In this document: positions 1 through 64,000 of the stretch, piece after piece
How positions within the stretch are numbered: the stretch's first letter is position 1
Layout of the letters: every line of letters starts with the position of its first letter
DNA from: Candidatus Bathyarchaeum sp.
GTDB lineage: Archaea; Thermoproteota; Bathyarchaeia; Bathyarchaeales; Bathyarchaeaceae
Assembly (NCBI GenBank): GCA_026014495.1
Contig: JAOZIF010000137.1
Coordinates: forward strand, 5,611-69,610
Direction of reading: 5' to 3'
DNA: 64,000 bases
Made by a program: the position numbers and the translations under genes
Notes under the pieces: model-generated
What the model saw: only the letters and a program-made list of their open reading frames with translations
What the model was told of the DNA's origin: nothing
Database searches by the model: none

Positions 1-195
1 ACTAATTACACGCCAAATCAAGCAGGTCAATTATTCCAACAACATTTAAGTAATCAATGAATAAAAAGTGTGTTTAACGGCGTATTCATTATAACTTGAT
101 AGTAAAACAAAAAAATTAATTTCAGTTTCAGTATTCGGTTGGGTACTTAGTAAATAAGTTCAAAAGGACAGACTATACCTAATGAGTTTCTGACA

Positions 196-2328
196 TTAAG
201 GATTATTTCTATACATCTCACTGTACCCGTTGTCATATACTTTACTCAGATCAGTCAAATTGAAAAACACAAATTGTGTAAGATTGGAGCTACCACCCCA
301 TGAGTAGATTGTCTGCGTTTCTGTGTTTAATGCGCCCAAATAGATTATGGCGTTGGGATTCAATAATGTAGTGTTTCTTAAAGAAGTAACGTAGCCATTG
401 TAAATCAGTCCATAGCTCCATAAGACACCGTGGCTGACATCATCATCTGCGCATATTAAGAATTTTTCCTGATCGACATAACGCGAAAGCCACTCCGCTC
501 CGGCGATGCTACCTGAATCAACATATCCATATTCATCGTAAAGCTGTGAAACACTCAACCTATTTTTACTAAGAGATATTGAATAACTGCCGCTTGCAGT
601 CACTTCATACATAAATCCAGTTTGGAACATAAAATAAGGTATCACAATCATTAGAACTAGCATTAAAGTGATTAACTGTTTCTTTCGTTTATAAACCAAT
701 TTTGCGAGAAACACTGCACCGAGAACAAACAATGGAGCCAAAAAGAATAAGGTAACATGATAGAATCGAGTGATGTTCATTGTACTGGATAATCCAGGCA
801 CCACTACCAAAGCACCCAAGAAGAGAATGGCTATGAAAATGAATCTAAAAGAATCTCCTCTAAATGGATTTTTCAATTTTCTAGTTAATAAACCAATAAA
901 GCCTAGAATAATCAAAAATTCGGTTGCATACGCGAACATCCTACTGATAGTGTTCCAAATAGTTGGAGAAACACTCAAACCGAGACCCATTAAAACTGTT
1001 TCGTCTCTAGCCCCAAGATCAAATAAATCGCTTGCTCGTGCTAAAACATATTCACCAAAAGATGAAATACTATCAAGGACAGCTGAATTTGACGTAAAAA
1101 CATACCAAGAGAACACTATCACTGCAAAAAGGGTAATCTCAAGCAATGTTAAACTTTTATTCACACGCTTGGTGAAATAAGAAATAATGAAAGCACCACA
1201 GATAAACCCTAAAAAGATCAATGAGAGCCCATAATGGGAGGTAACTAACCCGATACTGAAGATTGTGAATAATACTGTTTTAGAGAATTGTTTCAATTTT
1301 TTGGTGGAAACAACCCACAACAGTAAAGCAAAAAAAAGTTCGGCGACAATTTGCCTATTTAGACCAAGCATTTCTGTATGGAATGTAATTTCTGCTACAA
1401 ACAAAAAGGTAGCAATCAAAGCATATTTTCTTCCGATAAACTGTTGCCAAACTTGGAACATACACAAAGCAACAAATGCAAAAATAATTGGATAAATAGT
1501 TTTAAACAGAAGCGTAGCATCAAGGTTTAATATATTAGCATAGAATGTCGGAAGAATTGTTATACTAAGCATTGAATCAAATCTGCCAACCAAAATATCT
1601 CCATAAGGATTTGCTTCCCAATATTGATTATTAAATGCTGTCTTAAAAACAAAGAACTCAAGATGACTATCGGATCCATAGCTGATTAAATTTGAGGAGA
1701 TAAAAGTTGAGCTAACAAGAAGAGAAAGTGCAATCACAAACACCAGAATAGCATAATATTTTGACGAAATAGGTTCTTTTGTTACCACGGCAATAATCAA
1801 AATTAAAGGAATTAAGACCAACATAAAGAGTAACAGCAAATTGTTACCATAAACATTCATATAAAAAGTGCCGATAGCACTTAAAACTATCAGAACAAAC
1901 GGGATTACCATCAAAAAATCGCGTTTGGAAAGTTCAAAGGAAACAAAACTCACATTATCTTTTTTTAAGTATATTAAGATGGACCCGAACAGCGTGAAAC
2001 CAATTAGGCAAACAAACAAAGGCACAAACTGAAGGGGTTGAGAAATCCCAAACAGAGGAAATAACTCATTTATTAACAAACCAGAAAGTGATAGAAAAGC
2101 GATACTCAATCCGACAGAAACGAGAAGCAATTCTAACTTAGTCAAATGCAACATGCCTAACAATTGGACGACTATCAAACCCGGAATTATTGTAAGGAAA
2201 ACAAATCCCATCACTTGTCGTGCTACAGGAATGTCAAAACATACTGACACACAAAACATTAACACTGAAAACAGCATCAAACTGAAAAATAACTTAGGTT
2301 TTTTTTGTAATTCTGAATTATATTCCAA
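196..2328 (-). CDS. Large polytopic membrane protein with C-terminal extracytoplasmic domain; GT-C / polymerase-like, resembles archaeal DUF2206-type proteins
   Basis: 710-aa ORF. The first ~560 aa are almost continuously hydrophobic helices, followed by a soluble Tyr/Asn/Ser-rich tail. It is the last gene of a minus-strand glycosyltransferase run. Confidence 0.55.
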   Translation of the reverse strand: MEYNSELQKKPKLFFSLMLFSVLMFCVSVCFDIPVARQVMGFVFLTIIPGLIVVQLLGMLHLTKLELLLVSVGLSIAFLSLSGLLINELFPLFGISQPLQFVPLFVCLIGFTLFGSILIYLKKDNVSFVSFELSKRDFLMVIPFVLIVLSAIGTFYMNVYGNNLLLLFMLVLIPLILIIAVVTKEPISSKYYAILVFVIALSLLVSSTFISSNLISYGSDSHLEFFVFKTAFNNQYWEANPYGDILVGRFDSMLSITILPTFYANILNLDATLLFKTIYPIIFAFVALCMFQVWQQFIGRKYALIATFLFVAEITFHTEMLGLNRQIVAELFFALLLWVVSTKKLKQFSKTVLFTIFSIGLVTSHYGLSLIFLGFICGAFIISYFTKRVNKSLTLLEITLFAVIVFSWYVFTSNSAVLDSISSFGEYVLARASDLFDLGARDETVLMGLGLSVSPTIWNTISRMFAYATEFLIILGFIGLLTRKLKNPFRGDSFRFIFIAILFLGALVVVPGLSSTMNITRFYHVTLFFLAPLFVLGAVFLAKLVYKRKKQLITLMLVLMIVIPYFMFQTGFMYEVTASGSYSISLSKNRLSVSQLYDEYGYVDSGSIAGAEWLSRYVDQEKFLICADDDVSHGVLWSYGLIYNGYVTSLRNTTLLNPNAIIYLGALNTETQTIYSWGGSSNLTQFVFFNLTDLSKVYDNGYSEMYRNNP

Positions 2329-2620
2329 ATTTTAATCCTCCAACAGATTGTAATTAACTAAACAAACGGTAGTTTTTAATGTCAACATAGAAAAACGATG
2401 GCATAAAAACAGCTTAATCGTTCAATGCACAAATTGCAAAACAGCTAATTGTTTTAATTATTAATAAAACATTGAAGTTGTAAGTCCCAACTTTCTGTCA
2501 AGTTTTGGTATATTAAGAAAAACTTTGATCAGATGGTTCGGTGCTGACAGATAAAATTTATCTCGCTTTGACTTGTTGACTGTATGAAGTACACTACTTG
2601 ATTTGTAAGAGTTCAGAAAA

Positions 2621-3670
2621 TTATTCGTTGATATTACTTTTGAACAGTTTTCTGATGAACTTTGACGCATCCCAATAGAATAAAGGATACTTGCAGCTAT
2701 AAGGAGGAGATGGCCCAAACTCTAAACGTCTTTTTAGGGTATGACTTAAATTCAAAATGTTCCACCAATAAGCCTTCAGAAGCGTTTTTTTCCAGTGAGC
2801 ATCAACAACTAATATCAAGATTAAATCAAGCAAGAAAGTTGAAAGCATTCGTGCAAACGCAAAATGGATAATTGCAAACCTAATCCTTGAACGCTCGCCA
2901 GAATATTCCCGTTGCTTTGTGATTAATGCGTTATTGATAGTGCTAGTCGTCTTATGCCAGAGCTTAGCTTTAGGAACATAAACTACACGATAACCAGTTT
3001 TTCTGGCTTTATAGCAAAGGTCTGTATCTTCGTAGAATATTACGTAATCTGCATCAAAAAGACCAATCTTTTGCAGGACATCTCTACGGATAACTGCTGC
3101 TCCACCAATCCAATCCATATCTTCAGACGTTTCGTATTGTCCAATATCTTTTTCATATCGAGCTGGAGTACTTGGACGACCGTCTATACAGAGATTACCA
3201 CCTAACCCATCAATAATATTTGATGTTCCATAGACATACCGTTTACATCCTGCAACGCCAATTGTATTATCCTTTTCCATCTCTTCGATTATTGCACGAA
3301 GCCACATGGAATGATATTTCATGTCGTTGCTCAACAATGCAATATAATCACCTTTAGAAAATTTCATGCCTTTGTTGTATCCAGTAGCTATAATGTTTTC
3401 ATCATTATGAATAATCTTAAATCCTTTCAGATTTTTGTTAGGTTTTAACCCTTCAAAGAATTGTTGAGCGACAACATCACTCCCATCAATAGACCCGTTG
3501 TCTACAAAAATCACTTCAAAGTTGGGATAATCTGTTGCCATTATAGATTCCAAACAATCTTTGAACAAAGCCCCTAAATAACGAAGCCCATTATAGTTCA
3601 GCAAGACTATGGAAACCAAGGGATATTGACCCTGATTACACTTGAAGTGAAGTGATTCATTTTTAGTCAT
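2621..3670 (-). CDS. Family 2 glycosyltransferase (GT-A fold)
   Basis: N-terminal 'VSIVLLNYNG...' followed by 'FVDNGSIDGS' and a downstream 'EDTDLC' acidic motif, typical of rhamnosyl/GT2 transferases. Confidence 0.85.
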   Translation of the reverse strand: MTKNESLHFKCNQGQYPLVSIVLLNYNGLRYLGALFKDCLESIMATDYPNFEVIFVDNGSIDGSDVVAQQFFEGLKPNKNLKGFKIIHNDENIIATGYNKGMKFSKGDYIALLSNDMKYHSMWLRAIIEEMEKDNTIGVAGCKRYVYGTSNIIDGLGGNLCIDGRPSTPARYEKDIGQYETSEDMDWIGGAAVIRRDVLQKIGLFDADYVIFYEDTDLCYKARKTGYRVVYVPKAKLWHKTTSTINNALITKQREYSGERSRIRFAIIHFAFARMLSTFLLDLILILVVDAHWKKTLLKAYWWNILNLSHTLKRRLEFGPSPPYSCKYPLFYWDASKFIRKLFKSNINE

Positions 3671-3764
3671 TTTTCCAACACCCCAAAAGGGTTAGTTTAA
3701 CAATGAATGTGTCACAGTTTCTCAAAAAATTGTCACATAAGTTGTATTCATTCTAAAGAACAAC

Positions 3765-4448
3765 CTACGGACGCTTTGCAAGATGCATTATCCATGATGG
3801 AGGCCATAGTGGCGTCTTGATTTTGTGGTAAACAGGCATTATTTCAATTACAGAAAAAAAAGGAGTTACTATTTGGAGAAACTTTTTTTTGGACAGCTTA
3901 AAGTTGGTGTAATAGTGACCAAAGGTTCGATTGTTTATTTTTTCTTTGATAGAATCAGGTAATAAAAATATAAGTGGGAATTTCGTGTGAACTTCAATGA
4001 AATATTCGGGGTTTGGTATCTGAACTATTAAAGAACCTTTTGTCTTAATTACTCTTTGGAATTCGTTTAGCGCTAATTCAGGAGTTCGAAGATGTTCAAG
4101 GACAGATATTGCAAGAATCGTGTCAACTGCGCTCTCTTTGATAGGCAGGTTTTGAGCATCACAAACCAGTCTATTTATGCCATCAATTTTTGGGATATAA
4201 CCCAGCATTTCCCTGCTAAAATCAATAGAAAGAGTTTGTGCACCATTTTTGGCGCATTCGACACTAAACTGTCCCACGTTACAGCCTACATCTAAAACTA
4301 TGGAATTCTTCTTTACGTGTTTGATGATGTATTGAGAGTACTTTAAATTTCTCTCATCTACGGCACCAGTTTTTTTTGCTATATTCTCTAAAGAATTAAA
4401 GACAATATTACCTAGTTTGAATGTATCACTTTTTGTGTTATCGCTCAT
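3765..4448 (-). CDS. Class I SAM-dependent methyltransferase
   Basis: Motif I 'VLDVGCNVGQFS', followed by an acidic loop 'SIDFS' and 'LAISVLEHL' (Methyltransf_11-like). Confidence 0.8.
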   Translation of the reverse strand: MSDNTKSDTFKLGNIVFNSLENIAKKTGAVDERNLKYSQYIIKHVKKNSIVLDVGCNVGQFSVECAKNGAQTLSIDFSREMLGYIPKIDGINRLVCDAQNLPIKESAVDTILAISVLEHLRTPELALNEFQRVIKTKGSLIVQIPNPEYFIEVHTKFPLIFLLPDSIKEKINNRTFGHYYTNFKLSKKKFLQIVTPFFSVIEIMPVYHKIKTPLWPPSWIMHLAKRP

Positions 4449-4548
4449 TATTGTTCACCGTATTTCTCAAAAAATCAACGCGGTATACTCGTTTCTTAGT
4501 TAACTTTGTTCTGATGGCAACAATGCTTCAAGGGTTTTGTTTTTAATT

Positions 4549-5475
4549 TCAATTATTTCGTAGTTGGCTGGAAATAAATCCAAACATCCAAGCAGTCATC
4601 TTGAAGCAATAGTGAATGGGCAACAAAAACACATTCTTTTTATTTACTAATCTATAGCCAGTCAAAGAATAAAGAAAACCAGTTATAAAACCTGCAGGAG
4701 GAGACATTCGACTAACAGATAGCGCTTCTTTTGTCTCGGCTTGAAGTGTTTGACAACCTTGCCCGTACCAATAATACTTTTTCCACAAGTCACTGAACGA
4801 TGACATTCCATTGTGCAACTCATAAAAAATGGCGTCATTTAATCTTATTTTCCAGCCAGCATACTTAATTTTGAAGACAACATTCACATCTTCGCCCGCG
4901 CCGGTAAAGCGCTCATCAAAGCCACCTACGTGGTTTAAGGCTACAACACGAAAAGTTGTGCCACCAGTACCAGGTAATTTTTCAGTCTTCCAAATGAAAC
5001 TTCTTGGTTTTCCAAAGTTAGCATGATTAACAATATGGGGTACAAGTTCAAGATTTAAAACAAGATTCTTTGAAACAAGACCAAAAACACCTGCAGTTAT
5101 TGCAACATCAGGGTTTTGTTCTAAGAATTCGACTTGCTTACGTATGTAACTTGTAGTCAGAATTTCATCCGAGTCAACCCATGTTATGTAATCGCCGTCT
5201 GCGTTATTAAGAATTAAATTTCTTGCTGAACCCAAACCCTGCCACTTAGTTTTGAAAACCTTGGTTTGAATGTCCATCTTTGTGACGTAATTAGCCACAA
5301 TTTGCGGTGTGTGATCTTCGCTACCATCGTCAACAAAAATTACTTGCATTTTTTCATGAGAAAAGTCTTGATTAATTATGCTATTAATTGCTTTTGGTAA
5401 AGTATTTTCACAGTTACGTAAGCACATACCTACTGTAACCACTGGCTTCATAGTGGATTCCACTTTTGATTTCAA
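4549..5475 (-). CDS. Family 2 glycosyltransferase
   Basis: 'VTVGMCLRNCENTLPKAINSIINQDF ... VIFVDDGSEDHT ... WVDSDE'. Paralogue of 5981..6892 (shared C-terminal 'FLLP(I/F)HY.FK..AWM.GF'). Confidence 0.8.
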   Translation of the reverse strand: MKSKVESTMKPVVTVGMCLRNCENTLPKAINSIINQDFSHEKMQVIFVDDGSEDHTPQIVANYVTKMDIQTKVFKTKWQGLGSARNLILNNADGDYITWVDSDEILTTSYIRKQVEFLEQNPDVAITAGVFGLVSKNLVLNLELVPHIVNHANFGKPRSFIWKTEKLPGTGGTTFRVVALNHVGGFDERFTGAGEDVNVVFKIKYAGWKIRLNDAIFYELHNGMSSFSDLWKKYYWYGQGCQTLQAETKEALSVSRMSPPAGFITGFLYSLTGYRLVNKKNVFLLPIHYCFKMTAWMFGFISSQLRNN

Positions 5476-5897
5476 CAGCTTGGTGGTTTAAAGAATTTAA
5501 TTGGCTTTGCAGGAACACCAACTGCAAGACAGTTATCGGGTATATCCTTGTTTACCACTGCACCAGCACCAATAACTGCATTTTCACCTATAGTAACGCC
5601 AGGAAGTATAGTGACATTTATTGAGATTCGTGCACCTTTCTTGATTACAACTGGACATATTCCACCCTCATCTGCTTTGTATCCTCTTAACACATTTGAG
5701 TGTGAAAGGATGTAATCAAACCCAGCAATTATAACATCATCACCAATTGTAATGTCCGAAAAGTGGACATCAAGAAAAACATGACTACCAAAAACATATG
5801 GATTACCAATTTTTATGCCTGCTTTCCTATACATAGCTATTCTTAATTTTTCTGAAGGAGAATACATTCCCAAAAAGCGCAGTAACGATTTAAACAT
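5472..5897 (-). CDS. Left-handed beta-helix (hexapeptide repeat) O-/N-acetyltransferase
   Basis: Imperfect hexapeptide repeats ('ITIGDDVIIAG', 'VTILPGVTIGENAVIGAGAVV'). There is a 4-nt stop/start overlap with the downstream GT2. Confidence 0.8.
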   Translation of the reverse strand: MFKSLLRFLGMYSPSEKLRIAMYRKAGIKIGNPYVFGSHVFLDVHFSDITIGDDVIIAGFDYILSHSNVLRGYKADEGGICPVVIKKGARISINVTILPGVTIGENAVIGAGAVVNKDIPDNCLAVGVPAKPIKFFKPPSC

Positions 5898-5980
5898 ACA
5901 AGTTCCTCACAGTTTATTATATGAATCTAAAAACAATATTTATTCTTACTTCCAAAAAGTCGACTAAAAAAGTTCATAAC

Positions 5981-6892
5981 TCAGTTTGATTTTTTATGCC
6001 CATAACCAGTTAAGTGACCCTTCAAGAAACCTGCCATCCAAGCAACCCTTTTGAAAGTGTAATGGAAGGGCAATAGAAAAGAAAACTTCTTGTGAGTTAT
6101 TTTAAAGCCACTCTTACAACGAATTAAACCAGCGACAAAACCAGCCATAGGTGTCATTTTCAAAAGCGATATTGAATGGGCGTCTTTATGAAAGACAAAG
6201 TGACCTCCGTAGCCATACCACATGTATTGTGTCCAAAGGGAAAGAAGTGAATTTCGTGTGAATTCGACAAAAACTTCATCTGTTGACTCCAGTTTCCAAC
6301 CAGTTTTGACTAATCGGGATACTAGTTCGGTATCTTCTGCTGCACCCTTTATGTTAACATCGAAACCTCCACTGTTTCTTACAGCATCAACTCTATGGAT
6401 GGCGCCTTCGGTTCCAGGTAAATAGCCATATGTTGACGATTCTTTTTCTCCGCAACTAGAGTCGACGACATAAACCAGATTTTCCAAGTCAGCAACAACG
6501 CCGTGACCCAGACATAAACCATATTTTCCTGCTGCAACGGCTACACGGGGGTTTTTTTCCATGAATTCAACTTGTCCTCTGGTGTATGTGTTGGATAGAA
6601 CCATGTCTCCGTCTACCCATATTATGTATTTACTTTGGGCTTTGTCAACAACAATCTGCCGTGCAGCGCCTAAACCAGTAATATTGCGGTATATTCGGTA
6701 AGTGATGTCTATATCGGAAAGGTAGTCTTTCACGATTGATAATGTCTGGTCGTTACTGAAGCCTTCAACGACAATTAGTTCAATTAAATGATGAGGAAAG
6801 TCTTGACTGATTATGCTTTGCATTGTCTTTGCAATGGTCTCGTCTACATTCTTTATGCATAGACCAAGTGTGACAATTGGTGAGTTTGTCAA
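5981..6892 (-). CDS. Family 2 glycosyltransferase (paralogue of 4549..5475)
   Basis: 'VTLGLCIKNVDETIAKTMQSIISQDF ... WVDGDM'. Same domain order and C-terminal amphipathic segment as 4549..5475. Confidence 0.8.
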   Translation of the reverse strand: MTNSPIVTLGLCIKNVDETIAKTMQSIISQDFPHHLIELIVVEGFSNDQTLSIVKDYLSDIDITYRIYRNITGLGAARQIVVDKAQSKYIIWVDGDMVLSNTYTRGQVEFMEKNPRVAVAAGKYGLCLGHGVVADLENLVYVVDSSCGEKESSTYGYLPGTEGAIHRVDAVRNSGGFDVNIKGAAEDTELVSRLVKTGWKLESTDEVFVEFTRNSLLSLWTQYMWYGYGGHFVFHKDAHSISLLKMTPMAGFVAGLIRCKSGFKITHKKFSFLLPFHYTFKRVAWMAGFLKGHLTGYGHKKSN

Positions 6893-6956
6893 AGTTTTCA
6901 GTCGTCTCCTACGAATAAAAAATCAGACGGTGAGTTATGTTAAGCGTCTCACTCAT

Positions 6957-8177
6957 TCAGATTAAACCCTTTTCTTTGAGCATGTCTTCAGTTATGAGTG
7001 ACCGAGCCTCTTGACTGGTTTTCCACAGTTTAAATCCACTACTTGTGACAAATGTTGTTAAAGCAGCCAATAGAATACAGTTGTTTTGTATTACTTCGAT
7101 TAACATTGTTCTAGTTTTTCTAATCAGCAATGCTGGACAAAGCATCACCAAAAACGCCGCCAACAATACAGGATATTGCATAAACACAAAAACGGAAATA
7201 ACACCTAGAACGACAAACAGAACAGGATTAAAAAGGTGCAAGAAAAGCTCGGGCACAGCTATTTTCTTAGGAAGCTTCAGTTTTCGGTTAACCAGTAACT
7301 TAAGAGACTTGATCCATAGACGCTGTAATTGGTTTGCACGTCTAATCTTCAAAGTTATCTTGCTTTTCCAGTCTGTTGGAAAAATAGTGTAGAAGCCCAC
7401 TTCAGGAATTAGTAGGCTTCTGCTGTTTCTTTGCACAACATCAAAGGCTGTGCCAGAATCGTCTGTTTCATGATTGAATTCCTGAAGGAATTTGCGTTTA
7501 TAGGCTGCGAATCCGCCTTGAAAAAAGATTGTTGAATGTACTTTTGATTCGCCAATTCGAATTGATTGGACAGTGTTATCAAAAAATTGTTCTCCTACGG
7601 TAACCCATGAGCTTTGAGAGTTAAACAATAGCTCTCTTGCAGTTATTGCACCCACAGTTGGGTCTGATAGGTATGGCAAAGCTTTTATCAATATATCTGA
7701 GTGCAAAAAGCAATCTGCATCGGATACTACTATAACATCACCTGTTGCATGTTTTAGGGCAAAATTTAGAGCTCTTGTTTTTCCTTCCCGTTCAGTTCTG
7801 CTTAATACTTTTATGTCCAAACAATCATTATTGCTTACAAATTCGTTTATTTCATCTATCGTTTTATCGGTTGAAGCGTCATTTACGAGTATGGTCTCAA
7901 ATTTCTTGCTAGGGTAATTAACTTTGCACAGGTTCTCCAACTTGAATCGAATGGTTTTTTCTTCATTACACACAGGCACTATGATACTTATAGACGGATC
8001 ATAGCTTTCAGTCAGCTTCAGATTCCAAGGTTTTGATGATTGACGTCTCATATACAGGTAATATATGCCTGAAAAACCTGAGAAAACGAAGAGTAGCAAA
8101 GCCCAAGCTACAAGCATCAAAATCATAAAAAAAATCACTCTTTTAGAACTCTTCTGAACAAAGAATAATCCATTCAA
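6957..8177 (-). CDS. Membrane-embedded family 2 glycosyltransferase (synthase-type, N- and C-terminal TM helices)
   Basis: N-terminal TM helices, 'ISIIVPVCNEE', 'LVNDASTD', 'VVSDADC', and C-terminal TM helices. The architecture resembles PgaC/cellulose/chitin-synthase-like GT2s. The Q-x-x-R-W motif is not cleanly visible. Confidence 0.7.
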   Translation of the reverse strand: MNGLFFVQKSSKRVIFFMILMLVAWALLLFVFSGFSGIYYLYMRRQSSKPWNLKLTESYDPSISIIVPVCNEEKTIRFKLENLCKVNYPSKKFETILVNDASTDKTIDEINEFVSNNDCLDIKVLSRTEREGKTRALNFALKHATGDVIVVSDADCFLHSDILIKALPYLSDPTVGAITARELLFNSQSSWVTVGEQFFDNTVQSIRIGESKVHSTIFFQGGFAAYKRKFLQEFNHETDDSGTAFDVVQRNSRSLLIPEVGFYTIFPTDWKSKITLKIRRANQLQRLWIKSLKLLVNRKLKLPKKIAVPELFLHLFNPVLFVVLGVISVFVFMQYPVLLAAFLVMLCPALLIRKTRTMLIEVIQNNCILLAALTTFVTSSGFKLWKTSQEARSLITEDMLKEKGLI

Positions 8178-8186
8178 AAAATGGAC

Positions 8187-9098
8187 TCAGATATTTTTGT
8201 TCAAGCGCTCATCGAACAGCTTGAATGTTTCACGTGCGTGGCTCTCTTTTGACACTCCTGCGACTACGCCTTTCAAATTGCTAAGATTTGCTAAGTAGGC
8301 TACAGCTTCAGGTGGTTTGAAGTAACCTGCTGCTAGCACACTTATAGCTAATACTATTGGGCTAGAAATATTAGACAAGGTGTTCTCAAATTCGGTCCTT
8401 GATGGGTTCATTTGGAAACCTGCCTTGTTGAAAGGTGTTGCAATCAAAGTTTGGTCCAGATTAATATTCCATTCATTGAATTTTCTTACGAAAAGTGGAA
8501 GATTGCGAGTGTTAAATCCTGGAGTTATGCCTTTTTTAGAAAGAAATGAGGTGAAAGATTTGAATAACCAATCAAAGTTTAAAGCTAAACCCATGTCTGT
8601 CAATACTTCATGGAGTAAAACTGATGACAGGTTTGCTTTTTTGCCAGCTGCCGCTTTTATTTTGTTAATTTCGTATGAAACATACGTTTTCAAGAGACTT
8701 TCAGGTTTCATCCTAAAAGCTCCGTTTAAGCCTCCAAAAATTGCCTGAACATCACCTGACAGTGCCATCTGTTTCACAACGTTCTTGGCTAAGCCAGGAG
8801 TTCCAGTCTGAGTTGCAATTCTAACGTATTCAAAGACGTAAGGGACTATTGCATGAAGCTCTAGTTTATCAATTTTCTCTCGTTCTCGTAAGGTTTTTAG
8901 AATTGTTAAGGTTAGGTCGCTCACAGAAAACATGAAACCTGTTGCACCGTTCTCAACAGCAGTTAGGATCAAGTCTGCCTTATCTGCTGCGGAAACATCG
9001 CCGTCGGCTCTACTTCGAGCCTGTTCTTGAGAGAGATGGCTGATTCCATGAAATGGATTGTCTCCTACTAGGAGCATGGTTCGCACTTTTTTATTCAT
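8187..9098 (-). CDS. Conserved-looking hypothetical protein (soluble, unknown fold)
   Basis: 303-aa ORF with ordinary composition. Its start overlaps the stop of the upstream oxidoreductase by 1 nt. I recognise no motif. Confidence 0.45.
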   Translation of the reverse strand: MNKKVRTMLLVGDNPFHGISHLSQEQARSRADGDVSAADKADLILTAVENGATGFMFSVSDLTLTILKTLREREKIDKLELHAIVPYVFEYVRIATQTGTPGLAKNVVKQMALSGDVQAIFGGLNGAFRMKPESLLKTYVSYEINKIKAAAGKKANLSSVLLHEVLTDMGLALNFDWLFKSFTSFLSKKGITPGFNTRNLPLFVRKFNEWNINLDQTLIATPFNKAGFQMNPSRTEFENTLSNISSPIVLAISVLAAGYFKPPEAVAYLANLSNLKGVVAGVSKESHARETFKLFDERLNKNI

Positions 9099-10108
9099 TA
9101 TTGTTCACTTCTTGTTTTTACTTGTTCAATTATGTAGTCAACTTTCGAGGATGTCTCAAAGTTTGGTTCACAATGCTTGTTTTCTAACAACGAATTAACG
9201 AAATGTTGGTTTTCTCTGAAGTATTCTGCATCACCTATCGAAAAATACACATTGTCATTAAGGTCATGTCTGTACCACTTCTGTTGGGTACCATCACTTG
9301 AGGTCAAGAGTAATCTGTCGTCGTTTACATCTATTGTTCCATCAGAGCATTTGATGAACAAACCAAATTCTGGCATTCGATAATTTGGCATTTGTTGGGA
9401 AACATTGATCTGTCCGGATAACCCTGCAGAATTAGTAACTGTGAAAGAAACTGATAGTTCAGAACCAGTTTCATTTCTTGTGCTGGACAAAACATTTTGA
9501 ACATCGAAATCGCCAAGTATCCAGAGTGATAAGTCTATTATGTGACAACCGATGTCTCTGAGCGCGCCACCACGTGATGCAGAAGACATTGACTCCTTTG
9601 TTAGTCCAAGAAAATCTGAAGAATATGCATAAGCCTTGAAAGATTTTATTTTGCCCAGATTTCCTTGTTGTAATAATTCTTTAGCTTTCCCAAAAACAAC
9701 AGAAAACCGTTTCATGTAACCAACCATGGTGATGCTGTCTGAGTTCTTGGCAAGTTCACACATTTCTTTAGCTTGCTCATAGTTGGTGGCAAGTGCCTTT
9801 TCCACGAACAAGTGACGAGCTATTTCTTTTTCATACAAAGTCTTTACTATTGATGAATGTGAAGAGATAGGAGTCGTCACGTAAGCTACGTCAAGGTCTA
9901 ACCCTGCGAGTTTATCAATGTCATTAACAACAAGAACTCCTGTTGGTGAAAAGATTTTTTTATAAAGCCTATTCAGCAATTTGCTTTTGTCACATAATGC
10001 TACTAGTTCGACGTTAGAGAAAACATTCAAAAGGCTTGAATGCAACAGGCCCATTTTTCCTAACCCGATAACAGCAACTCTAAGTTTTTGTTTTTTCAAA
10101 GTATACAC
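9098..10108 (-). CDS. Gfo/Idh/MocA-family NAD(P)-dependent sugar oxidoreductase
   Basis: N-terminal Rossmann 'LRVAVIGLGKMGLLH', an 'EKAL' motif, and a C-terminal alpha/beta dimerisation domain. Confidence 0.8.
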   Translation of the reverse strand: MYTLKKQKLRVAVIGLGKMGLLHSSLLNVFSNVELVALCDKSKLLNRLYKKIFSPTGVLVVNDIDKLAGLDLDVAYVTTPISSHSSIVKTLYEKEIARHLFVEKALATNYEQAKEMCELAKNSDSITMVGYMKRFSVVFGKAKELLQQGNLGKIKSFKAYAYSSDFLGLTKESMSSASRGGALRDIGCHIIDLSLWILGDFDVQNVLSSTRNETGSELSVSFTVTNSAGLSGQINVSQQMPNYRMPEFGLFIKCSDGTIDVNDDRLLLTSSDGTQQKWYRHDLNDNVYFSIGDAEYFRENQHFVNSLLENKHCEPNFETSSKVDYIIEQVKTRSEQ

Positions 10109-10227
10109 AACCTAATTTAAGTCTGTTTTTGACTAACCATTTGTTTTGAAATATCAAATCAAAACTGTTAAGCGAATAGCATCAGCTGTAAACATTAATA
10201 AATAAAGCAAAATAGAGGAGAACGTAA

Positions 10228-10974
10228 TTAAATGTTCATTGCGCCTCTGAAAAGAGTTTTCAAGATGCTAAATCCATCTCTAAAAGTGTTAAGATTAGAA
10301 ATACCATAACGTCTTGCGCGCTCAATACTTGGAATTTCATGAACAGTTAGTCCGAGCAATTTCGATTTTATACAAATCTCTGTTTCAATTTCGAAATTCT
10401 CACTCTCTAGAACAGGATTAAGACAGCGTAATGCGTCTTTTTTGAACGCCATATAGCCATAGCATAAATCGGAATAGTTAGTAAGAAACATGAAGTTTGA
10501 AATCCCTGTTAGAATCCTGTTGCCAACACGCCTTAATGGAGTTAAATCTTCAGAGCCACCGCAAGGCAAAAACCTCGAACCCTTTACAACATCTGCGCCC
10601 AGCTCTACAGCTTCAGCGAATCGAAATATCTCTTTTGGGTCCATTGACCCGTCAGCATCCAACATTACAGTAATGTCACTGGTACGCATACTTTCTTGGA
10701 AAGCTTCACGCAATGCACCACCTTTACCTGATCCGTTCTGAAGAATGACTTTGGCTCCGAGCGTCTTAGCAATTTCAACAGTCTTGTCTTTTGAATGCCC
10801 ATCTACAACTAAGATGTCGGCACAGCCTATTTGTTTTAAACTATTGATTATATCGTATATGTTTTTTTCTTCATTTAGCGTAGGAATAATGACTGTTACT
10901 CGATTATTCCCAAACTGTGAATCATTCATCCGCATACTCACCATCATTCTTCTGAACAAAACAGTTATTTTCAT
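10228..10974 (-). CDS. Family 2 glycosyltransferase, polyprenyl-phosphate sugar synthase (Dpm1-like) type
   Basis: 'VTVIIPTLNEEKNI', 'VVDGHSKDKT', 'MLDADGS'. The true start may be an internal Met (MRMNDSQ). Confidence 0.75.
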   Translation of the reverse strand: MKITVLFRRMMVSMRMNDSQFGNNRVTVIIPTLNEEKNIYDIINSLKQIGCADILVVDGHSKDKTVEIAKTLGAKVILQNGSGKGGALREAFQESMRTSDITVMLDADGSMDPKEIFRFAEAVELGADVVKGSRFLPCGGSEDLTPLRRVGNRILTGISNFMFLTNYSDLCYGYMAFKKDALRCLNPVLESENFEIETEICIKSKLLGLTVHEIPSIERARRYGISNLNTFRDGFSILKTLFRGAMNI

Positions 10975-11105
10975 GCAATGTATGTTTTAATTTCATGCAA
11001 AGTATATTATTTAAATATGGATGGATTCTGTTTATAGAACAAAAATTTATCTTTTTCATACATTAAACGGTGTATTTTGTATCTGACACACAGATTTTAA
11101 CTGTA

Positions 11106-11792
11106 TTAGCTTTTGTCAATGTAAAATCTTTCAGTATTCTTAAAGTATCTATCAACATTTTCCACAACAGGCTTTTTGGAATTGTTCAAAACCACTGACA
11201 ACTCACTAGTAAACTGCTTAACAGCTTTCTTTTTAAGAGAAAGATACTCCGAAATATCGACGTCAGCAATGCAATCTTTGTACACGTCAATCAATCGTTC
11301 AATGCGGGGTCCAAAATTCAAAAATCTATGCATCACAGAATATTGATACCTAATAGACGTTAACTTCAGATTTTGAAGGCATCTCCTAATAATTCGATTC
11401 GCAGCGCGATGGTCAGGATGAGAATCACGCATAAACGGAAAATAGACCTCAACTGGAGAGTGTTTTTTGAGTATTTCAGTTATTTTTTGTTCAGCAACAG
11501 TTTCATGTTCTTTAAGCATTCTATCTTCAAAATCGAGAAACACTAAGTTTTCAACAGGTACACCTAATACAGTTGTAGCATCAATTACTTCTTTCTTTCT
11601 GATTTTGACTATCGCATCGGGAGTTATATCCGAGTTTAGATCTAAACAGTTAGAAAATGCATGCCTCCCATCGGTTAATAAAACGATGTAGACTTGATAG
11701 TTTTCACTAAGTTTTTTAGCGATTGTTCCACCACAACCCAAAGTCTCGTCATCTGGATGCGGAGAAAACACTACTATTGGTTTATCCATCAA
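11106..11792 (-). CDS. LmbE/PIG-L family N-acetylglucosaminyl deacetylase
   Basis: Hallmark 'VVFSPHPDDETLGCGGTI' plus downstream 'HPDH' zinc-binding motif. Confidence 0.85.
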   Translation of the reverse strand: MMDKPIVVFSPHPDDETLGCGGTIAKKLSENYQVYIVLLTDGRHAFSNCLDLNSDITPDAIVKIRKKEVIDATTVLGVPVENLVFLDFEDRMLKEHETVAEQKITEILKKHSPVEVYFPFMRDSHPDHRAANRIIRRCLQNLKLTSIRYQYSVMHRFLNFGPRIERLIDVYKDCIADVDISEYLSLKKKAVKQFTSELSVVLNNSKKPVVENVDRYFKNTERFYIDKS

Positions 11793-11856
11793 ACAACACT
11801 CTCATTTACGCATTAGGTAACCAAAGAAAAATAACAATTATTCATAAACACAAATT

Positions 11857-12978
11857 TTAATTTGATAAAATGTCTTTTTTCAAAGAAAAACTAAGTTTCT
11901 TTGCCAAATTATCAACAGTGCTACTACAGGTAATCCAGTTGTAAAACTTACTATGCAAACTATTGCGCACTAACCTAACTTCAAAATTCTTTCTGTAGGT
12001 GTGCGTCCATCTTTTTTTGTACGCTTCAGCACCTCTCATAAGATCATATTCCTTAATTCCATTTTCTATACAGCGCTTCAAAATGAGCATTATTGTGAGA
12101 CTCCCAGCAGAATAAACAGAATACTCAGGAAGAAAACCCGAGAGATAATAATACGTCTTTTCAGCATAATCAAAGGAATAGTGACCTGCAATGGGTTCAT
12201 CGTTAGCCATTAAGAAATAAAGACTCAACCAGTTTTTATCATTAAAACGTTCAGCGACATCTACATGAAAATCACGAAAAGCTCCATCATGAAAAGCCCC
12301 TGACAATCCTTCCGAGTTCCATTTTTTTTGATGTATCTCCATGAAAACATTTATAGCTTCATTAACTGAGAGTCCAACCTCGTCAAACTTTTTAAAATCT
12401 ATTTTATGATTTTGCTTAATTCGTCGTAGTTTTTTGTTCAGGTCCTGTCGCATGTTGCAGCTCAACCCTTTCATAAAACTTTCAAACGAATCAGGCAAAG
12501 TAATATACGGACACACATTGTAAACTCTTTCTTGAACATCTAAATTGAACGGAACATTGGAAAAGAGGTTGCCAGAATAATTTTTGCTTTCAGGAATTTC
12601 CTTAAGCTCAATCCAATCCCAGTCTGCAACGACATTCACCAAATAATCCATTATAATATTTAGACACTTTTCTTTTTGTTCAGCAATAATAAAATTGTTA
12701 TAATCAGAATGGCGGGTTCCCACAAATTCTACTTTTTTAACTGAACCCAAACCAGGCATCTTATACTTCGATAACATTAGTGGAGCAATAGCACAAACCT
12801 TGTCTTCATCTTCAACAGTTAAAAGCAAAAGGCGCCTGTTAGACCCGAAATGCTTCCACCAAGTAGACAACCAGGCCCAAGTCAAGAAAACGTTGTTACC
12901 AAAAAGGTTGCTTTCAAGAACAGTGTCCCATGTTTCCTTAACACCATCAAAGTTATCCACTTCGTTTAGTTTCAACAT
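11857..12978 (-). CDS. Fem/CelD-type GNAT-fold protein (Acetyltransf_6 / BioF2-like family)
   Basis: 373 aa. N-terminal 'FLTWAWLSTWWKHFG' and C-terminal 'YYLSGF...YSAGSL....LKRCIENGIKEYDLMRGAEAYK' match the CelD/FemAB-related GNAT pattern. Confidence 0.65.
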   Translation of the reverse strand: MLKLNEVDNFDGVKETWDTVLESNLFGNNVFLTWAWLSTWWKHFGSNRRLLLLTVEDEDKVCAIAPLMLSKYKMPGLGSVKKVEFVGTRHSDYNNFIIAEQKEKCLNIIMDYLVNVVADWDWIELKEIPESKNYSGNLFSNVPFNLDVQERVYNVCPYITLPDSFESFMKGLSCNMRQDLNKKLRRIKQNHKIDFKKFDEVGLSVNEAINVFMEIHQKKWNSEGLSGAFHDGAFRDFHVDVAERFNDKNWLSLYFLMANDEPIAGHYSFDYAEKTYYYLSGFLPEYSVYSAGSLTIMLILKRCIENGIKEYDLMRGAEAYKKRWTHTYRKNFEVRLVRNSLHSKFYNWITCSSTVDNLAKKLSFSLKKDILSN

Positions 12979-13015
12979 TAATATCCCTCACGCTTAAGTC
13001 AGCTAACAGGAGACA

Positions 13016-13897
13016 TCATTTTTCTCTGAAAATACGCAGATAAGCAGAAGCAGCCATTGCACGGAGATCGTCTTTCAAAACTTTCTTAGGAAAAGCCTGT
13101 TTGAAGTAAGAAAAATCTCCAACAGGAGAAAAAGTTGAGTCCCAAACACCATCACGGGAAGCCACAGTAATTTGTTTCACTGAACGAGTTGAAATACCCA
13201 TAAGTTTTGAGGCAGCAATATCTGCTACAAGAGGGTTGTCACAAGACATCACCAAGTTCAATTGTTTAGCGTATTTTCCATGTGCAACTAGACCATCGAC
13301 TACAACCAAATCAGTTTTGATTTGCTTGTTTATGAAAACTATTGCTTCGTCCAATACTTTGTGATACTTGAACTTTTGTGGATAAGCGTTACATCCATAA
13401 AAATTCTTTAGTGCACACGTAATTTTCACACCGTGCATATACTTTAGTTTAGGAACGTTTACCACAAGATCGGCTTCATAAAATAGTTCAGGTATATGGA
13501 ACGTGAATAGTGAACGACCGATTCTAGCGTCGATGATACGGCATTTCTTTTCGGTTAAATTGACTAAGTTTACGTCTTTTTCTTTAGCCATCTTGTCATA
13601 TTCAAGCATCTTGAAGGCATGTTTGCATTTCATGGCGGAGGCGTCTGATTCTACGACGAAAATTTCAGAAGTTCGGGCAAAATTTTCTCTAAAAACGTCA
13701 ATCAGAGCAGCAACGAATAATGGATCAGTGACTTCTCCAGTTGAAGGGTGATAATAGTAACACATATTTGGTTTTATTACGATTTTATCAGCGTTCCTGT
13801 TAAAGTTGAATCCAATTAAATCTAGAGATTCTTTGATTGCAGCTTTCAATGTATCTGGATTACAGTTCTCAGTACGAACAAAACTTACAGTGCTCAA
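13016..13897 (-). CDS. DUF362 domain protein
   Basis: 'KIVIKPNMCYYYHPSTGEVTDP' and the overall ~290-aa layout resemble DUF362. Function unknown. Confidence 0.55.
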   Translation of the reverse strand: MSTVSFVRTENCNPDTLKAAIKESLDLIGFNFNRNADKIVIKPNMCYYYHPSTGEVTDPLFVAALIDVFRENFARTSEIFVVESDASAMKCKHAFKMLEYDKMAKEKDVNLVNLTEKKCRIIDARIGRSLFTFHIPELFYEADLVVNVPKLKYMHGVKITCALKNFYGCNAYPQKFKYHKVLDEAIVFINKQIKTDLVVVDGLVAHGKYAKQLNLVMSCDNPLVADIAASKLMGISTRSVKQITVASRDGVWDSTFSPVGDFSYFKQAFPKKVLKDDLRAMAASAYLRIFREK

Positions 13898-13912
13898 GTC
13901 TTTTCCTCCTTT

Positions 13913-14914
13913 TTAGGTGTGCAGTCCTGAATTCTTCATCGCGTTTTTGTATGCAGAATCAATTACTTTCAAGCCATACAAGCCAGCATCTCCTGAAGGC
14001 TGAGGCTGCTCATCTTTCTGTAAACTGCTAACAAAATGTTCTAGTTCCAAGTAGTTAGAATCCTTTTTATTTAACCCAAATTTGCGTGCAATACCGTTCC
14101 AGAAGATTTTTGAAGTGCTCTGAGGAGAAATTTGAACCAGCATATTTTGGGCAGTCCCACAAACTTGAACCGATTGCAAAAAGTCTGTTGAGAACCATCC
14201 TACTTTAGCAGTTGCTACAGGACCGTCCTTAAACTTTAGCACACAAGTCGCAGCATCCTCCAACTCGAGGTTAAACATGTGTTCTAAAAAACATTCTACA
14301 TGAACGACTTCACCGAAATACCAGCTTAACAAGTCAATCAGATGTGAACCAAGGTCTAGTAAAACACCGCCTCCAGATAGTTCTTTGTCAAGCCACCATG
14401 ACGGAACTTTAACAGGACCAACATGGTCACTTCTTGGAGAGAATGGACCACCACTGACATTGGTGACCTCCGCCAATTTAATGCTGCCAAACAAACCATC
14501 TTTTATTCCATCATATAGGTTTGAAAGAATGGGGTTAAATCTCATATCATATCCCATCATCAGTTTAACACCGTTCTTTCTGACAGCTGACAGAATTTCC
14601 TTCCCTTCATCAACAGTTCTAGCTAGCGGTTTCTCCAGAAGAATGGCTTTTCCAGCTTCTGCCGCTTTCTCTGCACCATCACGATGAAGAAAGTTGGGCA
14701 AACTAACGACAACTGCGTCAACAGCGTCATTTTTCAAAAGGTCATCATAGTTAGCGTAAACGTCTTTGATACCCATTCCTTTTGCATACCTTCGGGCTTT
14801 TTGAGATAAATCTGCCACGGCCACGGTTTTTGCGCCCTCTAGCCGTAGAGAATTACGAAGACTTACTTTGCCTTGTTCTCCAAGCCCAATTAATCCTAAA
14901 TTTACCTGTTTCAT
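13913..14914 (-). CDS. Gfo/Idh/MocA-family NAD(P)-dependent sugar oxidoreductase
   Basis: 'VNLGLIGLGEQG' Rossmann motif, an 'EKPLA' motif, and a C-terminal oxidoreductase domain. Confidence 0.8.
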   Translation of the reverse strand: MKQVNLGLIGLGEQGKVSLRNSLRLEGAKTVAVADLSQKARRYAKGMGIKDVYANYDDLLKNDAVDAVVVSLPNFLHRDGAEKAAEAGKAILLEKPLARTVDEGKEILSAVRKNGVKLMMGYDMRFNPILSNLYDGIKDGLFGSIKLAEVTNVSGGPFSPRSDHVGPVKVPSWWLDKELSGGGVLLDLGSHLIDLLSWYFGEVVHVECFLEHMFNLELEDAATCVLKFKDGPVATAKVGWFSTDFLQSVQVCGTAQNMLVQISPQSTSKIFWNGIARKFGLNKKDSNYLELEHFVSSLQKDEQPQPSGDAGLYGLKVIDSAYKNAMKNSGLHT

Positions 14915-14939
14915 AATCTATCTCTCATTTTATAAAAAA

Positions 14940-15980
14940 TTACAGAAATACTGCAAGGAATTTTTCGCATAATGATAACACAAATTTGTTAAATTTTGGC
15001 ATATAGACTTTGTTATAAAGATACACTTTGTTAAGTTGTCCTTTCCATTCTCTTTTCCATCTCCATAAACCCCAGCCTTCAGAGTTTTCATTGGGCAGCG
15101 GTTCACGGACGTGCCCCATATGATACCAAGAGAATCCATTGTTGCAAGCCCATTTCATTGTTTCCCAGTGTAGCAGATCGTTGGGTCTTACGTGCCAACT
15201 TTCTTCCCGAGAACCTGTACCTAATGCATAAGCAGTCTTGCCATGAAGTACGACAAAAACTCCAGCAACAGGTTGACCCTCAAAAACAGTTAAGAATATT
15301 TTTAGATTGTTACGTTTTCCAAAGATTTTGCTGAGAGATTGAAAATATATAAAAGGGTATGTTTTGAAGCCAACTCTTTTAGCTGAAATCGCGTGTAACT
15401 CAAAAAAGGAAGCGAGGGCATCATAGTTGTTACATTGAACTACTTTGGCACCTTGTTTTTGTGCTTTTTTGATGTTTCTTCTTTTGTTATGTGTAATTGT
15501 TTTCCAAAGTTCGGTTTCAGATTTCCGAAGGTCTACTTTGTAAACGTTGAATACTGTGTTAACTGTATAACCCATATTTTCTAAAGTCTGATTTGTTTCT
15601 GGCGCATAGATGTTAGCTTCAGAGACCCTGTTCTGGATTGCATGTTTTTCTAATAGCCCCATTAACTTTTCCAGAACTTCTTTCCTGTTGTCTGTCCCTA
15701 CAACTGGTCCGTAACCATAAACGCCGCCAACTTCTGTGCGGTCACCAAACCCGAACCGCTTGTTGTATCGAGCTTGAATTAAACCTGCAAGATTATCATC
15801 GTTTATTGCTAAAAACCTTAGAATTTTCGCGTGGGGATTAGATTCCTTTATGGCTTCGCCGTATTCAAATGACTGTTGAAGATTACCTAAAGTGTAGTCC
15901 TGCAAGAACTTTTCCCACATGCCAGATGTAGGGTGGTCGATAATTGTATATTTGTCCATAATACTAGTCTCTTGCAACAT
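14940..15980 (-). CDS. FemAB-family (aminoacyl-tRNA-dependent peptidyltransferase-like) protein
   Basis: 'LQQSFEYGEAIK' (FLQS..W-type N-terminus), 'HNKRRNIKKAQKQGAKV', 'GKTAYALGTGSRE....RPNDLLHWETMKWACNNGFSWYHMG', and 'GLWRWKREWKG' (cf. FK..FG of FemX/FemA). Confidence 0.7.
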   Translation of the reverse strand: MLQETSIMDKYTIIDHPTSGMWEKFLQDYTLGNLQQSFEYGEAIKESNPHAKILRFLAINDDNLAGLIQARYNKRFGFGDRTEVGGVYGYGPVVGTDNRKEVLEKLMGLLEKHAIQNRVSEANIYAPETNQTLENMGYTVNTVFNVYKVDLRKSETELWKTITHNKRRNIKKAQKQGAKVVQCNNYDALASFFELHAISAKRVGFKTYPFIYFQSLSKIFGKRNNLKIFLTVFEGQPVAGVFVVLHGKTAYALGTGSREESWHVRPNDLLHWETMKWACNNGFSWYHMGHVREPLPNENSEGWGLWRWKREWKGQLNKVYLYNKVYMPKFNKFVLSLCEKFLAVFL

Positions 15981-15999
15981 AACGTAAAGCTGTTTTGAA

Positions 16000-17238
16000 T
16001 CAAAAACTTACACCTGGACGACTCCAAGGATAGACTTTTTTCTTTATGATTTTTGCCAATGCGACTGGAAACAAAGCCGAATTGAACAAAAATGGAAGTG
16101 GATCATCTAATTCAAACAAATCATAAAAGAGTCCGGGTTCATAAAACTTGAGCCAGCTAGCTAATACTTTCAGGTTGTTCTGGTTTTTAAAGATGTGATT
16201 TGTAAAGCCGTTTTTAAGCATGCTAAAGAGGTATAGTAGGTCTTGATCAAAGTATCTGCCTTTAACGCCCACCTTATAGTTGAAGACTCCCTTAACGTCA
16301 CCGTCCATAGCAATTTGGTAAAGTAAATACGGAAAGTCCACTCCAGCTTTGACTGCAACAGATAGTGATCCCCAGAAACGAGGGTTAATCTCCAGTAGTT
16401 TTGGAATATTATCTCGGGAGTCAACTCTAAACTCAAGTTCTGCAATTCCGTGCCAATCTAACGCCTTAAGCAAAGTTTCACTGTATTTTCTTAGATTATT
16501 AGTAAGCGGAACAGTTTCGCGATAACAGCTGTTGCCACCTTCAGGAGGCCATGCTCGAGTTACTTTGATACAACAAAATGCTCGAGGTTTACCGTTGTTG
16601 TATACAGTCGCCACTGAAAAGTTCGTTCCCGGAACATATTCTTGAATTAAAGGATACGGAAAATATTGATGAATACTGTTATAAGTTGCGATAAGCTCTG
16701 CAGGTGAATTGACAAGACCCCCTCTTCTGTGATAAGCACGACCATTTCCCCAAACCATAGACCATCGCGGTTTGACGATACACGGATAGGTTATTTCTTG
16801 CGAGATTTTGTTCAGTTTAGCGGTTGAATTATCTACAAAAAATGTTTGTGGAATGGGTACGCTGTGTTCAGTGGCTAATTTCATTGTTGATCGTTTGTCA
16901 AAGCACTTGAGAATTGAATCATGACGGGCAATAGGAAGGTTCACATAAGGACTTATTCGATCTCTGTTTTTGGAGATTGGTAAAAGAGACCATTCAAAGA
17001 TGGGAAAAAGAAGATCAAACTTTGTTTTTTTAACGATTTTTTCTACTGCACAAGCATATTCTTTTTCAAAACTCGTAGATGGAACCAGCACTTGTCTTTT
17101 GCAATATTTTGAAAACCGAGAAACAGATAAAGAATAACTCGACATAATAGCTGTGTCTACTTTTCGTTTTCCTAGAGATCTTAAGATGGGAAGGACAACC
17201 GGATTATGTCCCTCGGCAATTAAAACACCATTACCCAA
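16000..17238 (-). CDS. ATP-grasp family carboxylate-amine ligase
   Basis: 'PCIVKPR', 'LIQEYVPG', and 'HGIAELEFRVDSRDNIPKLLEINPRFWGSL', typical of ATP-grasp_4-type ligases. Confidence 0.75.
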   Translation of the reverse strand: MGNGVLIAEGHNPVVLPILRSLGKRKVDTAIMSSYSLSVSRFSKYCKRQVLVPSTSFEKEYACAVEKIVKKTKFDLLFPIFEWSLLPISKNRDRISPYVNLPIARHDSILKCFDKRSTMKLATEHSVPIPQTFFVDNSTAKLNKISQEITYPCIVKPRWSMVWGNGRAYHRRGGLVNSPAELIATYNSIHQYFPYPLIQEYVPGTNFSVATVYNNGKPRAFCCIKVTRAWPPEGGNSCYRETVPLTNNLRKYSETLLKALDWHGIAELEFRVDSRDNIPKLLEINPRFWGSLSVAVKAGVDFPYLLYQIAMDGDVKGVFNYKVGVKGRYFDQDLLYLFSMLKNGFTNHIFKNQNNLKVLASWLKFYEPGLFYDLFELDDPLPFLFNSALFPVALAKIIKKKVYPWSRPGVSF

Positions 17239-17282
17239 GGCATAACTACAACCATTTACGAGCTATTTCAGGAAAGTCTCTT

Positions 17283-18653
17283 TCAAATTGTTTTATCTTT
17301 ATAAAGGACATCTTCAGGAGTTTCTCGTTCTCGAATCAGTTTGACATTACCGTTTGAATCTAAATTAACTGCACCAGGACGGGGATGAAGAAATTGTGTG
17401 GATCGCGAAATTGTGTATGCACCGCAATCAGAAATTGAAAGTATGTCGCCTTCAGAAACTTTTGGAAGAAAAGTTTTGAGATTAATGAAATCTTCAACAT
17501 ATAGTAGAGGACCAACTACATTAATTTCCTCTTCTGGTTGTTTGGATGCTTTGTTTGCAACACTAATTTTTCGCTGCTCTATTGCACCAAAACGAGGAAG
17601 CAGATTTGTTCCAGCATCAACCATTACCCATTTGTAGCCGCCAGCATTTTTGACATGATCAATACGTGTAAGTAAGATTCCAGACGCTGAAGTGATAAAT
17701 CTCCCTGGTTCAACAATAATTGTTGGTTCAGGTAAATCTTCTAGACCTTGCTTGATTTCGTTTACAATAGACTTGGCAACAGATTCTATGTTTGTAATGT
17801 TACGGTTTTCAGCTAATTTTGATTTGAGACCGATTTTTCGTCTCAGAAAGTCTTTGATTAAATCATTGTTTCCAATAAAACGAGCCCCACCGGGATTGAA
17901 TCCACCGCCTATGTTGAGGTATTTAAGTTCAACTCCAAAGTTTCTGTAGAGTTCGCGCATCATAGGTAGAAGTACTTTTGTTGATACCCTATAGGGATGA
18001 GCCATTATTGCTTCAATTTTCAAGTTTTTGAGTTTTGTTGCCTGTTGAACGGCTGAATATGCTTCTTTTATAGAAAAACCGAATCTACTTCCAAGATTGC
18101 AATAAGCAGCGGTAACAAGCTTGTTTAAAGAGAGATACTTGAATATACCGGGTTCTTTGAAGGGATTTATTCTGAAACCGATAGCCTGTTTAACGCCCAA
18201 CTCTCCTGCTACAGCATTCACTCTGTTGAGTTCAGTAAGAGATTCGACATTTATGAGTCGGATTTGCTTGCTGATAGCTGTCTTTAGTGTTTCTTTGGAT
18301 TTCATGGGACCATCAAAGATTATGTTCTCGCCACCAAAGCCAGCCCGTAAAGCCACATGTATATCAAGTTCGGAAGCAACTTCGGCGTATGCTCCGTTCT
18401 CTTTAAGGGTTTGGCAAATAGCCAAATTGTTATTGGTTTTGATTGAATAACAAACCATTACTTTGGGATATAAAGCAGAAAATGCACTGGAGATACGATT
18501 AAAGTTCTCTATAAGCTTAACTTCGTCAAAGACAAAAAGTGGTGTATCATATTTTTCGCATAGTTCAACCAAGTTTACTCCGTGTAGAGTCAAATGACCC
18601 TTTTTGTCGATTCCAAAGCTATTTTCGTGAATCAAGTTTTTATTAATCTCCAA
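17283..18653 (-). CDS. PLP-dependent decarboxylase, Orn/DAP/Arg decarboxylase family 2 (LysA-like)
   Basis: PLP-lysine context 'CYSIKTNNN', then 'NIGGGF', 'EPGRFI' and 'SDCGAYT'. Confidence 0.8.
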   Translation of the reverse strand: MEINKNLIHENSFGIDKKGHLTLHGVNLVELCEKYDTPLFVFDEVKLIENFNRISSAFSALYPKVMVCYSIKTNNNLAICQTLKENGAYAEVASELDIHVALRAGFGGENIIFDGPMKSKETLKTAISKQIRLINVESLTELNRVNAVAGELGVKQAIGFRINPFKEPGIFKYLSLNKLVTAAYCNLGSRFGFSIKEAYSAVQQATKLKNLKIEAIMAHPYRVSTKVLLPMMRELYRNFGVELKYLNIGGGFNPGGARFIGNNDLIKDFLRRKIGLKSKLAENRNITNIESVAKSIVNEIKQGLEDLPEPTIIVEPGRFITSASGILLTRIDHVKNAGGYKWVMVDAGTNLLPRFGAIEQRKISVANKASKQPEEEINVVGPLLYVEDFINLKTFLPKVSEGDILSISDCGAYTISRSTQFLHPRPGAVNLDSNGNVKLIRERETPEDVLYKDKTI

Positions 18654-18695
18654 TAGTAATACAGATACGCTGATTTAAACAGCACATTCTCATGC

Positions 18696-19832
18696 TTACA
18701 CAAGTATTTCAGGCATGGCTTTCAAAAATCGATCGTTCATATTGGGAAGGCCTATGGTAACGCGTAGACAGTGACCGATAACGGGTAATTCGCCAAGATT
18801 CTTTATTATTATGCCTTTATCTAAAAGTTCACGGTAAACTTCCTCGGTGTTTTTGTTAGTTTTAAATGTAACAAAGTTTGCTTTTGAATCCAAAACTTTT
18901 ATTCCGTTAATAACACGCAATTTACTAAGAAGTCTCTCACGCTCAGTGTTAACTAAATTTGTCCATCTTTGCACAACTTCAATGTTATCCAACAGCCTTT
19001 GGACGTACCTAGCAGTAAGTGTGCTAACAGTATAAGGAAGTGTCTCTGAAAGGACTGAAGCAAAATCCTTGTGCGCAGTAGCGTACCCAAATCGTAGTCC
19101 CGCCAAACCAAACGCTTTGGAAAATGTCCGCACTACAACTATATTCTTTTTATTAATAGCCAATGGACAAACAGAATACGTTCCAAACTCCACGTAAGCT
19201 TCATCCACTAAGACAACCGCAGAAGATGCATTAGCCAAAGCTTCAATTGCAGCCCAATCAAACTGATTTCCAGTAGGATTATTCGGTGAACAAACAAAGA
19301 TTAACTTGGTCTTATTCGTCACCTTCTTAAGAACATCATCAACATCAATAGACAAATCGTCTCTAAGGGGCACTGAAACCAGCTTAGCTCCACTTAACTC
19401 CACCCTCTTTTTATACATGAAGAAACTGGGCGAAATTGAGATGGCTTCATCACCTTTTTCCAAGAAAAGCTGGATAATAAAATCAATTAGTTGTTCGCTA
19501 CCACTGCACGCCACAACACATTCAGAAGGCACACCTACATATTTTCCTAAGGCAGTTTTAAGCTCAACCATTGCGTTTGAATCATAAAATCTCAAATCAA
19601 CATTTTTAATAACCTCTAGAAAAACGCCTTTAAGAAAACTAGAGTCAACAAAGAAGTTTTCGTTAGCATCTAACTTTAGAATCTGAGAAGAACAAATGCC
19701 AAGCTTTGAGGCAAGCTGGGTAACACCAGTAGAAGAATTAACATAACCGAGAAGTGATCCATCAAAGGATTGCAAAAGTTCAAGCTTTTTTTCTAACCAA
19801 TTCAAATTCGGTTTCACTTCCATAATTTTCAA
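18696..19832 (-). CDS. Class I/II PLP aminotransferase, HisC/CobD-like
   Basis: 'LDANENFF', 'SPNNPTGN', and 'RTFSKAFGLAGLRFGY' (PLP lysine). Confidence 0.8.
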   Translation of the reverse strand: MKIMEVKPNLNWLEKKLELLQSFDGSLLGYVNSSTGVTQLASKLGICSSQILKLDANENFFVDSSFLKGVFLEVIKNVDLRFYDSNAMVELKTALGKYVGVPSECVVACSGSEQLIDFIIQLFLEKGDEAISISPSFFMYKKRVELSGAKLVSVPLRDDLSIDVDDVLKKVTNKTKLIFVCSPNNPTGNQFDWAAIEALANASSAVVLVDEAYVEFGTYSVCPLAINKKNIVVVRTFSKAFGLAGLRFGYATAHKDFASVLSETLPYTVSTLTARYVQRLLDNIEVVQRWTNLVNTERERLLSKLRVINGIKVLDSKANFVTFKTNKNTEEVYRELLDKGIIIKNLGELPVIGHCLRVTIGLPNMNDRFLKAMPEILV

Positions 19833-19856
19833 TCTCAGTTATAATCAGTTATTATT

Positions 19857-19930
19857 TGGAGCCAGGGGTTGGAGTTTCACCAACGTGAGCGGCTCTGCAA
19901 ACCGCCGCCTGATTACTCAGCCACCCTGGC
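19857..19930 (-). tRNA. Atypical tRNA with anticodon GCA (Cys-type), encoded CCA, non-consensus D- and T-loops
   Basis: Hand-folded minus-strand sequence: GCCAGGG-TG-GCTG-AGTAATC-AGGC-G-GCGGT-TTGCAGA-GCCGC-TCAC-GTTGG-TGAAACT-CCAAC-CCCTGGC-T-CCA. It has a perfect 7-bp acceptor stem, 5-bp anticodon and T stems, and U33, G37 and U73. The D-loop lacks GG, and the T-loop reads TGAAACT instead of TTCRANY. The gene is a GC-rich island in AT-rich DNA. Confidence 0.7.
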
Positions 19931-19972
19931 TTCGTTTGCTTCCATAGTTGGTCACAGGAGTAAAATCGCTAT

Positions 19973-20584
19973 TCAGATAACAGCAGATCCAATGGTCATA
20001 TTGAGCTTTAGGTCTACGTATCTTTCGTGATATTGAAAGTTACCAAGTTCGTTATTGTAAATCCAAAGTTCGAAGAATACATTTCCGATAAATCCGTTTA
20101 TTTGCGAGTTCCATGTTGTAGACCCAGTAATATCTAACAGGACACCATTTAACGTCATACTGTTAAAGGTGACTTGTGAAAGATTTTCATTATAGCTGTA
20201 GTCAAACGAAAAAACAATGGGTAACTCCCATGTTTCGTTGTTAACAAGAGAAAATGTGATATCATACAAAGAGGGCAAACTGCTTGAGCTCTCAGTTAAA
20301 CTGTCAGCAGCCGATTGAGTTATATTACGGAATTTGACTTTAATCATGTAATCGCTATCAGTCCCTAATAAATTTCCAACACCTAAAAACACGTTATAGT
20401 CCTCGTTAAGTGTAATATTAAACGGATAGGTTTCACCATTATGTTCTGGACCCAGAAGCCAAAGTTCAGTGAAGAACTCTGTTTGGGGAAGAACTAAAAA
20501 CCGTTGTAACACAGGCGAAAGAACAAATAGTGACAAAACGAATATAACAACTAAAATAACTGTTGTGTAATTTTTATAACGCAT
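19973..20584 (-). CDS. Membrane-anchored extracellular protein, DUF1616-like
   Basis: N-terminal TM helix, then 'FTELWLLGPEHNGETYPFNIT', reminiscent of archaeal DUF1616 proteins. Contains several N-x-S/T sequons. Confidence 0.4.
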   Translation of the reverse strand: MRYKNYTTVILVVIFVLSLFVLSPVLQRFLVLPQTEFFTELWLLGPEHNGETYPFNITLNEDYNVFLGVGNLLGTDSDYMIKVKFRNITQSAADSLTESSSSLPSLYDITFSLVNNETWELPIVFSFDYSYNENLSQVTFNSMTLNGVLLDITGSTTWNSQINGFIGNVFFELWIYNNELGNFQYHERYVDLKLNMTIGSAVI

Positions 20585-20792
20585 TTTAAGACCTCCAAAT
20601 CACTCATGTAATTTTTTCAAAAGAATTAGTTTCACCAGCAACAAAAACAAAAGATACAAGAGTTGCGCATCATATTAACAATAAGGCATTGCATCAATTC
20701 TAAAGCGTGTTCCTTTCAAAGTTCCCTGAAACAAGAATCTGAAACAAACAAGAGGTTCAACAAGAAAAATTAGTCTACTTATTCTTGTGCAA

Positions 20793-21179
20793 TTATGCTG
20801 TTTCTTTTGAGTGTTTGTGGTTAGAGTTATTTGACAAATCTATGTTAGGACACATCGCATCTAACATCAGCCTTTGGTCTTCAACATGGTTCAACTGATT
20901 GTACACACTCTCACGCGATTTGTCATATTCACTAAATGTAGCCAAAAACATTTGTCCTTTTTTCGTGAGCATATAACGATTTCTCTTTCCACAAACGATC
21001 AACTCCGCTTCTGTCAAATCATTTAGGTACTGAACCAAGAGCTTATAGCTCAAATACGCTTGATACATTATTTGAGTTCTCTTAGCACCCTTGTTAGCAC
21101 TAATTACAGAAAGAATGTTTGCTAATATTACTAGTCGACTTCTGTGTTTACCCATTTTATTCACACAAAAAACAAACAA
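20793..21179 (-). CDS. Winged-helix transcriptional regulator (COG3432/HTH_45-like)
   Basis: 'RSRLVILANILSVISANKGAKRTQIMYQAYLSYKLLVQYLNDLTEAELI', typical of small archaeal wHTH regulators. The likely start is the internal Met (MGKHRSR). Confidence 0.6.
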   Translation of the reverse strand: MFVFCVNKMGKHRSRLVILANILSVISANKGAKRTQIMYQAYLSYKLLVQYLNDLTEAELIVCGKRNRYMLTKKGQMFLATFSEYDKSRESVYNQLNHVEDQRLMLDAMCPNIDLSNNSNHKHSKETA

Positions 21180-21565
21180 ATTCTTACAGGTTCTAAGAAC
21201 GACAGATAAGGTGGAGAAAGACAGGCACTTATTTCAATCGATGATGATTCTACAAGAGTTTACTACAAATAACCACATTACAACGTATTTTTGTTTAAAA
21301 GCTATAGGTTACAAATCAACTGCAGATGTAAAAAAAACTATTTTATAGATAATTGGTTCAAGAAAGATAAATTTCACTCATAAATCCCTCCTGATTGGAG
21401 CGGATGAGAATCACATCACGGAATCAATCTAACTTTGTCATGTATAATTGTGGTTAATTATATAAACTATGAAGAAAGGATTTTCTAGATAAAACATATA
21501 GAAGATAAATCTAGAAAATTTTAATATATCTTCTATTAAAAAACACAATCATCCCAGAACAAACA

Positions 21566-22918
21566 TCAATTCGAATCAAAAGCATTTAAAACAACTTGCC
21601 CAATTCCAGATTTTGTAACTATCTTACCTTCATTCATAACCAGTTGACCATTTACAAATGTCTTGATTGGTCTACCTTTAGCGTGTAGTCCATCAAAGGG
21701 AGAATATTTTGCTTTAGAGAAGAAAGATGCCGAATCAATCTTATATTCTCGCTTTAAATCCACCACCACAAGGTCAGCCCAGTTTTGCTCAGCTAAACAG
21801 CCTCTATTAGGCAGATTAAATATCCTTGCAGGTTCTTCTGACGTAACTTTCACAAGCTCAGCAAGAGACAAGCGACCTTTGTTAACTTGAGTTAAAAGAA
21901 GTGGGAGTGTTGTTTCAAGTCCAGGTACACCTGGTTTTGCTTCCCATACAGAGTTAGTTTGTTTTTCGTCAAGGGTGTGAGGGGCATGGTCTGAAGCTAT
22001 TATGTCGACAAGACCAGTTTTCAGAGCATTCCACAATGCAGAGGTGTGATTTTGTGTTCGTATTGGAGGGTCGGTAAGAGCAAAAAATCCAGAGTTTTTG
22101 TAATGTTTAGAGGATAAAAGGAGATTGTGTGGAGTGACCTCGCAGGTCACTGGTAAACACGCTTTCTTGGCCAGTAGAACAGCATTCAGACCCAATTCTG
22201 AGCTTATGTGACAAAAGTGAACATGAACACCAGATTTCTTTGCGAGTTGAATAACACGTTTTATTGACTTGGCCTCAGCTTCAGGAGAATGGGCAGCCAC
22301 ATAAGCTTCTGTATTATTTTGTCCAAGTGTTTGCAGTTGTTTTTTCTGGTTCTCAATAAGCATCCAATCTTCGGCGTGTACCGCAACAGGAACTCCACTC
22401 TTTGCGGCTTCACGAAATGCCACAAGAAGCGACACATCATCGTCAATTTCGATACCTCCAATTTTATTTAATAAGTATACTTTGAAGCCTATTGCCCCTA
22501 CTTTGATTATTTCAGGCATTTCTTCGAGTTTATTGGGAAAAGCTGAGTTGAAAGCGACGTTAATTAGTGATTGATTTTCGGCTAGTTTGATTCGTTCTTT
22601 AAGGGAAAGAGAGTCCATCGTAACAGGTTTGTTGTTAGGCATGTCAATGACCAATGTTACGCCTCCAGCGGCTGCAGCAGAGGTTCCTGTAATAAAGGTC
22701 TCCTTGTAGGCTAACTGTTGGTCTCGTAGATGGACATGGGAGTCAATAAGTCCAGGAAGGGTGATGTTCCCTTTTAAATCCATTTTTCTTGAGGCCGAAG
22801 GAAGATTTGTTTTTTTGGCTATTTTGACGATTTTTCCGTTATCGATAGCGATTCCTGCGTCAACAATGTTTCCGTGGATGCATATTTTGGTGTTGTAAAG
22901 GATTGTGTCGACAGGCAA
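21566..22918 (-). CDS. pyrC: Cyclic amidohydrolase, most likely dihydroorotase
   Basis: 'GLIDSHVHLRD', 'TGTSAAAAGGVTLVIDMPNNKP', 'HAED' and 'ASDHAPH'. Allantoinase/dihydropyrimidinase cannot be excluded by eye. Confidence 0.65.
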   Translation of the reverse strand: MPVDTILYNTKICIHGNIVDAGIAIDNGKIVKIAKKTNLPSASRKMDLKGNITLPGLIDSHVHLRDQQLAYKETFITGTSAAAAGGVTLVIDMPNNKPVTMDSLSLKERIKLAENQSLINVAFNSAFPNKLEEMPEIIKVGAIGFKVYLLNKIGGIEIDDDVSLLVAFREAAKSGVPVAVHAEDWMLIENQKKQLQTLGQNNTEAYVAAHSPEAEAKSIKRVIQLAKKSGVHVHFCHISSELGLNAVLLAKKACLPVTCEVTPHNLLLSSKHYKNSGFFALTDPPIRTQNHTSALWNALKTGLVDIIASDHAPHTLDEKQTNSVWEAKPGVPGLETTLPLLLTQVNKGRLSLAELVKVTSEEPARIFNLPNRGCLAEQNWADLVVVDLKREYKIDSASFFSKAKYSPFDGLHAKGRPIKTFVNGQLVMNEGKIVTKSGIGQVVLNAFDSN

Positions 22919-23133
22919 GAATACACCTTCAAAGAAATAAGCACATGATAGCTCTTATAAGTTCATCATATTTTATGAAAGCGAATGAAAAATCTGTTAT
23001 TTGTTATCTAGAACGAAAATAACTGACATCAACAATGGAGAATTTATTACTTTTTGGTCGCGAGTTAGTAATCTATTGAAGTGAATTGGTTATTATTACG
23101 GAGCACCGAGTGATACAGTCAAGGTCATGACAA

Positions 23134-23706
23134 TTAGAGGTCCATCTGGCAGTCTTCACATAGGTATGTTCCTTCGATTTCATCTAAGTTTTCAGACCAA
23201 CTTCCACATCGTTCACAGTAGCCTGCTAAAGGATTAGATTCTGAAGTTTCTTCACCAACATCGGGTTCTCGTTCTATCCGGGCTTTCTCTTGCATGTTTT
23301 CAAGAAGATCAGGGGTTATAGCCAAAATGTCCTTGCTGGATATTATTCCAACAAGGTTACCTTTGTATATGACTCCCATTCTTCGTATGTCAAGTTTGTT
23401 CATCCGTCTTGCTGTTTCGGTTAGCATTTCATCGGGATCTACGGTAATTAGAGGTGTCGACATGACTTCTTTAGCGGTTAGTTTATTTGGTTTGATGTTT
23501 TTGGCTAAAACACGTTTTACAAGATCGCTTTCAGTTATTATGCCTAGAGCTTTTCCATCTTTGCTAGTTACAATGATGCATCCCAATCGGTCGCTACTCA
23601 TGAGTTGAGCTGTTTTATCAATGGAGGTGTTCTCGGGGGTGGTTACTGCGGGACTGGACATTACATCTTTCACCAGCATTCTGGGTCTTAATCCTATTTC
23701 TGCCAT
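23134..23706 (-). CDS. CBS-domain pair protein with C-terminal zinc ribbon
   Basis: Two CBS repeats ('VKDVMSSPAVT...', 'AKEVMSTPLITV...') and C-terminal 'CERCGSW....CEDC'. Confidence 0.8.
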   Translation of the reverse strand: MAEIGLRPRMLVKDVMSSPAVTTPENTSIDKTAQLMSSDRLGCIIVTSKDGKALGIITESDLVKRVLAKNIKPNKLTAKEVMSTPLITVDPDEMLTETARRMNKLDIRRMGVIYKGNLVGIISSKDILAITPDLLENMQEKARIEREPDVGEETSESNPLAGYCERCGSWSENLDEIEGTYLCEDCQMDL

Positions 23707-23938
23707 GATAACCTACCAACCTCAATATGACAATGATTTAGAAGGACTATTAAATTCTTGCTGAAGTTAATGAGTGAATTCCTTCGCAGAATTCCTCTTA
23801 TTCAGCATTTTTAAAGTTTGTCATTTGTTCCAAGAAGGCAGGATAATTCGCGTATAACAATGTCTGTGTTACATTATTTTCAAGTAAAAAGGTAGCTAAA
23901 CATGAAGAAAATTAGGAAGTAATTACAAAGATGCCACA

Positions 23939-24679
23939 TTAATTGCGTTTGTCAGCAAGTTGTTCCCATGAAACCTTTAAGATGTATTTTGAAAAGGCTG
24001 TTATTTCGGTTAAAGTCAGCTTTGATTTTCCTTTCTTTCTATTTTCGAATATGATTGGCATTTCACCTATTTTTGAGTGCTGAAGCTTTGCTTGCCGGAG
24101 TGTTTCAATTTGGATTTCGTATGTTTCACTGTGTAGCTGTGGAAGTGCTTTTATAATGTAGCCTTTGGAGTAGCATCTAAAACCGCTTGTATAATCATTT
24201 AATGGAAGGTTGATTAGAATACCAGTTAATTTGTTAGCTATTTTGCTTATGAGTATTCGAGTGAGACTCCATCCTTTAGTTTTTCCCTCTTGACAGTACC
24301 TGCTTCCGATGACAAGGTCACATCCATTTTCGGCGATGTTGAGCAATCTTGAAATGTCTTGAGGGTTGTGTGAGAAGTCTGCATCCATTGTGATTATGTA
24401 TGAGGGGGGTTTTGGTAGAGCTAAAAGAAAACGGAATCCATCTGTGATTGCTGTTCCTAAACCCATTTTGTGGGATCTATTTAGTATCAGAATGTTTTGG
24501 TTTTTTTCTTTTAGCTTCTTGACAATATTTTTTGTGTTATCTGGGCTTGAATCGTCTATTACTAGTAGAGTGGAGTTTAGGTTTAGATTTTCGATTGCTT
24601 GGATGAGGTCAGCGATGTTTTCAGCTTCACAATATGTTGGAAGAATTATTGCAACATGATGCCCTTCTTGTGGGTTCAC
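23939..24679 (-). CDS. Polyprenyl-phosphate mannose/glucose synthase-type GT2 (Dpm1-like)
   Basis: 'VAIILPTYCEAENI', 'LVIDDSSPDNT', 'MDADFSH'. Confidence 0.8.
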   Translation of the reverse strand: MNPQEGHHVAIILPTYCEAENIADLIQAIENLNLNSTLLVIDDSSPDNTKNIVKKLKEKNQNILILNRSHKMGLGTAITDGFRFLLALPKPPSYIITMDADFSHNPQDISRLLNIAENGCDLVIGSRYCQEGKTKGWSLTRILISKIANKLTGILINLPLNDYTSGFRCYSKGYIIKALPQLHSETYEIQIETLRQAKLQHSKIGEMPIIFENRKKGKSKLTLTEITAFSKYILKVSWEQLADKRN

Positions 24680-24837
24680 ATTTTTGTTCTCCTAAATTTT
24701 AAGTTGCTTGGGGTATAATGTGAAGAAAATGGCTTAGCACAAATCTGATCGTAAAGTGTCAAAAAGTTTTGTTGTTCTTTAGTTCGCATAGTATTCTAAA
24801 CTCTTTTTTGTATATTGCAAGCATGTATTCATGAAAA

Positions 24838-25095
24838 TCACCATTTTTGGCGTGCTTTATCAGCTTCAGCAATTATTGTTTTTATAATTTCTTCAAGTGC
24901 CCTTTTTTCTGATTCGGGTATAGCGTACCATTCTTTGAATTTTGTTTTTAGTTCTGGATGTTCGTTTGTTAATTTTTCAACTTCGTTACATATCCACTCA
25001 GCTTGTTTCAGGGTTGTTGGAATCAAGTTATTAACAAGGGCCTTGAACTCTTCCATATTGATGCTTTCAGTCTTCTTTTCCCGTTTCAGTTCCAA
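24838..25095 (-). CDS. Small helical hypothetical protein
   Basis: 85-aa charged/helical ORF, divergent from the RHH gene. It is preferred over the low-complexity plus-strand ORF 24815..25159. The start is TTG or an internal ATG. Confidence 0.35.
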   Translation of the reverse strand: MELKREKKTESINMEEFKALVNNLIPTTLKQAEWICNEVEKLTNEHPELKTKFKEWYAIPESEKRALEEIIKTIIAEADKARQKW

Positions 25096-25138
25096 CCCTT
25101 TTCACCATGTTATGCGTTACATGTTTTCATTAATAACC

Positions 25139-25160
25139 TTTACCGTATATAGACGGTAAA
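25139..25160. promoter_or_regulatory. Perfect 8-bp-arm palindrome TTTACCGT-ATATAG-ACGGTAAA between divergent small genes (operator / bidirectional TATA candidate)
   Basis: Read directly from the sequence. The arms are exact reverse complements. The centre is TATA-like. Related ACCGT/ACGGT sites recur at 25209..25218, 25563..25590 and 38959..38981. Confidence 0.5.
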
Positions 25161-25217
25161 TGGACATCAAAATGATTAAAGGTTGGTTTATTCTTTTCGT
25201 TAAATAGTGACGGTATA

Positions 25218-25439
25218 TTGCCAGTAAAAGGATATGATTCTGTAAACTTGCCTTCAGGACTATACATCAAGGTGAAGTCCTTGGTCAAAGCTAGGTCCGA
25301 CTTGGGTTATAGGAGCGTAACCGAGTTTGTGGCAGAAGCCGTTAGGAAAAGAACAGAAGAGATCGAAAAAGCGAACACTCTAAAGTCGCAACTCGAAGAG
25401 AAGTTCTCAAGTTTCGAAGCGAACAAAGAGGAAACGTGA
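25218..25439 (+). CDS. Ribbon-helix-helix (CopG/Arc-like) DNA-binding protein
   Basis: N-terminal beta-strand plus two helices ('SVNLPSGLYIKVKSLVKARSDLGYRSVTEFVAEAVRKR'). TTG start. Confidence 0.55.
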   Translation: MPVKGYDSVNLPSGLYIKVKSLVKARSDLGYRSVTEFVAEAVRKRTEEIEKANTLKSQLEEKFSSFEANKEET

Positions 25440-25562
25440 AGATAGAACGTATTTTTTCGCATCCGTATTTTTTATTTTTGTTTGAAAACTAGCCTGTTTT
25501 AGGTTTAAGTATATATTTACTGTGTGTTTTTTGTTTACGTTTTTCTTCTTCCAAATTATTAA

Positions 25563-25590
25563 CGTCTATATGCCGTCGTTATACCGTAAA
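25563..25590 (+). promoter_or_regulatory. Operator-like motif (CGTCTATAT ... TATACCGTAAA) abutting a TATA-like box upstream of the surface-protein gene
   Basis: TATACCGTAAA (25580..25590) is identical to 38971..38981. CGTCTATAT matches the reverse complement of the 25147..25155 palindrome core. CTTTTTAAAC follows, about 25-30 nt before the ATG at 25623. Confidence 0.45.
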
Positions 25591-25622
25591 CTTTTTAAAC
25601 AAAAATCACTCCTATCAAAACG

Positions 25623-28600
25623 ATGAAACAAAAAGGAAATGAGAAAATGAATCATAAAAAACTAATGACAATATTGACAACAACCGCAATTATCACAACT
25701 CTTCTTGGAACAATGCTTCTTACTCAAATTTCAATGGCAGCAACCACCTACACTTCAGATTACGTTACAACCGACGGCGTAATGTACGACGACTCTTACG
25801 TGCTATTCCCGTTTGAAATGAATAACCTAACAATAGGTTTCTCCAAATACGGCGAAATGATCGACTATAACACAAAGATTGGATTATCATACGATGGATA
25901 CGACGCTTTCGGTCCTGACGCAGGAGTAGTAGAGTCACAATGGGTTGAAGGGTGGATACTCAACATCACATACGTTGAAGGCGGAAACTACAAGAACATC
26001 TGGGCAATGGCAACATACAGCGACTATTATGCAGGCGGAATAGGCGGGGATTGGAATGAAGACGTGACTGTCGGCTCGCTTTCTCTAGATGTTAGAGGAG
26101 GCAGGAAGACTAGTGGCGGTGCTGTAACAGATCCCATCACCATGTTGTATGATGGACCAAGAGAATTCATTGCCTTACTGAAAACCACAATATATGAAGA
26201 TAGCACACATACAACACCATTGGTTAGCCTAACTTTCACCATAGTATTCAACAAAGTTGAGAAACAGGTAGTCATTTACAAAGATGTCAAACGCATTGAT
26301 GAAGGAAAGAACATTGGTGACATGCAAATCGAGTTCGGCGACCGCGGTGAATGGGACCTTGGCTCAAGTGCCAGTGGCGCTGCACCAAAATCTTATGCGC
26401 ACTTCTTTACGAATCAAACAACCATTTACGATGGCGAGTATCAACTGTGGTATGAAAATGCTACAGCAGGAGGCACATATGACTCAACATACACTGTTTG
26501 TCAGATAATATCTGATGATCAGAACTATGTTGGTTGGGCTGCTTTCTGGCCGACGCCCATAGTAAATTGGGTTGGTGCAACTCAGTTAGGAGCAAATAGA
26601 GCCACGATACTTACGACAACCAGCACAAAAACCGAAACACATGTATTAACTGAAACAACATCAGAGCTTACAATTACTGGAGAACCTAGTGTGTATCCAC
26701 AAAATACGACCACGGGAGACGTATTGTGGAAAGAAGATCCAATGGTCTTTGTTAATGACGCATATAAGATCATTGATGGAACTGACCCAGAATCAAGTGT
26801 GACGTATAACAATGCCACAAATACGATAACATTCCCATCAGGGTATGAACCAGGGGCTGGAGCTGTTGTTACAATTGTTTACAAGCATGAGAACATTAAG
26901 GAAGACATGAACAGTGAACCTAATTCACCTTTTGTGATTGGCGAGTGGGCATTCAGAATGACTCAAGCAGGCGAGTCGTTCCGTGGAGTCACTATCTACG
27001 GAATCACTGACCTGAACGATGGAGACGACGAAGATATAGGCGGCGGACACACAAACGTAATAGACTCGGAAATTCAGTATTATCTTGATGAAACATTTGA
27101 CCCATATGATCTTCAGGATGCAGTTCACAAGGACACAAGACGGTGGGTATACATAGACGAATCATTGTCTAGTTCACAGAGTGTTTTCGTACTAGAAAAT
27201 GCACCAATGGAATTTAGTCCACTTCCAGATTGGGATGCATACTCCGATTTCTCTGAAAGGGTACTGGTTGATGGAGTTCTACAAGTTCCAACACGGGCAG
27301 GAGGCACTGACTACACATTGTCAGTGAATACTGCAACGGGAGTAGGAACTATAACATTCGCTAGCGCAGTTGCTGCGGGATCACATGTGAAGATTCTGTA
27401 CTCAACTTTACCTGAGTGGTCTGATTCTGACAGCATAACCTTTGATGATATAACTGACACGACAAATACTATTGATGTGGGGACAACTCTAACTAACAAT
27501 GTTGCTGATGCTGAGTATGTTCCAGTGGATCCGTTAGGGGTGAACATGAGCTTCAACTTTGACTTGGACGTAGAAGTGGAGATTACTGGAACGGCTAACT
27601 TCACTGAAACAATCGTGGTAGATTGGTACGACTGGATCGAAGACTTCAAAGTACTCTCTGACCCTAACGAAATAGATGACGATGTAGACCACTACACAGC
27701 TACTTTAGAAAATGTGACTGCAGTAGGCGCAGACATTACAGTGACAGTAACTGCTAGAGAGTTCGGCTGGAACATTACAGCTGATAACGAAGCAACAGTC
27801 ATCGATGGATTAGGTGCGACTCTGTCGTTATCAATTGAAGCAGTAGTTTCTAACGGCACAACAGATTGGTTTAACGTGACAATTACTCCCACAATAGACT
27901 ATGCTTACGGTGCGCACCAAGAGGGACAATATGAGTGGATAGCAGTTGGAACAGACGCAGCAACAATAGACTCTATCGGAGCAGCATACATGACACAAGC
28001 ATTTGATTCACTAAAACAAATACACGTTCAAATGACAGGTTTAGACATAAGAGACATGGAAGGACCAAACGCACCATACGTAATGGCAGGAGCAACAACA
28101 AGCACAAAGACGGACTACTACTATGATTACCCCAACGACAACAGAACAGCATTAGCTGACGACTGGTGCACAACTGTACCCGTAGCCAGCAGCAACATGC
28201 TCTTCTCAGGAGGACCACTAGCAAACTTAGGATCAGAATACTTTAACGACTTTACAAACGCATTCTATACACTAGAACAGTACGTAACTAACGATACCGG
28301 ACACTCAAACAGCATTCTGTCATTACCATGTTGGGATAAAAACACATACTCAACAAACGCTACACATGGATACGCAGTAGTATCGGTCTACAAAGACATC
28401 AACGGAACAATAGGCTTCCTAATCTGGGGTATAAATGCACAAGATACATACTATGCAACTAAGTGGTTCTGGAGTTATCCAGCAGGAATGCTCTCAGAAG
28501 AAGATACCGTAGTTTATTCGGGCATACACTATCTCCAAGCAATGAATGAGGGCATCACAGACATAGTACTCAGAATATACTACCCACCAGACGATCCAAT

Positions 28601-28694
28601 ACATCCAACAGTTGATGTAATTGAACTGCTAGGTACAATCAGCGAAAAACCACAACACGACTGCCCAGCACCATCATTAAGTGCTCTACCATAG
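25623..28694 (+). CDS. Large secreted surface protein; candidate S-layer / envelope glycoprotein
   Basis: 1023 aa. N-terminal signal/anchor ('LMTILTTTAIITTLLGTMLLTQISMAA'). Thr/Asp/Tyr-rich with no enzyme motifs and about 16 N-x-S/T sequons counted by eye. Flanked by glycosylation operons. Confidence 0.55.
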   Translation: MKQKGNEKMNHKKLMTILTTTAIITTLLGTMLLTQISMAATTYTSDYVTTDGVMYDDSYVLFPFEMNNLTIGFSKYGEMIDYNTKIGLSYDGYDAFGPDAGVVESQWVEGWILNITYVEGGNYKNIWAMATYSDYYAGGIGGDWNEDVTVGSLSLDVRGGRKTSGGAVTDPITMLYDGPREFIALLKTTIYEDSTHTTPLVSLTFTIVFNKVEKQVVIYKDVKRIDEGKNIGDMQIEFGDRGEWDLGSSASGAAPKSYAHFFTNQTTIYDGEYQLWYENATAGGTYDSTYTVCQIISDDQNYVGWAAFWPTPIVNWVGATQLGANRATILTTTSTKTETHVLTETTSELTITGEPSVYPQNTTTGDVLWKEDPMVFVNDAYKIIDGTDPESSVTYNNATNTITFPSGYEPGAGAVVTIVYKHENIKEDMNSEPNSPFVIGEWAFRMTQAGESFRGVTIYGITDLNDGDDEDIGGGHTNVIDSEIQYYLDETFDPYDLQDAVHKDTRRWVYIDESLSSSQSVFVLENAPMEFSPLPDWDAYSDFSERVLVDGVLQVPTRAGGTDYTLSVNTATGVGTITFASAVAAGSHVKILYSTLPEWSDSDSITFDDITDTTNTIDVGTTLTNNVADAEYVPVDPLGVNMSFNFDLDVEVEITGTANFTETIVVDWYDWIEDFKVLSDPNEIDDDVDHYTATLENVTAVGADITVTVTAREFGWNITADNEATVIDGLGATLSLSIEAVVSNGTTDWFNVTITPTIDYAYGAHQEGQYEWIAVGTDAATIDSIGAAYMTQAFDSLKQIHVQMTGLDIRDMEGPNAPYVMAGATTSTKTDYYYDYPNDNRTALADDWCTTVPVASSNMLFSGGPLANLGSEYFNDFTNAFYTLEQYVTNDTGHSNSILSLPCWDKNTYSTNATHGYAVVSVYKDINGTIGFLIWGINAQDTYYATKWFWSYPAGMLSEEDTVVYSGIHYLQAMNEGITDIVLRIYYPPDDPIHPTVDVIELLGTISEKPQHDCPAPSLSALP

Positions 28695-28730
28695 TTGGCG
28701 ACTAAATCGCCAAAACCCTCTCTTTTTTTA
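28695..28730. terminator. Hairpin TTGGCGA-CTAAA-TCGCCAA followed by a T-run, between convergent genes
   Basis: A 7-bp perfect stem at 28695..28713 and then 'CTCTCTTTTTTTA'. It lies between the stop codons at 28694 (+) and 28745 (-). Confidence 0.45.
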
Positions 28731-28744
28731 TATTAAAATCAAGT

Positions 28745-29905
28745 TTAGCCAAACTTTTCATGAAAAACGCGATTTACAATATCCACAATTCTTTTCTCAA
28801 AAACTGAAGAATCAAAAATCTTTGCCCGCTTACAAGCACTAATTGAAATTTGTTGTCTCAAAGCAGTATTACCCAAAAGCAGGGCAATCAACTGAGCTGC
28901 CTCTTTGCTGTTTTTGTAAGAAAAACCGAAAACGCCCTGCTTCTGATCAATTACGTCAACCCATGGACCACCGTCTTTTGGAACAACTGGAACACAACCA
29001 GCAGCCATCGATTCAACAACAGCCATACCAAACGCTTCCATGTGTGAAGTGTGCAAAAACACTTTTGCAGACAAAAGTACATCAATCAATGCCTGAGAAG
29101 ACTGATTAACGCGTAAAATCACACGATTTCCAAGGTCAAACGTTTTAATCGTCTTTTTTAGTGATGCAATCTCCTCGTTTGATGCCTGATCTGCAAGTCC
29201 AAAAATTACAAAATTTCCGAAAGTAACAAGTTTTGCTATTTTTGGGATAAGCAACAAGTTTTTTCCAGATCTAAGTCGGGAAACAGTAACAACAATATTG
29301 CCGCGGTCCAGATTGTTTGTGTCACAACAAAATTGTTTTAGGTTGACGGGAGGAAAAACAACAAGAGATTCTTTTCCAAGTTTATGTTTCACAACGCGCT
29401 GTGTAAACTTGGAATTTGTTAACAAAACATTACCTTTGAAAAACTTGTTCACTAATCTCAAACACAAGCCATATCCATGGGCAATAACTTGCCATAAAGT
29501 ACCACTAGAAAAGCCACAATCAGGATACAAGTGCATAATCCTGACAGGTAAGGCATTAATGTAAGACACATCTGCTACTGAATCTACCAAATCGCCATAA
29601 GTATTAACAACAATGTTGTGTTTACTTTTGATTTTGTAATAGATTAGTTCAGATAGGAAAAAAATCGAGGCAAAAAATGCTTGTGAAAACTTACTACGTA
29701 GAGGCATATACTCAAAAAGATAGACTTCTTCAGAAGGACGATACAGTGCACCAAACCGTTCCTCCAAAAAAAGCCAATTAGTTTTTTCAACAGTAGCAAG
29801 CTTAACTATGTAACCACTATCCATTAAAGCTTTGACGGTTGCTAAACAAACTTTCTCTGCTCCGCCGCCTCTATTAAGCGAAGGGTGAACAATCACTACA
29901 TTCAT
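28745..29905 (-). CDS. Family 4 (GT-B) glycosyltransferase
   Basis: 'HMEAFGMAVVESMAAGCVPVV' (E-x7-E region) and a two-Rossmann layout. Confidence 0.85.
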   Translation of the reverse strand: MNVVIVHPSLNRGGGAEKVCLATVKALMDSGYIVKLATVEKTNWLFLEERFGALYRPSEEVYLFEYMPLRSKFSQAFFASIFFLSELIYYKIKSKHNIVVNTYGDLVDSVADVSYINALPVRIMHLYPDCGFSSGTLWQVIAHGYGLCLRLVNKFFKGNVLLTNSKFTQRVVKHKLGKESLVVFPPVNLKQFCCDTNNLDRGNIVVTVSRLRSGKNLLLIPKIAKLVTFGNFVIFGLADQASNEEIASLKKTIKTFDLGNRVILRVNQSSQALIDVLLSAKVFLHTSHMEAFGMAVVESMAAGCVPVVPKDGGPWVDVIDQKQGVFGFSYKNSKEAAQLIALLLGNTALRQQISISACKRAKIFDSSVFEKRIVDIVNRVFHEKFG

Positions 29906-32124
29906 TTCATACCATCAACTTGTATTGGCTTAAGCTTTCGACATATCAAAGATGCCACAATAACACCTAACGCCACCGCTGAAATCAAAAAAATCACATA
30001 CGAAAGAGATGGAGTGAAGTCACGTTCTATGAAAACCTGATAAAAAAGTTCCTCTTCAGGTTCTGCATAAAAGTTTATGTCACAGGTTTCATCGCTGGTT
30101 ATGCTCAGTTCATCCAATTTTACTGTTGCATAGGCGTCATCATCTAAAGACACAATAAGCGCCACAAGGGATATTTTGTCGTTATCTAAGTTTGAGCAAC
30201 CATACAGGTCAATGCTATCTGACTGCAAAACGAAGTTTTCAGTGGCAACAAAGGTGTACAGCCACTCGTCTGTATTATCGAACACATCAAGCAAAACATT
30301 GGAGACTTCTCCTTCGGCTACAGTGTAATTGAGGTTTAACCTAAAATTATCATCCACAAAAACACTGCAAGGATAAGCCAACCTAAACATGCTGCCTTGA
30401 CCATCCGCGCCGTTATCGCGAAGATTAAACACAAACGAAGTCCCGTCAAGGGTTATGGTGCTGTTAAGGTCTCCATATAAGCCATCTGTAATCTTGAATG
30501 GAATTTTTGGGTGTTGCATCTTGAATGTCAAAGCGTGTGATTCGGAGTCCGCCACGAAAAACAGGTAAGTTTCGTTAAAAGAACCTCCTAAATTGAATTG
30601 ATTTCTGACACCACTTTCAAGCTGCACAGATGAATTGTCTAACTTTGCATCAAGACCAGTATTAGTAACTAGTCTAACTATAACTTGGTCGCCCGTCTTT
30701 AACCCATTTACAGTTATGCCTTGCCACTCAGACTGCGAAACTTTAAGGTAACCATCAAAAGACCTGAAGCTTTCAGAATCATCTAAGTAATTACAAAGTT
30801 CAATGGAACTCATCAAAGCCAAAATAACTATCGCAGATAGCGCCAAAACCAGCAGTTTATCCTTAAACAGATTCAAGTAGCTAAAACAGCGTTTAAACAA
30901 ACCAGTTACTTGTTTAAAGCTACAGCGAGACTTTAACGAAGTGACAATTAACGCCGCAAACACGATTGTTCTCAGTATTACAGCAAATATGAGCAGGGGT
31001 AAGTGTGCGTCTCTAAGAAATTCTGGTCCAAAAATCTGGGAGTACCAAGAGAGCATCTGAATTATGTGGCTTATTTCCAAGGGAATCAGAAAAATCAATG
31101 GGCAGTTAATTGTTGCTAATAGCAGATACAAGGGGGTAGAAACGGAAAACTGTGTGCTGTATCCTTGAAAAAAAAACATATATGAAATGTAAAGCAGACC
31201 AGATAAAGAAACATACATATTTTTTACGTTTTTGTATGTTAACGAAAGAAGGGCAACTATGCCTATCTGACACAAAGTCAGCAGGTTAGGCAGTGAACTC
31301 AAGTTCCACGAGTATATTGCATGATCGTAAGAGTTTGCGGGATAAATGCTCAACAGGTTAAAATGATAAAAGAACTTGTCAAAGTAGGGGTGGAGTAGAC
31401 CACCGTGGCTGTGGTAACTTTCAAAAAGTGCCCATATTGTCTCCCAAGGTCCCCGCGAACCATGATGAATAAATGTTGACACGTATGTGAAAGGATTCAC
31501 AACCATAAAGGGCAAGCTTACAAAAACTAGTGTAATCACCATGGTGCCGACAACTTTCACTTTATCTCGATTGTCTGTGAACGCAAATAGTGCAGGTATA
31601 ATCAGCAAAGCGGGAAATCCTTTACTTAGTGTGGCTATGCCTAGCAGTAGTCCACAAAGGGTAGCCTTCTTTTGTTGCATCATGTATATTCCGAGCACCG
31701 CCGGAAGCAGTGCTACAATATCGTTTGAGTAGGCGTTAGCTATCACTACAGATGGGAGAACAGCGTAGTATAGTGCAATTTTTAGTCCTTTTTTTTCTCC
31801 AACAACCGTTTTTGACGTTTGATATAGCACAAACAGTGTTGCAACCAATAGTGCTGCGTTTACGGCTCTAAAAGCATATGAGAATGCTGCAGGGTTGTTT
31901 TGAAATGCACAATAAAGGGGCATGTATATCAAAAAGCCAATGGGGGGATAGCCCTCTCTGACGTCAACGTATGGTGTGGCTCCATGACTGTCTAAATAGG
32001 AGTAAAAGCTGTACCATTCGCTATCCGTTAATCCTATTGGAAGTGCATAAGATATTCCAAGGGCGATTGCGTAAACTAAAATGAGAACATATAAGCGCCG
32101 CTTATTGGACAGGTTCAGGTTCAA
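29902..32124 (-). CDS. GT-C-like polytopic membrane protein (DUF2029/PMT-like N-terminal module) with large extracytoplasmic domain and C-terminal TM anchor
   Basis: 740 aa. 'DVREGYPPIGFLIY' loop after TM1, many TM helices to ~aa 440, a soluble beta-rich region, and a final TM helix. Confidence 0.55.
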   Translation of the reverse strand: MNLNLSNKRRLYVLILVYAIALGISYALPIGLTDSEWYSFYSYLDSHGATPYVDVREGYPPIGFLIYMPLYCAFQNNPAAFSYAFRAVNAALLVATLFVLYQTSKTVVGEKKGLKIALYYAVLPSVVIANAYSNDIVALLPAVLGIYMMQQKKATLCGLLLGIATLSKGFPALLIIPALFAFTDNRDKVKVVGTMVITLVFVSLPFMVVNPFTYVSTFIHHGSRGPWETIWALFESYHSHGGLLHPYFDKFFYHFNLLSIYPANSYDHAIYSWNLSSLPNLLTLCQIGIVALLSLTYKNVKNMYVSLSGLLYISYMFFFQGYSTQFSVSTPLYLLLATINCPLIFLIPLEISHIIQMLSWYSQIFGPEFLRDAHLPLLIFAVILRTIVFAALIVTSLKSRCSFKQVTGLFKRCFSYLNLFKDKLLVLALSAIVILALMSSIELCNYLDDSESFRSFDGYLKVSQSEWQGITVNGLKTGDQVIVRLVTNTGLDAKLDNSSVQLESGVRNQFNLGGSFNETYLFFVADSESHALTFKMQHPKIPFKITDGLYGDLNSTITLDGTSFVFNLRDNGADGQGSMFRLAYPCSVFVDDNFRLNLNYTVAEGEVSNVLLDVFDNTDEWLYTFVATENFVLQSDSIDLYGCSNLDNDKISLVALIVSLDDDAYATVKLDELSITSDETCDINFYAEPEEELFYQVFIERDFTPSLSYVIFLISAVALGVIVASLICRKLKPIQVDGMK

Positions 32125-32136
32125 TGTTTTGTTGCC

Positions 32137-33657
32137 TCAACGAATTTTGTGCTCGGTTGTGCGTTCCATGATTATGCCGCTATCAAGGTCTGACGAATAC
32201 GAGATTGCAAGTAGCCTCACCACAATTGTGTCATCAATTATGTCGGAAGGAATCGTGGTGTTCAGGCTACCGTTAACGGTTAGCTCGCCCCCAGAGTCAT
32301 AAAAAACACAGCTACTATCCCAGTACCAACCGTATGGTATCCACTCGGAGTCCCAAACTGCCTGCAGGTATATCATAAAGAGGTCGTGAGCAAGCTGCTT
32401 ATCACTGAGCCAAGAGTCTTGGTCCCCCATTGCTAGCCAGCCACCTTCGTCAACTTGGATAAAAGCAGGTAAGGTTAGGTTCAAGTTAACGTGGTCAACA
32501 TAGAGCGTGTAGTCTGCGTAAGCGTAGTAGTGTAAACTGTTGTTTTCTAGGGCGTTTTTGTCAAAACCAAAGGCTGATTCTTGGTAGGACAATCCTAGTG
32601 TTCCTGATATTTTCACTGGACTGTAGTCTCCGAGCACGAAGCTTCCGTTTATGATGCTTGGCTCGCCAGAGGCACCTGTAAGGAACAGATGTACATCAAA
32701 CATTTCGTTAGAGTCTTTGGCGTGTACAAAGGTGCCGTCGCTGTAGAGTATGCGTTTGTAGGGCTGCATGGACCCCACAGTTACGAGAATTAAACCGTTA
32801 TCGGTCATCCAATCGTATAGACGAGATTTGCCATATGTTGAGTCGTCTTTTATGTATCCGTCTCCATCAGGATCCACAAGGGGTGCGGGTATGGCGTCTT
32901 CTATTCTATTTCCTTGATAAGTTTCTAAGGGATTTATGAGAATTAAAATACAACTGGGCATTTGGTTTGCTAGGTTCTCGAGTGCACCGTAATCCAGTTT
33001 CTCTAGGTATATGTCATAGACTCCAAAGTAACTAATTATAGCGTCGGCTCTACTCAGGCTTTCTTCGGGCATATAACGCGGGTCATAAAATATGTACGCA
33101 GGTCTGCTTTGATTTTCAAATGAGCTGTAAGTGAACAGGAGCACATGCAATGAATCTGTTCCGTTGCTGTATGTTTGGTAGCTTGCGTTGACAGTTAAGG
33201 TGCTGGAGGTCAGGGCGGTATCCACATTTTTTGTTTCCAGTTGGAGGTCTGATGATATTTCTGGTGCTTTTGTTACAATTTCTACAGATTGGTAGTCTGT
33301 TGTCACAAGTTTTATTGTATAATACGTACCCATTTTCCAAGGGTAATCCAGCATACACATGACAGTTTCCCCATTTCTAATGATAGTCTTGTCGGCGGTC
33401 CATCCTGTTATGGCAGTGTCGTTCAGGAAAAACTGCTTAAGCTCTATACGGTCTTGGTTCACTTTCACATAGACTTCTATGATACGTGTATCCTCGCCTA
33501 ACTTGAAGACTGCATTATCAAGGTAAAAAGAGGGCGTGATGGGACTGTTTACAGCGTAAATTATGATGCCTGCAGTAAAAAGTAGCACAACAATCAGTAT
33601 TATCGCCACATTTATGGATGTAAAATAAGTTAACCCACGTTTTAACGAGTTTTTCAT
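32137..33657 (-). CDS. Membrane-anchored extracellular protein of unknown function
   Basis: 506 aa with an N-terminal TM helix ('INVAIILIVVLLFTAGIIIYAV') and a Tyr/Asp/Asn-rich ectodomain with sequons. Confidence 0.45.
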   Translation of the reverse strand: MKNSLKRGLTYFTSINVAIILIVVLLFTAGIIIYAVNSPITPSFYLDNAVFKLGEDTRIIEVYVKVNQDRIELKQFFLNDTAITGWTADKTIIRNGETVMCMLDYPWKMGTYYTIKLVTTDYQSVEIVTKAPEISSDLQLETKNVDTALTSSTLTVNASYQTYSNGTDSLHVLLFTYSSFENQSRPAYIFYDPRYMPEESLSRADAIISYFGVYDIYLEKLDYGALENLANQMPSCILILINPLETYQGNRIEDAIPAPLVDPDGDGYIKDDSTYGKSRLYDWMTDNGLILVTVGSMQPYKRILYSDGTFVHAKDSNEMFDVHLFLTGASGEPSIINGSFVLGDYSPVKISGTLGLSYQESAFGFDKNALENNSLHYYAYADYTLYVDHVNLNLTLPAFIQVDEGGWLAMGDQDSWLSDKQLAHDLFMIYLQAVWDSEWIPYGWYWDSSCVFYDSGGELTVNGSLNTTIPSDIIDDTIVVRLLAISYSSDLDSGIIMERTTEHKIR

Positions 33658-34676
33658 GAGTTATTTACCTCTTTTGGCGTTCTATATTGTTGTATTTTAT
33701 CGAGATAGGGCAAAGCGAAGCTATTCGTTTTGGTAGCATAAAAGTCTATGTTGCATGGCAAAAAATTTCCAATTAATATGTTTGGAATATAGGACAACCC
33801 TACATAATACAACGCAACAAACAAGTTGTACAACTTATGTTTCCACGTCTTGTCGAACTCTACAGTGATTTCTGAAAATCCGCTAGTCTCAAAGAACCTC
33901 TTCCACTGCGTCAAACTGTATATCTTCTCTTCGATCTCTAAAGATTTCGCTCTTTTTCCAGCGAATCCAATCTGAGATGTAAGAATTGTTTTGAAGGGAA
34001 TCCCAGCAGCGACTTCTCCTAATGCGTAGCATTTACCTCCTTTCTTAAGAACTCTATACATTTCACAAACGCCTCGCTGAGGGTCTGGAAAATGATGAAT
34101 AGTAGCGTTGCTGAGAACAACGTCAAAATACTCATCAGAGAAGGGCAAACTTTTGACATCACATGCAATAGTGTAGTCAACAGTTGATTCCAGTATCGAC
34201 GATATTTTTTGACCTTTTTCTAATGCGTATGGAGAGACATCAGAGGCTACAACTAAGCTATTTTGATGTTTTTTCTTGATTAATGCACTAACCCAACAGG
34301 TACCTGCTCCAACCTCGAGTACTTTCCCATTGAAATTTACTTTTGGCAGGATTCTTTCATAGAAATACATGATTCGATCTTTCTTGTGTAACAGAGCCAT
34401 CCATGCAGGTTTCTTGATACCTTCATAAGGTAGGGTCTTCCATGCGATGTCTTCATAGTTTTTTTCAAGTTTTTTTGGCAACATTTCGATGACACTGGTG
34501 TCCCAATTGAAGACTCTATTGCAACCAGTGCAAACCAGTTTCTTAGCGTTAAGTCTCACTTCGTTTTTGCAGTCTGGACATATGAAATTGTTCATCAGGT
34601 CACCTTTTTGTGTCTGTTTTGTTGCACTCTCGAAACAGTCATGTTTGTGGTTTTGATTTGCACGTAATTTTGTCAT
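33654..34676 (-). CDS. Zinc-ribbon + class I SAM-dependent methyltransferase
   Basis: 'CPDCKNEV....CTGCNRVF' followed by motif I 'VLEVGAGTCW' and 'ATIHHFPDP'. Confidence 0.75.
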   Translation of the reverse strand: MTKLRANQNHKHDCFESATKQTQKGDLMNNFICPDCKNEVRLNAKKLVCTGCNRVFNWDTSVIEMLPKKLEKNYEDIAWKTLPYEGIKKPAWMALLHKKDRIMYFYERILPKVNFNGKVLEVGAGTCWVSALIKKKHQNSLVVASDVSPYALEKGQKISSILESTVDYTIACDVKSLPFSDEYFDVVLSNATIHHFPDPQRGVCEMYRVLKKGGKCYALGEVAAGIPFKTILTSQIGFAGKRAKSLEIEEKIYSLTQWKRFFETSGFSEITVEFDKTWKHKLYNLFVALYYVGLSYIPNILIGNFLPCNIDFYATKTNSFALPYLDKIQQYRTPKEVNNS

Positions 34677-34697
34677 TTACCATCATCTCCTCGGATT

Positions 34698-36698
34698 CTA
34701 TTTCGGAATTACCTCCACGTAATCTAGAAAAAGAGTTAAATCACTTCCAGCATCGTATCCTCTAAATTCAACTTCAGAAGTTCTTTTGGTTACACTGAAA
34801 TCTATAGAAAATGTGTGCCACGTAAGCGCCTTACTGAAGTCGTTACAGTAAATGTCGCTTGAACTTATTTCAGAAAGCAGGGAGCGTGAATAAACATCGA
34901 TTTTAAGTGCTATCCCTTCGTTTATGTGATCTATTTTTAGTCTAAAGTTTGCTGTGTAGTTACCAGGTGTCAGAGTTATATACGGTCCAAACCAGATATT
35001 TCGGTCAGGTTGCGGCGAATCGTTAATCACTATTACTTTGTAACTATCAGAAGAAGAATCATCTACAACAATAGACTCTCCTAATGACAACTCCTTATAT
35101 GAGAATTTTATTGCAACATTTTGTGGGCTATTGATGTATCCTCGTTTGTATAGTTCGAATCCTGGTCCATTAACAAATAGCCCGTAGCTATCCGTATCTT
35201 TTATGATCTCAGTGTATAGTATGTCGCTTTCCGTTTTGTCCCAATAGTATGTGAATAAGATGTAATCGTATTTTATGTTCTTCAAATATTCTAGATGTCC
35301 CTCGAAAAGCCTAGGGGACGGAGAATCTACTGGAGGAATCACGTATGCATTAAGGTTAGTTGATATGTGAGGAAATATGGTTGGTGTCGTGAGTACAAAT
35401 GCATCATTGGGTATCATTTGCAGGATTTGCGTAACTTCACAATTCAAACTGGAAGGAACGGAAGTACCGTAATCTTTAAAGTAAACAAAATCTCCTGGCG
35501 CATGAATGACGGATAAGGGGGAAACAAATAAAGATATAATTAAACCGATCAAAAACAGCAACAATGGAATTCTAAAAAGGAATTTTTTTGCCACCTGAAC
35601 ATTGACAAATCTAACTAATTTCTGTACACCATCTATGGTTGCAATAACTATGAAAGGCAAAGTAAATGCTAGATATTGAAAACCCAATTGGTAGTAAGGT
35701 GGCCAATTGCTCAGACCTGAAAGAATGAACCATAAAAGTGCGGGCAGAATCGCAATCGGAGAGAGACAGGCGAGCATTCCACTAGGTGCAAACGACAGTA
35801 AGATGTACAATATTTTGCTTGGAAAATCAAATCGAATTGCATTTAATACTAACTCTGGATTTGTCAGTGCTTTTATGGGTATTTCCACAAGGCTATTAAT
35901 CTCAAGCAGTTCATAATTGCTAAGGGACTCATACTCCTCGGGAGGATTTGGATTAAGAGCATATTTTACGTTGGATGAAAAGATCATCCAAATGATAACA
36001 AGAGCAATAATGATGAAAGGCAAAAAGGATAACAGTGTTCTCTTGGATGAGGCTAGGTTTTTGATATCTGCTCTGAGTTCCCATGCACAATAAAATGCAT
36101 ATACAGCAATAAAATAAGACGCTTGCTCTAGAGTCATCAAGGTCAATACTATAAAAAACAAGAAGAGCCATGGCTTTTTCTTTTTTAGATAATAAGTTGC
36201 TGAGAGAATAAACAGGGGAAAAAAAACCTGAGGCGTGAAATCGCACCAATTAAGCCCTTGTAGTAAAGGATTCAACAGGTAAGAAGCAGATAGAAATAAA
36301 GCAGCCACACAACTGTTAAGGCAATGTTTCGCAATATAATAAACGGGAATGCTACCTAAAGCCAAGATTATAGATTGAATTACCCATATTGTCTCAACCT
36401 GCGGTACCATAGCAAAAAACGGAACAATTATGAACAAAATTGGACTGAAGTGCAGACCAAAGTAACTCCCTGTTGGCGAAAAATATAATTCAACATTATT
36501 TGCAAATGATTCGCCACTTGTTCCGCTTGCTATGGATTGAACAAGTGTACCTAGGTCCCAAGCATACGTCCTAAATGAGTAATGTCTCATTATAGTGTAG
36601 TATGAAAAAATGGCGACGTACACAAGTATCATGAGCAACAGGATGCATTGGGCTACTTCGAGTTTCCATATTTTCTTTTTAAGCACTTCTTGGTTCAT
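34698..36698 (-). CDS. DUF2079-type polytopic membrane protein (GT-C-like) with C-terminal beta-rich domain
   Basis: 666 aa. 'HYSFRTYAWDLGTLVQSI' near the N-terminus (the DUF2079 signature region), many TM helices, and a soluble ~230-aa tail. Confidence 0.6.
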   Translation of the reverse strand: MNQEVLKKKIWKLEVAQCILLLMILVYVAIFSYYTIMRHYSFRTYAWDLGTLVQSIASGTSGESFANNVELYFSPTGSYFGLHFSPILFIIVPFFAMVPQVETIWVIQSIILALGSIPVYYIAKHCLNSCVAALFLSASYLLNPLLQGLNWCDFTPQVFFPLFILSATYYLKKKKPWLFLFFIVLTLMTLEQASYFIAVYAFYCAWELRADIKNLASSKRTLLSFLPFIIIALVIIWMIFSSNVKYALNPNPPEEYESLSNYELLEINSLVEIPIKALTNPELVLNAIRFDFPSKILYILLSFAPSGMLACLSPIAILPALLWFILSGLSNWPPYYQLGFQYLAFTLPFIVIATIDGVQKLVRFVNVQVAKKFLFRIPLLLFLIGLIISLFVSPLSVIHAPGDFVYFKDYGTSVPSSLNCEVTQILQMIPNDAFVLTTPTIFPHISTNLNAYVIPPVDSPSPRLFEGHLEYLKNIKYDYILFTYYWDKTESDILYTEIIKDTDSYGLFVNGPGFELYKRGYINSPQNVAIKFSYKELSLGESIVVDDSSSDSYKVIVINDSPQPDRNIWFGPYITLTPGNYTANFRLKIDHINEGIALKIDVYSRSLLSEISSSDIYCNDFSKALTWHTFSIDFSVTKRTSEVEFRGYDAGSDLTLFLDYVEVIPK

Positions 36699-36725
36699 GT
36701 TTCGTTGTGCTCCGTTAAGAGTGAA

Positions 36726-37769
36726 CTAGTAAGTTATTGGCGTGTAATCTCCTGAAATTGCCTCAGAGTAGATTTTAGTGTAATTCTCGGCTACTCGTTG
36801 CCAGCTGTATTCTTTCACGACCTCTTTGCCTTTTGTCACATACTGTTCTCTAACCGCCCTGTCCCCCAGAGTCAAAAGTGCATCTCGTAGTTCATTAGGG
36901 TCGTTTGGTTTGACAAGCAGACCAAACTCTTTGACAACATCACGTAATCCTGGAAGGTCTGATGCAACAACAGCGCATCCTGCTGAAGCTGCTTCCAAGG
37001 TTACAAGACCAAATGCTTCGTTTAGGCTAACGCTTGGAAGAACCAAAACGTCGCTACTAAGATACATTTGCCGCAACTGGTCATCCGAGACATTACCATA
37101 AAAATTGATGTTTCTAAGTCCAAGTTTTTGGGCATATTTTTCGTATCTGCTTTTGTATGGACCATCACCAACTATATTCAACTCAGCGTCTAGCTTGTTC
37201 ATAGCCTGCAAAAAGACATCAAGTCCCTTGTAGGGTCGCATCTGTCCAACAAAAAGCAGTTTGTAGCCGTTATGTGTTGCTCTGTTGCCTGAAAATTTTT
37301 CGACATCTACGCCCCATGGCACCACATATTTTCGGGGGCACCCTTGAACTAGGTTATAGTATGATTCGGAGCTGACCACAACAGCGTCTGCAAGTCTAAG
37401 CAGAACGTTATTGAAAACGCTATTGTATAGTGTAAATAATGGCTTGAAGTAGCAGTTGACCATGCAGTGAAGGACATAAACAACTCGGTTTCCATACAGT
37501 TTAGAGTCCAGCAGCAACCGATCCGAGAATGTTGGGGTGTGTCCATGAATGTTTATGACGTCATAGTTGCCATTTCTTATGTAGCGGTGTATGTTGTCTG
37601 TACCAGTAACGAGTTTAATGTCGCCAACTAGTTTTATGTTGCAGTCTCTGGCGCATAGCACATGCACTTCATGGCCCATATTTGTGAGTTCCTCTGTAAG
37701 TTTGCTTATGACCCTAGAAAATCCGCTGATAACTGGTGGTTTTTCACTAATTAGATGTAGCAGTTTCAA
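36726..37769 (-). CDS. Family 4 (GT-B) glycosyltransferase
   Basis: 'NEAFGLVTLEAASAGCAVVASDLPG'. Confidence 0.85.
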   Translation of the reverse strand: MKLLHLISEKPPVISGFSRVISKLTEELTNMGHEVHVLCARDCNIKLVGDIKLVTGTDNIHRYIRNGNYDVINIHGHTPTFSDRLLLDSKLYGNRVVYVLHCMVNCYFKPLFTLYNSVFNNVLLRLADAVVVSSESYYNLVQGCPRKYVVPWGVDVEKFSGNRATHNGYKLLFVGQMRPYKGLDVFLQAMNKLDAELNIVGDGPYKSRYEKYAQKLGLRNINFYGNVSDDQLRQMYLSSDVLVLPSVSLNEAFGLVTLEAASAGCAVVASDLPGLRDVVKEFGLLVKPNDPNELRDALLTLGDRAVREQYVTKGKEVVKEYSWQRVAENYTKIYSEAISGDYTPITY

Positions 37770-38926
37770 GATTTTGTCACTCCTGTTTGGTTAGTATCTG
37801 TTGGATGTAACGCAAGGGAACGATTACATAGAACGTCCAGTATTTTCTGCCATTTTTCAACATAGAATTTCGTGTCAAACTTTGAAGCTTCATTCACACA
37901 CGCGCTTCGCATATGCTGCGGATATGTTTCTTTCCACAAGTCTACAGCTATTTGTACAAGCTCATCGTCGGTTTGTGCAAGCCAACCTGTGCCTTTGTCA
38001 ATTACGTACTCCATAGGTCCCTGCAGATTGTATGTGAGCACGGGTGTTCCACAGGCCATGCTTTCTAGTGGCACATAACCAAAGGGTTCATGAGTGAACG
38101 GAAAAATTGTGAAAACAGCATTTGAGTATGCGTCCACGAGTTCTTCAGTAGAGATGTGTCCCAAAAAGTCGATGTTATGATGCCTTGTTATGCCCCTATG
38201 TAAATTTGGCAGCTTTGAGCCAAACGCCTTGACTTTGATGCCTTTGTCTGCTATCTTTTTTACGGTCGAAAATTTGGTTTCTTTTCCAAAATAGGTTAAA
38301 ATATAATCCGATGTTGGCTTTGATGTTGATGGAGTAAATATTTGGCAGTCAATTGGCGGACAAATAACATTAGAAACTCTTAGTCCAAGTTTTGAATACA
38401 TTGAAGCACAAAACTTTGAGTTTGCGATAGTTAATAATGAACTCTTGTTCATACGATTAATAAGTCGTTTATCTGCATAGTCTATGGCGGGTCTTAAGAA
38501 GTTGTAGGCAACCCTGAATCCTGCTGAAAGCTCGGCCTCTAAGTCTTTTAAGGCAATGTATGGAGGCCCCTGAAGATACCATGCTGACGCAGGTACAGAA
38601 ATCACCTGTGAAAAATTGATGGTTATCGAAGAATTGTTGTCGATGCTTCGTGAGTTCAGCTTCAAAAAGGCTTCTCGCGCCCAAGTCTCAAACCACAACA
38701 GGGATAATCCAAGGTTTTTGGAGAATAGTTTGGCGCGTAAGTTTATGGGCATGATGCTGTTTTGGTTGAGGTAGTCTTCAACGGTGTCGGACATCAGTGG
38801 TGAAATCATGGAGACTGTGCAGCCTCTTCTGGTTAGTTCTGTGGCTAGGCACATTGTTGGGCGGATTGAGCCCTCAAAGTCCATCATTACGTCGCAGACT
38901 AGAATGATATCCAATTTAGGTGTCAC
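37766..38926 (-). CDS. Family 4 (GT-B) glycosyltransferase; first gene of the 38.9->28.7 kb operon
   Basis: 'HEPFGYVPLESMACGTPVL'. GTG start. A TATA-like TTTATAAAATAAA (minus sense) lies upstream. Confidence 0.8.
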   Translation of the reverse strand: MTPKLDIILVCDVMMDFEGSIRPTMCLATELTRRGCTVSMISPLMSDTVEDYLNQNSIMPINLRAKLFSKNLGLSLLWFETWAREAFLKLNSRSIDNNSSITINFSQVISVPASAWYLQGPPYIALKDLEAELSAGFRVAYNFLRPAIDYADKRLINRMNKSSLLTIANSKFCASMYSKLGLRVSNVICPPIDCQIFTPSTSKPTSDYILTYFGKETKFSTVKKIADKGIKVKAFGSKLPNLHRGITRHHNIDFLGHISTEELVDAYSNAVFTIFPFTHEPFGYVPLESMACGTPVLTYNLQGPMEYVIDKGTGWLAQTDDELVQIAVDLWKETYPQHMRSACVNEASKFDTKFYVEKWQKILDVLCNRSLALHPTDTNQTGVTKS

Positions 38927-38958
38927 TTGAATTCATTATAAGCTGATTTATTTTATAA

Positions 38959-38981
38959 ATATACCGTCCATATACCGTAAA
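38959..38981. promoter_or_regulatory. Tandem operator-like sites ATATACCGTC / TATACCGTAAA abutting the TATA box of the glycosyltransferase operon
   Basis: The exact 10-mer is shared with 25209..25218 (opposite strand). The exact 11-mer is shared with 25580..25590. Confidence 0.5.
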
Positions 38982-39055
38982 TTCCATACTGATAAAAGAG
39001 AAAAAACCGATTTTCAAGCACAAAACACACCAAAAAACAAGCTCTGAACAAAAGA

Positions 39056-39162
39056 TGGCGGGCCCGCGGGGATTTGAACCCCGGGTCTCCGGCTTCGGAG
39101 GCTTACGCACCGCTCCACGAGAGGACGGTTCGGCGCCTTAATCCAGGCTGGGCTACGGGCCC
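39056..39162 (-). tRNA. Intron-containing tRNA, most likely tRNA-Arg(CCG); 28-nt intron (39103..39130) between tRNA positions 29/30
   Basis: Acceptor GGGCCCG/CGGGCCC, T-arm CGGGG-TTCAAAT-CCCCG, and encoded CCA. Removing 39103..39130 gives anticodon arm CCGGC-CTCCGAA-GCCGG. The pre-tRNA folds into a bulge(3)-helix(4 bp)-bulge(3) motif with both cuts after the 2nd bulge nucleotide. Confidence 0.8.
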
Positions 39163-39253
39163 ACTTTTTATTCATCAAGCCCTTTTGTATAACTTAAAGT
39201 TTTGTTGTGTCACTACTTTTTGGAAAAACGGGTTATGTAAACCAACAGTGAGG

Positions 39254-39754
39254 TTAGGTTTCAATCATGTCTTCTTTTATCCACCATGCTTTTCTTTTTT
39301 TAGCCCTTACTCCAGGATAGTATTCGATGATGGATTTTCCTAGTTGTTTTTTGGATGCTTTCTCAATTTTTCTAAGCCTATTGAGAACAAGCCAGCGGTT
39401 GGTTTCCAGAAATTCTGCGAGCTCGGTGGTTGTGGCGCCTCTGTGGTCTATGAGGCGGTTTATTAGTTTGGTGTCTGTGTCGTCGATACAAAAGATGTGG
39501 GGGTTTATTTTTCCTGTTTCGTGTGTGAGGATTTCTAGTTGGGCTAGTGTGTCTTTTATTTTGTTAACATCTTTTGTTAGTTTGTTTAGACTTTGTTCTA
39601 GTTGAAAGATTTTGTCTGGTCGTGGAGTTTTTTCGAGTTTTTCTAGTATGGCCTCTCTGATGAATGTGCTTCGTTCGCCTTCGGGGATTCGTAGTGCAAG
39701 TTCTTTGTATAGTTGGTCGGGTAGTTTTGCGGAAACAACTGTGTAGTTGGTCAT
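39254..39754 (-). CDS. RHH + winged-helix DNA-binding protein
   Basis: N-terminal RHH ('VVSAKLPDQLYKELALRIPEGERSTFIREAILEKL'), a coiled linker, and a C-terminal wHTH ('KLINRLIDHRGATTTELAEFLETNRWLVLNRLRKIE'). Confidence 0.55.
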   Translation of the reverse strand: MTNYTVVSAKLPDQLYKELALRIPEGERSTFIREAILEKLEKTPRPDKIFQLEQSLNKLTKDVNKIKDTLAQLEILTHETGKINPHIFCIDDTDTKLINRLIDHRGATTTELAEFLETNRWLVLNRLRKIEKASKKQLGKSIIEYYPGVRAKKRKAWWIKEDMIET

Positions 39755-39989
39755 AAAAGATTCCCATCCGAACAGTAAGTTAGGCAGATTAAGGCTAAAA
39801 GCGTTTAACCTACAAAATGGCTACTGCATCTCAAATGATGCTTTGTTTTTCTGAAAAAAGGTTGATTTCAACAATGAACCTCTATTAGTCTCCTAATATG
39901 GCGCTCTTTTTTTGGATACGATTTTTTCCTATACTAATTTAAGTTACACTTGACCCAGTGACGAGAGAACAACCTTTAGGTAATTTACA

Positions 39990-40940
39990 ATGAATGATAT
40001 TCCACCCACAGAGAAATCTGATTTCATCTCTAGATGCCTAGAACTCGGAATACTCTTAGAGGTTAGTGGCTACCCAAAACCTGGAAACGTTCACAGAACC
40101 GCAGACTTCAAGTCAACCACCTTTGAGCACTATCTTGCATCAGCAGTTGCAATAGCGCCATCATTTAGATGTGCTGCCAAACAAGGAATCAGGGTTTCAA
40201 ACGGAGAAATAGCTGCTGTAGATGTGGGCATTGGGAGTATAATCAAAGATGCTGTTAGCCGCATGCTAGGAAGCCAAAATGGCGGCAATACGCTGTTGGG
40301 TGCGATAATTATTCTTGCGCCCATAGCGGTTGCGGCGGGAATGGTTCGTAACAGTTTTTCTTTGCCGAAGCTCAGAAAAAACATCAAAGTAGTTGTTGAG
40401 TCGACAACTCCACAAGATGCCTTGGAACTTTATGATGCTATAGCTCTTGTTAATCCTGGGGGCTTAAACAAGTCTAAGGAACTGGATGTAACAGACCCTG
40501 CCTCAAAGAAGAAGATTATAGATGAAGGTGTAACCCTTTTGGATACCTTCAAGATTGCCAGCACATACGATTCCATAGCCTCTGAATGGGTAAACAATTA
40601 CCCAATCACTTTCGATTTGGGCTATCCATATTTTATTAAACAACTTAAAGAAACTGGAGACATTAACACAGCTACTGTTCATGTTTTCATGAAGATTCTC
40701 TCAGAAGTTCCTGACACATTTATCTCCAGAAAGGTCGGTCAATCTAAATCGGAAAGCATCTCAGCCGAAGCTAAAGAGGTCTTAAATGCAGGCGGCTTAA
40801 CCACGCCTTTGGGCAGAAACCTTCTCATGAAACTTGATAGCCAACTCAGAGACCCAGACAATAACCTAAGCCCCGGAACAACAGCGGACATAACAGAGGC
40901 AGTACTAGCCCTCAATAATCTAAACGGTTACAAACCTTAA
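39990..40940 (+). CDS. CitG/MdcB-family triphosphoribosyl-dephospho-CoA synthase-like protein
   Basis: 'EVSGYPKPGNVHR' and an all-helical ~300-aa layout typical of the archaeal CitG-like family. Confidence 0.65.
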   Translation: MNDIPPTEKSDFISRCLELGILLEVSGYPKPGNVHRTADFKSTTFEHYLASAVAIAPSFRCAAKQGIRVSNGEIAAVDVGIGSIIKDAVSRMLGSQNGGNTLLGAIIILAPIAVAAGMVRNSFSLPKLRKNIKVVVESTTPQDALELYDAIALVNPGGLNKSKELDVTDPASKKKIIDEGVTLLDTFKIASTYDSIASEWVNNYPITFDLGYPYFIKQLKETGDINTATVHVFMKILSEVPDTFISRKVGQSKSESISAEAKEVLNAGGLTTPLGRNLLMKLDSQLRDPDNNLSPGTTADITEAVLALNNLNGYKP

Positions 40941-42013
40941 ACTAGAGCATTTCTTCTTTTTGTTGCCTCAACCAATCCGATTGTGCCGCTCATCATCACG
41001 TCACCTGCTGGAGTTGCAAAATGAACTGGAAGATTTGTTTGTGCCAAAATCTTTCTGTTAGGTCCAGTAACAACAATCTTTTCGAGTCTACAGTAACCTG
41101 GAGGCTTTTTCAGATAGAACATGCCGTGCCCATTATCATCAAAAACTTGTTTATCGCTGAGTTTTCCATCCGCAAAATCAATTAAAGTTCTCTCCATCTT
41201 CTGCGGATTCAAAAGACGCGTATGATGCTCTAACACTGCAGTAACCTCTCCATCTGCAACTATCGCAGCCATGGTGTGCCCGTTACCTGCATTAACTACA
41301 AGAATAGGATCAGCATTCTTTACTGCTGGGTCCATCAAGCATCCAAGTATTGCATCTGGAGACGTATCCATGACCACTACTTGGACATCTTGTAGCTGTC
41401 GTTTTGAGGCTTGAACTGCTGACTTCATCCGTGGATAGTATTCTGGGATTTCGTTTTCCAAGTAAGCAAATGTTTCAGGTCTTGGATTTTTTTCCAGCCG
41501 CTCTCTTATTTTGTTGATGCGAAATTGTCTATTGCTCATTTCTTTAGGAAAAACACCGTGGTCCTGAACAGCGATGGCAACATAATCTATGTCCGAAAAA
41601 GGTTCATCAAAATGCTTCAATAGTTCGTGCAGTTTTTTGATGTTTACTTCTTCTAGAAATATTGTTTCGCCTTCAAAATTTGTTGGTTCACAATCTTGGA
41701 CAATTTCAATTCCTGTTTCCTTAACTTGATCTAAACTGTTTCTTACGGTATATGCAGCATTTTCTGTCATGAAGACTCTGAGTCCTGCTGCAACATGTTT
41801 TTTTAGGGCATGCGAAAGCGGTCCTCCGCCAATCGTGTCTCCTTTAACAAAAAGGTCATTGTATTGACTGGTTGCAGTTCTTACTTGTGATGCAAAAATT
41901 TGGCATGGAGATGGCAAAACCATCTTTATACAGTTCTCGACATTCGCCTTTTCATCATCATAAAGTAGGATGTCTTCTGTTCCAGCTCCTATGTCTAGTG
42001 CTAAAATCTTCAT
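40937..42013 (-). CDS. ASKHA (actin-fold) ATPase-like protein, DUF1786 family
   Basis: 'MKILALDIGAGTEDILLY' phosphate-1 motif, and a later 'VVNAGNGHT' motif. Confidence 0.55.
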   Translation of the reverse strand: MKILALDIGAGTEDILLYDDEKANVENCIKMVLPSPCQIFASQVRTATSQYNDLFVKGDTIGGGPLSHALKKHVAAGLRVFMTENAAYTVRNSLDQVKETGIEIVQDCEPTNFEGETIFLEEVNIKKLHELLKHFDEPFSDIDYVAIAVQDHGVFPKEMSNRQFRINKIRERLEKNPRPETFAYLENEIPEYYPRMKSAVQASKRQLQDVQVVVMDTSPDAILGCLMDPAVKNADPILVVNAGNGHTMAAIVADGEVTAVLEHHTRLLNPQKMERTLIDFADGKLSDKQVFDDNGHGMFYLKKPPGYCRLEKIVVTGPNRKILAQTNLPVHFATPAGDVMMSGTIGLVEATKRRNALV

Positions 42014-42150
42014 GCTTTGTTTCCTTCGTCAAGTTTGTTGAGCTAAAAATGTAACATGAATCTCATCTACTTTTCGATTAAACCTGCTGACTTTAGGCGC
42101 AATTTAAATCTAAGAATTCTACTATTTAGAACAAATAGGAAGAACCTGAC

Positions 42151-42870
42151 ATGTTTAACCGAGTCATAGTTGCTGTTGTTGGAAGCAGTAATTCCGGAAA
42201 AACCACGGCGGTAGAAGCCCTGATTCAGGGATTAACCAAAAACGGGTATACTGTAGCATCCGCAAAACGCATTCCTGAACCAGACTTCACCATAGATACA
42301 AAAGGAAAAGACACATGGAGACACGCCAATGCTGGAGCAAGCACTATCCTAAGCGTAGCACCCAATGAATTAACTACCATCAAAAAAGTTGTCACCAAAA
42401 AATATACTCTAGAACAGCTTATCGCGCAGTTCCCAGATGAACTAGACGTTATCATTATCGAAGGCTTCAAAGATTTAGTTGGACCTGACATGACCATACC
42501 CAAAGTAGTGGCAATCAAAACAGCCTCCGAAGCGTCAGAGGCTCTTAACCGCTACAAAAACATCATGGCTTTCATTACCCACAGTTCAGACCAAAAAATT
42601 GAAGCAGAATTTCCGATCATAAATGCTATGAAAGAACCAGAAAAACTTGTTGAGTTGGTAACCAAAAACATTGCAGTTCTGATAGAACGAAAACGACAGC
42701 GCAACGAAAAAATTACAATACAGGTAGACGAAAAAATCTTGCCTTTAGGCGAGTTTGTTCAAGACATTGTAAGAAACTCTGTTCTGGGTATGGTTGGAAG
42801 TTTAAAAGGCACAAAAATAGAAGGGGAAGAGAAGGTTTCGATTGTCATCAAAAAAATGACAAACGATTAG
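42151..42870 (+). CDS. MobB-like P-loop protein with ~80-aa C-terminal extension
   Basis: Walker A 'VVGSSNSGKTT', then 'DTKGKDTWRH' and 'IIIEGFK'. Confidence 0.65.
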   Translation: MFNRVIVAVVGSSNSGKTTAVEALIQGLTKNGYTVASAKRIPEPDFTIDTKGKDTWRHANAGASTILSVAPNELTTIKKVVTKKYTLEQLIAQFPDELDVIIIEGFKDLVGPDMTIPKVVAIKTASEASEALNRYKNIMAFITHSSDQKIEAEFPIINAMKEPEKLVELVTKNIAVLIERKRQRNEKITIQVDEKILPLGEFVQDIVRNSVLGMVGSLKGTKIEGEEKVSIVIKKMTND

Positions 42871-43015
42871 CAAACTCAAGTGGCACTTTGGGATTCAGAG
42901 AGAAAGCACTGTTATAGGGAGAAAGGAGTTTTTCTGTAATGCCAGAGGAATTGACATCTCTCTGAGCCTTTCCAAGACCACTTATCATGAGCTCACTTAA
43001 CCTCCCAGTTTCATT

Positions 43016-44218
43016 CTAGAGCGCTTTGAAGGCTTCAGACCATTCGTTATATGTCGAGATAACCCGTGGAGACACGCTGGGCTTTCTATCCGCTAAGATT
43101 CCTTTGAAGTCCGCAATAGACAAAGGTCTAGGTTTAGCATCTTTATCACTAGCTTTACCTGAATCAAACAGTTCTCCAATAACTCGTAGATGTGCAGATT
43201 GACAAATGTCACGTATGTCACTTCCAGAAAAACCAGCAGCTAACCTAGCAAACTCATCAAGGTCCATATCTGTCGACAGATTCAGGTGCTCAGTGTAAAG
43301 CTTTAGCAGGTGCAATCGAGCATCATAATCGGGCAAAGGAACCATTATCCGCTTTTGGAACCTACGTATAAACGGCCAGTCCAGAACCCAAGGCTTGTTA
43401 GTTGCTCCAATAACATACGCGTGGATGTTCTTACCCTTGTCCATGACTCCATCCATCTCTTTTAGGAACTGGTTACGAACTCGAGTTTCTCCACCCACCT
43501 CATTAGAATGCATACCAATCAGCGAATCCAACTCGTCAATGAACAGTATAGCAGGACGCCCATTACTCGCAGTATTTCGTGCCTGATTAAACAGTTTAGC
43601 CACATTCTTTTCCGCTTCACCTAACCACTTCGACATAATCGAAGCAGCATCAACAGAAACAAATGCCGCATCAATCTCTGTTGCAACAGCAGCCGCCATC
43701 AACGTCTTTCCACAGCCCGGAGGACCAAACAAAAGTATTCCCCGTGGCCAACCCAAAGGAAACAGGTCAGGTCTCTCAACGGGATAAACAATCGCTTCTT
43801 TGATGGCTTTTTTAGCAGTTTCTAGTCCAACAACTTGGTTCCACTTTACGTTGGGTTTCTCTTGGAGTACCAACTCGTCATAGCTTGCTTTTTCGTCAGT
43901 AGTTCCTGTTTCTGGCTGCTTATCTGCCATCTCAACAGTCCTTTCCGGCTGCGAATGACCATTACCATTAAACGGCTGAACTGGACCGCCTCCCTGCAAA
44001 GCCTTTATCCGTTCTTGATATGCTTGTGCACGCTGGATATACACTGAATTTAAGCCATAATTCGGGTATAATCTGACAAGTTTCAGCAGAGTTGAGATAC
44101 CTTTTTGGTACATTGTAATGGCCATCCCCTTTGACCCTTGTTTGTCAAGGCGGACGGCCTCCAAAGCGTATTTCGTTGCCGCTTGTTCAAGTTCTTGAGA
44201 CGCACTCATATGAATCAC
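43016..44218 (-). CDS. cdvC: Vps4/CdvC AAA+ ATPase (MIT domain + AAA)
   Basis: N-terminal MIT-like three-helix region, Walker A 'GPPGCGKT', and Walker B 'ILFIDELD'. The GTG start overlaps the TGA of the upstream CdvB gene (GTGA). Confidence 0.9.
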   Translation of the reverse strand: MIHMSASQELEQAATKYALEAVRLDKQGSKGMAITMYQKGISTLLKLVRLYPNYGLNSVYIQRAQAYQERIKALQGGGPVQPFNGNGHSQPERTVEMADKQPETGTTDEKASYDELVLQEKPNVKWNQVVGLETAKKAIKEAIVYPVERPDLFPLGWPRGILLFGPPGCGKTLMAAAVATEIDAAFVSVDAASIMSKWLGEAEKNVAKLFNQARNTASNGRPAILFIDELDSLIGMHSNEVGGETRVRNQFLKEMDGVMDKGKNIHAYVIGATNKPWVLDWPFIRRFQKRIMVPLPDYDARLHLLKLYTEHLNLSTDMDLDEFARLAAGFSGSDIRDICQSAHLRVIGELFDSGKASDKDAKPRPLSIADFKGILADRKPSVSPRVISTYNEWSEAFKAL

Positions 44219-45090
44219 GACGCAATCTTGATCTTTCCTTTTACGCCCAGACTTTCTAATGCCTTTTCAATCTCCCCACATGCAACTTGTAACTCAGTAG
44301 CGCATTGATCAATATCAAGGTCACCTGAACGCCGTTTTGCATAGTCTAAGACTGACTGCTCTAAGTCTTCATTGATTGTCAAAGCTACACGCTTCATTTC
44401 TGTTTCTTTAAATGATACAACTTTTTGGGAGATTCTAGGCTCAGAAATTTCTGAACAGGTCGCAGTGAGAGCAACCATCTGTCTCTTCTGTACTACTCTT
44501 TGTTGAGGTTGACGCTGAGGCGTTTGTATTACTGGAGAAGTTGGAGGTTCAGGAAGTTTTTCTGTTATTTGTTCTTCCAAAAACTCAGCGACTTCTGCGA
44601 GAACTTCTTCACCGCCTTCTGTTTTAACGTCCAACGGCACCTCAAGTTTTGAGGAGTCGATTTTGGACATGGTCATAACCTCGAATATGCTTTCGTTTAC
44701 CCTTTCCATTTCAACGGCCATCTGAGGCATAAATGAACTGAGGCTTTTTGTTACCGATTGAAGATTAGTAATAACTGGTTTCAAATCTGAAAACGCTGAA
44801 TTGAATTCTTTGAGTGTTTCTAGTCGCAGGATAGTTCGTTCTACTAGTATCTGAGTATGATAGATAACTTTGGTTAGTTTTCTGACTTCAGCAAGTTCAG
44901 TAGCAAATATTGCTGCGCGTTCCTTGTTTTTTGCTTGTAATGCTGTTGCACAAGTTGTGAAAAGAATTTTGTCTCTTCGGGTAAGTTTGACAATAACTTG
45001 GCCTAATTTATATTGTTGAGCCTTAAGTTTGGGTACTGCCTCAACAACTACCTTCTCAAATTGAGGAGAAGCACGGAAAGGGTTTTTGAT
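44215..45090 (-). CDS. cdvB: ESCRT-III / CdvB with C-terminal winged-helix-like domain; N-terminus extended beyond the ORF-track call
   Basis: The frame is open from 45108. The residues upstream of the tracked TTG (44784) read '...FEKVVVEAVPKLKAQQYKLGQVIVKLTRRDKILFTTCATALQAKNKERAAIFATELAEVRKLTKVIYHTQILVERTILRLETL', an obvious Snf7 alpha1-alpha2 hairpin paralogous to 45912..46565. No ATG/GTG/TTG is available, and the ATC at 45090 sits 7 nt after GTGAGGG. Confidence 0.7.
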   Translation of the reverse strand: MKNPFRASPQFEKVVVEAVPKLKAQQYKLGQVIVKLTRRDKILFTTCATALQAKNKERAAIFATELAEVRKLTKVIYHTQILVERTILRLETLKEFNSAFSDLKPVITNLQSVTKSLSSFMPQMAVEMERVNESIFEVMTMSKIDSSKLEVPLDVKTEGGEEVLAEVAEFLEEQITEKLPEPPTSPVIQTPQRQPQQRVVQKRQMVALTATCSEISEPRISQKVVSFKETEMKRVALTINEDLEQSVLDYAKRRSGDLDIDQCATELQVACGEIEKALESLGVKGKIKIAS

Positions 45091-45118
45091 GGATTGTCCC
45101 TCACAGACCTAAAAAAGG

Positions 45119-45865
45119 TTAGGAAGTTTGTTTGTTAGGGTTCCGCACATGGATAATTACTGGGGGTTCAGGAAGGTTTGCAGAAACAGGTGTAGTTACC
45201 TGTGGAGTTTCAGTTTCTTCGGGTGCTTTTGTTTGTGGGACTACAGGTGCTGGCGTAGTTTTCTCTCCAAGTAGCAAATTAGATAATTTGCTCTTCAAAA
45301 CTTCTAAGTCGCTTTTCTCTGCGTTGACTCCTTTTAAGCCCCACTGGATTATTTTCAAAGCTTTATCGTATGTTTCACCGTTTAATCTGCCAATTTCGCG
45401 TTCAATCTCCAAGTTTATCAAAGCTGAATGCAGTTCATGAATCTGTTTGTTGCAACGGTCAACTTCACTGTCTATTTCACTCACAAGTCCTTTGGCGTTA
45501 TCTTTTAGTTGATTTAGTGCGCCTTCAAAAGTTAGGTGTAAGTCATCATACATTTCTGGCGGAATCTTCTTCTTTTCCACAAGCTCATTTAGAGCCCTGT
45601 CTTTTCTCCAGATTAATGGAATTTCTTGACATAGAGAGTTAGCTTTCAGTTTGAGCGTCGGCGAGATAACTAGGTTTCCGTTATCCATTTTGATTTGATC
45701 ACTGGTGTAACTAAGGAACTCTCCGTCACCATGTTCGACAAAGATTCCATCTATCCGACCTGTGGGTGTTACCTTGAATGATGCCACTCGACCGATTTGT
45801 CTTCCATACTCATCCTTTATTTGATTGCCAACAAAAAGAAAGGGGTTGGAAATGGGTTTTGACAC
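45119..45865 (-). CDS. cdvA: CdvA (PRC-barrel + coiled coil + C-terminal tail)
   Basis: N-terminal PRC-barrel-like 'GRQIGRVASFKVTPTGRIDGIFVEHGDGEF', a central coiled coil, and a Pro-rich tail 'NLPEPPVIIHVRN'. GTG start behind AAGGAGGTGA. Confidence 0.8.
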   Translation of the reverse strand: MSKPISNPFLFVGNQIKDEYGRQIGRVASFKVTPTGRIDGIFVEHGDGEFLSYTSDQIKMDNGNLVISPTLKLKANSLCQEIPLIWRKDRALNELVEKKKIPPEMYDDLHLTFEGALNQLKDNAKGLVSEIDSEVDRCNKQIHELHSALINLEIEREIGRLNGETYDKALKIIQWGLKGVNAEKSDLEVLKSKLSNLLLGEKTTPAPVVPQTKAPEETETPQVTTPVSANLPEPPVIIHVRNPNKQTS

Positions 45866-45911
45866 AGTGTCACCTCCTTATTCTACGTGAACAGCTATGT
45901 TTACTGCAGAG

Positions 45912-46565
45912 CTATGTTTCGCTCTGCAGGGATTCGCCAAATGATGGCATTCCCGTAGGTAAGTCGGGGAACTTCTCTTTGACTTTCTGCTCTGCAACTG
46001 TGGCTGCTTCGTTTAGTATTTTCTGTGCGTCGTCTCCTGCGGTCTGGAAATCAATGTTCATGCCTGAGTTGTAGCCTGCATCCATGATGATTCCACTGAG
46101 TAAGTTTCCGATGCTTCCAATCTCGCGTTCTGCCTCTGGGAATACTGTACCCATTCCTGCTTTGACATTGCGTAGCACATTAACTGCTGGCGCCAAGGTA
46201 CTGACTACATCGCCGAGTTCTGAAACTGTGCTTAGTCTGAGAACAATCTGTTCTAGAGCTAGCCTGGAGTGCATGATCATGCGTTCCATTTTTCGTATTT
46301 CGGCTAGTTCATTGGCGAAGACGTTTGCGCGTGCCATGTCATGTTTTGTGTAAGCGTTAACGATTTTCTGGAAGATTGCCTTGTCGCGGTCTGTGAATCG
46401 GTCTGCGGCTTTGTCTAGTTTCTGTATCTGCATTTCCATTCTTTTTACTGCGAAATCTAGTCTTGGTTTTAATGGACCCGGTGGGCGAACGGCGTCCTTA
46501 ATTTTGTTGCTGAGAGGTGTGTCATCGACTCCTTCTCCCCATTTTTTTGCAAATTTTTCTGACAT
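45912..46565 (-). CDS. ESCRT-III (Snf7/CdvB-family) paralogue without winged helix
   Basis: 'LDFAVKRMEMQIQKLDKAADRFTDRDKAIFQKIVNAYTKHDMARANVFANELAEIRKMERMIMHSRLALEQIVLRL'. The ATG at 46565 is preferred over the tracked TTG at 46625 because GTGAGGA lies 7 nt upstream. Confidence 0.8.
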   Translation of the reverse strand: MSEKFAKKWGEGVDDTPLSNKIKDAVRPPGPLKPRLDFAVKRMEMQIQKLDKAADRFTDRDKAIFQKIVNAYTKHDMARANVFANELAEIRKMERMIMHSRLALEQIVLRLSTVSELGDVVSTLAPAVNVLRNVKAGMGTVFPEAEREIGSIGNLLSGIIMDAGYNSGMNIDFQTAGDDAQKILNEAATVAEQKVKEKFPDLPTGMPSFGESLQSET

Positions 46566-46791
46566 TCTAAATTCCTCACGCAAGCATGTGGGTTTAAAGC
46601 GTATTATTACGTTGTTAATATGCAACGAACATTTACATATATATCAGACACAATGTGCCTGTTCTAGCGCCGTTTTGAGCTTTAAAGCTAAGATTGAAAG
46701 AGAGATGGGGCGCATATACGAAAATAGACAGTTTTATGTAAGTTACACTCAAAAGCGCGAAGATTTAACTGTTAAAAGCAAGGTGAATTGA

Positions 46792-47010
46792 ATGAGTGAC
46801 AGACTAAAAATACTGGGAGTGTTTGCTCTGTTGGGCTTCGTAGGCGGAATCGTAGCAAACGTCGGTTTTCACACGGTGTGGCCTTGGCTGGTAGCTAACT
46901 TTCCGTTAATCTTCTCTGCAGAGTGGGTTATCTCAGGAATGGCAGGCGCTCTGATAACTACATTCTTTGTAGTAATCTGGGTCTACCTAAGCAAACCCTC
47001 CGCCGAGTAA
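46792..47010 (+). CDS. Small two-TM membrane protein
   Basis: 72 aa with two hydrophobic helices. Confidence 0.45.
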   Translation: MSDRLKILGVFALLGFVGGIVANVGFHTVWPWLVANFPLIFSAEWVISGMAGALITTFFVVIWVYLSKPSAE

Positions 47011-47164
47011 AGGGAAACCTTCCAACCCCCCTTTTTATTTGCGGTTCCCCCGCGTCTTTATAGCGGTAAGCAACTTTATGTTTTAATCCAAAGCAGAAAC
47101 TGAAAACCTTTTAAGAGCGTACTTTTCTTTCAAGCTTATTCTTTTTTGGTTGTTGGATGGTAGT

Positions 47165-49156
47165 ATGCGATTCGAGTTAGTGGCACCTTACAAGATGTCT
47201 CCTGGTCAGCAAGAAGCAGTAGCGAAGCTTGTTAACAACTTTGAAGCAAACGACAAGCAAACTCTTCTTGGAATTACTGGAAGTGGTAAAACGTTTGTTA
47301 TGGCGAACGTGATTAACAAGCTTCAGAAGCCCACGCTCATTCTTGCGCATAACAAAACTTTGGCGGCTCAACTATATGCTGAATTAAAAGAACTTTTTCC
47401 AAACAATCGGGTGGAATATTTTATTTCGTTTTATTCATATTACCAGCCTGAATCCTATTTGCCGACAACCGACATGTACATCGAAAAAGACTCGGACATT
47501 AACGAACAGATAGAAAAAATGCGGATGCATGCAGTCTCTAGCATTGTCAGCAGAGAAGACACAATAATTGTGGCTAGCATAAGCTGCATTTATGGTTTAG
47601 GAAATCCTGAAGACTTCGTTGGCATGGCAGCAGATTTGAGTGTTAACAAACAAATGAAACGCCAAGAACTGCTGCAGGCACTAGTGAATATGCGGTATGA
47701 ACGCAACGATAAGGTGCTTGAGGCGGGCAGATTTAGAGTTCGAGGAAATGTTGTGGACGTTATTCCTTCGTATGAAGAAGATATTTTGAGAATTGAGTTT
47801 GAAGGCGACAAAATCAAGAGTATAAAAGAAGTTGAAGCAATAACTGGAGACCTCAAAGTTAGTATTGACAAAATTACTTTGTATCCTGCAAGACAGTATG
47901 TTGTTCCTGAAGAGAAACAAAAAAGGGCACTAGAGCGAATAAAATGTGAATTGGCTGAAGAGTTGCCTAATCTTCCTGCTCTTGAAGCTCAACGGCTCAG
48001 AAAACGTGTAAGCTATGACATTGAAATGATTAAAGAGATGGGTTACTGTAAAGGAATTGAAAACTACAGCCGCCATTTTGACGGTCGCAGCGCTGGGGAG
48101 CCTCCTTTTGTTTTGGTTGACTATTTTCCTAAAGATTTTCTGTTGATAATTGATGAGAGCCATCAAACGATTCCTCAGGCGCGGGCTATGTTTAATGGTG
48201 ATTATTCCCGAAAAAAGAACCTTGTTGATTATGGGTTTCGACTTTCATGCGCTTTTGATAATCGTCCTTTAAAGTTTGAGGAATTCGAGAAAAAGATGGG
48301 AAAAACGCTGTTTGTTTCTGCAACTCCAGCAGAATATGAACTGCAAATCAGCGGTGAACCTGTACAGCTAATAACACGTCCTACTGGTCTTCTTGACCCT
48401 GAAGTTGAAATTCATCCAATTGAGGGTCAGATGAAGCATTTGATGGGCGAAGCAAAAAAGACCATTGAAAGAGGCGACAGAGCGCTTGTTACTACCCTCA
48501 CAAAGAGAATGGCAGAAGATTTAACCGACTATCTGGTGAAAGAGGGCTTTCGCGTCAGATATATGCACTCTGAAATTGACAGCCTAGACCGAATAGAGTT
48601 GATCAGGCAACTGCGGGCGGGAGAATTTGACATTCTTGTAGGAATAAACTTGTTACGTGAAGGCTTGGATGTGCCTGAAGTTTCAACAATTTTCATCTTG
48701 GATGCAGACAAAGAAGGTTTTCTGCGCGATGAGCGGAGCCTTATTCAGACTATTGGAAGAGCAGCCCGAAACGTGAACGGGAAAGTATTTTTGTATGCTG
48801 ACGAAAAAACGCAGTCAATCAACAGGGCAGTTGAGGTAACCCAGTACAGGAGAATATTTCAGAAAAGCTACAACAAAAAACACAACATTACTCCAAGAAC
48901 TATAGTGAAAAGTGTAGCTGAAAGCGAGAGAACAATAAAAGGAACTAAGCATCTGCCGAAATCTGAGATTCAAACACAGCTTATTGAGCTTGATGCGAAG
49001 ATGCGAGCAGCCGCAGCTAGGCTAGACTTTGAGAAAGCAATCATGTTTAGAGACCGTATTCAAGAATTAGAAAAGTCTTTAGATTGGGTGTTGGGCAAAG
49101 AAGAGAGAAAGAGCAGCAAAAAAAGAAAGCAAAAATCTGTGACTTTAAAACGATAG
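47165..49156 (+). CDS. uvrB: Excinuclease ABC subunit B
   Basis: '[11 protein letters not shown]', 'DESHQT', helicase motifs, and a C-terminal UVR motif ('[17 protein letters not shown]'). The ATG at 47165 is preferred to the tracked TTG at 47150. Confidence 0.95.
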
Positions 49157-49179
49157 TTAAGAACAGGTAAGAGAAAATT

Positions 49180-52032
49180 ATGAGAGATAGTATTTTTGTT
49201 AAGGGTGCACGCGAGCACAATCTGAAAAACGTTGATGTAGAGTTACCTAGAAACAAGTTTATTGTAATCACTGGACTGTCAGGTTCAGGAAAATCGACTC
49301 TGGCATTTGATACAATATACGCTGAGGGACAAAGAAGATATGTAGAAAGCCTGTCAGCGTATGCGCGCCAGTTTTTGGGTTTAATGGATAAACCTGATGT
49401 TGACTCCATTGAAGGGCTCTCTCCAGCCATTTCTATTGAACAAAAGACAACAAGCAAAAACCCCCGTTCAACAGTTGGAACTGTAACAGAAATTTACGAT
49501 TATTTGCGTTTACTCTTTGCGCGTATAGGTGTGCATCACTGTCCTAAATGTGACAGCTTGATTCATCCGCAGAGCCCAGAAAACATTACAAGCCTGATAA
49601 TTAATGAGCAAAGCAAAACTTTGACTTTTCTTGCACCAATTATCAGAGGAATTAAAGGAATACATGAAAAAGTTTTGGAAGACCTGAAAAAAGATGGCTA
49701 CACAAAGATTCGGGTTGACCAGCAAATCTATGATTCTGAGCAAATCAACGAAATAAAACTTGAGCGATACGGAAAACATTGGATTGAAGCAGTAATCGAC
49801 ACTGTTCAGATAGATAATGAAGAGCGTTCACGAATTGCAGAAGCAGTTGAGCAAGCATTAGAAGTTGGCAAAGGCACAATGATTCTCATCGATCAGAAAC
49901 TGGACACCACACAAAGAAGAGAGGTGGAACGTTTTGAGGATGAAACAATCTACAGCACCTTTGGCGCTTGCCCAAACCACCCCGAAATAGTGTTTGAAAG
50001 CTTAGAACCCAGAATGTTCTCATTTAACTCTCCATACGGCGCCTGTAAACAATGCCACGGATTAGGAAACACGCTAGAAATATCCACAGATTTAGTGATT
50101 CCCAACAAAAACAAATCAATCATAGACGGCGCGCTCGCAGTTTACGGAAAAATGGACCTAAGCTGGAGAGTACAACAGCTTGCCGCTGTTGGCAAAAAAT
50201 ACGGTTTTGACGTATTTACTCCCATAAACCAATTCACCACAAAGCAGCTAGATGTGCTCTTGTATGGAACAAAAGAGCCAATAAACGGAAGCTGGTCAAA
50301 CGGCGCAAGCATGTGGATGAAAAACGGCTGGGAAGGAGTCATTCCACAGACAATGAGGTTGTATCATCAAACAGAAAGCGAAGGCAGAAAAGAGGCAATT
50401 ATGCGGTTCATGAAATCGTCTCCCTGCACTGCCTGTAAAGGAAAACGCTTGCGCCCAGTAGTCCTTGGAGTGCGAATACTTGACAAAAGCATAAGCGACG
50501 TCACCGAACTGTCAATCGAGCAAGCCGTTGAGTTCTTTGCTAATCTTGATTCTAAATTAAACGAAAAAGAACTTGTAATCGCAAAACAGGTGCTCAAAGA
50601 AATCAATGAGCGCTTAGGCTTTCTCAAAAACGTTGGGTTAGGCTACCTCACATTGGCTAGAGCTGCCAGAACCCTCTCTGGAGGAGAAGCCCAACGCATC
50701 CGTTTAGCCACCCAGATTGGAAGCAATCTTATGGGTGTTTTGTACATCTTGGATGAACCCAGCATCGGATTGCATCACAGAGACAACAAGAAACTAATCA
50801 GCACCCTTCATAAACTGCGAGACTTAGGCAACACCTTAATTGTAGTAGAACATGACGAAGAAACCATTCTAAACGCAGACTACGTCGTAGATATGGGTCC
50901 AGGCGCTGGAGTTCATGGTGGACAAATTGTTTGTCAGGGCGCAGTTCCAGATATTATGGCATGCAAAAACAGCCTCACAGGCAGGTATCTTTCAGGCAAA
51001 CTAACGATTGAACAACCTAAACAAAGACGAAAACCCGCAGGTTACATGGAAATAGAGGGAGCCCACGAGAACAACCTAAAGCAGGTTACAGTAAAGTTGC
51101 CGCTTGGAGTTTTGTGTGGAATAACAGGAGTTTCAGGCTCAGGAAAAAGTACACTCATGAATTTGACGGTTATGCCCATTTTGAGACAAAAGTTTGGGGA
51201 GCACATTGACAAAATTGGAAAACATGATTCGCTTTCTGTTCCATCGGATGTCCAAAACGTTATTGTAATCAATCAAGAGCCTATCGGAAAAACTCCCCGA
51301 AGTAACCCTGCTACTTACACCAAACTTTTTGATGAAATACGCAAACTATTCGCACAAACAAAAGACGCAAAAATGCGTGGCTACAAGCCTGGAAGATTTT
51401 CATTTAACGTTAAAGGCGGAAGATGCGAAACCTGTGGAGGCTACGGAGTTATCAGAATTGAAATGAACTTTCTGCCAGATGTTTACGTGAAATGCAGTGA
51501 CTGCAAAGGAAAACGCTACAACAAAGAAACCCTAAGCATTCGCTACAAAGGAAAAAACATAGCCGAAGTTCTAGACATGGAAGTGGAAGAAGCCGCAGAA
51601 TTCTTCAAAAATATTCCAGCGATTTCGCGAAAACTTCAGACACTACTGGATGTGGGGCTTGGATACATCAAACTGGGGCAAAGCTCAACAACGCTTTCGG
51701 GCGGAGAAAGTCAACGCATCAAAATCACTCGTGAGTTAAGCAAAAACAAGTCTGGTCACGTGGTTTACATGCTGGATGAGCCCACAACGGGTCTTCATTT
51801 TGATGACACAAAACGGTTGATACAGGTTCTGAACAGCTTGGTGGATAAAGGAAACACGGTTTACGTAATAGAGCACAATCTTGATGTTATAAAAAGCTGT
51901 GATTACCTTATTGATTTAGGTCCTGAAGGCGGAGAAGCAGGAGGAGAACTAATTGCCCAAGGAACCCCAGAAGAAGTCGCCAAAAACGCCGGGTCATACA
52001 CGGGCAAGTTCCTAAAAGAATGCTCCAAATAG
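49180..52032 (+). CDS. uvrA: Excinuclease ABC subunit A
   Basis: Two ABC modules ('[10 protein letters not shown]', '[10 protein letters not shown]', 'LSGGEAQR', 'LSGGESQR') and zinc-finger cysteines. Confidence 0.95.
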
Positions 52033-52056
52033 AAACTAGAATGGGTTGTTGAAATT

Positions 52057-53664
52057 GTGATTTCAATCTCTGAGCCGTCCAACTTCAACAGTTCAGAAAT
52101 TCCCACTGAACCTGGAGTATACCTGTTCAAAGACACTAAAAACGAAATTATCTACATCGGAAAAGCAAAAAACCTCAGAGCAAGGATTCGAAGCTATTTT
52201 TCAAACTCAGAGCACACTCAAAAAACACTGCAGCTTGTTCCTAAAATCAGAACAATTGAATGGATTATAGTAGGCAACGAACTTGAAGCCCTGCTGCTAG
52301 AAAACAAACTTGTTAAAAAACACAAACCAAAATACAACGTGAACCTCAAAGACGCAAAAACATTTGCATATATTGCAATTTCTAAAGAAGCATACCCAAG
52401 AATCTTCACCACAAGAAAGCCTTCCTCTAGACTGGACATATTTGGTCCTTACACTGAAGGATACTTACGGCGAGAGCTTCAGCGATTAGTAATTAAAATT
52501 TTCAAAATACGGGTTTGCAAAAAATTTCCAAAACGAGCCTGCCTAAATTTTCACATTGGATTGTGCAATGCACCATGCACAGACAATGTAACCCAACAGC
52601 AATACAATGAACAGGTTGAGCGAGCACGTTCTTTTCTTTTGGGTAACTATGAACAGCTAATTGAGCAACTTAATTTGCAGATGCAAGAAACTTCGCAGCA
52701 GTTGGAGTATGAACGGGCTCTTGAGTTACGTAACCAGATGGCGTCTATCAAGCTTCTTACTCAACACCAAGTTGTTGATGCATATAGAAGATATGATCAA
52801 GATGTTATTGCATTTAGGCGGCTTGGAGATAAGATGTTAGTTGTTCAGATGGGAGTGCGAAAGGGTGTGCTTTTGGGAAAAAAGGAGTACACCCTAGATT
52901 TTGAGCCACAAATTGAACAGGAGTTTTTGAAGGAATTCTATAACACAAACCCGATACCCCACGAAATACTGCTCAACATGACTGCATGGACTGACCAAAA
53001 AGAAAAAGCTGCGCTGGAAGACTACTTTTCGACACTGAGAACTGCTCCTGTACATTTTAGTGTTCCAAAAGAGGGCGATGAACTCCAGTTGATAAAATTG
53101 GCAGAAAAGAACATCGAAGCAAACTTGGATGAAGACAGCGCATTAGTAGACCTGCAGACAGCCCTGAATCTGCCAGCGCTTCCCCGAATAATAGAATGCT
53201 TTGATGTTTCTAACTTAGGAAAAGAACACGTGGTTTCTGGAATGGTCAGGTTCACAGATGGTAATCCAGACAAAAATAACTACCGCAGATACAAAATAAA
53301 AACTGTAACGGGACAAGACGATTTTGCCAGCATGAATGAAGCTGTGACCCGCAGATACAAACGTTTAGTTAATGAAGAGGCTCAGTTGCCTGATTTGATT
53401 GTAGTTGACGGTGGACCCGGACAGGTGAGTGCTACGAAGGCTGCGTTGAAGTCGCTTGGTTTACAGATTCCGTTTATTGGTCTAGCTAAAAAATATGAAG
53501 AAATCTTTTTGCCTGACGAACTAACTTCAAGGCGCTTTAACAAGAACAGCAGGATGATGCTTTTGTTGCGCAGAATCCGCGATTCGGCACACAATTTTTC
53601 GGTTAGCTACAGCAGAAAGAGAAGTCAAATGAAAATCAGAGACGAATTCAACGCCAAACAGTAA
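52057..53664 (+). CDS. uvrC: Excinuclease ABC subunit C
   Basis: GIY-YIG N-terminus ('GVYLFKD...IIYIGKAKNLRARIRSY'), a UVR motif ('YERALELRNQM'), and a C-terminal endonuclease region. GTG start. Confidence 0.9.
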   Translation: MISISEPSNFNSSEIPTEPGVYLFKDTKNEIIYIGKAKNLRARIRSYFSNSEHTQKTLQLVPKIRTIEWIIVGNELEALLLENKLVKKHKPKYNVNLKDAKTFAYIAISKEAYPRIFTTRKPSSRLDIFGPYTEGYLRRELQRLVIKIFKIRVCKKFPKRACLNFHIGLCNAPCTDNVTQQQYNEQVERARSFLLGNYEQLIEQLNLQMQETSQQLEYERALELRNQMASIKLLTQHQVVDAYRRYDQDVIAFRRLGDKMLVVQMGVRKGVLLGKKEYTLDFEPQIEQEFLKEFYNTNPIPHEILLNMTAWTDQKEKAALEDYFSTLRTAPVHFSVPKEGDELQLIKLAEKNIEANLDEDSALVDLQTALNLPALPRIIECFDVSNLGKEHVVSGMVRFTDGNPDKNNYRRYKIKTVTGQDDFASMNEAVTRRYKRLVNEEAQLPDLIVVDGGPGQVSATKAALKSLGLQIPFIGLAKKYEEIFLPDELTSRRFNKNSRMMLLLRRIRDSAHNFSVSYSRKRSQMKIRDEFNAKQ

Positions 53665-53692
53665 CATGATATTTGGTGGAAACTAAGCAGGT

Positions 53693-54139
53693 TTAGATTC
53701 TTTGTTTGCCCAAGACTTTTCGGAATGTGCCATCTTTTGGGCATTTGTAGAGTCCTATGTGTAGTTGTAGTCGTTTACCGTTTTTGTCTGGTCGCCCAGC
53801 CATTTTCCATGTTTTTTTTGGTTCAAACTGTTTTTTGCATTTGGGGCATTTTGCGGTGTGTGTATCCATAATCCTGTAGTACATTCTGTTTCTGACGACT
53901 TTTGTTTTGATGTTTTTTTGTCTGACCATGTTATGAAGGAGTGTGGTAAAGTCTGCTATGGAGAATGTTGACATTTTGGTTATTTCGGGGGTGCTAAAGT
54001 CTGTGTGGTAGTGTATTCCGCCCATTATTTCTTGAGATGTGAATGCGCCTTCTTTGCGTTCCTTGAGAAATGCGAGTATTTCGTCTTCTACTTTGCTGTG
54101 GAGTTGTCCTCCTTCAAATTCTTTTTTGGTTATGGGCAT
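53693..54139 (-). CDS. Hypothetical wHTH-like + zinc-ribbon protein
   Basis: 148 aa. N-terminal helical region and C-terminal 'CPKCKK....CPKDG'. Confidence 0.4.
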   Translation of the reverse strand: MPITKKEFEGGQLHSKVEDEILAFLKERKEGAFTSQEIMGGIHYHTDFSTPEITKMSTFSIADFTTLLHNMVRQKNIKTKVVRNRMYYRIMDTHTAKCPKCKKQFEPKKTWKMAGRPDKNGKRLQLHIGLYKCPKDGTFRKVLGKQRI

Positions 54140-54358
54140 AATGTGTCACAGGTTATGTTTTGGGTGTGTGTGCGCTAACGTAAGCGTTTTGTAACGCTCT
54201 TGCGTTTTTGTTTACTGTATGTTAATTGTTTACTTATAAATTAAGTCTTATGGCTTAATAATTGAGATTGTGTGTAAATTACCCAAAAACACCCAACCAA
54301 AACCACAAAAGATAAAATAGACGAAACGGCACTATACGAACCTGCGAGAGCGAATAAG

Positions 54359-54553
54359 ATGCCTGAAGAAATCTTTGACGTTGACAAATTCATACAAATT
54401 GCGGACAGAGCAGAATACTGCAACATTAAAAGACTCGAACGAGAAGTCAAACTCAAACTTCGAACCCCCAAAAAATTATACACCCTAAAAGTAAACCCCA
54501 CAAAAGCCGAAGAAATAGTCAAAAAACTACGCTGTGAAATACGCGAAATATAG
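54359..54553 (+). CDS. rpl38e: Ribosomal protein eL38 (L38e)
   Basis: The 64-aa protein 'DVDKFIQIADRAEYCNIKRLEREVKLKLRTPKKLYTLKVNPTKAEEIVKKL' aligns by eye with eukaryotic RPL38 ('[54 protein letters not shown]'). Confidence 0.7.
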   Translation: MPEEIFDVDKFIQIADRAEYCNIKRLEREVKLKLRTPKKLYTLKVNPTKAEEIVKKLRCEIREI

Positions 54554-54584
54554 CCAGTTTTGAAGAAATTCGCATAGTTTTTTG

Positions 54585-55001
54585 TTACTTTCTTTTCCTG
54601 AAGTACGTTAAGTTATCGTTGTCTTTTCCAACCCACTCGAATCCTGCTTCAAGTAGCTTTGTAATTTCTTGTTTAGTTTCTGCGACTTTTACGTCATATT
54701 CGTCTCCTTCAAAACTGATCAGTTGCGTGTAAAGTAATGTGCTGTTTATTGACTTGTGGCCAAGCACTTTCTTGACGTATAGAATGTCTTTGGTTTTATG
54801 GTAAGTCATTGTTGCTTTCCAATGTCTAAATGTCGTGAACTTGATTTTTTGTATTCGCGGATTATTGAAGTTTCTAGCTATTCTTCTTCGTTGATTGCTA
54901 AAGTTTGATTTGTAACTTCGTACGACTCCTTGAAGTATTCTGTTGGATTTTTTTGGATTCTGTTTTCGCGTTTTTTCGAAGTTGCGGGAAACGGGATTTT
55001 T
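54585..55001 (-). pseudogene. Tyrosine recombinase (integrase) C-terminal fragment, probably degraded
   Basis: The open frame from 55001 reads '...FTTFRHWKATMTYHKTKDILYVKKVLGHKSINSTLLYTQL' (R-H-W box, LGH, catalytic Tyr). It has no N-terminal domain and no start codon upstream of the Met at 54809. Confidence 0.6.
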
Positions 55002-55404
55002 TCATATTTTTCGCGCTTCTTTTGTGGAAAGGGCTGTTTTTTGGGGTTGTTTGGGTTGTTTTATCGTGTTGAAGATGAGAAGTGTGAAGAAACGGGGCAA
55101 AACTCCATAGTATATACCATTGAAATACTTTCACGGTAATATAATTGATGAATGAAGAAATAATAATTGAATTGTTGATTTTAGATGGTGGACATATTCT
55201 GAGGTTATGCACCAATTTTTTGCAAGAAGAATTGGGGTTTGCTGAGGCTCATGCACATGTGCATTAGAGGAGAAAAAATGAAAAACCAACAAACAGCTAC
55301 TACAGCTTAGTTATTTTCACTTTTTGTGCCTGAGCCTTTTCAGCCCCCATATTCTTTCAATGCCAGTTGTAGTCCCAAAAAAAGAAGGGAGGGAAAATTT
55401 TGGT

Positions 55405-58002
55405 TTATTTTCGTTTTCTGAGTATGTAGAAGCTGACTATACCTATTGTGCAGGCGACCGCAATTGCTGCTGTGATGGCGGTTTCTGTGGAGATGTCTGC
55501 TTTTTCGGTGGTTTCCATTGTGTTAAGCATTATCTGCTCTGAAGATAATGATGCAGATGGCGCTTCGCTGGTAAAAGATGCAGTCCTGGATTCTTCAAAG
55601 CAGTAGAGGCCCCAGTCAATGCATCCTACATACAGGTTGCCATTGTAAGGTGTTGGGGTTGACCATATATGGCCGTTAAATTCTCCATAGTAGGAGATTT
55701 TCTCTCCAGTTAACGCATCTAGGACGTAGAGGACCTGTGCTTCTGTGACGACATATATTCTCTGGTAGGCATAGGATAGGCCTGGGGAAAAAGTCTCCCG
55801 TGACAGGTACGTATACCATAACTCGGTTCCGTCAGTGGCGTTGCGGCAGCTTATACCATAATAGTCACAGAAGTATACTCTGCCGTATTTATAGAGAATA
55901 GCGTCTCGTTGTTGAGCACCACCTAGTTGTTCAGGAGTGCCAGGATTATGTAAACCGTCGTACATCCATATAGTTTCGCCTGTGGTTGCGTTTAATGCGT
56001 AATTAAAGCGGTGCGAGCCTCGCACGAAGACCATGCCTTCTGCCACTGTTGGTGATGCTAACATGTTGTTCCCGACACTATAAAAGTAAGGAATAGCGAC
56101 ATTCCAGATTTCGTTTCCGGTGTTAGCGTCAAGCTTATATAATGTGCCATTTGGTGACGGAGTGGTTGCGGATATGTAGATTGCATTGTCAACTATTGTT
56201 GGTGTGGCACTGATAGGTCCTCCTGTTTGGAATTGCCATAGGACATCACCGTTGGAGGCGTCAAAGCAATAGAGGTTGCCGTCAAGGCCGCCCACATATA
56301 CATTGCACCCAGCAACTATTGGAGAACTTCTTACAAGAGTACTATCGATTAGTATGTCTTCGGGGACGTCGGCTTGCCATATCTTGTTACCTGTGGCTGC
56401 GTCTAAACAGTAAACGTTTCCGTCATCAGCACCAGTATATAGCCTGCCGTTAACCACAGCGGGTGAGGATTTGACCTGATACGCTGTCTTGAAGGTCCAT
56501 AGTTCAGTGCCGGTTGCAGCGTCGATAGCATATATTTTTTTGTCTACACAACCGAAATAGCACACTCCATCTGCAAGGGTTGGCGAGGATACAATTCCAG
56601 CTGAACAATTGAACTTCCACTTAAGCGCTAGGTTTGTCGGACCTGACCCCTCAGTGGTGTGCTCTGGATCGCCAAATAACATAGACCAATCTTTAACTTC
56701 ACTGCCGATACACCAAACTTCTGTGCCGCGAAGTGTATATGTATACACTCCAACTTCTGTTGATGACACTGTAGGTACGATGTAGAGATTTCCGTAGGCA
56801 ATACATTGGTAGTTCATGTTACCACCGTTTTCTAGGGGCAACGTCCATATGAGCTCGCCTGTGTAAGCATCGTAACAGTTGTATTCAGAGTAGGCATATT
56901 CACCGGTTTGAAAGTCCCGATAAATGTTCTCACCCATACCGGAGTAGATTTTTCCGTCCGCAATTGCCACTGTCCCTGGATATCCAATACCAGGTCCTTT
57001 AGCTCGCCACACCAACTCGCCCGTAGTCCCATTTATAGCATATAAGTATGTGTCTTGGTTCTTCTCATAGACCATGCCATAAGCGTAAGCCGCTGATGAA
57101 GCCCACTGTCCATACCAAGTGCCTGGGTTGTATGTCCAAAGCAGCTCACCTGTATCAGCATCCCAAGCTCGCATGTTGCCATCGAGTCCGCCATGAAATA
57201 CCTTGCCATCGCCATAGGCCATTCCGTATACAAAAGTGGTTACAGTAGCTGGAGTTTCCCAGATGAGAGTTCCAGTTTTTGCATCATAGGCTCTCAAGTG
57301 AAGATCGGCGCATCCAACGAACAACTTTCCATCACCATAGACAGGATACGCAGTGCCACCATCATATTGCCCAGCATGGCTCCATGCCAGGGTTGGCGGT
57401 TGCGAAGGATCAGACATATCCCAACCAAAGTTAGCGTCCACTAACATTTTCAGCTCTGGAATATAACCTCCTCCCCACCACATAAGATAGGGTGCTGAGA
57501 ATCCTGGCGGACCAACCCATACGGTTGTTCCATCAGCTATGCGAACACAGGTGCTTCCTATCACCATGTAGTCATCGTCGATCTTGCATATGCCAGAACC
57601 AAATCCATAAGCTGGGGCCGAACCACCTACCCCATCGGCCCTCCATACGATGTCTCCCGTAGCTGCGTCGAGAGCAATAGTTGCATTCTCGACTTGGGCG
57701 AAGACCATGCCATCAAAGGCAACCAAAGGTCCAACAACAACACCAAGCTCATCTAGGGCTTTCCATTGGATGCTTGGCGAGCTTGGAGCTGGTCCATTAC
57801 TAAAATACGAACCGGTAGGTGAGGCACTAGGCGTCGGCCAATCGTATTGCAACAAGTTGCTTGGGATAGTTGTGATTTGAGTAGACTGTGCTTGAGCCGT
57901 CGAAATAAGTGGTGTTTGAAACGCGAATATTGAAACTCCCAGTAAAGCGATGATTAGCACTGCAAATGTGGATGAAAGAATTTTTTTATTTATTTTTATC
58001 AA
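55405..58002 (-). CDS. PQQ-like beta-propeller repeat surface protein with N-terminal signal anchor and C-terminal TM anchor
   Basis: More than 10 repeats of 'G(D/E/T).(I/L)W'. C-terminal 'AITAAIAVACTIGIVSFYILRKRK'. The TTG at 58002, preceded by GGAG 8 nt upstream, is preferred to the tracked GTG at 58116. Confidence 0.8.
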   Translation of the reverse strand: MIKINKKILSSTFAVLIIALLGVSIFAFQTPLISTAQAQSTQITTIPSNLLQYDWPTPSASPTGSYFSNGPAPSSPSIQWKALDELGVVVGPLVAFDGMVFAQVENATIALDAATGDIVWRADGVGGSAPAYGFGSGICKIDDDYMVIGSTCVRIADGTTVWVGPPGFSAPYLMWWGGGYIPELKMLVDANFGWDMSDPSQPPTLAWSHAGQYDGGTAYPVYGDGKLFVGCADLHLRAYDAKTGTLIWETPATVTTFVYGMAYGDGKVFHGGLDGNMRAWDADTGELLWTYNPGTWYGQWASSAAYAYGMVYEKNQDTYLYAINGTTGELVWRAKGPGIGYPGTVAIADGKIYSGMGENIYRDFQTGEYAYSEYNCYDAYTGELIWTLPLENGGNMNYQCIAYGNLYIVPTVSSTEVGVYTYTLRGTEVWCIGSEVKDWSMLFGDPEHTTEGSGPTNLALKWKFNCSAGIVSSPTLADGVCYFGCVDKKIYAIDAATGTELWTFKTAYQVKSSPAVVNGRLYTGADDGNVYCLDAATGNKIWQADVPEDILIDSTLVRSSPIVAGCNVYVGGLDGNLYCFDASNGDVLWQFQTGGPISATPTIVDNAIYISATTPSPNGTLYKLDANTGNEIWNVAIPYFYSVGNNMLASPTVAEGMVFVRGSHRFNYALNATTGETIWMYDGLHNPGTPEQLGGAQQRDAILYKYGRVYFCDYYGISCRNATDGTELWYTYLSRETFSPGLSYAYQRIYVVTEAQVLYVLDALTGEKISYYGEFNGHIWSTPTPYNGNLYVGCIDWGLYCFEESRTASFTSEAPSASLSSEQIMLNTMETTEKADISTETAITAAIAVACTIGIVSFYILRKRK

Positions 58003-58248
58003 TTTTTTTTCTCCTTTTTTTGTTTTGTAAGCAAGGTTAAGCCTCTTATGACTAACCGTACTTGAGACGTTTAATCCATCATTACTGAATTTAGGTGTTC
58101 GTGGAAAGTGAGGCACTTGCCACAGAATTTACAAACTGTTGCGAGAAAATTAGCTTTAGATGATTGTAGACGAAAAAAATTTTAAGTAAATTTAACAAAA
58201 TTAATAAGCACAATAAAGAAGTGACTGAGCATATTAAGGTGTATATGA

Positions 58249-59142
58249 ATGACCCAATTGAAAGAAACCTTAAGACAAAAACTCATTGAATTTGGCTTAT
58301 CATATAACCAAGCTAAAATCTACGTTTCGATAGCATGCTCAGGATGCTCAACCGTTAGGGAGATTTCCGAAACAACAAGGATTCATTCACAGGATGTTTA
58401 CAAGACGCTTCTTGCTTTGAAGAATAAGGGATTAGTAGTAAAAACAATAAACAAACCAATGCGAGTTGAGGCCATTCCTATAGAAACAGGTCTAAACCTA
58501 CTTCTAGATAGAAAAAAAGATAAGTTCCAGGTAATATGGCGCCATTTAGAAGAGACCATTGCAGATGCGAAACAAATCTTTGAACAAACAAAACAAGAAA
58601 AAATGAGCCTGACCAACGGCACTCGAAGTGCAAATGTCTTGGTTCTGGAAGATCTGAACAGTGAAATTGCCAGGAACAAAGTCCATGAGACGATGAGTAA
58701 TATGAAGATTCAATACGACTTGGTTATTCCTGTGCATGAGATTAGTCCGTCGAAAGTTGATAGGGAATACCAGAATTACCTAAGAAATGCTGCCTGTCGT
58801 GGAATAGAAATTCGTATTTTAATTATTATTCATAACGTCAAGGACAAAGCTTTGAATAAAAAATATATTGAAATCCAAAAGCAAAAAACACCCCTCAATA
58901 GTAATTGCCACTTAAGAGAGATCAAATTAGAAGAGGAGCTGTGCTTCTGCATTATCGATTCCAAGGAAGTCTGGATACCTCTAAATTCAGTGGTAGAGCA
59001 GCAACAAAGTAGGCTTGTGACTGACAGCAAAGCGCTAGTGGCGATAGCAAAGCGTGAATTTGAAAGCTTGTGGAATGACCCGAGGGCTCAAGTTATACCA
59101 TTATCTTCACAAATGAAAAGCTACCTATCTTCATCGGAATAG
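58249..59142 (+). CDS. TrmB-family transcriptional regulator
   Basis: N-terminal 'LIEFGLSYNQAKIYVSIACSGCSTVREISETTRIHSQDVYKTLLALKNKGLV' and a C-terminal effector-type domain. Confidence 0.75.
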   Translation: MTQLKETLRQKLIEFGLSYNQAKIYVSIACSGCSTVREISETTRIHSQDVYKTLLALKNKGLVVKTINKPMRVEAIPIETGLNLLLDRKKDKFQVIWRHLEETIADAKQIFEQTKQEKMSLTNGTRSANVLVLEDLNSEIARNKVHETMSNMKIQYDLVIPVHEISPSKVDREYQNYLRNAACRGIEIRILIIIHNVKDKALNKKYIEIQKQKTPLNSNCHLREIKLEEELCFCIIDSKEVWIPLNSVVEQQQSRLVTDSKALVAIAKREFESLWNDPRAQVIPLSSQMKSYLSSSE

Positions 59143-59652
59143 CTTTCGGATTAGCCAATAAATAAATTAACTCCTAATTAAATTTAGGTTCAAATATTGA
59201 CTGAGGCATCCGTCAAACAAATAATAAAGCGAAATATAAGATTAATTTTTATAAATAAAGCACTTCTGTCAATATTCTTTCCTATAACTTGCGTATTTCT
59301 GGTTTGGCGACTAGTGCAATGACGGGTTCGCCTCTTTTGCGGATTCTTGCAACGTTGATTAGTTTTAACAGCGACATATTTGTAAATTACCATAACGGGG
59401 TCCTTGCAGATCGGATAGGTTGTAAAAAAGCATACCACAACTGAACAGGTTGTTTTTTCTGTTTACGTTAAAAAAACAGTTCTATTAGACTATTCTTTGA
59501 AACTAAAAAAAGCGGAGTTTTGCTGGAGATATTTAATCAATTGATTAACTATTAACGTTTAAATGAAAAAGGGGAAGAAGATTTTCTTTCTCAAGACTTC
59601 GGAAGGGTAATACACATTTTGAATTCACAAATGATAAGAACTTTGAGAATTC

Positions 59653-60603
59653 ATGTTGTGGTGCAAGAGTAGGGTAACTGAGGAATCTCTTATGCAATCA
59701 ACTTCTGCCTTGAAGTTTACAACTCCTCTGAAAATAGTATATTCCTTAACGTTAGGTGGAGTAATGGCATTTTATTTGTATGTCTATCTTCTCTACTGTT
59801 TGGGAAATCTTGGAGGTAGTGGAGATACTGTCTTCTCAGTCTTTCTAAGGAATCTGAACGCTATATTCTTCTTTACTGCGCTCCCTTTGGCAATCTTTAC
59901 TTTGGTATTCTTAACCAAAGGTGGGGGATTAAACTATTTTAGAAGCTGGAACAAAGGAAAAATAATAGCGCTTTCAGCGGGGGGGATGATAATCGGCTAT
60001 GTTATAGTGGTATTCTTTCCAAATACAAGCATCGGACATATCCTTAATGTAAGTCATAACGATTATGGTATCACTTACTTTGGTTTAACATTAATCGCTT
60101 GGGGCTTTGCCTCGTTATTTTTTATTTATAAAAGAACAGCCGCATCGGATAAAAAAAGTAGTTCATTTGAGATAAAATGGAGAACAAGAAAGGCATTTCT
60201 TGTTTTTTCGGCAATATTGGTTGTTTCAGTATTAATTGGTGGTTATTGTTTGAAAATTCAAAGGGAATATGAAATTCTTCAAGATAACTATGAGCACCTC
60301 AAAGAGGGATTACCTTTTCTAGTCAATGCCAATTGGACAAGCAACGAGGATGGCAACTCCAAGTATATCAACTATAAAGGTGCAATATTCAATTCAGGTC
60401 TGAATACAAAACACAACATAACTATACTCGTAAGTGTTAGAGACGCTGATGGAAACTTATTGAGAATGGCTGAATTTCCAATTGGGGACATCAAAGGATG
60501 GCAATATGAAGCATTTGACGTAAATGTTGAATATTCAGGTGAAATGGCGAAGGTATCTGCCACTTATGATTGGGACCCTCCACCAAGTTTTTTTGAACAT
60601 TGA
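59653..60603 (+). CDS. Membrane protein (about 5-6 TM) with C-terminal extracytoplasmic domain, unknown function
   Basis: Hydrophobic helices to ~aa 205, then a soluble ~110-aa tail. Confidence 0.45.
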   Translation: MLWCKSRVTEESLMQSTSALKFTTPLKIVYSLTLGGVMAFYLYVYLLYCLGNLGGSGDTVFSVFLRNLNAIFFFTALPLAIFTLVFLTKGGGLNYFRSWNKGKIIALSAGGMIIGYVIVVFFPNTSIGHILNVSHNDYGITYFGLTLIAWGFASLFFIYKRTAASDKKSSSFEIKWRTRKAFLVFSAILVVSVLIGGYCLKIQREYEILQDNYEHLKEGLPFLVNANWTSNEDGNSKYINYKGAIFNSGLNTKHNITILVSVRDADGNLLRMAEFPIGDIKGWQYEAFDVNVEYSGEMAKVSATYDWDPPPSFFEH

Positions 60604-60654
60604 AAACAATTCAATTACGTCGTTTACACAATTCTCTAAAAATTTATCATAGTT

Positions 60655-60714
60655 TGGCTAATCAATAATTGGAGAAAGTAGAAATCGGAATTTAGGACTT
60701 CGGATTGTGGGAGA
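60655..60714 (+). repeat. Copy 1 of a ~60-nt direct repeat
   Basis: TTGGCTAATCAATAATTGGAGAAAGTAGAAATCGGAATTTAGGACTTCGGATTGTGGGAGA compared with copy 2. They share an exact 15-mer, GAGAAAGTAGAAATC, and roughly 80% identity by eye. Confidence 0.6.
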
Positions 60715-60861
60715 TGTGATGATGTCTACACCTTTAGTTAACAGCCATTTCCGTAGATGCACCTTAGTTTTTGGTTTTGGACTAAAATTTAATCCAACAA
60801 CAAATGTTAATAATCATTTTTGAAAACTAAGAAACAAATTACGAAATACCTTGGTGTTTTT

Positions 60862-61179
60862 ATGGCGAAGATAAATAGAATTAAAATAACAGTTCTGAAA
60901 CGGTTTAGTCCATCTGAAGTTTTCAAAACAAGTCCCGTAACACCTGTAGATGTAGAGGCGTTTGGTGCATGTGAAACGTTTAAGGAAGGCCAAGAATTTA
61001 TTGTTGAAAAACTGAAAATGCCCGAAGGTTTCTGCACTAAGGCGTGGATGTCTATTAGCGGTGATGTGCGAATTTTGAGTTTTGGCTGCGATTTTCCATG
61101 GTTTAAAGAAAAGGGCGTCACAATCAACTGTTGCATCGATGGACTTAGACCCGTGATATTCAAAATAGAACGCATCTAA
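60862..61179 (+). CDS. Small Cys-rich protein, TIGR04076-like
   Basis: 'IKITVLKR....GACETFKEGQEFIV......PEGFCTKAWMSI.....L.FGCDFPW.......INCCIDGLRPVIFKIER'. ATG at 60862 is preferred to the tracked TTG at 60820. Confidence 0.45.
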   Translation: MAKINRIKITVLKRFSPSEVFKTSPVTPVDVEAFGACETFKEGQEFIVEKLKMPEGFCTKAWMSISGDVRILSFGCDFPWFKEKGVTINCCIDGLRPVIFKIERI

Positions 61180-61200
61180 AATTGGTATTTATAAGCAAAA

Positions 61201-61262
61201 ATTAGCTTATCAATTATTAGAGAAAGTAGAAATCAGAAGTTAGATTTCGGATTGCGAGAGAG
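61201..61262 (+). repeat. Copy 2 of the ~60-nt direct repeat
   Basis: ATTAGCTTATCAATTATTAGAGAAAGTAGAAATCAGAAGTTAGATTTCGGATTGCGAGAGAGG. Confidence 0.6.
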
Positions 61263-61306
61263 GTCTCCATTTAACTGCGAAATACGTGAAATATAGTCAT
61301 TTTTGG

Positions 61307-62515
61307 CTATAACCAGTTTCTCGATTTCATAACTGTCTTTCCAGCGACTTTAAACGCCAAAGCATCTTCATAAGGACACATTTCAACACACCTGACGCAC
61401 AACATGCATCGTGACTCAGTTACATCTCCACCATTCTTTTCATACATTAACGTAGCTTGTGTTGGACAAACACGTTTGCATATTCCACATTTTGTGCATT
61501 TCTGTTCATTCTTGTGCAATTTAGTAAGGGCAATCTGCTTAAATGGTGTAAAAGAACTAAACAGTGCAGTTAAACCGCCAAGAGGACAGATTCGACACCA
61601 AAAACGTCTGTATGCAAAAGACAAAATTGTAACCACAATTAAAACAGTAAGGTTTATAGACGTTACATAAAAGCCAGTCATCCAAAGGGGTTCATAAGTT
61701 ATTTGTGAAACATATGAAAAATTCATGTACCCCAAAGCACATTCAATTAAAACACTAAGGGGCCTCATTGGACAAACTAAACAAAAAGGCTCATTGACAA
61801 CTCCAACTATTCCAGCTTCAGTTCCTAAAGGACCCCCAGGTATAGTTCCAGAGATAAGTTCTGTACCAAAAATAGCGTATGAACTAAAGATAAAACTCAG
61901 AATTAAAAACATCGCAATCAAAACAAACCTAAATTGACCAAGCGCTGTATTGGTCCTATCGGATAAACTTAGGTGCCTCACCTTAAAGAATTTGCGAATC
62001 CTACTGATTACATCCATGTACAAACCAAATGGACAAAGCCAACCACAGAAAAATCTGCCTAAAACTACGGACATAGCAATAACCAAACCAAAAACAATTG
62101 CCAACTTTTCCAGACCAGAAGTAGAATAGAAAACATCATAACCTCGGCCAGTTTCCCAAAACGGAAAAATGTAAGCTTGAATTTGCCAAACAGGACAAGT
62201 TACAGTTCTTCCATTAGGATAATAACAAGCTAAAACCGGAACGGAAAGGCCATCAGGAAATTGGTCGCCAAAAAATTCTGTTGCAACCAAGCGGTCTCGT
62301 GGTGATATACCCAACGGTAGCCACCTTGGTGTACCAAATGGACCTAAAATAAGTCCCATAAAAATTGCTCCTAATGCAGCTATCTGAATAAAAAACCGAA
62401 GATTACTTACTCTTTTAGTTTTATTTTTTGTAAATTTGAGGATAACAATAGTACATATCAACACAACTGTAACATATACCGCCAATATCCATGCAGTGGA
62501 ATTTTCCAAAGTCAT
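61307..62515 (-). CDS. NapH/MauN/NosR-like membrane polyferredoxin (4Fe-4S binding)
   Basis: 'CGWLCPFG', 'CRICPLG', and C-terminal 'CTKCGICKRVCP' / 'CMLCVRCVEMCP'. Confidence 0.75.
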   Translation of the reverse strand: MTLENSTAWILAVYVTVVLICTIVILKFTKNKTKRVSNLRFFIQIAALGAIFMGLILGPFGTPRWLPLGISPRDRLVATEFFGDQFPDGLSVPVLACYYPNGRTVTCPVWQIQAYIFPFWETGRGYDVFYSTSGLEKLAIVFGLVIAMSVVLGRFFCGWLCPFGLYMDVISRIRKFFKVRHLSLSDRTNTALGQFRFVLIAMFLILSFIFSSYAIFGTELISGTIPGGPLGTEAGIVGVVNEPFCLVCPMRPLSVLIECALGYMNFSYVSQITYEPLWMTGFYVTSINLTVLIVVTILSFAYRRFWCRICPLGGLTALFSSFTPFKQIALTKLHKNEQKCTKCGICKRVCPTQATLMYEKNGGDVTESRCMLCVRCVEMCPYEDALAFKVAGKTVMKSRNWL

Positions 62516-62565
62516 CCTATTTTACACCATATGAGTCTTCTCAAATCTGGAAACAGACCTTACTT

Positions 62566-63282
62566 TCAATAAGTAAATTCAACCTTTTTTTTCATAATAA
62601 CGGCTGCTGAGAGTACAACAATAGCTGACACAATTGTTATTACAATAACAACTGAGTGTTGGTTTAAAATTGAATTGTCACTTCCATTTATTGTGTTTAC
62701 AAAAGATTCAGGAAAACCATAATAGGACAAGGTAACATTTTCAGTAGCTCCCATTATGGTCAGGGTTCCTTCAGTAGAAAGGCTCCATTCTTCATTTTGT
62801 TTCATATATTCGTCATCAAAAATAACGCCCCAATCGCCACCTTTTGGGTCAAGACCAAAATCAAAGAATTGGGTGCCGCGTCCAATTACAGTATATCTAA
62901 GCCTTGCTCCCTTGGCTTGTTGTCCTGCAAAGGTACTATTGTAAATTCGGCAGTAAGTTATAGTCAATTTGCAGTCTTCAGCGGAGATTTTTATAGTATA
63001 CATTTCTGAATTTGGAGAGTCTTCAAAACGCAGATTGTCAAAGTTCCATACGTTGTTGTCTAAAATCGCTTTTTCATAAGTGCCATCAGTTGCAAAGCTA
63101 ATAGAGCTGTTGTTTAGAGGGATGTCAAAAGTGTCAAGTTTAGTGAATACTGTTTCTGACTTGGCATACACACCACCAATATAGCAAGAGAATGAAAACA
63201 GGGCAATAACTACAAACACACTAAACCATTCTAAAACCGTGGTTCTATCCCTATTCAAGGTACCCAGCAACCTATAATACAA
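62566..63282 (-). CDS. Surface protein with N-terminal anchor and C-terminal TM + basic tail, unknown function
   Basis: A hydrophobic segment at each end ('VVIVITIVSAIVVLSAAVIMKKK'), with sequons in the ectodomain. Confidence 0.45.
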   Translation of the reverse strand: MYYRLLGTLNRDRTTVLEWFSVFVVIALFSFSCYIGGVYAKSETVFTKLDTFDIPLNNSSISFATDGTYEKAILDNNVWNFDNLRFEDSPNSEMYTIKISAEDCKLTITYCRIYNSTFAGQQAKGARLRYTVIGRGTQFFDFGLDPKGGDWGVIFDDEYMKQNEEWSLSTEGTLTIMGATENVTLSYYGFPESFVNTINGSDNSILNQHSVVIVITIVSAIVVLSAAVIMKKKVEFTY

Positions 63283-63470
63283 ATGTCACCAAATAATTTG
63301 GCTAAAACTCTTTCGCATCATTATTCTCATGATTAAGTTACAACAAAAAAATTAGCAGAAACAAATAGCTTCATTCAATGTTGTATCTTTAGTCTTACCA
63401 GTGGAATCAACTAGGTTAAATATGCATATTTTTTGGGTTTGTGGTAACCGTTAGCCCCGAACACAATTTG

Positions 63471-63776
63471 TCAGTGGGTTTTCTGTTCCTCATTTACTTT
63501 GCATTGCATTTCGTCCCAAGTGAACAGGTCAAAGCAAATCAGGGTTTCCGTCTTGCGGATATACAGTGACCTCCTTAGTTCTATGATTCTGCTGTCGATG
63601 TCATGGATTTCTCCGTTCAATATGCAAATAAAATCGTAATGCCCATGAACAAAGTCTGTCCGTTCTATTTTTGAGTCTAAAATTAACCCTTTATTCATGA
63701 TTTCTTCACAGAACTCTTTTTCCTTGCCGGGGAAAAGTTCCACTAACACGTATGCACGAACTTTTTTAGAAACCAT
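63471..63776 (-). CDS. Stand-alone Lrp/AsnC ligand-binding (RAM) domain protein
   Basis: 'RAYVLVELFPGKEKEFCEEI......VHGHYDFICIL.GE......IIELRRSLYIRKTETLI' matches the AsnC_trans_reg pattern. Confidence 0.55.
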   Translation of the reverse strand: MVSKKVRAYVLVELFPGKEKEFCEEIMNKGLILDSKIERTDFVHGHYDFICILNGEIHDIDSRIIELRRSLYIRKTETLICFDLFTWDEMQCKVNEEQKTH

Positions 63777-64000
63777 AAATAATACTATGGCTGATTTGGC
63801 TTAAATTTTTTTCAGTCCCTCAAGATTTTTCTTGGGTTTTGGGACCTATTTAATCCGTAAAAAAGGTAGTGTGTGAGAAAATAACGAAATTACATTTTTT
63901 GTTTTCTTGATTGTTTATCTTAATTTCGGTTTCATAACTGCTTTCTAAGACATGTTACAGTAATATGCATTAAACATTGGAAGAATAGATGCTGGCGATA

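Follow-up and report, generated by a model that had tools for sequence, protein, structure and literature searches.

A variant tRNA-Cys linked to Fem-type transferase genes in Candidatus Bathyarchaeum, a probable aminoacyl donor for sugar decoration

What is a tRNA gene doing at the head of a cluster of Fem-type transferase and sugar-modifying genes in an archaeon? The question is raised by a 64-kb stretch of a Candidatus Bathyarchaeum sp. contig (JAOZIF010000137.1, assembly GCA_026014495.1), the whole of which is called the window here. An initial sequence-only reading had proposed this tRNA as the dedicated aminoacyl donor of the Fem-type enzymes, and our analysis supports the proposal, which survived scrutiny of the Fem-type assignment, of a possible lineage-wide origin of the loops and of the gene linkage. 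We consider it fairly probable that the cluster has an extra tRNA-Cys of its own, poorly suited to translation, whose cysteine would be passed to an amino sugar after deacetylation by PIG-L, the sugar probably being part of a lipid-linked glycan precursor. The features involved are collected in Table 1.

Table 1. Features of the window, with positions and the basis of each assignment
Feature	Position	Strand	Basis and remarks
Variant tRNA-Cys(GCA), encoded CCA	19857..19930	-	ARAGORN, Rfam RF00005; member of the operon-linked tRNA-Cys group
HisC-like class I/II PLP aminotransferase	18696..19823	-	Pfam Aminotran_1_2, E 1e-53; start probably ATG 19823
Fold-III PLP decarboxylase, DAP-decarboxylase family	17283..18653	-	Pfam Orn/DAP decarboxylase
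ATP-grasp ligase	16000..17238	-	Pfam ATPgrasp_Ter, ATP-grasp_3
FemX-like tandem-GNAT transferase, no coiled-coil insert	14940..15980	-	Pfam, PDB profile search, AlphaFold
Gfo/Idh/MocA (GFO) oxidoreductase	13913..14914	-	Pfam; best match archaeal UDP-GlcNAc 3-dehydrogenase, under cutoff
DUF362 protein	13016..13897	-	Pfam; partner always a GFO oxidoreductase
Second, divergent Fem-superfamily tandem GNAT (AT6; CelD/BcsL type)	11857..12978	-	Pfam Acetyltransf_6
PIG-L/LmbE-family N-deacetylase	11106..11792	-	Pfam PIG-L, 100.4 bits
AglJ-like GT2, dolichyl/polyprenyl-phosphate sugar synthase type	10228..10974	-	Pfam GT2
Second GFO oxidoreductase (9098-10108) and 303-aa protein without Pfam match (8187-9098)	8187..10108	-	
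Continued co-directional glycosylation array: four GT2 genes, methyltransferase, DUF2206 membrane protein	196..8177	-	
tRNA-Arg(CCG), intron-containing	39056-39162	-	Second tRNA in the window; overlooked by default ARAGORN

ARAGORN recognized a single tRNA-Cys(GCA) of 74 nt, scoring 43.6 bits with RF00005 (gathering score 29), and together with the sequence itself (GCCAGGG UG GCUG AGUAAUC AGGC G GCGGU UUGCAGA GCCGC UCAC GUUGG UGAAACU CCAAC CCCUGGC U CCA) these searches confirmed the minus-strand tRNA with encoded CCA and odd D- and T-loops that had been read from the letters. It retains all that the charging enzyme requires, namely the GCA anticodon (G34-C35-A36), G37, U73, an intact cloverleaf with the G15:C48 pair and a CCA end encoded in the gene. 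The elbow nucleotides are missing: the D-loop (AGUAAUC) is devoid of GG (no G18G19), and the T-loop is UGAAACU against UUCRANY, G55 and A56 replacing U55 and C56. G18, G19, U55 and C56 form the elbow conserved in translation-competent tRNAs. The tRNA-Arg(CCG) of the same window has a canonical D-loop with GG and the T-loop UUCAAAU, so the odd elbow is peculiar to the tRNA-Cys and not general to the source genome.

Eight minus-strand ORFs follow the tRNA, with gaps of 42, 44, 19, 25, 15, 37 and 64 nt, and both their tight spacing and the domains first assigned to them agree with the ORF map and Pfam. The 24 nt previously given between the tRNA and the first gene is correct for a TTG start at 19832, but homologues favour the ATG at 19823, which makes it 33 nt. 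Similarly, the eight genes stand as described, but the array does not end at 11106; it runs on co-directionally to about 196, through the AglJ-like GT2 and many more glycosylation genes. The HisC-like enzyme scores 298.8 bits with the NCBIfam model hisC (cutoff 276.55) and 178.8 bits, under cutoff, with CobD; HisC and CobD are also its relatives in the PDB. The PLP decarboxylase reaches 263.9 bits with lysA, under the cutoff of 297.9, and also matches TIGR03099 (exosortase-A-associated decarboxylase), its PDB relatives being LysA, D-Orn/D-Lys decarboxylase and BtrK. For the ATP-grasp ligase no sequence relative was found in the PDB; its gene is accessory, as the subclade of the window (L003, L006, L007, L015, L206) has it and most relatives do not. 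The pair of GFO and DUF362 genes is seen again in relatives. PIG-L has BshB1 as its best NCBIfam match (77.9 bits, under cutoff), and in 26 of 62 loci its gene comes directly after the Fem gene. Adjoining PIG-L and recurring beside the operon in relatives, the AglJ-like GT2 matches AglJ (174.7 bits) as well as dolichyl-P hexose transferase, PpgS and ArnC-type models of NCBIfam, all under cutoff, and probably makes the lipid-linked sugar substrate.

The remainder of the array is the context for a surface-glycan pathway, and the large membrane proteins of this island are of the DUF2206, DUF2079 and GT87/PMT_2-like types. Because tRNA genes are common integration sites and the cluster lies within a variable glycosylation island, it could be a mobile island integrated in a tRNA-Cys gene, and the attachment site of the element could have given the tRNA its odd 3' half. 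This is very improbable and largely excluded: the 3' end of the tRNA has no second copy in the 64 kb, even with three mismatches allowed, an integrase was not found in the window or related loci, the 5' half with its D-loop is variant too, and the island is flanked by chromosomal housekeeping genes (Cdv, UvrABC).

Whether the Fem-type proteins belong to the tRNA-dependent or to the acyl-CoA type is crucial for the proposed role of the tRNA. The FemX-like protein scores 80.1 bits with Pfam FemAB (cutoff 24) and also matches Acetyltransf_6. Searched against the PDB, its family profile matched Fem transferases only (FemX of S. aureus, E-value 8.5e-21; FemX of W. viridescens, 5e-11; FemA, 0.004), and the invariant WRWK motif of the family falls opposite AFKK in S. 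aureus FemX. The AlphaFold (AF2) model (pLDDT 92) gave aminoacyl-tRNA-dependent transferases as all 11 top Foldseek matches, including FemX (TM 0.75-0.79), FemA and Sbb17/Sba18 bound to amino sugar, against TM values of at most 0.57 for acyl-CoA tandem GNATs. Sequence and modelled fold thus predict an aminoacyl-tRNA-dependent N-aminoacyl transferase. The Fem coiled-coil, a tRNA-binding insertion sought at the suggestion of the sequence-only reading, is missing from this protein, which resembles the short FemX(Wv) type in this respect. The second GNAT has only 15.8 bits with FemAB, under the Pfam cutoff. Nevertheless, hhalign aligned it with the Fem family over its full length (probability 96.6, 300 columns), with a YK motif opposite WK, and the closest folds to its AF2 model (pLDDT 87) are FemX, Sbb17 and FemA, followed by MprF, so that on profile and model grounds it is placed as a distant member of the Fem superfamily. 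In most relatives its gene immediately precedes the Fem gene, and in L198 it stands beside variant tRNAs without a Fem gene. The original Fem assignment therefore survives comparison with the acyl-CoA clades, the second protein as a distant relative.

The linkage survey covered 758 kb around 81 Fem homologues and found 15 tRNAs. Thirteen were Cys-type, all co-directional with the Fem gene and at most about 5.5 kb from it; the other two were a tRNA-Pro 6.8 kb off and the tRNA-Arg of the window, 19 kb off. In all 11 loci having sequence upstream of the HisC-like gene (window, L003/L008, L007, L015, L020, L023, L025, L039, L050, L107, L206), the tRNA stands about 30-90 nt before that gene, while its own upstream neighbour varies, being DUF1616 at some loci and the second GFO with the 303-aa protein at others (directly beside the tRNA in L007, L050, L107 and L206). 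L022 and L032 have neither aminotransferase nor decarboxylase, and there the tRNA lies 73-78 nt before the Fem gene. Conserved linkage, as expected from the initial reading, was thus found in relatives and held through rearrangement. No tRNA was present within 1.7 kb upstream in L053 (decarboxylase, AT6, Fem, PIG-L), and a linked tRNA is lacking at many more distant Fem homologues.

We then compared 15 operon-linked with 118 unlinked tRNA-Cys listed, the latter mostly from Bathyarchaeia with some other archaea. T-loop positions 54-56 of the linked copies read UGA (6), UGC (5), UUA (2) and UUC (2), so 13 of 15 depart from UUC, which is found in 115 of the 118 unlinked ones listed (Fisher p = 1.6e-13); a GG D-loop is present in 99 of these 118. 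CCA is encoded in 14/15 linked against 57/118 unlinked listed (p = 7e-4), and the nearest sequence neighbours of linked copies are other linked copies. By sequence, the linked tRNAs are shown to stand apart as a group of variants, and their odd loops are not shared by the lineage as a whole. Canonical and variant copies occur together in SPRUCE 632 (canonical in L152, two variants in L198) and L.E.AR.18 (canonical in L171; variants in L206, one intact, one degenerate), both of which are MAGs, so that mis-binning may play a part. In the alignment of linked copies, 94.9% of cloverleaf pair cells are standard pairs, and at nine pairs both partners have changed in a compensatory manner (reached by 0 of 500 shuffles), while the elbow, including positions 55 and 56, varies freely. 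In two copies the anticodon loop has 6 or 8 nt, with GCA still inside. This is a functional RNA under altered constraint.

Could it still be an ordinary, divergent translational isoacceptor, kept by inherited gene order or as a flank of variable glycosylation islands, with the Fem enzymes using the general aminoacyl-tRNA pool or a different amino acid? The window and L003 share much of the surrounding gene order, HTH_45 and DUF1616 included, many Fem homologues do without a linked tRNA, and canonical-looking tRNA-Cys are found near Fem genes in L020 and L023 (linked copies with UUC loops) and L071. Three Caldarchaeum tRNA-Cys outside any such operon have a UGC T-loop and a D-loop without GG, and their tiles contain no Fem-type gene, so a G55 tRNA-Cys alone is no proof of a non-translational role. 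However, the tRNA stays put as its upstream neighbour changes and directly precedes Fem in L022 and L032, the predominance of Cys-type tRNAs across loci and the separate canonical copy in two MAGs speak against it, and the altered anticodon loops and free variation at 55/56 are hard to square with decoding; we hold this explanation to be unlikely, albeit the least unlikely of the alternatives. Less credible is a role in cis, in which the gene would either set the 5' end of the operon transcript, as a stabiliser or a signal for processing by RNase P/Z, or be a repeat behind recombination and the shuffling of modules in the island. The constant position 30-90 nt before the first ORF and the extra, decaying copies at module boundaries (L198 7655-7729, L206 5094-5165, a fragment at L007 124-186) would fit it, but it needs neither conserved GCA, G37, U73 and encoded CCA nor compensatory upkeep of four stems, and the identity is always Cys. 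In addition, several loci have TATA-like A/T boxes immediately behind the tRNA, which suggests that a separate promoter may serve the protein genes, a point that weighs against our main reading as well.

The tRNA-Cys, presumably an extra copy, thus probably supplies the amino acid for decorating a sugar, and we infer that it is charged by CysRS and excluded from the ribosome. In the proposed pathway, whose acceptor and order of steps are inferred, the AglJ-like GT2 would build a sugar of the GlcNAc type, with dolichyl phosphate as the probable carrier, and PIG-L would strip the N-acetyl group of the sugar, exposing its amine. The FemX-like enzyme, possibly also the second Fem-superfamily enzyme, would then transfer the aminoacyl group, most simply cysteine, from the charged variant tRNA to the freed amine, giving a Cys-GlcN-type unit; amino sugar as acceptor of a Fem-like enzyme is known from Sbb17/Sba18 (PMC12945691). 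For five of the eight enzymes we can offer guesses: the HisC-like aminotransferase, the DAP-decarboxylase-like enzyme, the ATP-grasp ligase, GFO and DUF362 may serve in tailoring, either of the sugar itself or of a second substituent, before the membrane proteins of the island would pass the decorated sugar to a surface glycan. Alternatively, the variant tRNA could be a carrier, either of O-phosphoserine charged by SepRS or of an aminoacyl group that the PLP enzymes and the ATP-grasp ligase would remodel while it is still bound to the tRNA, the product then being delivered by a Fem-type enzyme. A HisC/CobD-type enzyme, of a family that binds phosphate-ester substrates, is invariably first after the tRNA where a HisC-like gene is present, and the relatives of the decarboxylase include BtrK, which works alongside an ATP-grasp enzyme and decarboxylates Glu while this is attached to a carrier protein. 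Moreover, the identity set (anticodon, U73, G37) is common to SepRS and CysRS, and SepRS-SepCysS is present in some Bathyarchaeota (PMC8762117). Yet SepRS, PSTK or a similar gene was not found in the window or related loci, the tRNA occurs with the Fem gene alone in L022 and L032, and the decarboxylase is nearer to LysA and the D-Orn/Lys decarboxylases than to BtrK. We also know of no precedent for these PLP and ATP-grasp families acting on aminoacyl-tRNA, and this carrier role appears doubtful, its likelihood falling between those of the isoacceptor and the role in cis.

The proposed donation of an amino acid by a dedicated tRNA has a parallel in bacteria. To our knowledge, a split into translational and Fem-serving tRNA has so far been reported in staphylococci only. 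In their non-proteinogenic tRNA-Gly genes TGC or TGT replaces the TTC of the T-loop, and the tRNAs bind EF-Tu and the ribosome weakly and are the favoured substrates of FmhB, FemA and FemB (PMC7826273). The T-loop is altered in the variant tRNA-Cys as well, and if our reading is true, it would be the archaeal counterpart of the staphylococcal non-proteinogenic tRNA-Gly.

The tRNA gene heading the array is a tRNA-Cys(GCA), the sole tRNA that default ARAGORN finds in the window, and it scores 43.6 bits against RF00005 (gathering score 29, Rfam) with an anticodon loop of 7 nt. Its cloverleaf reads GCCAGGG-UG-GCUG-AGUAAUC-AGGC-G-GCGGU-UUGCAGA-GCCGC-UCAC-GUUGG-UGAAACU-CCAAC-CCCUGGC-U-CCA and bears U73, the GCA anticodon, G37, a G13·A22 mismatch, G15:C48 and an encoded CCA. 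The minimum-free-energy fold retains the acceptor and T arms (z = -2.9). The identity set of tRNA-Cys for CysRS and SepRS consists of G34-C35-A36, G37 and the discriminator U73 (PMC8762117); it is complete in the window copy and in 13 of the 15 copies found linked to the gene cluster. The elbow departs from that of a canonical elongator, as the D-loop (AGUAAUC) lacks G18-G19 and the T-loop (UGAAACU) lacks U55-C56. A tRNA-Arg(CCG) of the same window, missed by default ARAGORN and by Rfam at the gathering threshold, was recovered by ARAGORN with introns; it contains a 28-nt intron, a GG D-loop, the T-loop UUCAAAU and an encoded CCA. Since this tRNA has a canonical elbow, the odd elbow of the tRNA-Cys is not a habit of this genome.

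Coordinates of the features discussed in the window and in loci from relatives
Feature	Source	Position	Strand
Second Gfo/Idh/MocA oxidoreductase and 303-aa protein	window	8187-10108	-
PIG-L deacetylase	window	11106-11792	-
Second GNAT (Acetyltransf_6)	window	11857-12978	-
Fem-like protein	window	14940-15980	-
DAP-decarboxylase-like enzyme	window	17283-18653	-
Variant tRNA-Cys(GCA)	window	19857-19930	-
1023-aa ORF	window	25623-28694	+
506-aa ORF	window	32137-33657	-
tRNA-Arg(CCG)	window	39056-39162	-
Cdv set	window	43016-46625	
UvrB-UvrA-UvrC cluster	window	47150-53664	
Linked tRNA, 6-nt anticodon loop	L015	161-234	
Linked tRNA, 8-nt anticodon loop	L049	768-842	
Decaying tRNA copy	L007	124-186	
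Decaying tRNA copy	L206	5094-5165	
Decaying tRNA copy	L198	7655-7729	
Caldarchaeum tRNA-Cys	L086	620-693	
Caldarchaeum tRNA-Cys	L090	3621-3694	
Caldarchaeum tRNA-Cys	L106	4385-4458	
569-aa protein	L205	5197-6906	

Eight same-strand ORFs follow the tRNA with gaps of 15-64 nt, and ARAGORN, Rfam and Pfam bore out both this chain and the domain list put forward in the sequence-only reading. The 24-nt gap proposed there between the tRNA and the first ORF holds if TTG at 19832 is the start codon, but ATG at 19823 (gap 33 nt) is the likelier start because homologues begin at an equivalent Met. The array was also thought to end at 11106, and this had to be corrected: co-directional genes run further, encoding an AglJ-like GT2, a second Gfo/Idh/MocA oxidoreductase, a family-less 303-aa protein, four more GT2, a methyltransferase and a DUF2206 membrane protein. 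Two ORFs with no Pfam match lie inside the glycosylation island, and the 1023-aa one, on the opposite strand, is in a part with a slightly raised GC content. From about 39 kb onwards the window contains chromosomal housekeeping genes, including those for Cdv cell division and UvrABC. The Cdv set (Vps4-like AAA+MIT, CdvA, Snf7/ESCRT-III) adjoins a bacterial-type UvrB-UvrA-UvrC cluster, and these neighbours confirm a chromosomal TACK-archaeal context. No aminoacyl-tRNA synthetase dedicated to the variant tRNA was found within the 64 kb. TATA-like boxes are present upstream of the tRNA as well as in the gap between it and the first ORF; A/T-rich boxes of this type stand immediately 3' of the tRNA in the window and in four loci of relatives (L015, L020, L049 and L107), which is compatible with a promoter of their own for the protein genes and a leaderless mRNA. 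The idea that the tRNA marks an integration site was rejected, as its 3' end is unrepeated in the window (allowing up to 3 mismatches) and there is no integrase.

For the survey of linkage, 84 loci around Fem homologues were taken and the eight window proteins were mapped onto all of them. Default ARAGORN detected tRNAs in 13 of the 84 loci, all of Cys type and all on the strand of the Fem gene. Over the 758 kb, ARAGORN with introns added only a tRNA-Pro, at a distance of 6.8 kb from a Fem gene, and, at 19 kb, the tRNA-Arg of the window. A covariance model of 14 linked tRNAs revealed no missed intact copy in any Fem locus; apart from the known copies, it matched a decayed L007 fragment and, weakly, a site in L022 (E-value = 0.054) that the intron option of ARAGORN identifies as an intron-containing tRNA-Pro. 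Wherever sequence upstream of the HisC-like aminotransferase gene was available (11/11 loci: the window, L003/L008, L007, L015, L020, L023, L025, L039, L050, L107 and L206), the tRNA precedes that gene by about 30-90 nt. The neighbour upstream of the tRNA varies, being DUF1616 in some loci and the pair of second Gfo/Idh/MocA oxidoreductase and 303-aa protein in others. In L022 and L032 the Fem gene itself comes 73-78 nt after the tRNA, and only glycosyltransferases follow. In L198 two variant tRNAs flank a GT4-Acetyltransf_6 module and a module of ATP-grasp, Gfo/Idh/MocA, DUF362 and Acetyltransf_6 genes; the 8-kb tile contains no Fem gene. These varying neighbours and layouts indicate that the tRNA travels with Fem-superfamily genes and not with a chromosomal position, so the proposed linkage of tRNA and operon is conserved and survives rearrangement.

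The core cluster in most relatives is tRNA, HisC-like aminotransferase, decarboxylase, Acetyltransf_6, Fem and PIG-L; the subclade of the window adds the ATP-grasp gene and moves the Acetyltransf_6 gene. Distant Fem homologues (at most 38% identity, without PIG-L or Acetyltransf_6) have no tRNA, and L053, with the order decarboxylase, Acetyltransf_6, Fem and PIG-L, shows no tRNA within its 1.7 kb of upstream sequence. Fem homologues with 57% identity (L001/L002 and L005) have no tRNA within 10 kb. Around them lie genes for a methyltransferase, a radical-SAM/SPASM protein, a PF01522 polysaccharide deacetylase replacing PIG-L, DUF2206, and a Gfo/Idh/MocA oxidoreductase with DUF362.

Linked and unlinked tRNA-Cys genes were compared by scanning one genome per species with a generic tRNA-Cys pattern, in which the stems were fixed and the loops free. 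It matched at least 120 tiles, mostly of Bathyarchaeia; among the 120 listed, 118 have no cluster genes beside the tRNA and two (L107 and L198) carry operon-linked tRNAs. T-loop positions 54-56 are UUC in 115 of the 118 unlinked matches listed, the other three being UGC and all from Caldarchaeum, whereas the 15 linked copies have UGA (6), UGC (5), UUA (2) and UUC (2) (Fisher p = 1.6e-13 against the matches listed). UGN, that is UGA or UGC, is thus found in 11 of the 15 linked copies, including the window with UGA, and the odd loops are not lineage-wide, in keeping with the sequence-only reading. Among the same listed matches the D-loop GG is present in 99/118 unlinked genes vs 3/14 linked ones (the L206 copy, added later, is left out), the variable loop is mostly of 5 nt (101/118) vs mostly 4 nt, the T-stem is xxGGG/CCCxx vs GUYGG/CCRAC, and CCA is encoded in 57/118 vs 14/15 (p = 7e-4). 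The nearest sequence neighbours of linked copies are other linked copies. Two of these, in L020 and L023, have kept UUC and may represent a less specialised state.

Two MAGs of relatives contain both forms. In SPRUCE 632, contig 3 (L152) bears a canonical tRNA-Cys and the cluster of contig 6 (L198) two variants. In L.E.AR.18 (GCA_013388905.1), the canonical copy is found on contig 29 (L171), and the contig 19 cluster (L206) has one variant that is intact and another that is degenerate. In these two MAGs at least, the variant is thus a paralogue additional to the canonical gene. The three Caldarchaeum tRNA-Cys genes have the T-loop UGCAAAU, D-loops without GG (AGCAGCU, AGAAGUU and AGCAGCG) and no encoded CCA, and their tiles contain no Fem, Acetyltransf_6 or PIG-L gene. 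Translation in Caldarchaeum may make use of a G55 tRNA-Cys, or the lineage may have an unlinked second copy of its own. As these UGC tRNAs have no cluster genes in their tiles, G55 by itself does not mark a tRNA as non-translational.

Across 14 linked copies, 94.9% of the cloverleaf pair cells form standard pairs and nine pairs have changed on both sides; none of 500 shuffles reaches either value, and pairing falls to about 30-55% in slid controls. Stems and core are thus under selection, and G15:C48 is retained in 12 of the 14. Positions 18, 19, 55 and 56 drift among the linked copies, whereas they are nearly invariant in translating tRNAs. The anticodon loop has 6 nt in the L015 copy and 8 nt in the L049 copy, and ARAGORN calls these tRNAs '???' or Met with a 3-nt intron, although both retain GCA. 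Kept stems, a drifting elbow and such loops form the pattern that would be expected if charging mattered and decoding did not, and the 6-nt and 8-nt loops may hint indirectly at weak binding to elongation factor and ribosome and a preference of the Fem enzyme for such tRNAs. The encoded CCA would, we infer, suit a tRNA whose altered elbow may make it a poor substrate for the CCA-adding enzyme. No consistent D-loop/T-loop covariation that would rebuild the elbow was evident by eye in the alignment of the 14 sequences. Extra variant copies are decaying at module boundaries within three clusters; of one, only the 5' two-thirds is left and the anticodon is mutated, while mismatches affect the acceptor or T-stem of the others. 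In L206, an 89-aa decarboxylase fragment lies near the extra copy. These decaying copies suggest duplication or recombination at the tRNA, and they may themselves have a part in recombination.

The sequence-only reading regarded both GNAT proteins of the array as Fem-type, and this proved firm for the first of them, the Fem-like protein. It matches FemAB (PF02388) with 80.1 bits against a cutoff of 24 (Pfam). A profile of 18 members of its family, searched against all PDB sequences, retrieved Fem proteins only (FemX of S. aureus, E-value = 8.5e-21; FemX of Weissella viridescens, 5e-11; FemA, 0.004). In a Foldseek search with its AlphaFold model (pLDDT 92, pTM 0.88), the best 11 matches were all aminoacyl-tRNA-dependent transferases (TM 0.68-0.79), including S. 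aureus FemX (0.79), W. viridescens FemX (0.75-0.78), FemA and Sbb17/Sba18, while acyl-CoA tandem GNATs did not exceed a TM of 0.57. Pfam, PDB profile and predicted fold therefore agree in placing it among Fem-type enzymes and outside the acyl-CoA clade. The Fem coiled-coil insertion that had been anticipated is absent, and the protein resembles the short FemX of W. viridescens. A WRWK motif, invariant in the family, aligns with AFKK of S. aureus FemX, W308-K309 lying over F-K; this aromatic-Lys motif presumably holds the catalytic lysine (Lys305 in W. viridescens FemX). From family membership and the linked tRNA, its acyl donor is taken to be aminoacyl-tRNA. The second GNAT reaches 15.8 bits with FemAB, below the cutoff of 24 (Pfam), and a search of the PDB found no sequence relatives. 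Its alignment with the Fem family (hhalign probability 96.6 over 300 columns) places an invariant YK under WK, and the folds nearest to its model (pLDDT 87) are FemX (TM 0.60-0.67), Sbb17 and FemA, followed by MprF aminoacyl-PG synthases. By its predicted fold and its homology over the full length it is a divergent Fem-superfamily protein, but by profile not a member of the FemAB family.

Fem followed by PIG-L is the most conserved protein pair (directly adjacent in 26 of 62 loci), and in 18 of 47 loci the gene immediately before Fem is the Acetyltransf_6 gene. Enzymes of the PIG-L/LmbE type remove the N-acetyl group from GlcNAc derivatives. The GT2 adjoining PIG-L shows AglJ, dolichyl-P-hexose, PpgS and ArnC-type matches, all below the family cutoffs, and the large membrane proteins of the island belong to DUF2206, DUF2079 and GT87/PMT_2, which we take to be GT-C enzymes using polyprenyl-P-sugars. 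In the simplest scheme, a lipid-linked GlcNAc would be deacetylated and then N-aminoacylated from the variant tRNA, before further tailoring and its transfer to a surface glycan. The system is best described as a putative archaeal Fem transferase with a dedicated non-proteinogenic tRNA, involving cysteine and tied to glycan chemistry, and the dedicated-tRNA interpretation is supported as far as sequence analysis reaches, here the comparative genomics of metagenome contigs and MAGs. That the variant tRNA serves as dedicated donor for the Fem-type enzymes seems to us a reasonably probable reading; our confidence is lower that the group transferred would be cysteine and the acceptor a glucosamine generated by PIG-L.

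The HisC-like enzyme is only narrowly above the hisC cutoff (298.8 vs 276.55 bits), the LysA-like decarboxylase has D-Orn/Lys decarboxylase and BtrK among its relatives, and the ATP-grasp and DUF362 proteins gave no sequence relatives in the PDB. A further reading, which we hold to be quite improbable, would make the variant tRNA-Cys a ribosome-excluded carrier: charged with Cys or O-phosphoserine, it would have its load remodelled or extended by the HisC/CobD-like enzyme, whose gene always adjoins it, the BtrK-like decarboxylase and, where present, the ATP-grasp ligase, and the two Fem-superfamily enzymes would deliver a non-proteinogenic group to a lipid-linked glucosamine. The tRNA would then be comparable to the acyl-carrier protein of butirosin biosynthesis or the scaffold peptide of PEARL pathways, and it would be the first tRNA, and an archaeal one, to serve as biosynthetic carrier in the decoration of glycans.

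Bathyarchaeia are abundant in sediments and their envelopes are essentially unknown. If the dedicated-donor reading is confirmed, this would be the first tRNA-dependent Fem-type pathway in Archaea, and it would predict a cysteinyl-amino-sugar with a reactive thiol on or in Bathyarchaeia cells. It would also offer a natural set of tRNA variants showing elbow nucleotides that separate ribosomal from non-ribosomal use, and the variant tRNA with a Fem gene would be a simple genomic marker for such pathways. Our literature search returned no paper linking Bathyarchaeota with FemAB, and a review of cysteine-encoding systems covers Bathyarchaeota SepRS without mention of the tRNA described here (PMC8762117).

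Several known systems share parts of this arrangement. In the biosynthesis of mycothiol and bacillithiol, a PIG-L/LmbE deacetylase (MshB/BshB) frees the GlcN amine before cysteine is added (MshC/BshC), and a tandem GNAT (MshD) also takes part; the chemical logic proposed here is the same. The two thiols have a cysteinyl-glucosamine core in common (PMC7278568). Here, in contrast, cysteine would come via a tRNA and a Fem enzyme, within a lipid-linked glycosylation island and not a thiol pathway. The best NCBIfam match of the PIG-L protein is BshB1 (77.9 bits vs cutoff 182.5), BshA matches in the window do not exceed 78.8 bits (vs 273.7), and neither BshC nor MshC was found in the window; with BshB, BshA and BshC matches far below cutoff, membership in these pathways was rejected and the likeness kept as an analogy. 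In L205, whose contig bears the NCBI label Helarchaeota, a Fem-PIG-L-PIG-L series is directly followed by a 569-aa protein. Its approximately 100 N-terminal residues weakly resemble the N-terminal Rossmann-like domain of BshC (Pfam 26.7 vs cutoff 27; NCBIfam thiol_BshC 23.6 bits), and it has a CxC...CxxC motif and no homologue in the window or the other loci. ArnC/ArnD/ArnT and PpgS-type routes likewise combine a GT2 polyprenyl-P-sugar synthase, de-N-acylation of a lipid-linked sugar and a large membrane glycosyltransferase, but with no aminoacylation step and no tRNA. The bacterial PEP-CTERM/exosortase-A EPS loci pair FemAB (TIGR03019) with a PLP decarboxylase (TIGR03099) as here, although the window proteins score far below cutoff (66 vs 260 for the Fem-like protein and 142 vs 478 for the decarboxylase). 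That system is uncharacterised, and we know of no linked tRNA in its FemAB loci.

Sbb17/Sba18 have a Fem-like fold and acylate the amine of an amino sugar from aminoacyl-tRNA (PMC12945691). Compared with the Fem-like protein they reach a TM of 0.68 (query-normalised) or 0.81 (target-normalised), with a marginal sequence match (E-value = 0.37), and their structures were crystallised with the amino sugar streptothrisamine. They differ in belonging to bacterial secondary metabolism and in using Gly-tRNA, and to our knowledge there is no dedicated tRNA gene in their cluster. W. viridescens FemX, a UDP-MurNAc-pentapeptide:L-Ala transferase, is close in size (335 aa vs 346 aa here) and in its tandem GNAT without coiled coil, but identity is only 15-17%, and it draws on the ordinary pool of tRNA-Ala and has a nucleotide-linked peptide as its acceptor.

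According to the 2020 study, tRNA-Gly of S. aureus and S. epidermidis is the only tRNA family seen to be split into translating and non-translating members, and the non-proteogenic lineage has been found only in staphylococci (PMC7826273). The tRNA-Gly genes of this lineage have a T-loop TGC or TGT instead of TTC (2020 NAR, PMC7826273), bind EF-Tu and the ribosome weakly and are preferred by FmhB, FemA and FemB (PMC7826273). Like those enzymes with tRNA-Gly NP1-3, the system presented here joins Fem transferases to extra tRNA paralogues that keep their synthetase identity, changed from UUC to UGN in the T-loop and deprived of the D-loop GG, with a canonical isoacceptor alongside (here in two relative MAGs). 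Unlike the staphylococcal system, it is archaeal and known from sequence, concerns Cys and not Gly, lacks the FemA/B coiled coil and has a tRNA gene wired into the enzyme cluster; the acceptor is likely to be an amino sugar or glycan that has been deacetylated and not a peptidoglycan stem peptide. The U55-to-G change common to archaeal and staphylococcal tRNAs points to convergence and suggests that uncultured archaea came to the same solution on their own, even to this one nucleotide of the T-loop.

Follow-up and report, generated by a model that had tools for sequence, protein, structure and literature searches.

The surface-glycan island of a Bathyarchaeum-like MAG (Bathyarchaeia, a sediment archaeon) contains an operon in which Fem-type enzymes are joined with their own cysteine tRNA. 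The most likely function of this operon is the tRNA-Cys-dependent aminoacylation of a surface glycan. Specifically, we tentatively propose a conserved tailoring module in which the transferase Fem1 would act from the Cys-tRNA of the operon tRNA-Cys onto a Bathyarchaeial surface glycan. To our knowledge, Fem-type enzymes paired with their own odd tRNA have so far been known solely for the staphylococcal cell-wall tRNAGly, so that the prior cases all concern glycine tRNAs.

A tRNA-headed gene string in a glycan island

The window, i.e. the whole stretch of 64,000 nucleotides that was analyzed, contains a minus-strand gene string headed by a tRNA-Cys(GCA) (Table 1). An earlier note on this DNA had described the deacetylase and the Fem genes of the interval 11106-15980. 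These genes are indeed present, but the GFO, DUF362, ATP-grasp, DC and AT genes were absent from that account, and the tRNA, which does head the string as had been claimed, lies ~3.9 kb outside this interval.

Table 1. Features of the tRNA-headed gene string and of the cluster downstream of it.
Feature	Position	Strand	Evidence or content
tRNA-Cys(GCA), operon head	19857..19930	(-)	ARAGORN; Rfam tRNA 43.6 bits
HisC-like class I/II PLP aminotransferase (AT)	18696..19832	(-)	PF00155 183 bits; TIGR01141 hisC 298.8 vs cut-off 276.6
LysA/DAP-decarboxylase-like PLP decarboxylase (DC)	17283..18653	(-)	PF02784 + PF00278
ATP-grasp carboxylate-amine ligase	16000..17238	(-)	PF15632 and PF02655
Fem1, FemX-type two-domain transferase, predicted aminoacyl-tRNA-dependent	14940..15980	(-)	PF02388 FemAB 80.1 bits, PF13480 71.2 bits
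GFO/IDH/MocA sugar oxidoreductase (GFO1), UDP-GlcNAc 3-dehydrogenase-like	13913..14914	(-)	PF01408, PF22725
DUF362 protein	13016..13897	(-)	PF04015 113 bits
Fem2, Acetyltransf_6 (CelD/BcsL-type), two-domain Fem fold	11857..12978	(-)	PF13480 108.9 bits
PIG-L/LmbE-family metal-dependent de-N-acetylase	11106..11792	(-)	PF02585 100.4 bits vs cut-off 28.2
Downstream same-strand glycan cluster continuation	196..10974	(-)	AglJ-like Dol-P glycosyltransferase, second GFO + Unk303 partner, further genes

The start codon of AT is located ~24-34 nt past the 3' end of the tRNA in the window, and all eight distinct tRNA-AT junctions that were compared have a spacing of 22-34 nt. DC scores 263.9 bits with TIGR01048 (lysA), under the cut-off of 297.9, and weakly with the exosortase-associated decarboxylase family TIGR03099 (142 vs 478). 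Similarly, the NF040723 score of GFO1 (145 bits) is under the cut-off of 450. DUF362 is the constant partner of GFO, and the GFO-DUF362 pair was found again in related loci. The short intergenic gaps of the operon leave no room for a carrier-protein gene. As claimed previously, no MshC/BshC-like ligase was detected by homology in the window ORFs scanned, but the operon does encode an ATP-grasp carboxylate-amine ligase, and therefore the lack of an MshC/BshC-like ligase does not by itself call for a tRNA route. This ATP-grasp protein would offer a tRNA-independent way of attaching an amino acid. It is restricted to one clade of the module; a larger clade lacks it, yet has the tRNA, AT, DC, Fem2, Fem1 and PIG-L.

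The downstream continuation of the cluster also codes for four GT2 proteins, a hexapeptide acetyltransferase, a methyltransferase and a DUF2206 membrane protein, and its second GFO is accompanied by a partner of 303 aa of unknown function (Unk303). The neighbours of the locus include more than 10 glycosyltransferases, an AglJ-like dolichyl-phosphate transferase and polytopic membrane proteins. The setting is a ~39-kb surface-glycan island and not a small-thiol pathway, and because of these surroundings the decoration of a glycan is far more likely than the synthesis of a soluble thiol. An S-layer plus an outer sheath are present in a cultivated relative (PMC10477458). The module was found again in dozens of related metagenome loci, and the gene combination is therefore non-random.

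The two Fem-type proteins and the deacetylase

Both proteins reported previously as two-domain Fem/GNAT-fold proteins proved to be so, as judged by AlphaFold AF2 models with a two-domain Fem fold (pLDDT 92.5 for Fem1 and 89.7 for Fem2). The PF02388 score of Fem1 exceeds the cut-off, and with 346 aa the protein has the same size as FemX of W. viridescens (FemX_Wv). When searched against the PDB, the Fem1 family profile matched S. aureus FemX (6snr, E=1.4e-20) and W. viridescens FemX (~1e-12), and the Fem1 model superimposes on FemX with a TM of 0.80. Its best 11-14 Foldseek matches are exclusively aminoacyl-tRNA-dependent transferases, among them Sbb17/Sba18 in complex with streptothrisamine, an amino sugar; tandem GNATs that use acetyl-CoA rank below them. 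The Fem1 motif WGLWRWKREW includes W308-K309, which are invariant in 30 homologues. In the alignment of GLWRWKrEW with GLWAFKKVW of FemX, these residues lie opposite F-K in the catalytic motif of FemX, and FemX, DhpH-C and Ate1 all have the Lys of this aromatic-Lys motif as their key catalytic residue (PMC12945691, PMC9351520). Its sequence and modelled structure thus place Fem1 in the aminoacyl-tRNA-dependent Fem class.

The best folds for Fem2 are FemX_Wv (TM 0.62-0.70), followed by Sbb17/Sba18; no sequence match in the PDB and no NCBIfam match were obtained for this protein. The aromatic-Lys motif is kept in Fem2 as Y320-K321, and K321 and W324 are invariant. Sequence and model therefore both indicate that Fem2 is Fem-like and not MshD-like, and we infer that Fem1 and Fem2 are both tRNA-dependent.

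The translation of the deacetylase gene carries FSPHPDDETLG and RDSHPDHRAAN, which together with the PF02585 score bears out the LmbE/PIG-L assignment with PHPDDE and HPDH motifs made previously. The earlier note had also placed the genes in a mycothiol/bacillithiol framework, which does not hold: the deacetylase is below the equivalog cut-offs for BshB1 (TIGR04001, 77.9 vs 182.5), BshB2 (67.2 vs 195), MshB (25.5 vs 224) and Mca (32.5 vs 277). A PDB sequence search returned 2ixd (1.3e-15), archaeal diacetylchitobiose deacetylases (~1e-13) and BshB1 (6p2t, 8e-11), but not MshB, and the scores to the archaeal chitobiose deacetylases are as good as those to BshB.

The tRNA-Cys and its linkage to the module

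The tRNA-Cys is the sole tRNA within the window. It has U73, its CCA is encoded in the gene, the anticodon loop is of the normal size (7 nt), and its minimum-energy fold is a cloverleaf (z = -2.9). The elbow is degenerate: the D-loop (AGUAAUC) lacks G18G19, and the T-loop (UGAAACU) has U55 changed to G and C56 to A. Across all domains of life, tRNAs conserve U55, C56, G18 and G19, and Cm56 is an archaeal hallmark (PMC7912444). In the alignment of homologues, 98.7% of the cells are paired and compensatory changes occur in 10 of the 20 pairs, a result reached by none of 500 shuffles. G1-C72, U73 and GCA are invariant in the 13 aligned sequences, and in the decayed copies of loci L086 and L088 all departures lie beyond U73. 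At positions 54-56 of the T-loop, 11 of the 15 sequences have UGA, UGC or UUA; in the window copy, UGA replaces UUC. The anticodon loop has 6 or 8 nt in L018 and L055. Judged from these sequences, the tRNA appears to be functional yet not canonical, with the features typical of a tRNA that has been freed from its role in translation. Four linked tRNAs (L024, L027, L034 and L077) have canonical T-loops and could perhaps be just the housekeeping gene.

In the window, as in L003, L008, L018, L024, L027/L029, L046, L055 and L056, the module is headed by a tRNA-Cys on the same strand, whose upstream neighbour changes (DUF1616, Unk303, GT2d or MT). The tRNA is located immediately before (MT-)Fem1 in L026, L034 and L038, from which AT, DC, Fem2 and PIG-L are absent, and after Fem1-epimerase in L077. 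The tRNA thus adjoins Fem1 in three different gene orders, one of them (L077) in an otherwise tRNA-less clade. Many Fem1 homologues have no linked tRNA, namely those of L001, L006, L013, L028, L063 and L092 and, apart from L077, the entire 'type 2' clade. When the comparison is confined to loci with 6 kb or more of upstream sequence, the tRNA is present in all five that carry the module, although a single archaeal class supplied all compared loci and conserved synteny therefore inflates the apparent association. No other credible tRNA was detected in 845 kb of related loci. Fem1 and its recurrent linkage thus uphold the previously proposed tie between a Fem-type enzyme and tRNA-Cys, and make it stronger than the window by itself could reveal.

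Across loci the tRNA co-varies with Fem1, and PIG-L with Fem2, the latter two being found together in 11 of 11 loci. PIG-L is a fixed module member, though L034 has Fem1 and the tRNA without it, so that the step assigned to Fem1 does not require the deacetylase. Conversely, L088, L086 and L091 retain Fem2 and PIG-L but have lost Fem1, AT and DC, and here the tRNA gains stem mismatches, no longer has its CCA and is finally reduced to a relic of 38 bits. The tRNA thus appears to be dispensable where Fem1 is lost, and its decay implies that another tRNA-Cys must be encoded in those genomes.

Other features concern the island itself. The frame of HTH_45 and DUF1616 followed by the tRNA recurs in related loci, and the gene content that follows the tRNA differs between close relatives in the fashion of O-antigen or surface-antigen loci. 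The GFO2-Unk303 cassette inserted in L008 is flanked by a decayed partial copy (5' part) of the tRNA, which marks the tRNA as a site of recombination, in keeping with the role of an island anchor. In L008, L024, L026, L034, L046 and L056, glycan genes lie both upstream and downstream of the tRNA, which is therefore within the cluster and not at its border.

Proposed mechanism, alternatives and known systems

We propose that the PIG-L deacetylase would unmask the amine of an amino sugar, after which the two Fem-fold transferases would decorate a glycan or its precursor, the predicted acceptor, with an aminoacyl (possibly dipeptidyl) group. The donor for Fem1 would most likely be Cys-tRNA made from the operon-heading tRNA, with Cys as the putative residue. 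Because PIG-L travels with Fem2 and the tRNA with Fem1, Fem2 probably acylates the deacetylated amine, and Fem1 may add Cys onto the first residue placed by Fem2 or onto another amine; the simple order suggested previously, in which the Fem-type enzyme (here Fem1) puts Cys directly on the deacetylated amine, is not the best-supported wiring. AT, DC, ATP-grasp, GFO and DUF362 may tailor the sugar or the side chain. The tRNA keeps the elements read by CysRS (U73 and GCA) and a selected cloverleaf. Since the canonical D-loop/T-loop elbow is lost, it is probably a dedicated, poorly translating ('non-proteogenic') donor, by analogy with the staphylococcal tRNAGly of FmhB, FemA and FemB, and a second, translational tRNA-Cys would be located elsewhere in the genome. 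Overall, the earlier observation was partly confirmed and its interpretation is partly supported.

It is possible, but in our view unlikely, that the tRNA is a bystander, i.e. an ordinary chromosomal tRNA-Cys at which a hypervariable surface-glycan island is anchored or preferentially recombines. Its adjacency to the module would then be inherited synteny, and the Fem proteins would use other aminoacyl-tRNAs (e.g. Gly, Ala or Ser), as bacterial Fem proteins do. Variable islands are commonly flanked by tRNA genes, and the recurrent HTH_45-DUF1616 frame, the O-antigen-like variation, the partial tRNA copy in L008, the four canonical T-loops and the many Fem1 homologues without a linked tRNA all fit such a role. 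However, the position of the tRNA inside the cluster in six loci and beside Fem1 in three gene orders, including that of L077, argues against it. In addition, a sole translational tRNA-Cys should keep G18G19, U55 and C56 (PMC7912444), and should neither gain anticodon loops of 6 or 8 nt (L018, L055) nor become a relic (L086, L091).

That no tRNA step is involved seems improbable. Both Acetyltransf_6 proteins would then be CelD/BcsL-type N-acyltransferases using acyl-CoA or another activated donor, and the ATP-grasp ligase would attach an amino acid that AT and DC then process, in the manner of butirosin-type or exosortase-type side chains. Many homologues are indeed named 'CelD/BcsL family acetyltransferase' in the source databases, Fem2 matches PF13480 alone, without a PDB sequence match, the ATP-grasp and PLP decarboxylase genes are adjacent, and there is weak similarity to exosortase-associated FemAB and decarboxylase families of unknown chemistry. 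Against this stand the nearest solved structures of Fem1, the invariant W308-K309 of Fem1 and K321 of Fem2, the larger clade that retains the rest of the module without ATP-grasp, and the gaps too short for a carrier-protein gene. A soluble, low-molecular-weight Cys-aminosugar thiol analogous to mycothiol or bacillithiol is very improbable, even though a deacetylase, transferases and a tRNA-Cys are all there and BshB-type enzymes (TIGR04001, 2ixd, 6p2t) are among the nearest named relatives of the deacetylase. This enzyme fails every thiol-pathway equivalog cut-off and matches archaeal chitobiose deacetylases as well as it does BshB, the module lies within an operon of Dol-P/GT2 glycosyltransferases and polytopic membrane proteins, and its gene content varies like that of a surface-antigen locus, unlike a core redox-buffer pathway.

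Under the proposed tRNA-Cys-dependent glycan aminoacylation, the likeness to mycothiol and bacillithiol synthesis (MshA-D, BshA-C) would consist of a PIG-L/LmbE deacetylase followed by the addition of an amino acid (Cys there) to the freed amine, and of a two-domain GNAT-like protein. The archaeal module differs in having no MshB/BshB/Mca equivalog, no MshC- or BshC-type ligase, a Fem2 that is not MshD-like and a location in a glycan island. BcZBP/BC1534 (2ixd) and the archaeal diacetylchitobiose deacetylases share family and metal-binding motifs with the window deacetylase (E 1e-15 to 1e-13); these relatives act on GlcNAc substrates, and the window gene is locked to its Fem2 partner in a biosynthetic operon rather than placed in chitin catabolism. 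Exosortase A/PEP-CTERM exopolysaccharide loci similarly combine a FemAB-family protein (TIGR03019) with a DAP-decarboxylase-like PLP enzyme (TIGR03099) in a polysaccharide locus, and a related locus (L001/L002) carries the Polysacc_deac_1+DUF3473 type of deacetylase. The window proteins are far under the cut-offs of these equivalogs (TIGR03019, 66 vs 260, and TIGR03099 as above). Moreover, these loci are bacterial, their chemistry is uncharacterised, and we know of no linked tRNA reported for them.

The Fem1 model matches Sbb17 and Sba18 with streptothrisamine at a target-normalised TM of 0.81, with an identity of only 13-14%. According to Maruyama 2016, as cited in PMC12945691, Sbb17/Sba18 are Fem-fold enzymes that move an amino acid from an aminoacyl-tRNA to the amine of an amino sugar. 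Unlike the archaeal module, they are bacterial secondary-metabolite enzymes that use Gly-tRNA from the translational pool and have no dedicated tRNA gene. In the staphylococcal system of FmhB/FemA/FemB, Fem-fold aminoacyl-tRNA-dependent transferases are coupled to non-proteogenic tRNAGly that keep synthetase recognition, and these have TGC or TGT in place of TTC in the T-loop and altered D and T regions (PMC7826273); the archaeal tRNA-Cys have UGA, UGC or UUA, with G18G19 missing from the window copy. The staphylococcal Fem proteins have a coiled-coil arm that Fem1 lacks, and their acceptor is lipid II, whereas the module belongs to an archaeon without murein and would use tRNA-Cys with a predicted glycan or precursor as the acceptor. 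Finally, in contrast to the staphylococcal system, the tRNA gene of the archaeal module physically heads the enzyme operon.

Gene content of the window

Every gene from position 19832 down to 196 of the window is on the minus strand, in a string headed by a tRNA-Cys(GCA) gene, the linked tRNA. Further glycosyltransferases and polytopic membrane proteins reach to ~38.9 kb, and the remainder of the window is housekeeping (the Cdv division cluster, UvrABC and others). This tRNA is the only one in the 64-kb window. Mur genes are absent from the window, the surroundings consisting of archaeal glycan genes.

Features of the window, with the gene string listed from its head
Feature	Position	Strand	Remarks
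tRNA-Cys(GCA)	19930-19857	-	ARAGORN, Rfam; head of gene string
HisC-like aminotransferase (AT)	19832-18696	-	
LysA-like PLP decarboxylase (DC)	18653-17283	-	
ATP-grasp ligase	17238-16000	-	
Fem1	15980-14940	-	Fem-fold protein
GFO/IDH/MocA oxidoreductase (GFO)	14914-13913	-	
DUF362 protein	13897-13016	-	
Fem2	12978-11857	-	Fem-fold protein
PIG-L/LmbE deacetylase (PIG-L)	11792-11106	-	
Genes beyond PIG-L	down to 196	-	AglJ-like Dol-P glycosyltransferase, second GFO and partner, four GT2 enzymes, hexapeptide acetyltransferase, methyltransferase, DUF2206 membrane protein
Second GFO pair	8187-10108	-	partner is a 303-aa protein (Unk303) without Pfam match
1023-aa ORF	25623-28694	+	no Pfam match; G+C locally raised (0.44)
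Cdv-type cell-division cluster	43016-46625	-	Vps4-like AAA ATPase with MIT domain, 189-aa ORF, CdvA, ESCRT-III/Snf7-like protein

The earlier note had described an operon at 11106-15980 containing a deacetylase, two Fem/GNAT-fold proteins and a tRNA with a Cys anticodon. These members are real, and the translated deacetylase contains both PHPDDE and HPDH, but the tRNA lies 3.9 kb outside that interval, and AT, DC, the ATP-grasp ligase, GFO and the DUF362 protein had been overlooked. The observation that no MshC- or BshC-type cysteine ligase is encoded was borne out by the Pfam or NCBIfam scans of window ORFs.

Two other features of the glycan genes deserve mention. The GFO gene is paired in a fixed way with that of the DUF362 protein, in the window (13016-14914) and in the related metagenome loci L001, L003, L086, L088, L089 and L093, and GFO-partner pairs are frequently duplicated inside a single glycan locus; these pairs suggest an uncharacterised two-protein sugar-modifying unit. 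The 1023-aa ORF, which lies within the glycan island but on the other strand, may encode a surface protein (of the S-layer or sheath) to which the glycan is attached.

Fem1, Fem2 and the deacetylase

Fem1 matches the Pfam family FemAB (PF02388) with 80.1 bits (cut-off 24), and its AF2 model (pLDDT 92.5) has two tandem GNAT-like domains that can be superposed on FemX. According to Foldseek, the model reaches TM 0.80 to 6snr (S. aureus FemX) and 0.75 to FemX_Wv (FemX of Weissella viridescens). The nearest solved structures are, in order, FemX, then Sbb17 and Sba18, and then FemA and the MprF aminoacyl-phosphatidylglycerol synthases, with acetyl-CoA tandem GNATs ranked below the enzymes that depend on aminoacyl-tRNA. 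Sbb17 and Sba18 belong to the latter and were crystallised with the amino sugar streptothrisamine. A profile built from 30 Fem1 homologues retrieved 6snr at 1.4e-20 and Weissella FemX at ~1e-12. Residues W308-K309 are invariant across these 30 homologues; the Fem1 motif WGLWRWKREW aligns to GLWAFKKVW of S. aureus FemX, with W-K opposite F-K, and its lysine is taken to correspond to Lys305 of FemX_Wv. In FemX, catalysis depends chiefly on a lysine that follows an aromatic residue, and this lysine is kept in DhpH-C and Ate1 (PMC12945691, PMC9351520). The PF02388 score, the fold and the aromatic-Lys motif thus assign Fem1 to the FemABX class, with a predicted aminoacyl-tRNA donor; it is not a FemX equivalog (NF047883, 46.9 bits versus a cut-off of 500). 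The Fem1 subfamily proper is small, with ~20 clusters (50% identity) better than 1e-50, and is nested in a superfamily of >17,000 representatives.

By sequence, Fem2 is recognised as Acetyltransf_6 only. Since a sequence search of the PDB gave no match, a structure model was made (pLDDT 89.7), for which FemX is the closest fold (TM 0.62-0.70) and Sbb17 is also among the best. K321 of Fem2, within a Y-K motif, is invariant. The possibility that Fem2 is an acetyl-CoA tandem GNAT of the MshD type was rejected, as there was no NCBIfam hit and the Fem2 model resembles FemX and Sbb17 best, rather than acetyl-CoA GNATs.

The deacetylase belongs to the PIG-L/LmbE family, scoring 100.4 bits against PF02585 (cut-off 28.2) and carrying both motifs. 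It falls below the equivalog cut-offs of all four thiol-pathway models: BshB1 (77.9 versus 182.5), BshB2 (67.2 versus 195.25), MshB (25.5 versus 224.35) and Mca (32.5 versus 277.15). Sequence comparisons place it at much the same distance from BshB1, archaeal diacetylchitobiose deacetylases and an LmbE-related protein of B. cereus, with no match to MshB. The window deacetylase is a generic PIG-L member.

The linked tRNA in related loci

The comparison covered 80 metagenome loci retrieved by the Fem1 alignment, plus loci reached via Fem1 or Fem2 homologues. Annotation relied on phmmer searches with the window proteins, on ARAGORN and on a tRNA covariance model; a single-protein search of genome contigs gave one weak 3-kb locus (L005). 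Two layouts were found. One, that of the window, is AT-(MT)-DC-ATP-grasp-Fem1-GFO-DUF362-Fem2-PIG-L, in which MT is a methyltransferase; the other is AT-(MT)-DC-Fem2-Fem1-PIG-L. Wherever upstream DNA is present, a same-strand tRNA-Cys(GCA) stands at the head of the module (the window, L003, L008, L018, L024, L027/L029, L046, L055 and L056), and it was found in 5/5 loci that have the module together with 6 kb or more of sequence preceding Fem1. The distance from the tRNA to the AT start codon is 22-34 nt at every tRNA-AT junction examined, and in some loci TATA-like runs directly follow the tRNA, so that AT may either be co-transcribed with the tRNA or have a promoter of its own. The upstream neighbour varies by locus (DUF1616, Unk303, GT2d or MT). 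ARAGORN and the covariance model detected no other credible tRNA in 845 kb of related loci. The loci sampled through Fem2 (L089, L090, L092, L093 and L094) differ in context and have little bearing on the tRNA question. The 5' pattern of the Bathyarchaeial tRNA-Cys had no match in the viral contigs scanned, and a literature search on Bathyarchaeota tRNA-Cys or archaeal Fem/glycan systems returned nothing relevant.

The tRNA travels with Fem1, and PIG-L travels with Fem2. In L026, L034 and L038, the tRNA immediately precedes (MT-)Fem1, while AT, DC, Fem2 and PIG-L are all absent; in L077, a tRNA-Cys lies 67 nt after a Fem1-epimerase pair, in a Fem1 clade otherwise without a tRNA. Fem2 and PIG-L occur together in 11/11 loci, and both are kept in L086, L088, L091 and L093 despite the loss of Fem1, AT and DC. 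The tRNA decays stepwise over three of these loci: the L088 copy has a T-stem mismatch and the 3' end UUCA; the L086 copy, not called by ARAGORN, is mismatched at two stem positions, carries U37 and lacks CCA; and what is left in L091 is a 38-bit relic whose acceptor, anticodon and T stems are broken, the Fem1 position of this locus being without a Fem gene. Because the only tRNA-Cys of a genome cannot be lost, we infer that the cluster copy is dispensable in these three genomes and that each has a second tRNA-Cys elsewhere.

In two of these loci, a different FemAB_like (PF04339)/Acetyltransf_6 protein takes the place of Fem1 between ATP-grasp and GFO (L086:6836-7960 and L088:6813-7943, on contigs of 1.7 Mb and 0.9 Mb, respectively); phmmer gave no match of the L086 protein to Fem1 or Fem2. 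AT and DC are replaced there by a Fem2-like gene and that of an unknown protein of ~220-230 aa.

The cloverleaf is kept over 15 linked copies: 98.7% of the cells are paired and 10/20 pairs have changes on both sides, a degree of pairing that was reached by 0/500 shuffles, with the alignment having been fitted to the model. The idea that the cluster tRNA is a decaying pseudogene everywhere was rejected, since compensatory changes maintain the stems. G1-C72, U73 and GCA are invariant among 13 aligned tRNA-Cys, and even the decayed L086 and L088 copies, which have lost the encoded CCA, retain U73 and GCA. U73 and the GCA anticodon are identity elements for CysRS. The elbow is different. The window tRNA, with just 43.6 bits in Rfam, has the D-loop AGUAAUC, without G18G19, and the T-loop UGAAACU. 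Positions 54-56 of the T-loop are UGA, UGC or UUA in 11/15 linked copies and the canonical UUC in four, and they differ even between close relatives (UGAGAAU in L026 versus UUCAAAU in L034). Conserved positions of tRNAs include U55, C56, G18 and G19, Psi55 being the most universal modification and Cm56 an archaeal hallmark (PMC7912444). Two copies that keep GCA score under the Rfam gathering threshold: L055:768-842 has an 8-nt anticodon loop (UAAGCAUG) without U33, and L018:161-234 has a 6-nt loop (CUGCAG) that is possibly an assembly error, because the same contig has a frameshifted (split) Fem1.

A 3' CCA is encoded in 9/11 copies with a non-canonical T-loop, the exceptions being the decayed L086 and L088 copies, and is missing from two of the four canonical ones (L024 and L034). 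In this small sample, an encoded CCA possibly offsets poor recognition of the broken elbow by the CCA-adding enzyme. Locus L008 also contains a decayed 5' partial tRNA-Cys (124-181, plus strand; positions 1 to ~48, anticodon region mutated to CUACAAA), ~2.7 kb upstream of its intact tRNA-Cys (2821-2894). The two bracket a GFO2-Unk303 pair, and the partial copy looks like a scar left by insertion of a cassette or by recombination at this tRNA gene. An integrative element at the window tRNA was rejected, as the 3' half of the tRNA is not repeated in the window and no integrase lies nearby.

Proposed role of the module and known systems

The best-supported reading of the locus is that of a glycan-tailoring module. 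PIG-L would free the amine of an amino sugar, Fem2 would acylate the freed amine, and Fem1 would transfer Cys, supplied by a dedicated Cys-tRNA, to this first residue or to another amine. In its full form, the proposal is that a second tRNA-Cys with a dismantled elbow, heading a glycan operon, serves as a cysteinyl donor reserved for a Fem-type transferase, which would make it the first archaeal and first non-staphylococcal 'non-proteogenic' tRNA, and that the surface (S-layer glycan or outer sheath) carries N-cysteinyl amino sugars with free thiols; we put this forward as a tentative proposal. If the tRNA is charged through SepRS, the transferred residue could be O-phosphoserine instead. The HisC-like PLP family includes enzymes handling phosphate-ester amino compounds, and it is a speculation of ours that the HisC-like enzyme and the DAP-decarboxylase-like enzyme remodel an O-phosphoserine side chain.

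Alternatively, the tRNA may be a bystander of the module or an anchor for it. Four of the linked tRNAs have a canonical appearance, many Fem1 homologues are without a linked tRNA, and the apparent association is inflated by shared synteny because all loci come from one archaeal class; moreover, the decayed copy flanking an inserted cassette in L008 points to tRNA-Cys as a recombination site. The idea in the earlier note of a Fem enzyme working with tRNA-Cys has been strengthened, and we consider a bystander or anchor unlikely. Another view is that the module has no tRNA-dependent step whatever; an ATP-grasp ligase is part of the window's layout, and we regard this view as improbable.

A soluble, mycothiol-like thiol as the product appears very improbable. 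The glycan gene context argues against it, as does the fact that the locus varies among relatives like a surface-antigen locus. With this context and the missed MshB and BshB cut-offs, the analogy to mycothiol and bacillithiol drawn previously has lost ground, and so has a direct hand-over from the deacetylase to Fem1, since PIG-L follows Fem2 and the tRNA follows Fem1.

If the glycan-tailoring proposal is true, a dedicated tRNA diverted from the ribosome to a Fem-type transferase is no longer a staphylococcal curiosity, the strategy having arisen independently in archaea with another amino acid and a glycan acceptor. It would also predict a new surface chemistry of thiol-bearing aminoacylated glycans, which is relevant to metal binding, to redox interactions and to the cross-linking of the sheath, and would provide a search rule, namely a broken-elbow tRNA gene adjoining a Fem-fold gene. 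Bathyarchaeia are among the most abundant archaeal groups of sediments. The prediction is directly testable in Bathyarchaeum tardum, a cultivated relative whose genome is closed and which possesses an outer sheath as well as an S-layer (PMC10477458).

The staphylococcal tRNAGly set is the one known precedent for tRNAs in which TTC is replaced by TGC or TGT. Non-proteogenic tRNAGly of staphylococci binds EF-Tu poorly and is preferred by FmhB, FemA and FemB; in 2020, such tRNAs had been 'so far only detected in S. aureus and S. epidermidis' (PMC7826273). The linked tRNA likewise combines a T-loop triplet other than UUC (UGA in the window) with retained synthetase identity elements. Another resemblance is to bacterial exosortase A/PEP-CTERM exopolysaccharide loci, in which a FemAB family (TIGR03019) and a PLP decarboxylase (TIGR03099) occur together with a Polysacc_deac_1+DUF3473 deacetylase; DC, Fem1 and L001/L002:2259-3071 echo this set, with scores far below the equivalog cut-offs (TIGR03019, 66.2 versus 260.35; TIGR03099, 142 versus 478.45). 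The exosortase A-associated loci may share a mechanism with the gene set described here.

Follow-up and report, generated by a model that had tools for sequence, protein, structure and literature searches.

We describe an archaeal tRNA-Cys gene that is conserved, has a relaxed elbow and is physically linked to a gene cluster encoding an enzyme modelled with the Fem fold. The gene lies in a 64-kb stretch of a Candidatus Bathyarchaeum sp. MAG, which was analysed whole and is called the window below. Most likely its product is set aside to decorate a cell-surface sugar and does not serve protein synthesis. By analogy with the non-proteogenic tRNAGly of staphylococci, we favour, with moderate confidence, a dedicated donor that would supply cysteine (or phosphoserine) to the operon's Fem-type transferases. 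A wider proposal, which we put forward tentatively, is that Bathyarchaeia may carry out Fem-type tRNA-dependent aminoacylation of an envelope glycan or a glucosamine-based, thiol-like conjugate, and keep a non-translational tRNA-Cys of their own in the operon. Our literature searches turned up neither this tRNA nor any archaeal Fem-linked tRNA.

A tRNA-Cys gene with a relaxed elbow

ARAGORN identified a tRNA-Cys(GCA) gene of 74 nt including the encoded CCA, confirming a gene reported in a first-pass annotation and adding its strand, which had been left out (Table 1). Rfam RF00005 matched over the full model (1-71) at 43.6 bits (gathering score 29, E = 5.7e-6), supplying the covariance-model score that had been proposed as a check, and the family covariance model R1 gave 89 bits. 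From the acceptor to the 5' half of the T-stem the tRNA reads GCCAGGG UG GCUG AGUAAUC AGGC G GCGGU UUGCAGA GCCGC UCAC GUUGG, and from the T-loop to the 3' end UGAAACU CCAAC CCCUGGC U CCA. Read from the window sequence, this is a 7/4/5/5 cloverleaf with a 4-nt variable loop, carrying U8, A14, G15, U33, GCA, G37, U54, A58, G53-C61, U73 and the encoded CCA. All 20 Watson-Crick or G-U stem pairs are formed; the sole non-standard stem position is a G13.A22 mismatch common to every related archaeal tRNA-Cys examined. The identity elements of tRNA-Cys, as a substrate of CysRS or SepRS, are U73, G34-C35-A36 and G37, and the window tRNA has them all. It lacks the canonical elbow set of G18, G19, U(Psi)55 and C56. 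The first-pass annotation had thus read the molecule correctly in its cloverleaf, cysteine identity elements, U73 and CCA, in a D-loop without GG and a T-loop with G55 and A56, and in stems clean but for G13-A22, a mismatch that proves to be family-wide. The second tRNA of the window (39056-39162, minus strand), a tRNA-Arg(CCG) with a 28-nt intron (ARAGORN -i), has GGUUCAAAUCC and a D-loop with GG. Its canonical form, also noted earlier, bears out the view that the odd elbow is not a genome-wide trait. In the window MFE fold we saw an alternative D-arm, CUGA-GUAA-UCAG with a GNRA tetraloop; being window-specific and not conserved in the family, it was rejected.

Table 1. Coordinates within the window of the tRNA-Cys gene, its parts and the surrounding genes
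Feature	Position	Strand	Basis
tRNA-Cys(GCA), elbow-relaxed 'class B' paralogue	19857..19930	-	ARAGORN, Rfam, R1, family covariation
D-loop AGUAAUC; A14 and G15 kept, without G18, G19	19911..19917	-	sequence
Anticodon GCA, between U33 and G37	19896..19898	-	ARAGORN, sequence
T-loop UGAAACU; U54 and A58 kept; G55 for U/Psi55, A56 for C56	19873..19879	-	sequence
3' CCA, genomically encoded	19857..19859	-	sequence
HTH_45 winged-helix regulator, upstream of tRNA	20793-21179	-	Pfam
DUF1616 membrane protein, upstream of tRNA	19973-20584	-	Pfam
HisC-family PLP aminotransferase, first operon gene	18696..19832	-	Pfam Aminotran_1_2 1e-53
PLP-dependent decarboxylase, Orn/DAP/Arg type (LysA-like)	17283..18653	-	Pfam
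ATP-grasp ligase	16000..17238	-	Pfam ATPgrasp_Ter, ATP-grasp_3
FemAB-family protein, presumed aminoacyl-tRNA-dependent transferase	14940..15980	-	Pfam FemAB 1.9e-22
GFO/IDH/MocA oxidoreductase, UDP-GlcNAc 3-dehydrogenase-like	13913..14914	-	Pfam; NCBIfam NF040723 3e-42, below cut-off
DUF362 protein	13016..13897	-	Pfam 2.1e-32
Acetyltransf_6 (AcT6) protein, second, more distant Fem-clan GNAT	11857..12978	-	Pfam PF13480 3.1e-31
PIG-L family de-N-acetylase	11106..11792	-	Pfam 1.4e-28
Rest of co-oriented glycan cluster	196..10974	-	ORF map, Pfam

Related genes in genomes and metagenomes make up a family of ~34 distinct sequences (class B). Every member retains U73, G37, CCA and the covarying cloverleaf, and the anticodon is GCA in all but one. 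The anticodon was left unconstrained in the search patterns, so its conservation is not built in. Across the 34 distinct members, 94% of stem cells are paired, against 25-54% in slid controls, and both sides have changed in 9 of 21 stem pairs, a number reached by none of 500 shuffles. CCA is encoded more often than in canonical genes (34/37 versus 21/36, p = 0.001). A GUA anticodon (the C35U variant) occurs in three assemblies (L001-L003); L121 keeps GCA. Class B genes score on a par with canonical ones in Rfam (54-59 versus 53-61 bits), so nothing else flags them as aberrant, and the score was dropped as a discriminator of class A from class B on account of the overlap. Dozens of independent assemblies contain relatives that have G55 and lack GG, so the odd loops are not an assembly error. 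A pattern scan of viral sequences returned three chance matches, none of them a tRNA.

Some family members have decayed: L004b (31 bits, with a broken acceptor), L136 and L150, with L051 also counted among them, and L103 and L116 retain 5' half-fragments lying exactly before a GFO gene. Together with the window copy's Rfam score, the lowest among intact copies, these might suggest a decaying duplicate, a pseudogene in the making. We think this very unlikely for the window gene. Its 20 pairs, anticodon loop and CCA are intact; broken stems, lost identity nucleotides and lack of conservation, the marks of a pseudogene, are found instead in L004b, L136, L150 and the L103 and L116 fragments. Compensatory changes across the family and retention of the gene down to 38% Fem-protein identity point to long-term purifying selection. 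Stem covariation, the kept GCA, G37 and U73, and the encoded CCA support a gene that is functional and not randomly decaying, as the first-pass annotation had surmised.

That annotation had further proposed that both partners of the elbow contacts changed together, in compensation, and here the family tells otherwise. Of the distinct sequences that share the D-loop AGGAUUU, five have A at position 56, five have C, one has G and one has U, which argues that the elbow is relaxed rather than compensated. Position 56 is the most variable of the molecule (1.33 bits) and is invariant in 25 canonical relatives. Past A14-G15 the D-loop differs in nearly every lineage, giving 13 variants; where the first-pass annotation had suggested looking for compensatory conservation of the odd loops, relatives show a hypervariable D-loop and a free position 56. 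G55 is the only elbow position that stays fixed, the T-loop beginning UGA in the window and UGN across the family. Two intermediates at the same locus position (L005, L006) have a canonical T-loop, UUCAAAU or UUCAAGU. Judged from these comparisons, the constraint on the G19:C56 contact is released, with no compensation.

Spelled out, the same proposal amounts to an elbow that is rebuilt yet stays closed, with A18-G55 and U19:A56, for example, standing in for G18-Psi55 and G19:C56. The window D-loop has A-U at the G18-G19 site and its T-loop G55-A56, so that a U19:A56 pair can be drawn, and in a first small sample of 12 sequences C56 went with a distal D-loop G and A56 with U, which made compensation plausible. 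With 34 sequences the correlation was lost: AGGAUUU occurs with all four bases at position 56, the most variable site, and L051 combines A56 with a G-containing D-loop. On this basis U19:A56 compensation was rejected, and we give the closed-elbow reading next to no weight.

Linkage to a Fem-type gene cluster

The first possible start codon of HisC lies 24 nt past the tRNA CCA. The Fem-type transferase operon that begins there was not noticed in the first-pass annotation. HisC, 100% identical to MCW4016292.1, scores above the NCBIfam hisC equivalog cut-off (298.8 versus 276.55 bits) and could be a housekeeping enzyme, in which case part of the 'operon' would lose specificity. The decarboxylase falls under the lysA cut-off (263.9 versus 297.9 bits) and also matches TIGR03099. 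On the same strand as the tRNA and 3.9 kb downstream is the FemAB-like gene. The AcT6 protein is more remote, its alignment to the Fem profile reaching only 41% probability (hhalign, E = 2.8e-4), and it has no PDB sequence match. BshB1 and BshB2 are the best named relatives of the PIG-L protein, which stays below the cut-off of NCBIfam thiol_BshB1 (9e-22). The remainder of the cluster holds five GT2 glycosyltransferases, a second GFO oxidoreductase, a methyltransferase, a DUF2206 membrane protein and a 303-aa protein without a family match. Upstream, the DUF1616 and HTH_45 genes recur in L001-L006, L051, L056, L086, L092, L110, L117, L118, L132 and other loci. The window gene adjoins none of SepCysS, SepCysSn, SepRS or tRNA-Thr-ED, and tblastn found SepCysS and SepRS neither in the window nor in any class B locus.

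Pattern scans placed 35 of 40 tRNA-Cys genes with G55 and no GG in a Fem cluster, compared with at most 1 of 38 canonical genes (Fisher p = 1e-15). The single canonical gene so counted has only a weak generic GFO match nearby. The clusters contain an aminotransferase, a decarboxylase, an ATP-grasp ligase, FemAB-like and Acetyltransf_6 proteins, a PIG-L deacetylase and glycosyltransferases. An independent route, retrieving loci via HisC homologues with no use of the tRNA, found the tRNA in all of them, between the DUF1616 gene and the cluster. Within clusters the tRNA is always co-stranded and directly 5' of HisC, the decarboxylase, the ATP-grasp ligase, AcT6 or FemAB; it stands before FemAB itself in L128 and L144, and before an Acetyltransf_6-type gene in L056, L092, L030, L118 and L132. 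Five clusters hold two copies (L004, L030, L056, L092, L110). An att-site origin of such duplicates was rejected, the genes between copies being GT4, AcT6 and an unknown ORF, with no integrase or transposase; the corresponding genes of L103 are GFO, an unknown ORF and a pair of small ORFs. Even where the Fem protein is only 38% identical (L154), the cluster still has a G55 tRNA-Cys, and the more distant Fem clusters L152, L153 and L155 have no tRNA within reach. Genes with G55 and no GG also lie outside Fem clusters (L050, L070, L105). L050 and L070 adjoin tRNA-Thr-ED-like genes, with SepCysS (L050) or Trm5 (L070). G55 is thus not confined to Fem contexts, and translation in this class might tolerate it.

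Such placement could reflect a function in cis, with the tRNA sequence serving as a promoter and an RNase P/tRNase Z processing site that punctuates the operon transcript, and the released tRNA jobless. Copies lie just 25-100 nt 5' of differing cluster genes, a gap too short to fit a separate promoter; second copies head sub-operons; and the half-fragments of L103 and L116 sit exactly before the GFO gene. We nonetheless consider a purely cis-acting module quite improbable, given that GCA, G37, U73 and the encoded CCA are conserved though needless for a processing signal, and that a conserved promoter motif upstream is not evident. Action in cis and a donor role are compatible, not exclusive.

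A putative aminoacyl donor for the Fem-type transferases

Against Pfam FemAB, the FemAB-like protein scores 80.1 bits (gathering score 24), and its PDB sequence matches include FmhB (6SNR, 3.5e-11) and FemX (5e-8). Its AlphaFold2 model (pLDDT 92.4) adopts the double-GNAT Fem fold, and in a Foldseek comparison the top 11 places all go to aminoacyl-tRNA-dependent transferases (TM 0.68-0.80): FmhB (6SNR) at 0.80, FemX of W. viridescens at 0.75-0.78 and Sbb17/Sba18 at 0.68. The matched Sbb17 and Sba18 structures are complexes with streptothrisamine. R307-W308-K309 is invariant in the Fem-like family (K309 in 24 members). The W-K/K309 motif aligns to F-K-K of FmhB; the alignment with W. viridescens FemX stops short of the equivalent of Lys305, described as the sole reactive residue in the FemX active site (PMC12945691). 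From these sequence relations we infer that the window's Fem-like subfamily depends on tRNA.

A specialised, extra tRNA-Cys of this kind would keep what the synthetase and 3'-end enzymes need (cloverleaf, U73, GCA, G37, acceptor and T stems, CCA) and be released from the elbow constraints that translation imposes (G18, G19, Psi55, C56). Standing at the head of the operon, it is probably co-transcribed with it. CysRS would charge it with cysteine, or SepRS with phosphoserine, which SepCysS may then convert to cysteine on the tRNA. The charged tRNA would serve as aminoacyl donor to the operon's Fem-type transferases, the putative acceptor being an amino-sugar amine, part of a surface glycan or small glycoconjugate, that the PIG-L deacetylase would expose. 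If the staphylococcal tRNAGly is a guide, the degenerate elbow would shut the tRNA out from EF1A and the ribosome and save it for the pathway.

By their sequence, class B genes clearly derive from the canonical archaeal tRNA-Cys gene. Both have the acceptor stem GCCGGGG/CCCCGGC, U8-G9, a GCUG D-stem with G13.A22, A14, G15, the anticodon loop CUGCAGA and U73. What sets the canonical genes apart is G18G19, UUCRAAU and a variable loop of 5 nt, and at most 1/38 of them lies in a Fem cluster. In class B, GG is missing, G55 is present, position 56 varies freely and the variable loop has 4 nt, and nearly all the genes lie in the Fem cluster. Canonical tRNA-Cys genes of these archaea often adjoin SepCysS, an enzyme that acts on a tRNA-bound substrate, and tRNACys-SepCysSn-SepCysS-SepRS operons have been described (Mukai 2017, PMC5424206). 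Placing a tRNA-Cys gene beside its consuming enzyme is thus a local rule, and in class B, too, the gene is co-located with an enzyme presumed to work on the tRNA-bound residue. One genome, JAWBNY01, has two tRNA-Cys genes.

The window gene might instead be an ordinary translational tRNA-Cys, possibly the only one, in a lineage that tolerates elbow drift, its linkage reflecting inherited synteny or a shared tRNA promoter. Such a role would fit the identity elements and stems, intact and under selection, and the family's canonical-level Rfam scores. Genes with G55 and no GG also occur beside SepCysS and tRNA-Thr-ED, the usual home of the housekeeping gene, and L005 and L006 have canonical T-loops at the same position. 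We consider this explanation unlikely. The tRNA tracks the cluster through rearrangements, and duplicates and decays within it; the viable GUA variant in three assemblies and the decayed copies are hard to square with a sole translational tRNA-Cys. A free position 56 is unexpected on the ribosome, the base being invariant in canonical relatives from several archaeal groups. A genome-wide pattern for canonical tRNA-Cys returned no second gene in any class B genome, but it required GTGGCTGAG and was blind to introns and to the GTGGCCGAA type. The canonical tRNA-Cys in the SepCysS-SepRS operon of a Bathyarchaeaceae MAG reads GTGGCCGAA and is invisible to that pattern, which makes the lack of a second match uninformative. 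Should the class B gene be the sole tRNA-Cys of these genomes after all, it would still be notable, as a cytosolic elongator tRNA that works although its position 56 varies freely.

Comparison with known systems

The proposed donor role has its closest parallel in staphylococci, whose non-proteogenic tRNAGly has TGC or TGT in place of TTC in the T-loop, binds EF-Tu and the ribosome poorly and is preferred by FmhB, FemA and FemB (PMC7826273). Like these tRNAs (NP1-NP3; Ia/Ib), the class B gene would be an extra paralogue that keeps its synthetase identity, has U54-G55 (TGC/TGT there, TGN here) and shares an organism with a Fem-family aminoacyl-tRNA transferase. Staphylococcal non-proteogenic tRNAGly also lacks the D-loop GG, as in class B, and its genes are located in tRNA/rRNA clusters. 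The class B gene, unlike the staphylococcal ones, is embedded and duplicated in a Fem operon. The systems differ further in host and amino acid (Firmicutes and glycine; Archaea and cysteine or phosphoserine) and in acceptor, which is the lipid II peptide in staphylococci and presumably a glycan amino sugar for class B.

Non-proteogenic tRNAs have so far been detected only in S. aureus and S. epidermidis (PMC7826273). If our reading is true, the class B tRNA would be the first beyond staphylococci, with no earlier case in Archaea or for cysteine or phosphoserine, and the shared U54-G55 change would be a convergent means of withdrawing a tRNA from translation. An elbow-loosened tRNA paralogue for non-ribosomal chemistry would then be a recurrent solution in two domains of life, with G55 and the loss of G18G19 as a searchable signature. 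It would also give a first handle on tRNA-dependent aminoacylation of archaeal surface glycans, in a lineage that ranks among the most abundant in sediments, and a natural experiment separating the elbow contacts needed in translation from those needed for charging and 3'-end recognition only. Other tRNAs are functional with no G18G19 / T-Psi-C consensus, among them tRNAPyl and many mitochondrial tRNAs, which are used in translation and show further changes (a shortened D-loop or variable loop, a 6-bp anticodon stem, missing arms). Class B differs from these in having a standard 7/4/5/5 cloverleaf with only the elbow nucleotides freed.

Peptidoglycan precursors are not the only substrates that Fem-type transferases can aminoacylate (PMC12945691). 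Sbb17/Sba18/Orf11 (streptothricin-type), VlmA, PacB and DhpH-C resemble the window enzyme in combining the Fem fold with non-peptidoglycan acceptors. Sbb17-type enzymes differ in being bacterial natural-product enzymes that use the housekeeping aminoacyl-tRNA pool; in the literature, including PMC12945691, we found no dedicated tRNA gene in their clusters. The mycothiol (MshB/MshC) and bacillithiol (BshB/BshC) pathways offer a looser likeness, a BshB-like PIG-L beside glycosyltransferases together with a cysteine-specific component; this is a resemblance only, the window PIG-L lying under the BshB cut-offs. L152, a related cluster with no tRNA, combines two PIG-L genes with a marginal BshC-like protein (26.7 bits; gathering score 27). 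In the window, the numerous GT2 genes, together with the DUF2206 membrane protein, favour a polymer over a small thiol. The cultivated relative Bathyarchaeum tardum has an outer sheath, as yet unexplained (PMC10477458).

The window tRNA-Cys and its gene cluster

The tRNA-Cys(GCA) gene singled out by the first-pass annotation is real, matching Rfam RF00005 over the entire model at 43.6 bits (gathering score 29). Its sequence, GCCAGGG-UG-GCUG-AGUAAUC-AGGC-G-GCGGU-UUGCAGA-GCCGC-UCAC-GUUGG-UGAAACU-CCAAC-CCCUGGC-U-CCA, bears the features listed there (U8, A14, G15, U33, G37, U54, A58, U73 and an encoded CCA), together with the G13.A22 mismatch, a D-loop without GG and G55-A56 in the T-loop. It is unlikely to be a pseudogene. 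As also noted earlier, both loops of the window's other tRNA are canonical; this intron-bearing gene is missed by default ARAGORN and by Rfam at gathering score.

All genes between 196 and 19832 share the strand of the tRNA-Cys, and the first possible start codon lies 24 nt past its CCA. They encode a HisC-family aminotransferase (100% identical to MCW4016292.1 from a Candidatus Bathyarchaeota MAG, in nr Candidatus Bathyarchaeum sp.), an Orn/DAP-type decarboxylase, an ATP-grasp ligase, a FemAB-family protein, a GFO/IDH/MocA oxidoreductase and DUF362, followed by an Acetyltransf_6 GNAT (AcT6), a PIG-L de-N-acetylase, five GT2 glycosyltransferases, a methyltransferase and a DUF2206 membrane protein. 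The tRNA is preceded by genes for an HTH_45 regulator and, nearer to it, a DUF1616 membrane protein.

The FemAB-like protein matches Pfam FemAB (1.9e-22), S. aureus FmhB (6SNR; 3.5e-11) and W. viridescens FemX (5e-8). The best 11 PDB matches of its structure model (pLDDT 92.4, built with 23 homologues) are all aminoacyl-tRNA-dependent transferases (TM 0.80 for FmhB, 0.75-0.78 for FemX, 0.73 for FemA and 0.68 for Sbb17/Sba18), and tRNA-dependent aminoacyl-phosphatidylglycerol synthases (A-PGS, L-PGS, MprF) appear from rank 13. An invariant R-W-K (K309) aligns to F-K of FmhB; Lys305 of FemX has been described as its sole reactive active-site residue (PMC12945691). AcT6 belongs to this clan at a greater distance, and its kinship to the Fem fold is putative.

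Features of the window and of related loci (L-numbers)
Locus	Feature	Positions	Strand	Remarks
Window	tRNA-Cys(GCA)	19857-19930	minus	ARAGORN; Rfam RF00005
Window	D-arm refold CUGA-GUAA-UCAG	19909-19920	minus	Shifted register; MFE solution; 4 Watson-Crick pairs, GNRA tetraloop closing
Window	Intron-containing tRNA	39056-39162	minus	ARAGORN intron mode: tRNA-Arg(CCG), 28-nt intron
L001	tRNA-Cys body (U73, G1-C72), anticodon GUA	8007-8080
L002	As L001	5140-5213
L003	As L001	1920-1993
L121	Gene and flanks identical to GUA variant, anticodon GCA	3182-3255
L050	G55/no-GG tRNA-Cys outside Fem cluster	3600-3671
L070	As L050	5564-5637
L105	As L050	544-617
L103	Class B 5' half-fragment	13694-13751
L116	Class B 5' half-fragment	8793-8861
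L097	Partial tRNA-like match	4275-4330	plus	Rfam 29.7 bits, model positions 10-63
L102	Dense array, >20 tRNA genes, non-archaeal type	50-3162
L119	As L102	6948-10437
L152	Related Fem cluster	3679-6906
L159	tRNACys-SepCysSn-SepCysS-SepRS operon, full, headed by canonical tRNA-Cys	9694-12785		Bathyarchaeaceae MAG

Two classes of tRNA-Cys and their linkage to the Fem cluster

Relatives were sampled independently of the tRNA through contigs encoding HisC homologues (57-69% identity), and every contig so fetched carried a tRNA-Cys-like gene at the corresponding place. Their T-loops vary: UGAAAGU in L004, which has a second, degenerate copy upstream of the decarboxylase gene; UGAAAAU in L001-3, with anticodon GUA; and UUCAAAU or UUCAAGU in L005 and L006, with a D-loop lacking GG. 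We also scanned 185,579 species genomes with a pattern that put no constraint on the anticodon or on T-loop positions 55 and 56, and metagenomes with G55 imposed; the genome pattern is blind to GTGGCCGAA-type tRNA-Cys (as in L159 and L160) and to intron-containing genes. These scans revealed two classes with a common 5' part, GUGGCUGAG. Class A combines G18G19 and UUCRAAU with a variable loop of 5 nt; its members come from Bathyarchaeia, Methanomethylicia and MAGs labelled Nitrososphaerota or Thermoproteota. Class B, to which the window gene belongs, lacks GG and has UGN in the T-loop; its variable loop is 4 nt long.

Class A genes often adjoin SepCysS. Direct adjacency occurs in Methanomethylicia and Bathyarchaeia (L159, L007, L008, L010, L018, L025, L027, L031, L033, L035, L049, L065, L072, L081, L082, L084, L099), in agreement with Mukai et al. 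2017 (PMC5424206). On a complete Bathyarchaeota chromosome, 175 nt separate the partial match in L097 from a canonical tRNA-Cys. Several tRNAs of the L102 and L119 arrays, tRNA-Cys among them, have T-loop UGC replacing UUC.

Residence in the Fem cluster separates the classes: 35/40 G55/no-GG genes versus 1/38 class A genes (Fisher p ~1e-15), the single class A case being a weak generic match. Class B genes always share the cluster's orientation, with a cluster gene directly downstream (HisC, decarboxylase, ATP-grasp ligase, AcT6 or, in L128 and L144, FemAB). Among the five exceptions, two lie on short contigs whose flanks match those of cluster-linked kin, and the others are L050, L070 and L105. 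Both the L050 and the L070 gene adjoin tRNA-Thr-ED-like genes; L050 also has SepCysS there, and L070 has Trm5. They lend some weight to the main rival reading, less likely in our view than the donor role proposed below, that class B is simply the lineage's working tRNA-Cys and its linkage to the cluster is chance. Degenerate elbows may characterise more than a single type of operon-embedded tRNA-Cys among the Bathyarchaeia.

Five populations hold two in-cluster copies (L004, L030/L151, L056, L092, L110), and no integrase was found between the duplicates. The fragments in L103 and L116 (acceptor, D-arm and mutated anticodon arm) lie directly upstream of a GFO/IDH/MocA gene and 2.7 kb upstream of the intact copy. 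In L103, two small ORFs, one of them HicB-like, stand between fragment and intact copy. The G55 tRNA-Cys is still there in L154, whose Fem protein is just 38% identical; no tRNA was found in three more distant Fem clusters.

Retained and released positions

Across 34 distinct family sequences, 94% of stem cells are paired and 9/21 pairs show double changes, values that 0/500 shuffles reach; slid controls are 25-54% paired. GCA, G37 and U73 are retained in class B, apart from the GUA anticodon of L001-3, and CCA is encoded in 34/37 genes versus 21/36 in class A. A purely cis-acting role of the gene, as promoter or in processing, is less likely than the working-tRNA rival. G55 is fixed in every cluster-linked gene found without imposing it, bar the L005/L006 intermediates. 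Position 56, invariant in class A, is the most variable of the class B molecule (1.33 bits), and the D-loop past A14-G15 takes 13 variants. The first-pass annotation read the elbow contacts (G18-Psi55 and G19:C56) as rebuilt, both partners changing together, a view contradicted by one identical D-loop, AGGAUUU, that occurs with A, C, G or U at position 56. Given this freedom beside one D-loop and the hypervariable D-loop itself, the class B elbow is relaxed rather than rebuilt. The GNRA-closed refold of the window D-arm cannot be formed by other family members.

The GUA variant, present in three independent assemblies, reflects a loss of function that is tolerated or else a switch in identity. 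Its viability there, while L121 keeps GCA, and the repeated decay of copies support the class B tRNA being dispensable for translation.

Proposed role and precedent

Staphylococcal non-proteogenic tRNAGly, a precedent exact in kind, has T-loop TGC or TGT in place of TTC, binds EF-Tu and the ribosome weakly and is favoured by FmhB, FemA and FemB; the study reporting this (PMC7826273) gives S. aureus and S. epidermidis as the sole species known to have such tRNAs. On this precedent, we propose that the class B tRNA-Cys would be charged normally and supply the aminoacyl group used by the Fem-type enzymes of the operon, which may acylate the hexosamine amine of a surface glycan, exposed by the PIG-L deacetylase. 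Removal of the tRNA from translation, with a putative exclusion from the ribosome, would be mirrored in the relaxed elbow and perhaps be enforced by it. In the literature we searched, neither this tRNA nor any archaeal Fem-linked tRNA is described. Fem-dedicated tRNAs with a degenerate elbow are a known kind; if the proposal holds, the domain of life, the amino acid and the operon-embedded organisation would be new here.

The L152 cluster, with no tRNA in reach, has a pair of PIG-L deacetylase genes. It also encodes a 569-aa protein whose N-terminal match to BshC, the bacillithiol cysteine-adding enzyme, is marginal (Pfam 26.7 bits versus gathering score 27; TIGR03998 E = 2e-5). Together, the deacetylases and this match hint at cysteine addition to glucosamine as the chemistry of these Fem clusters.
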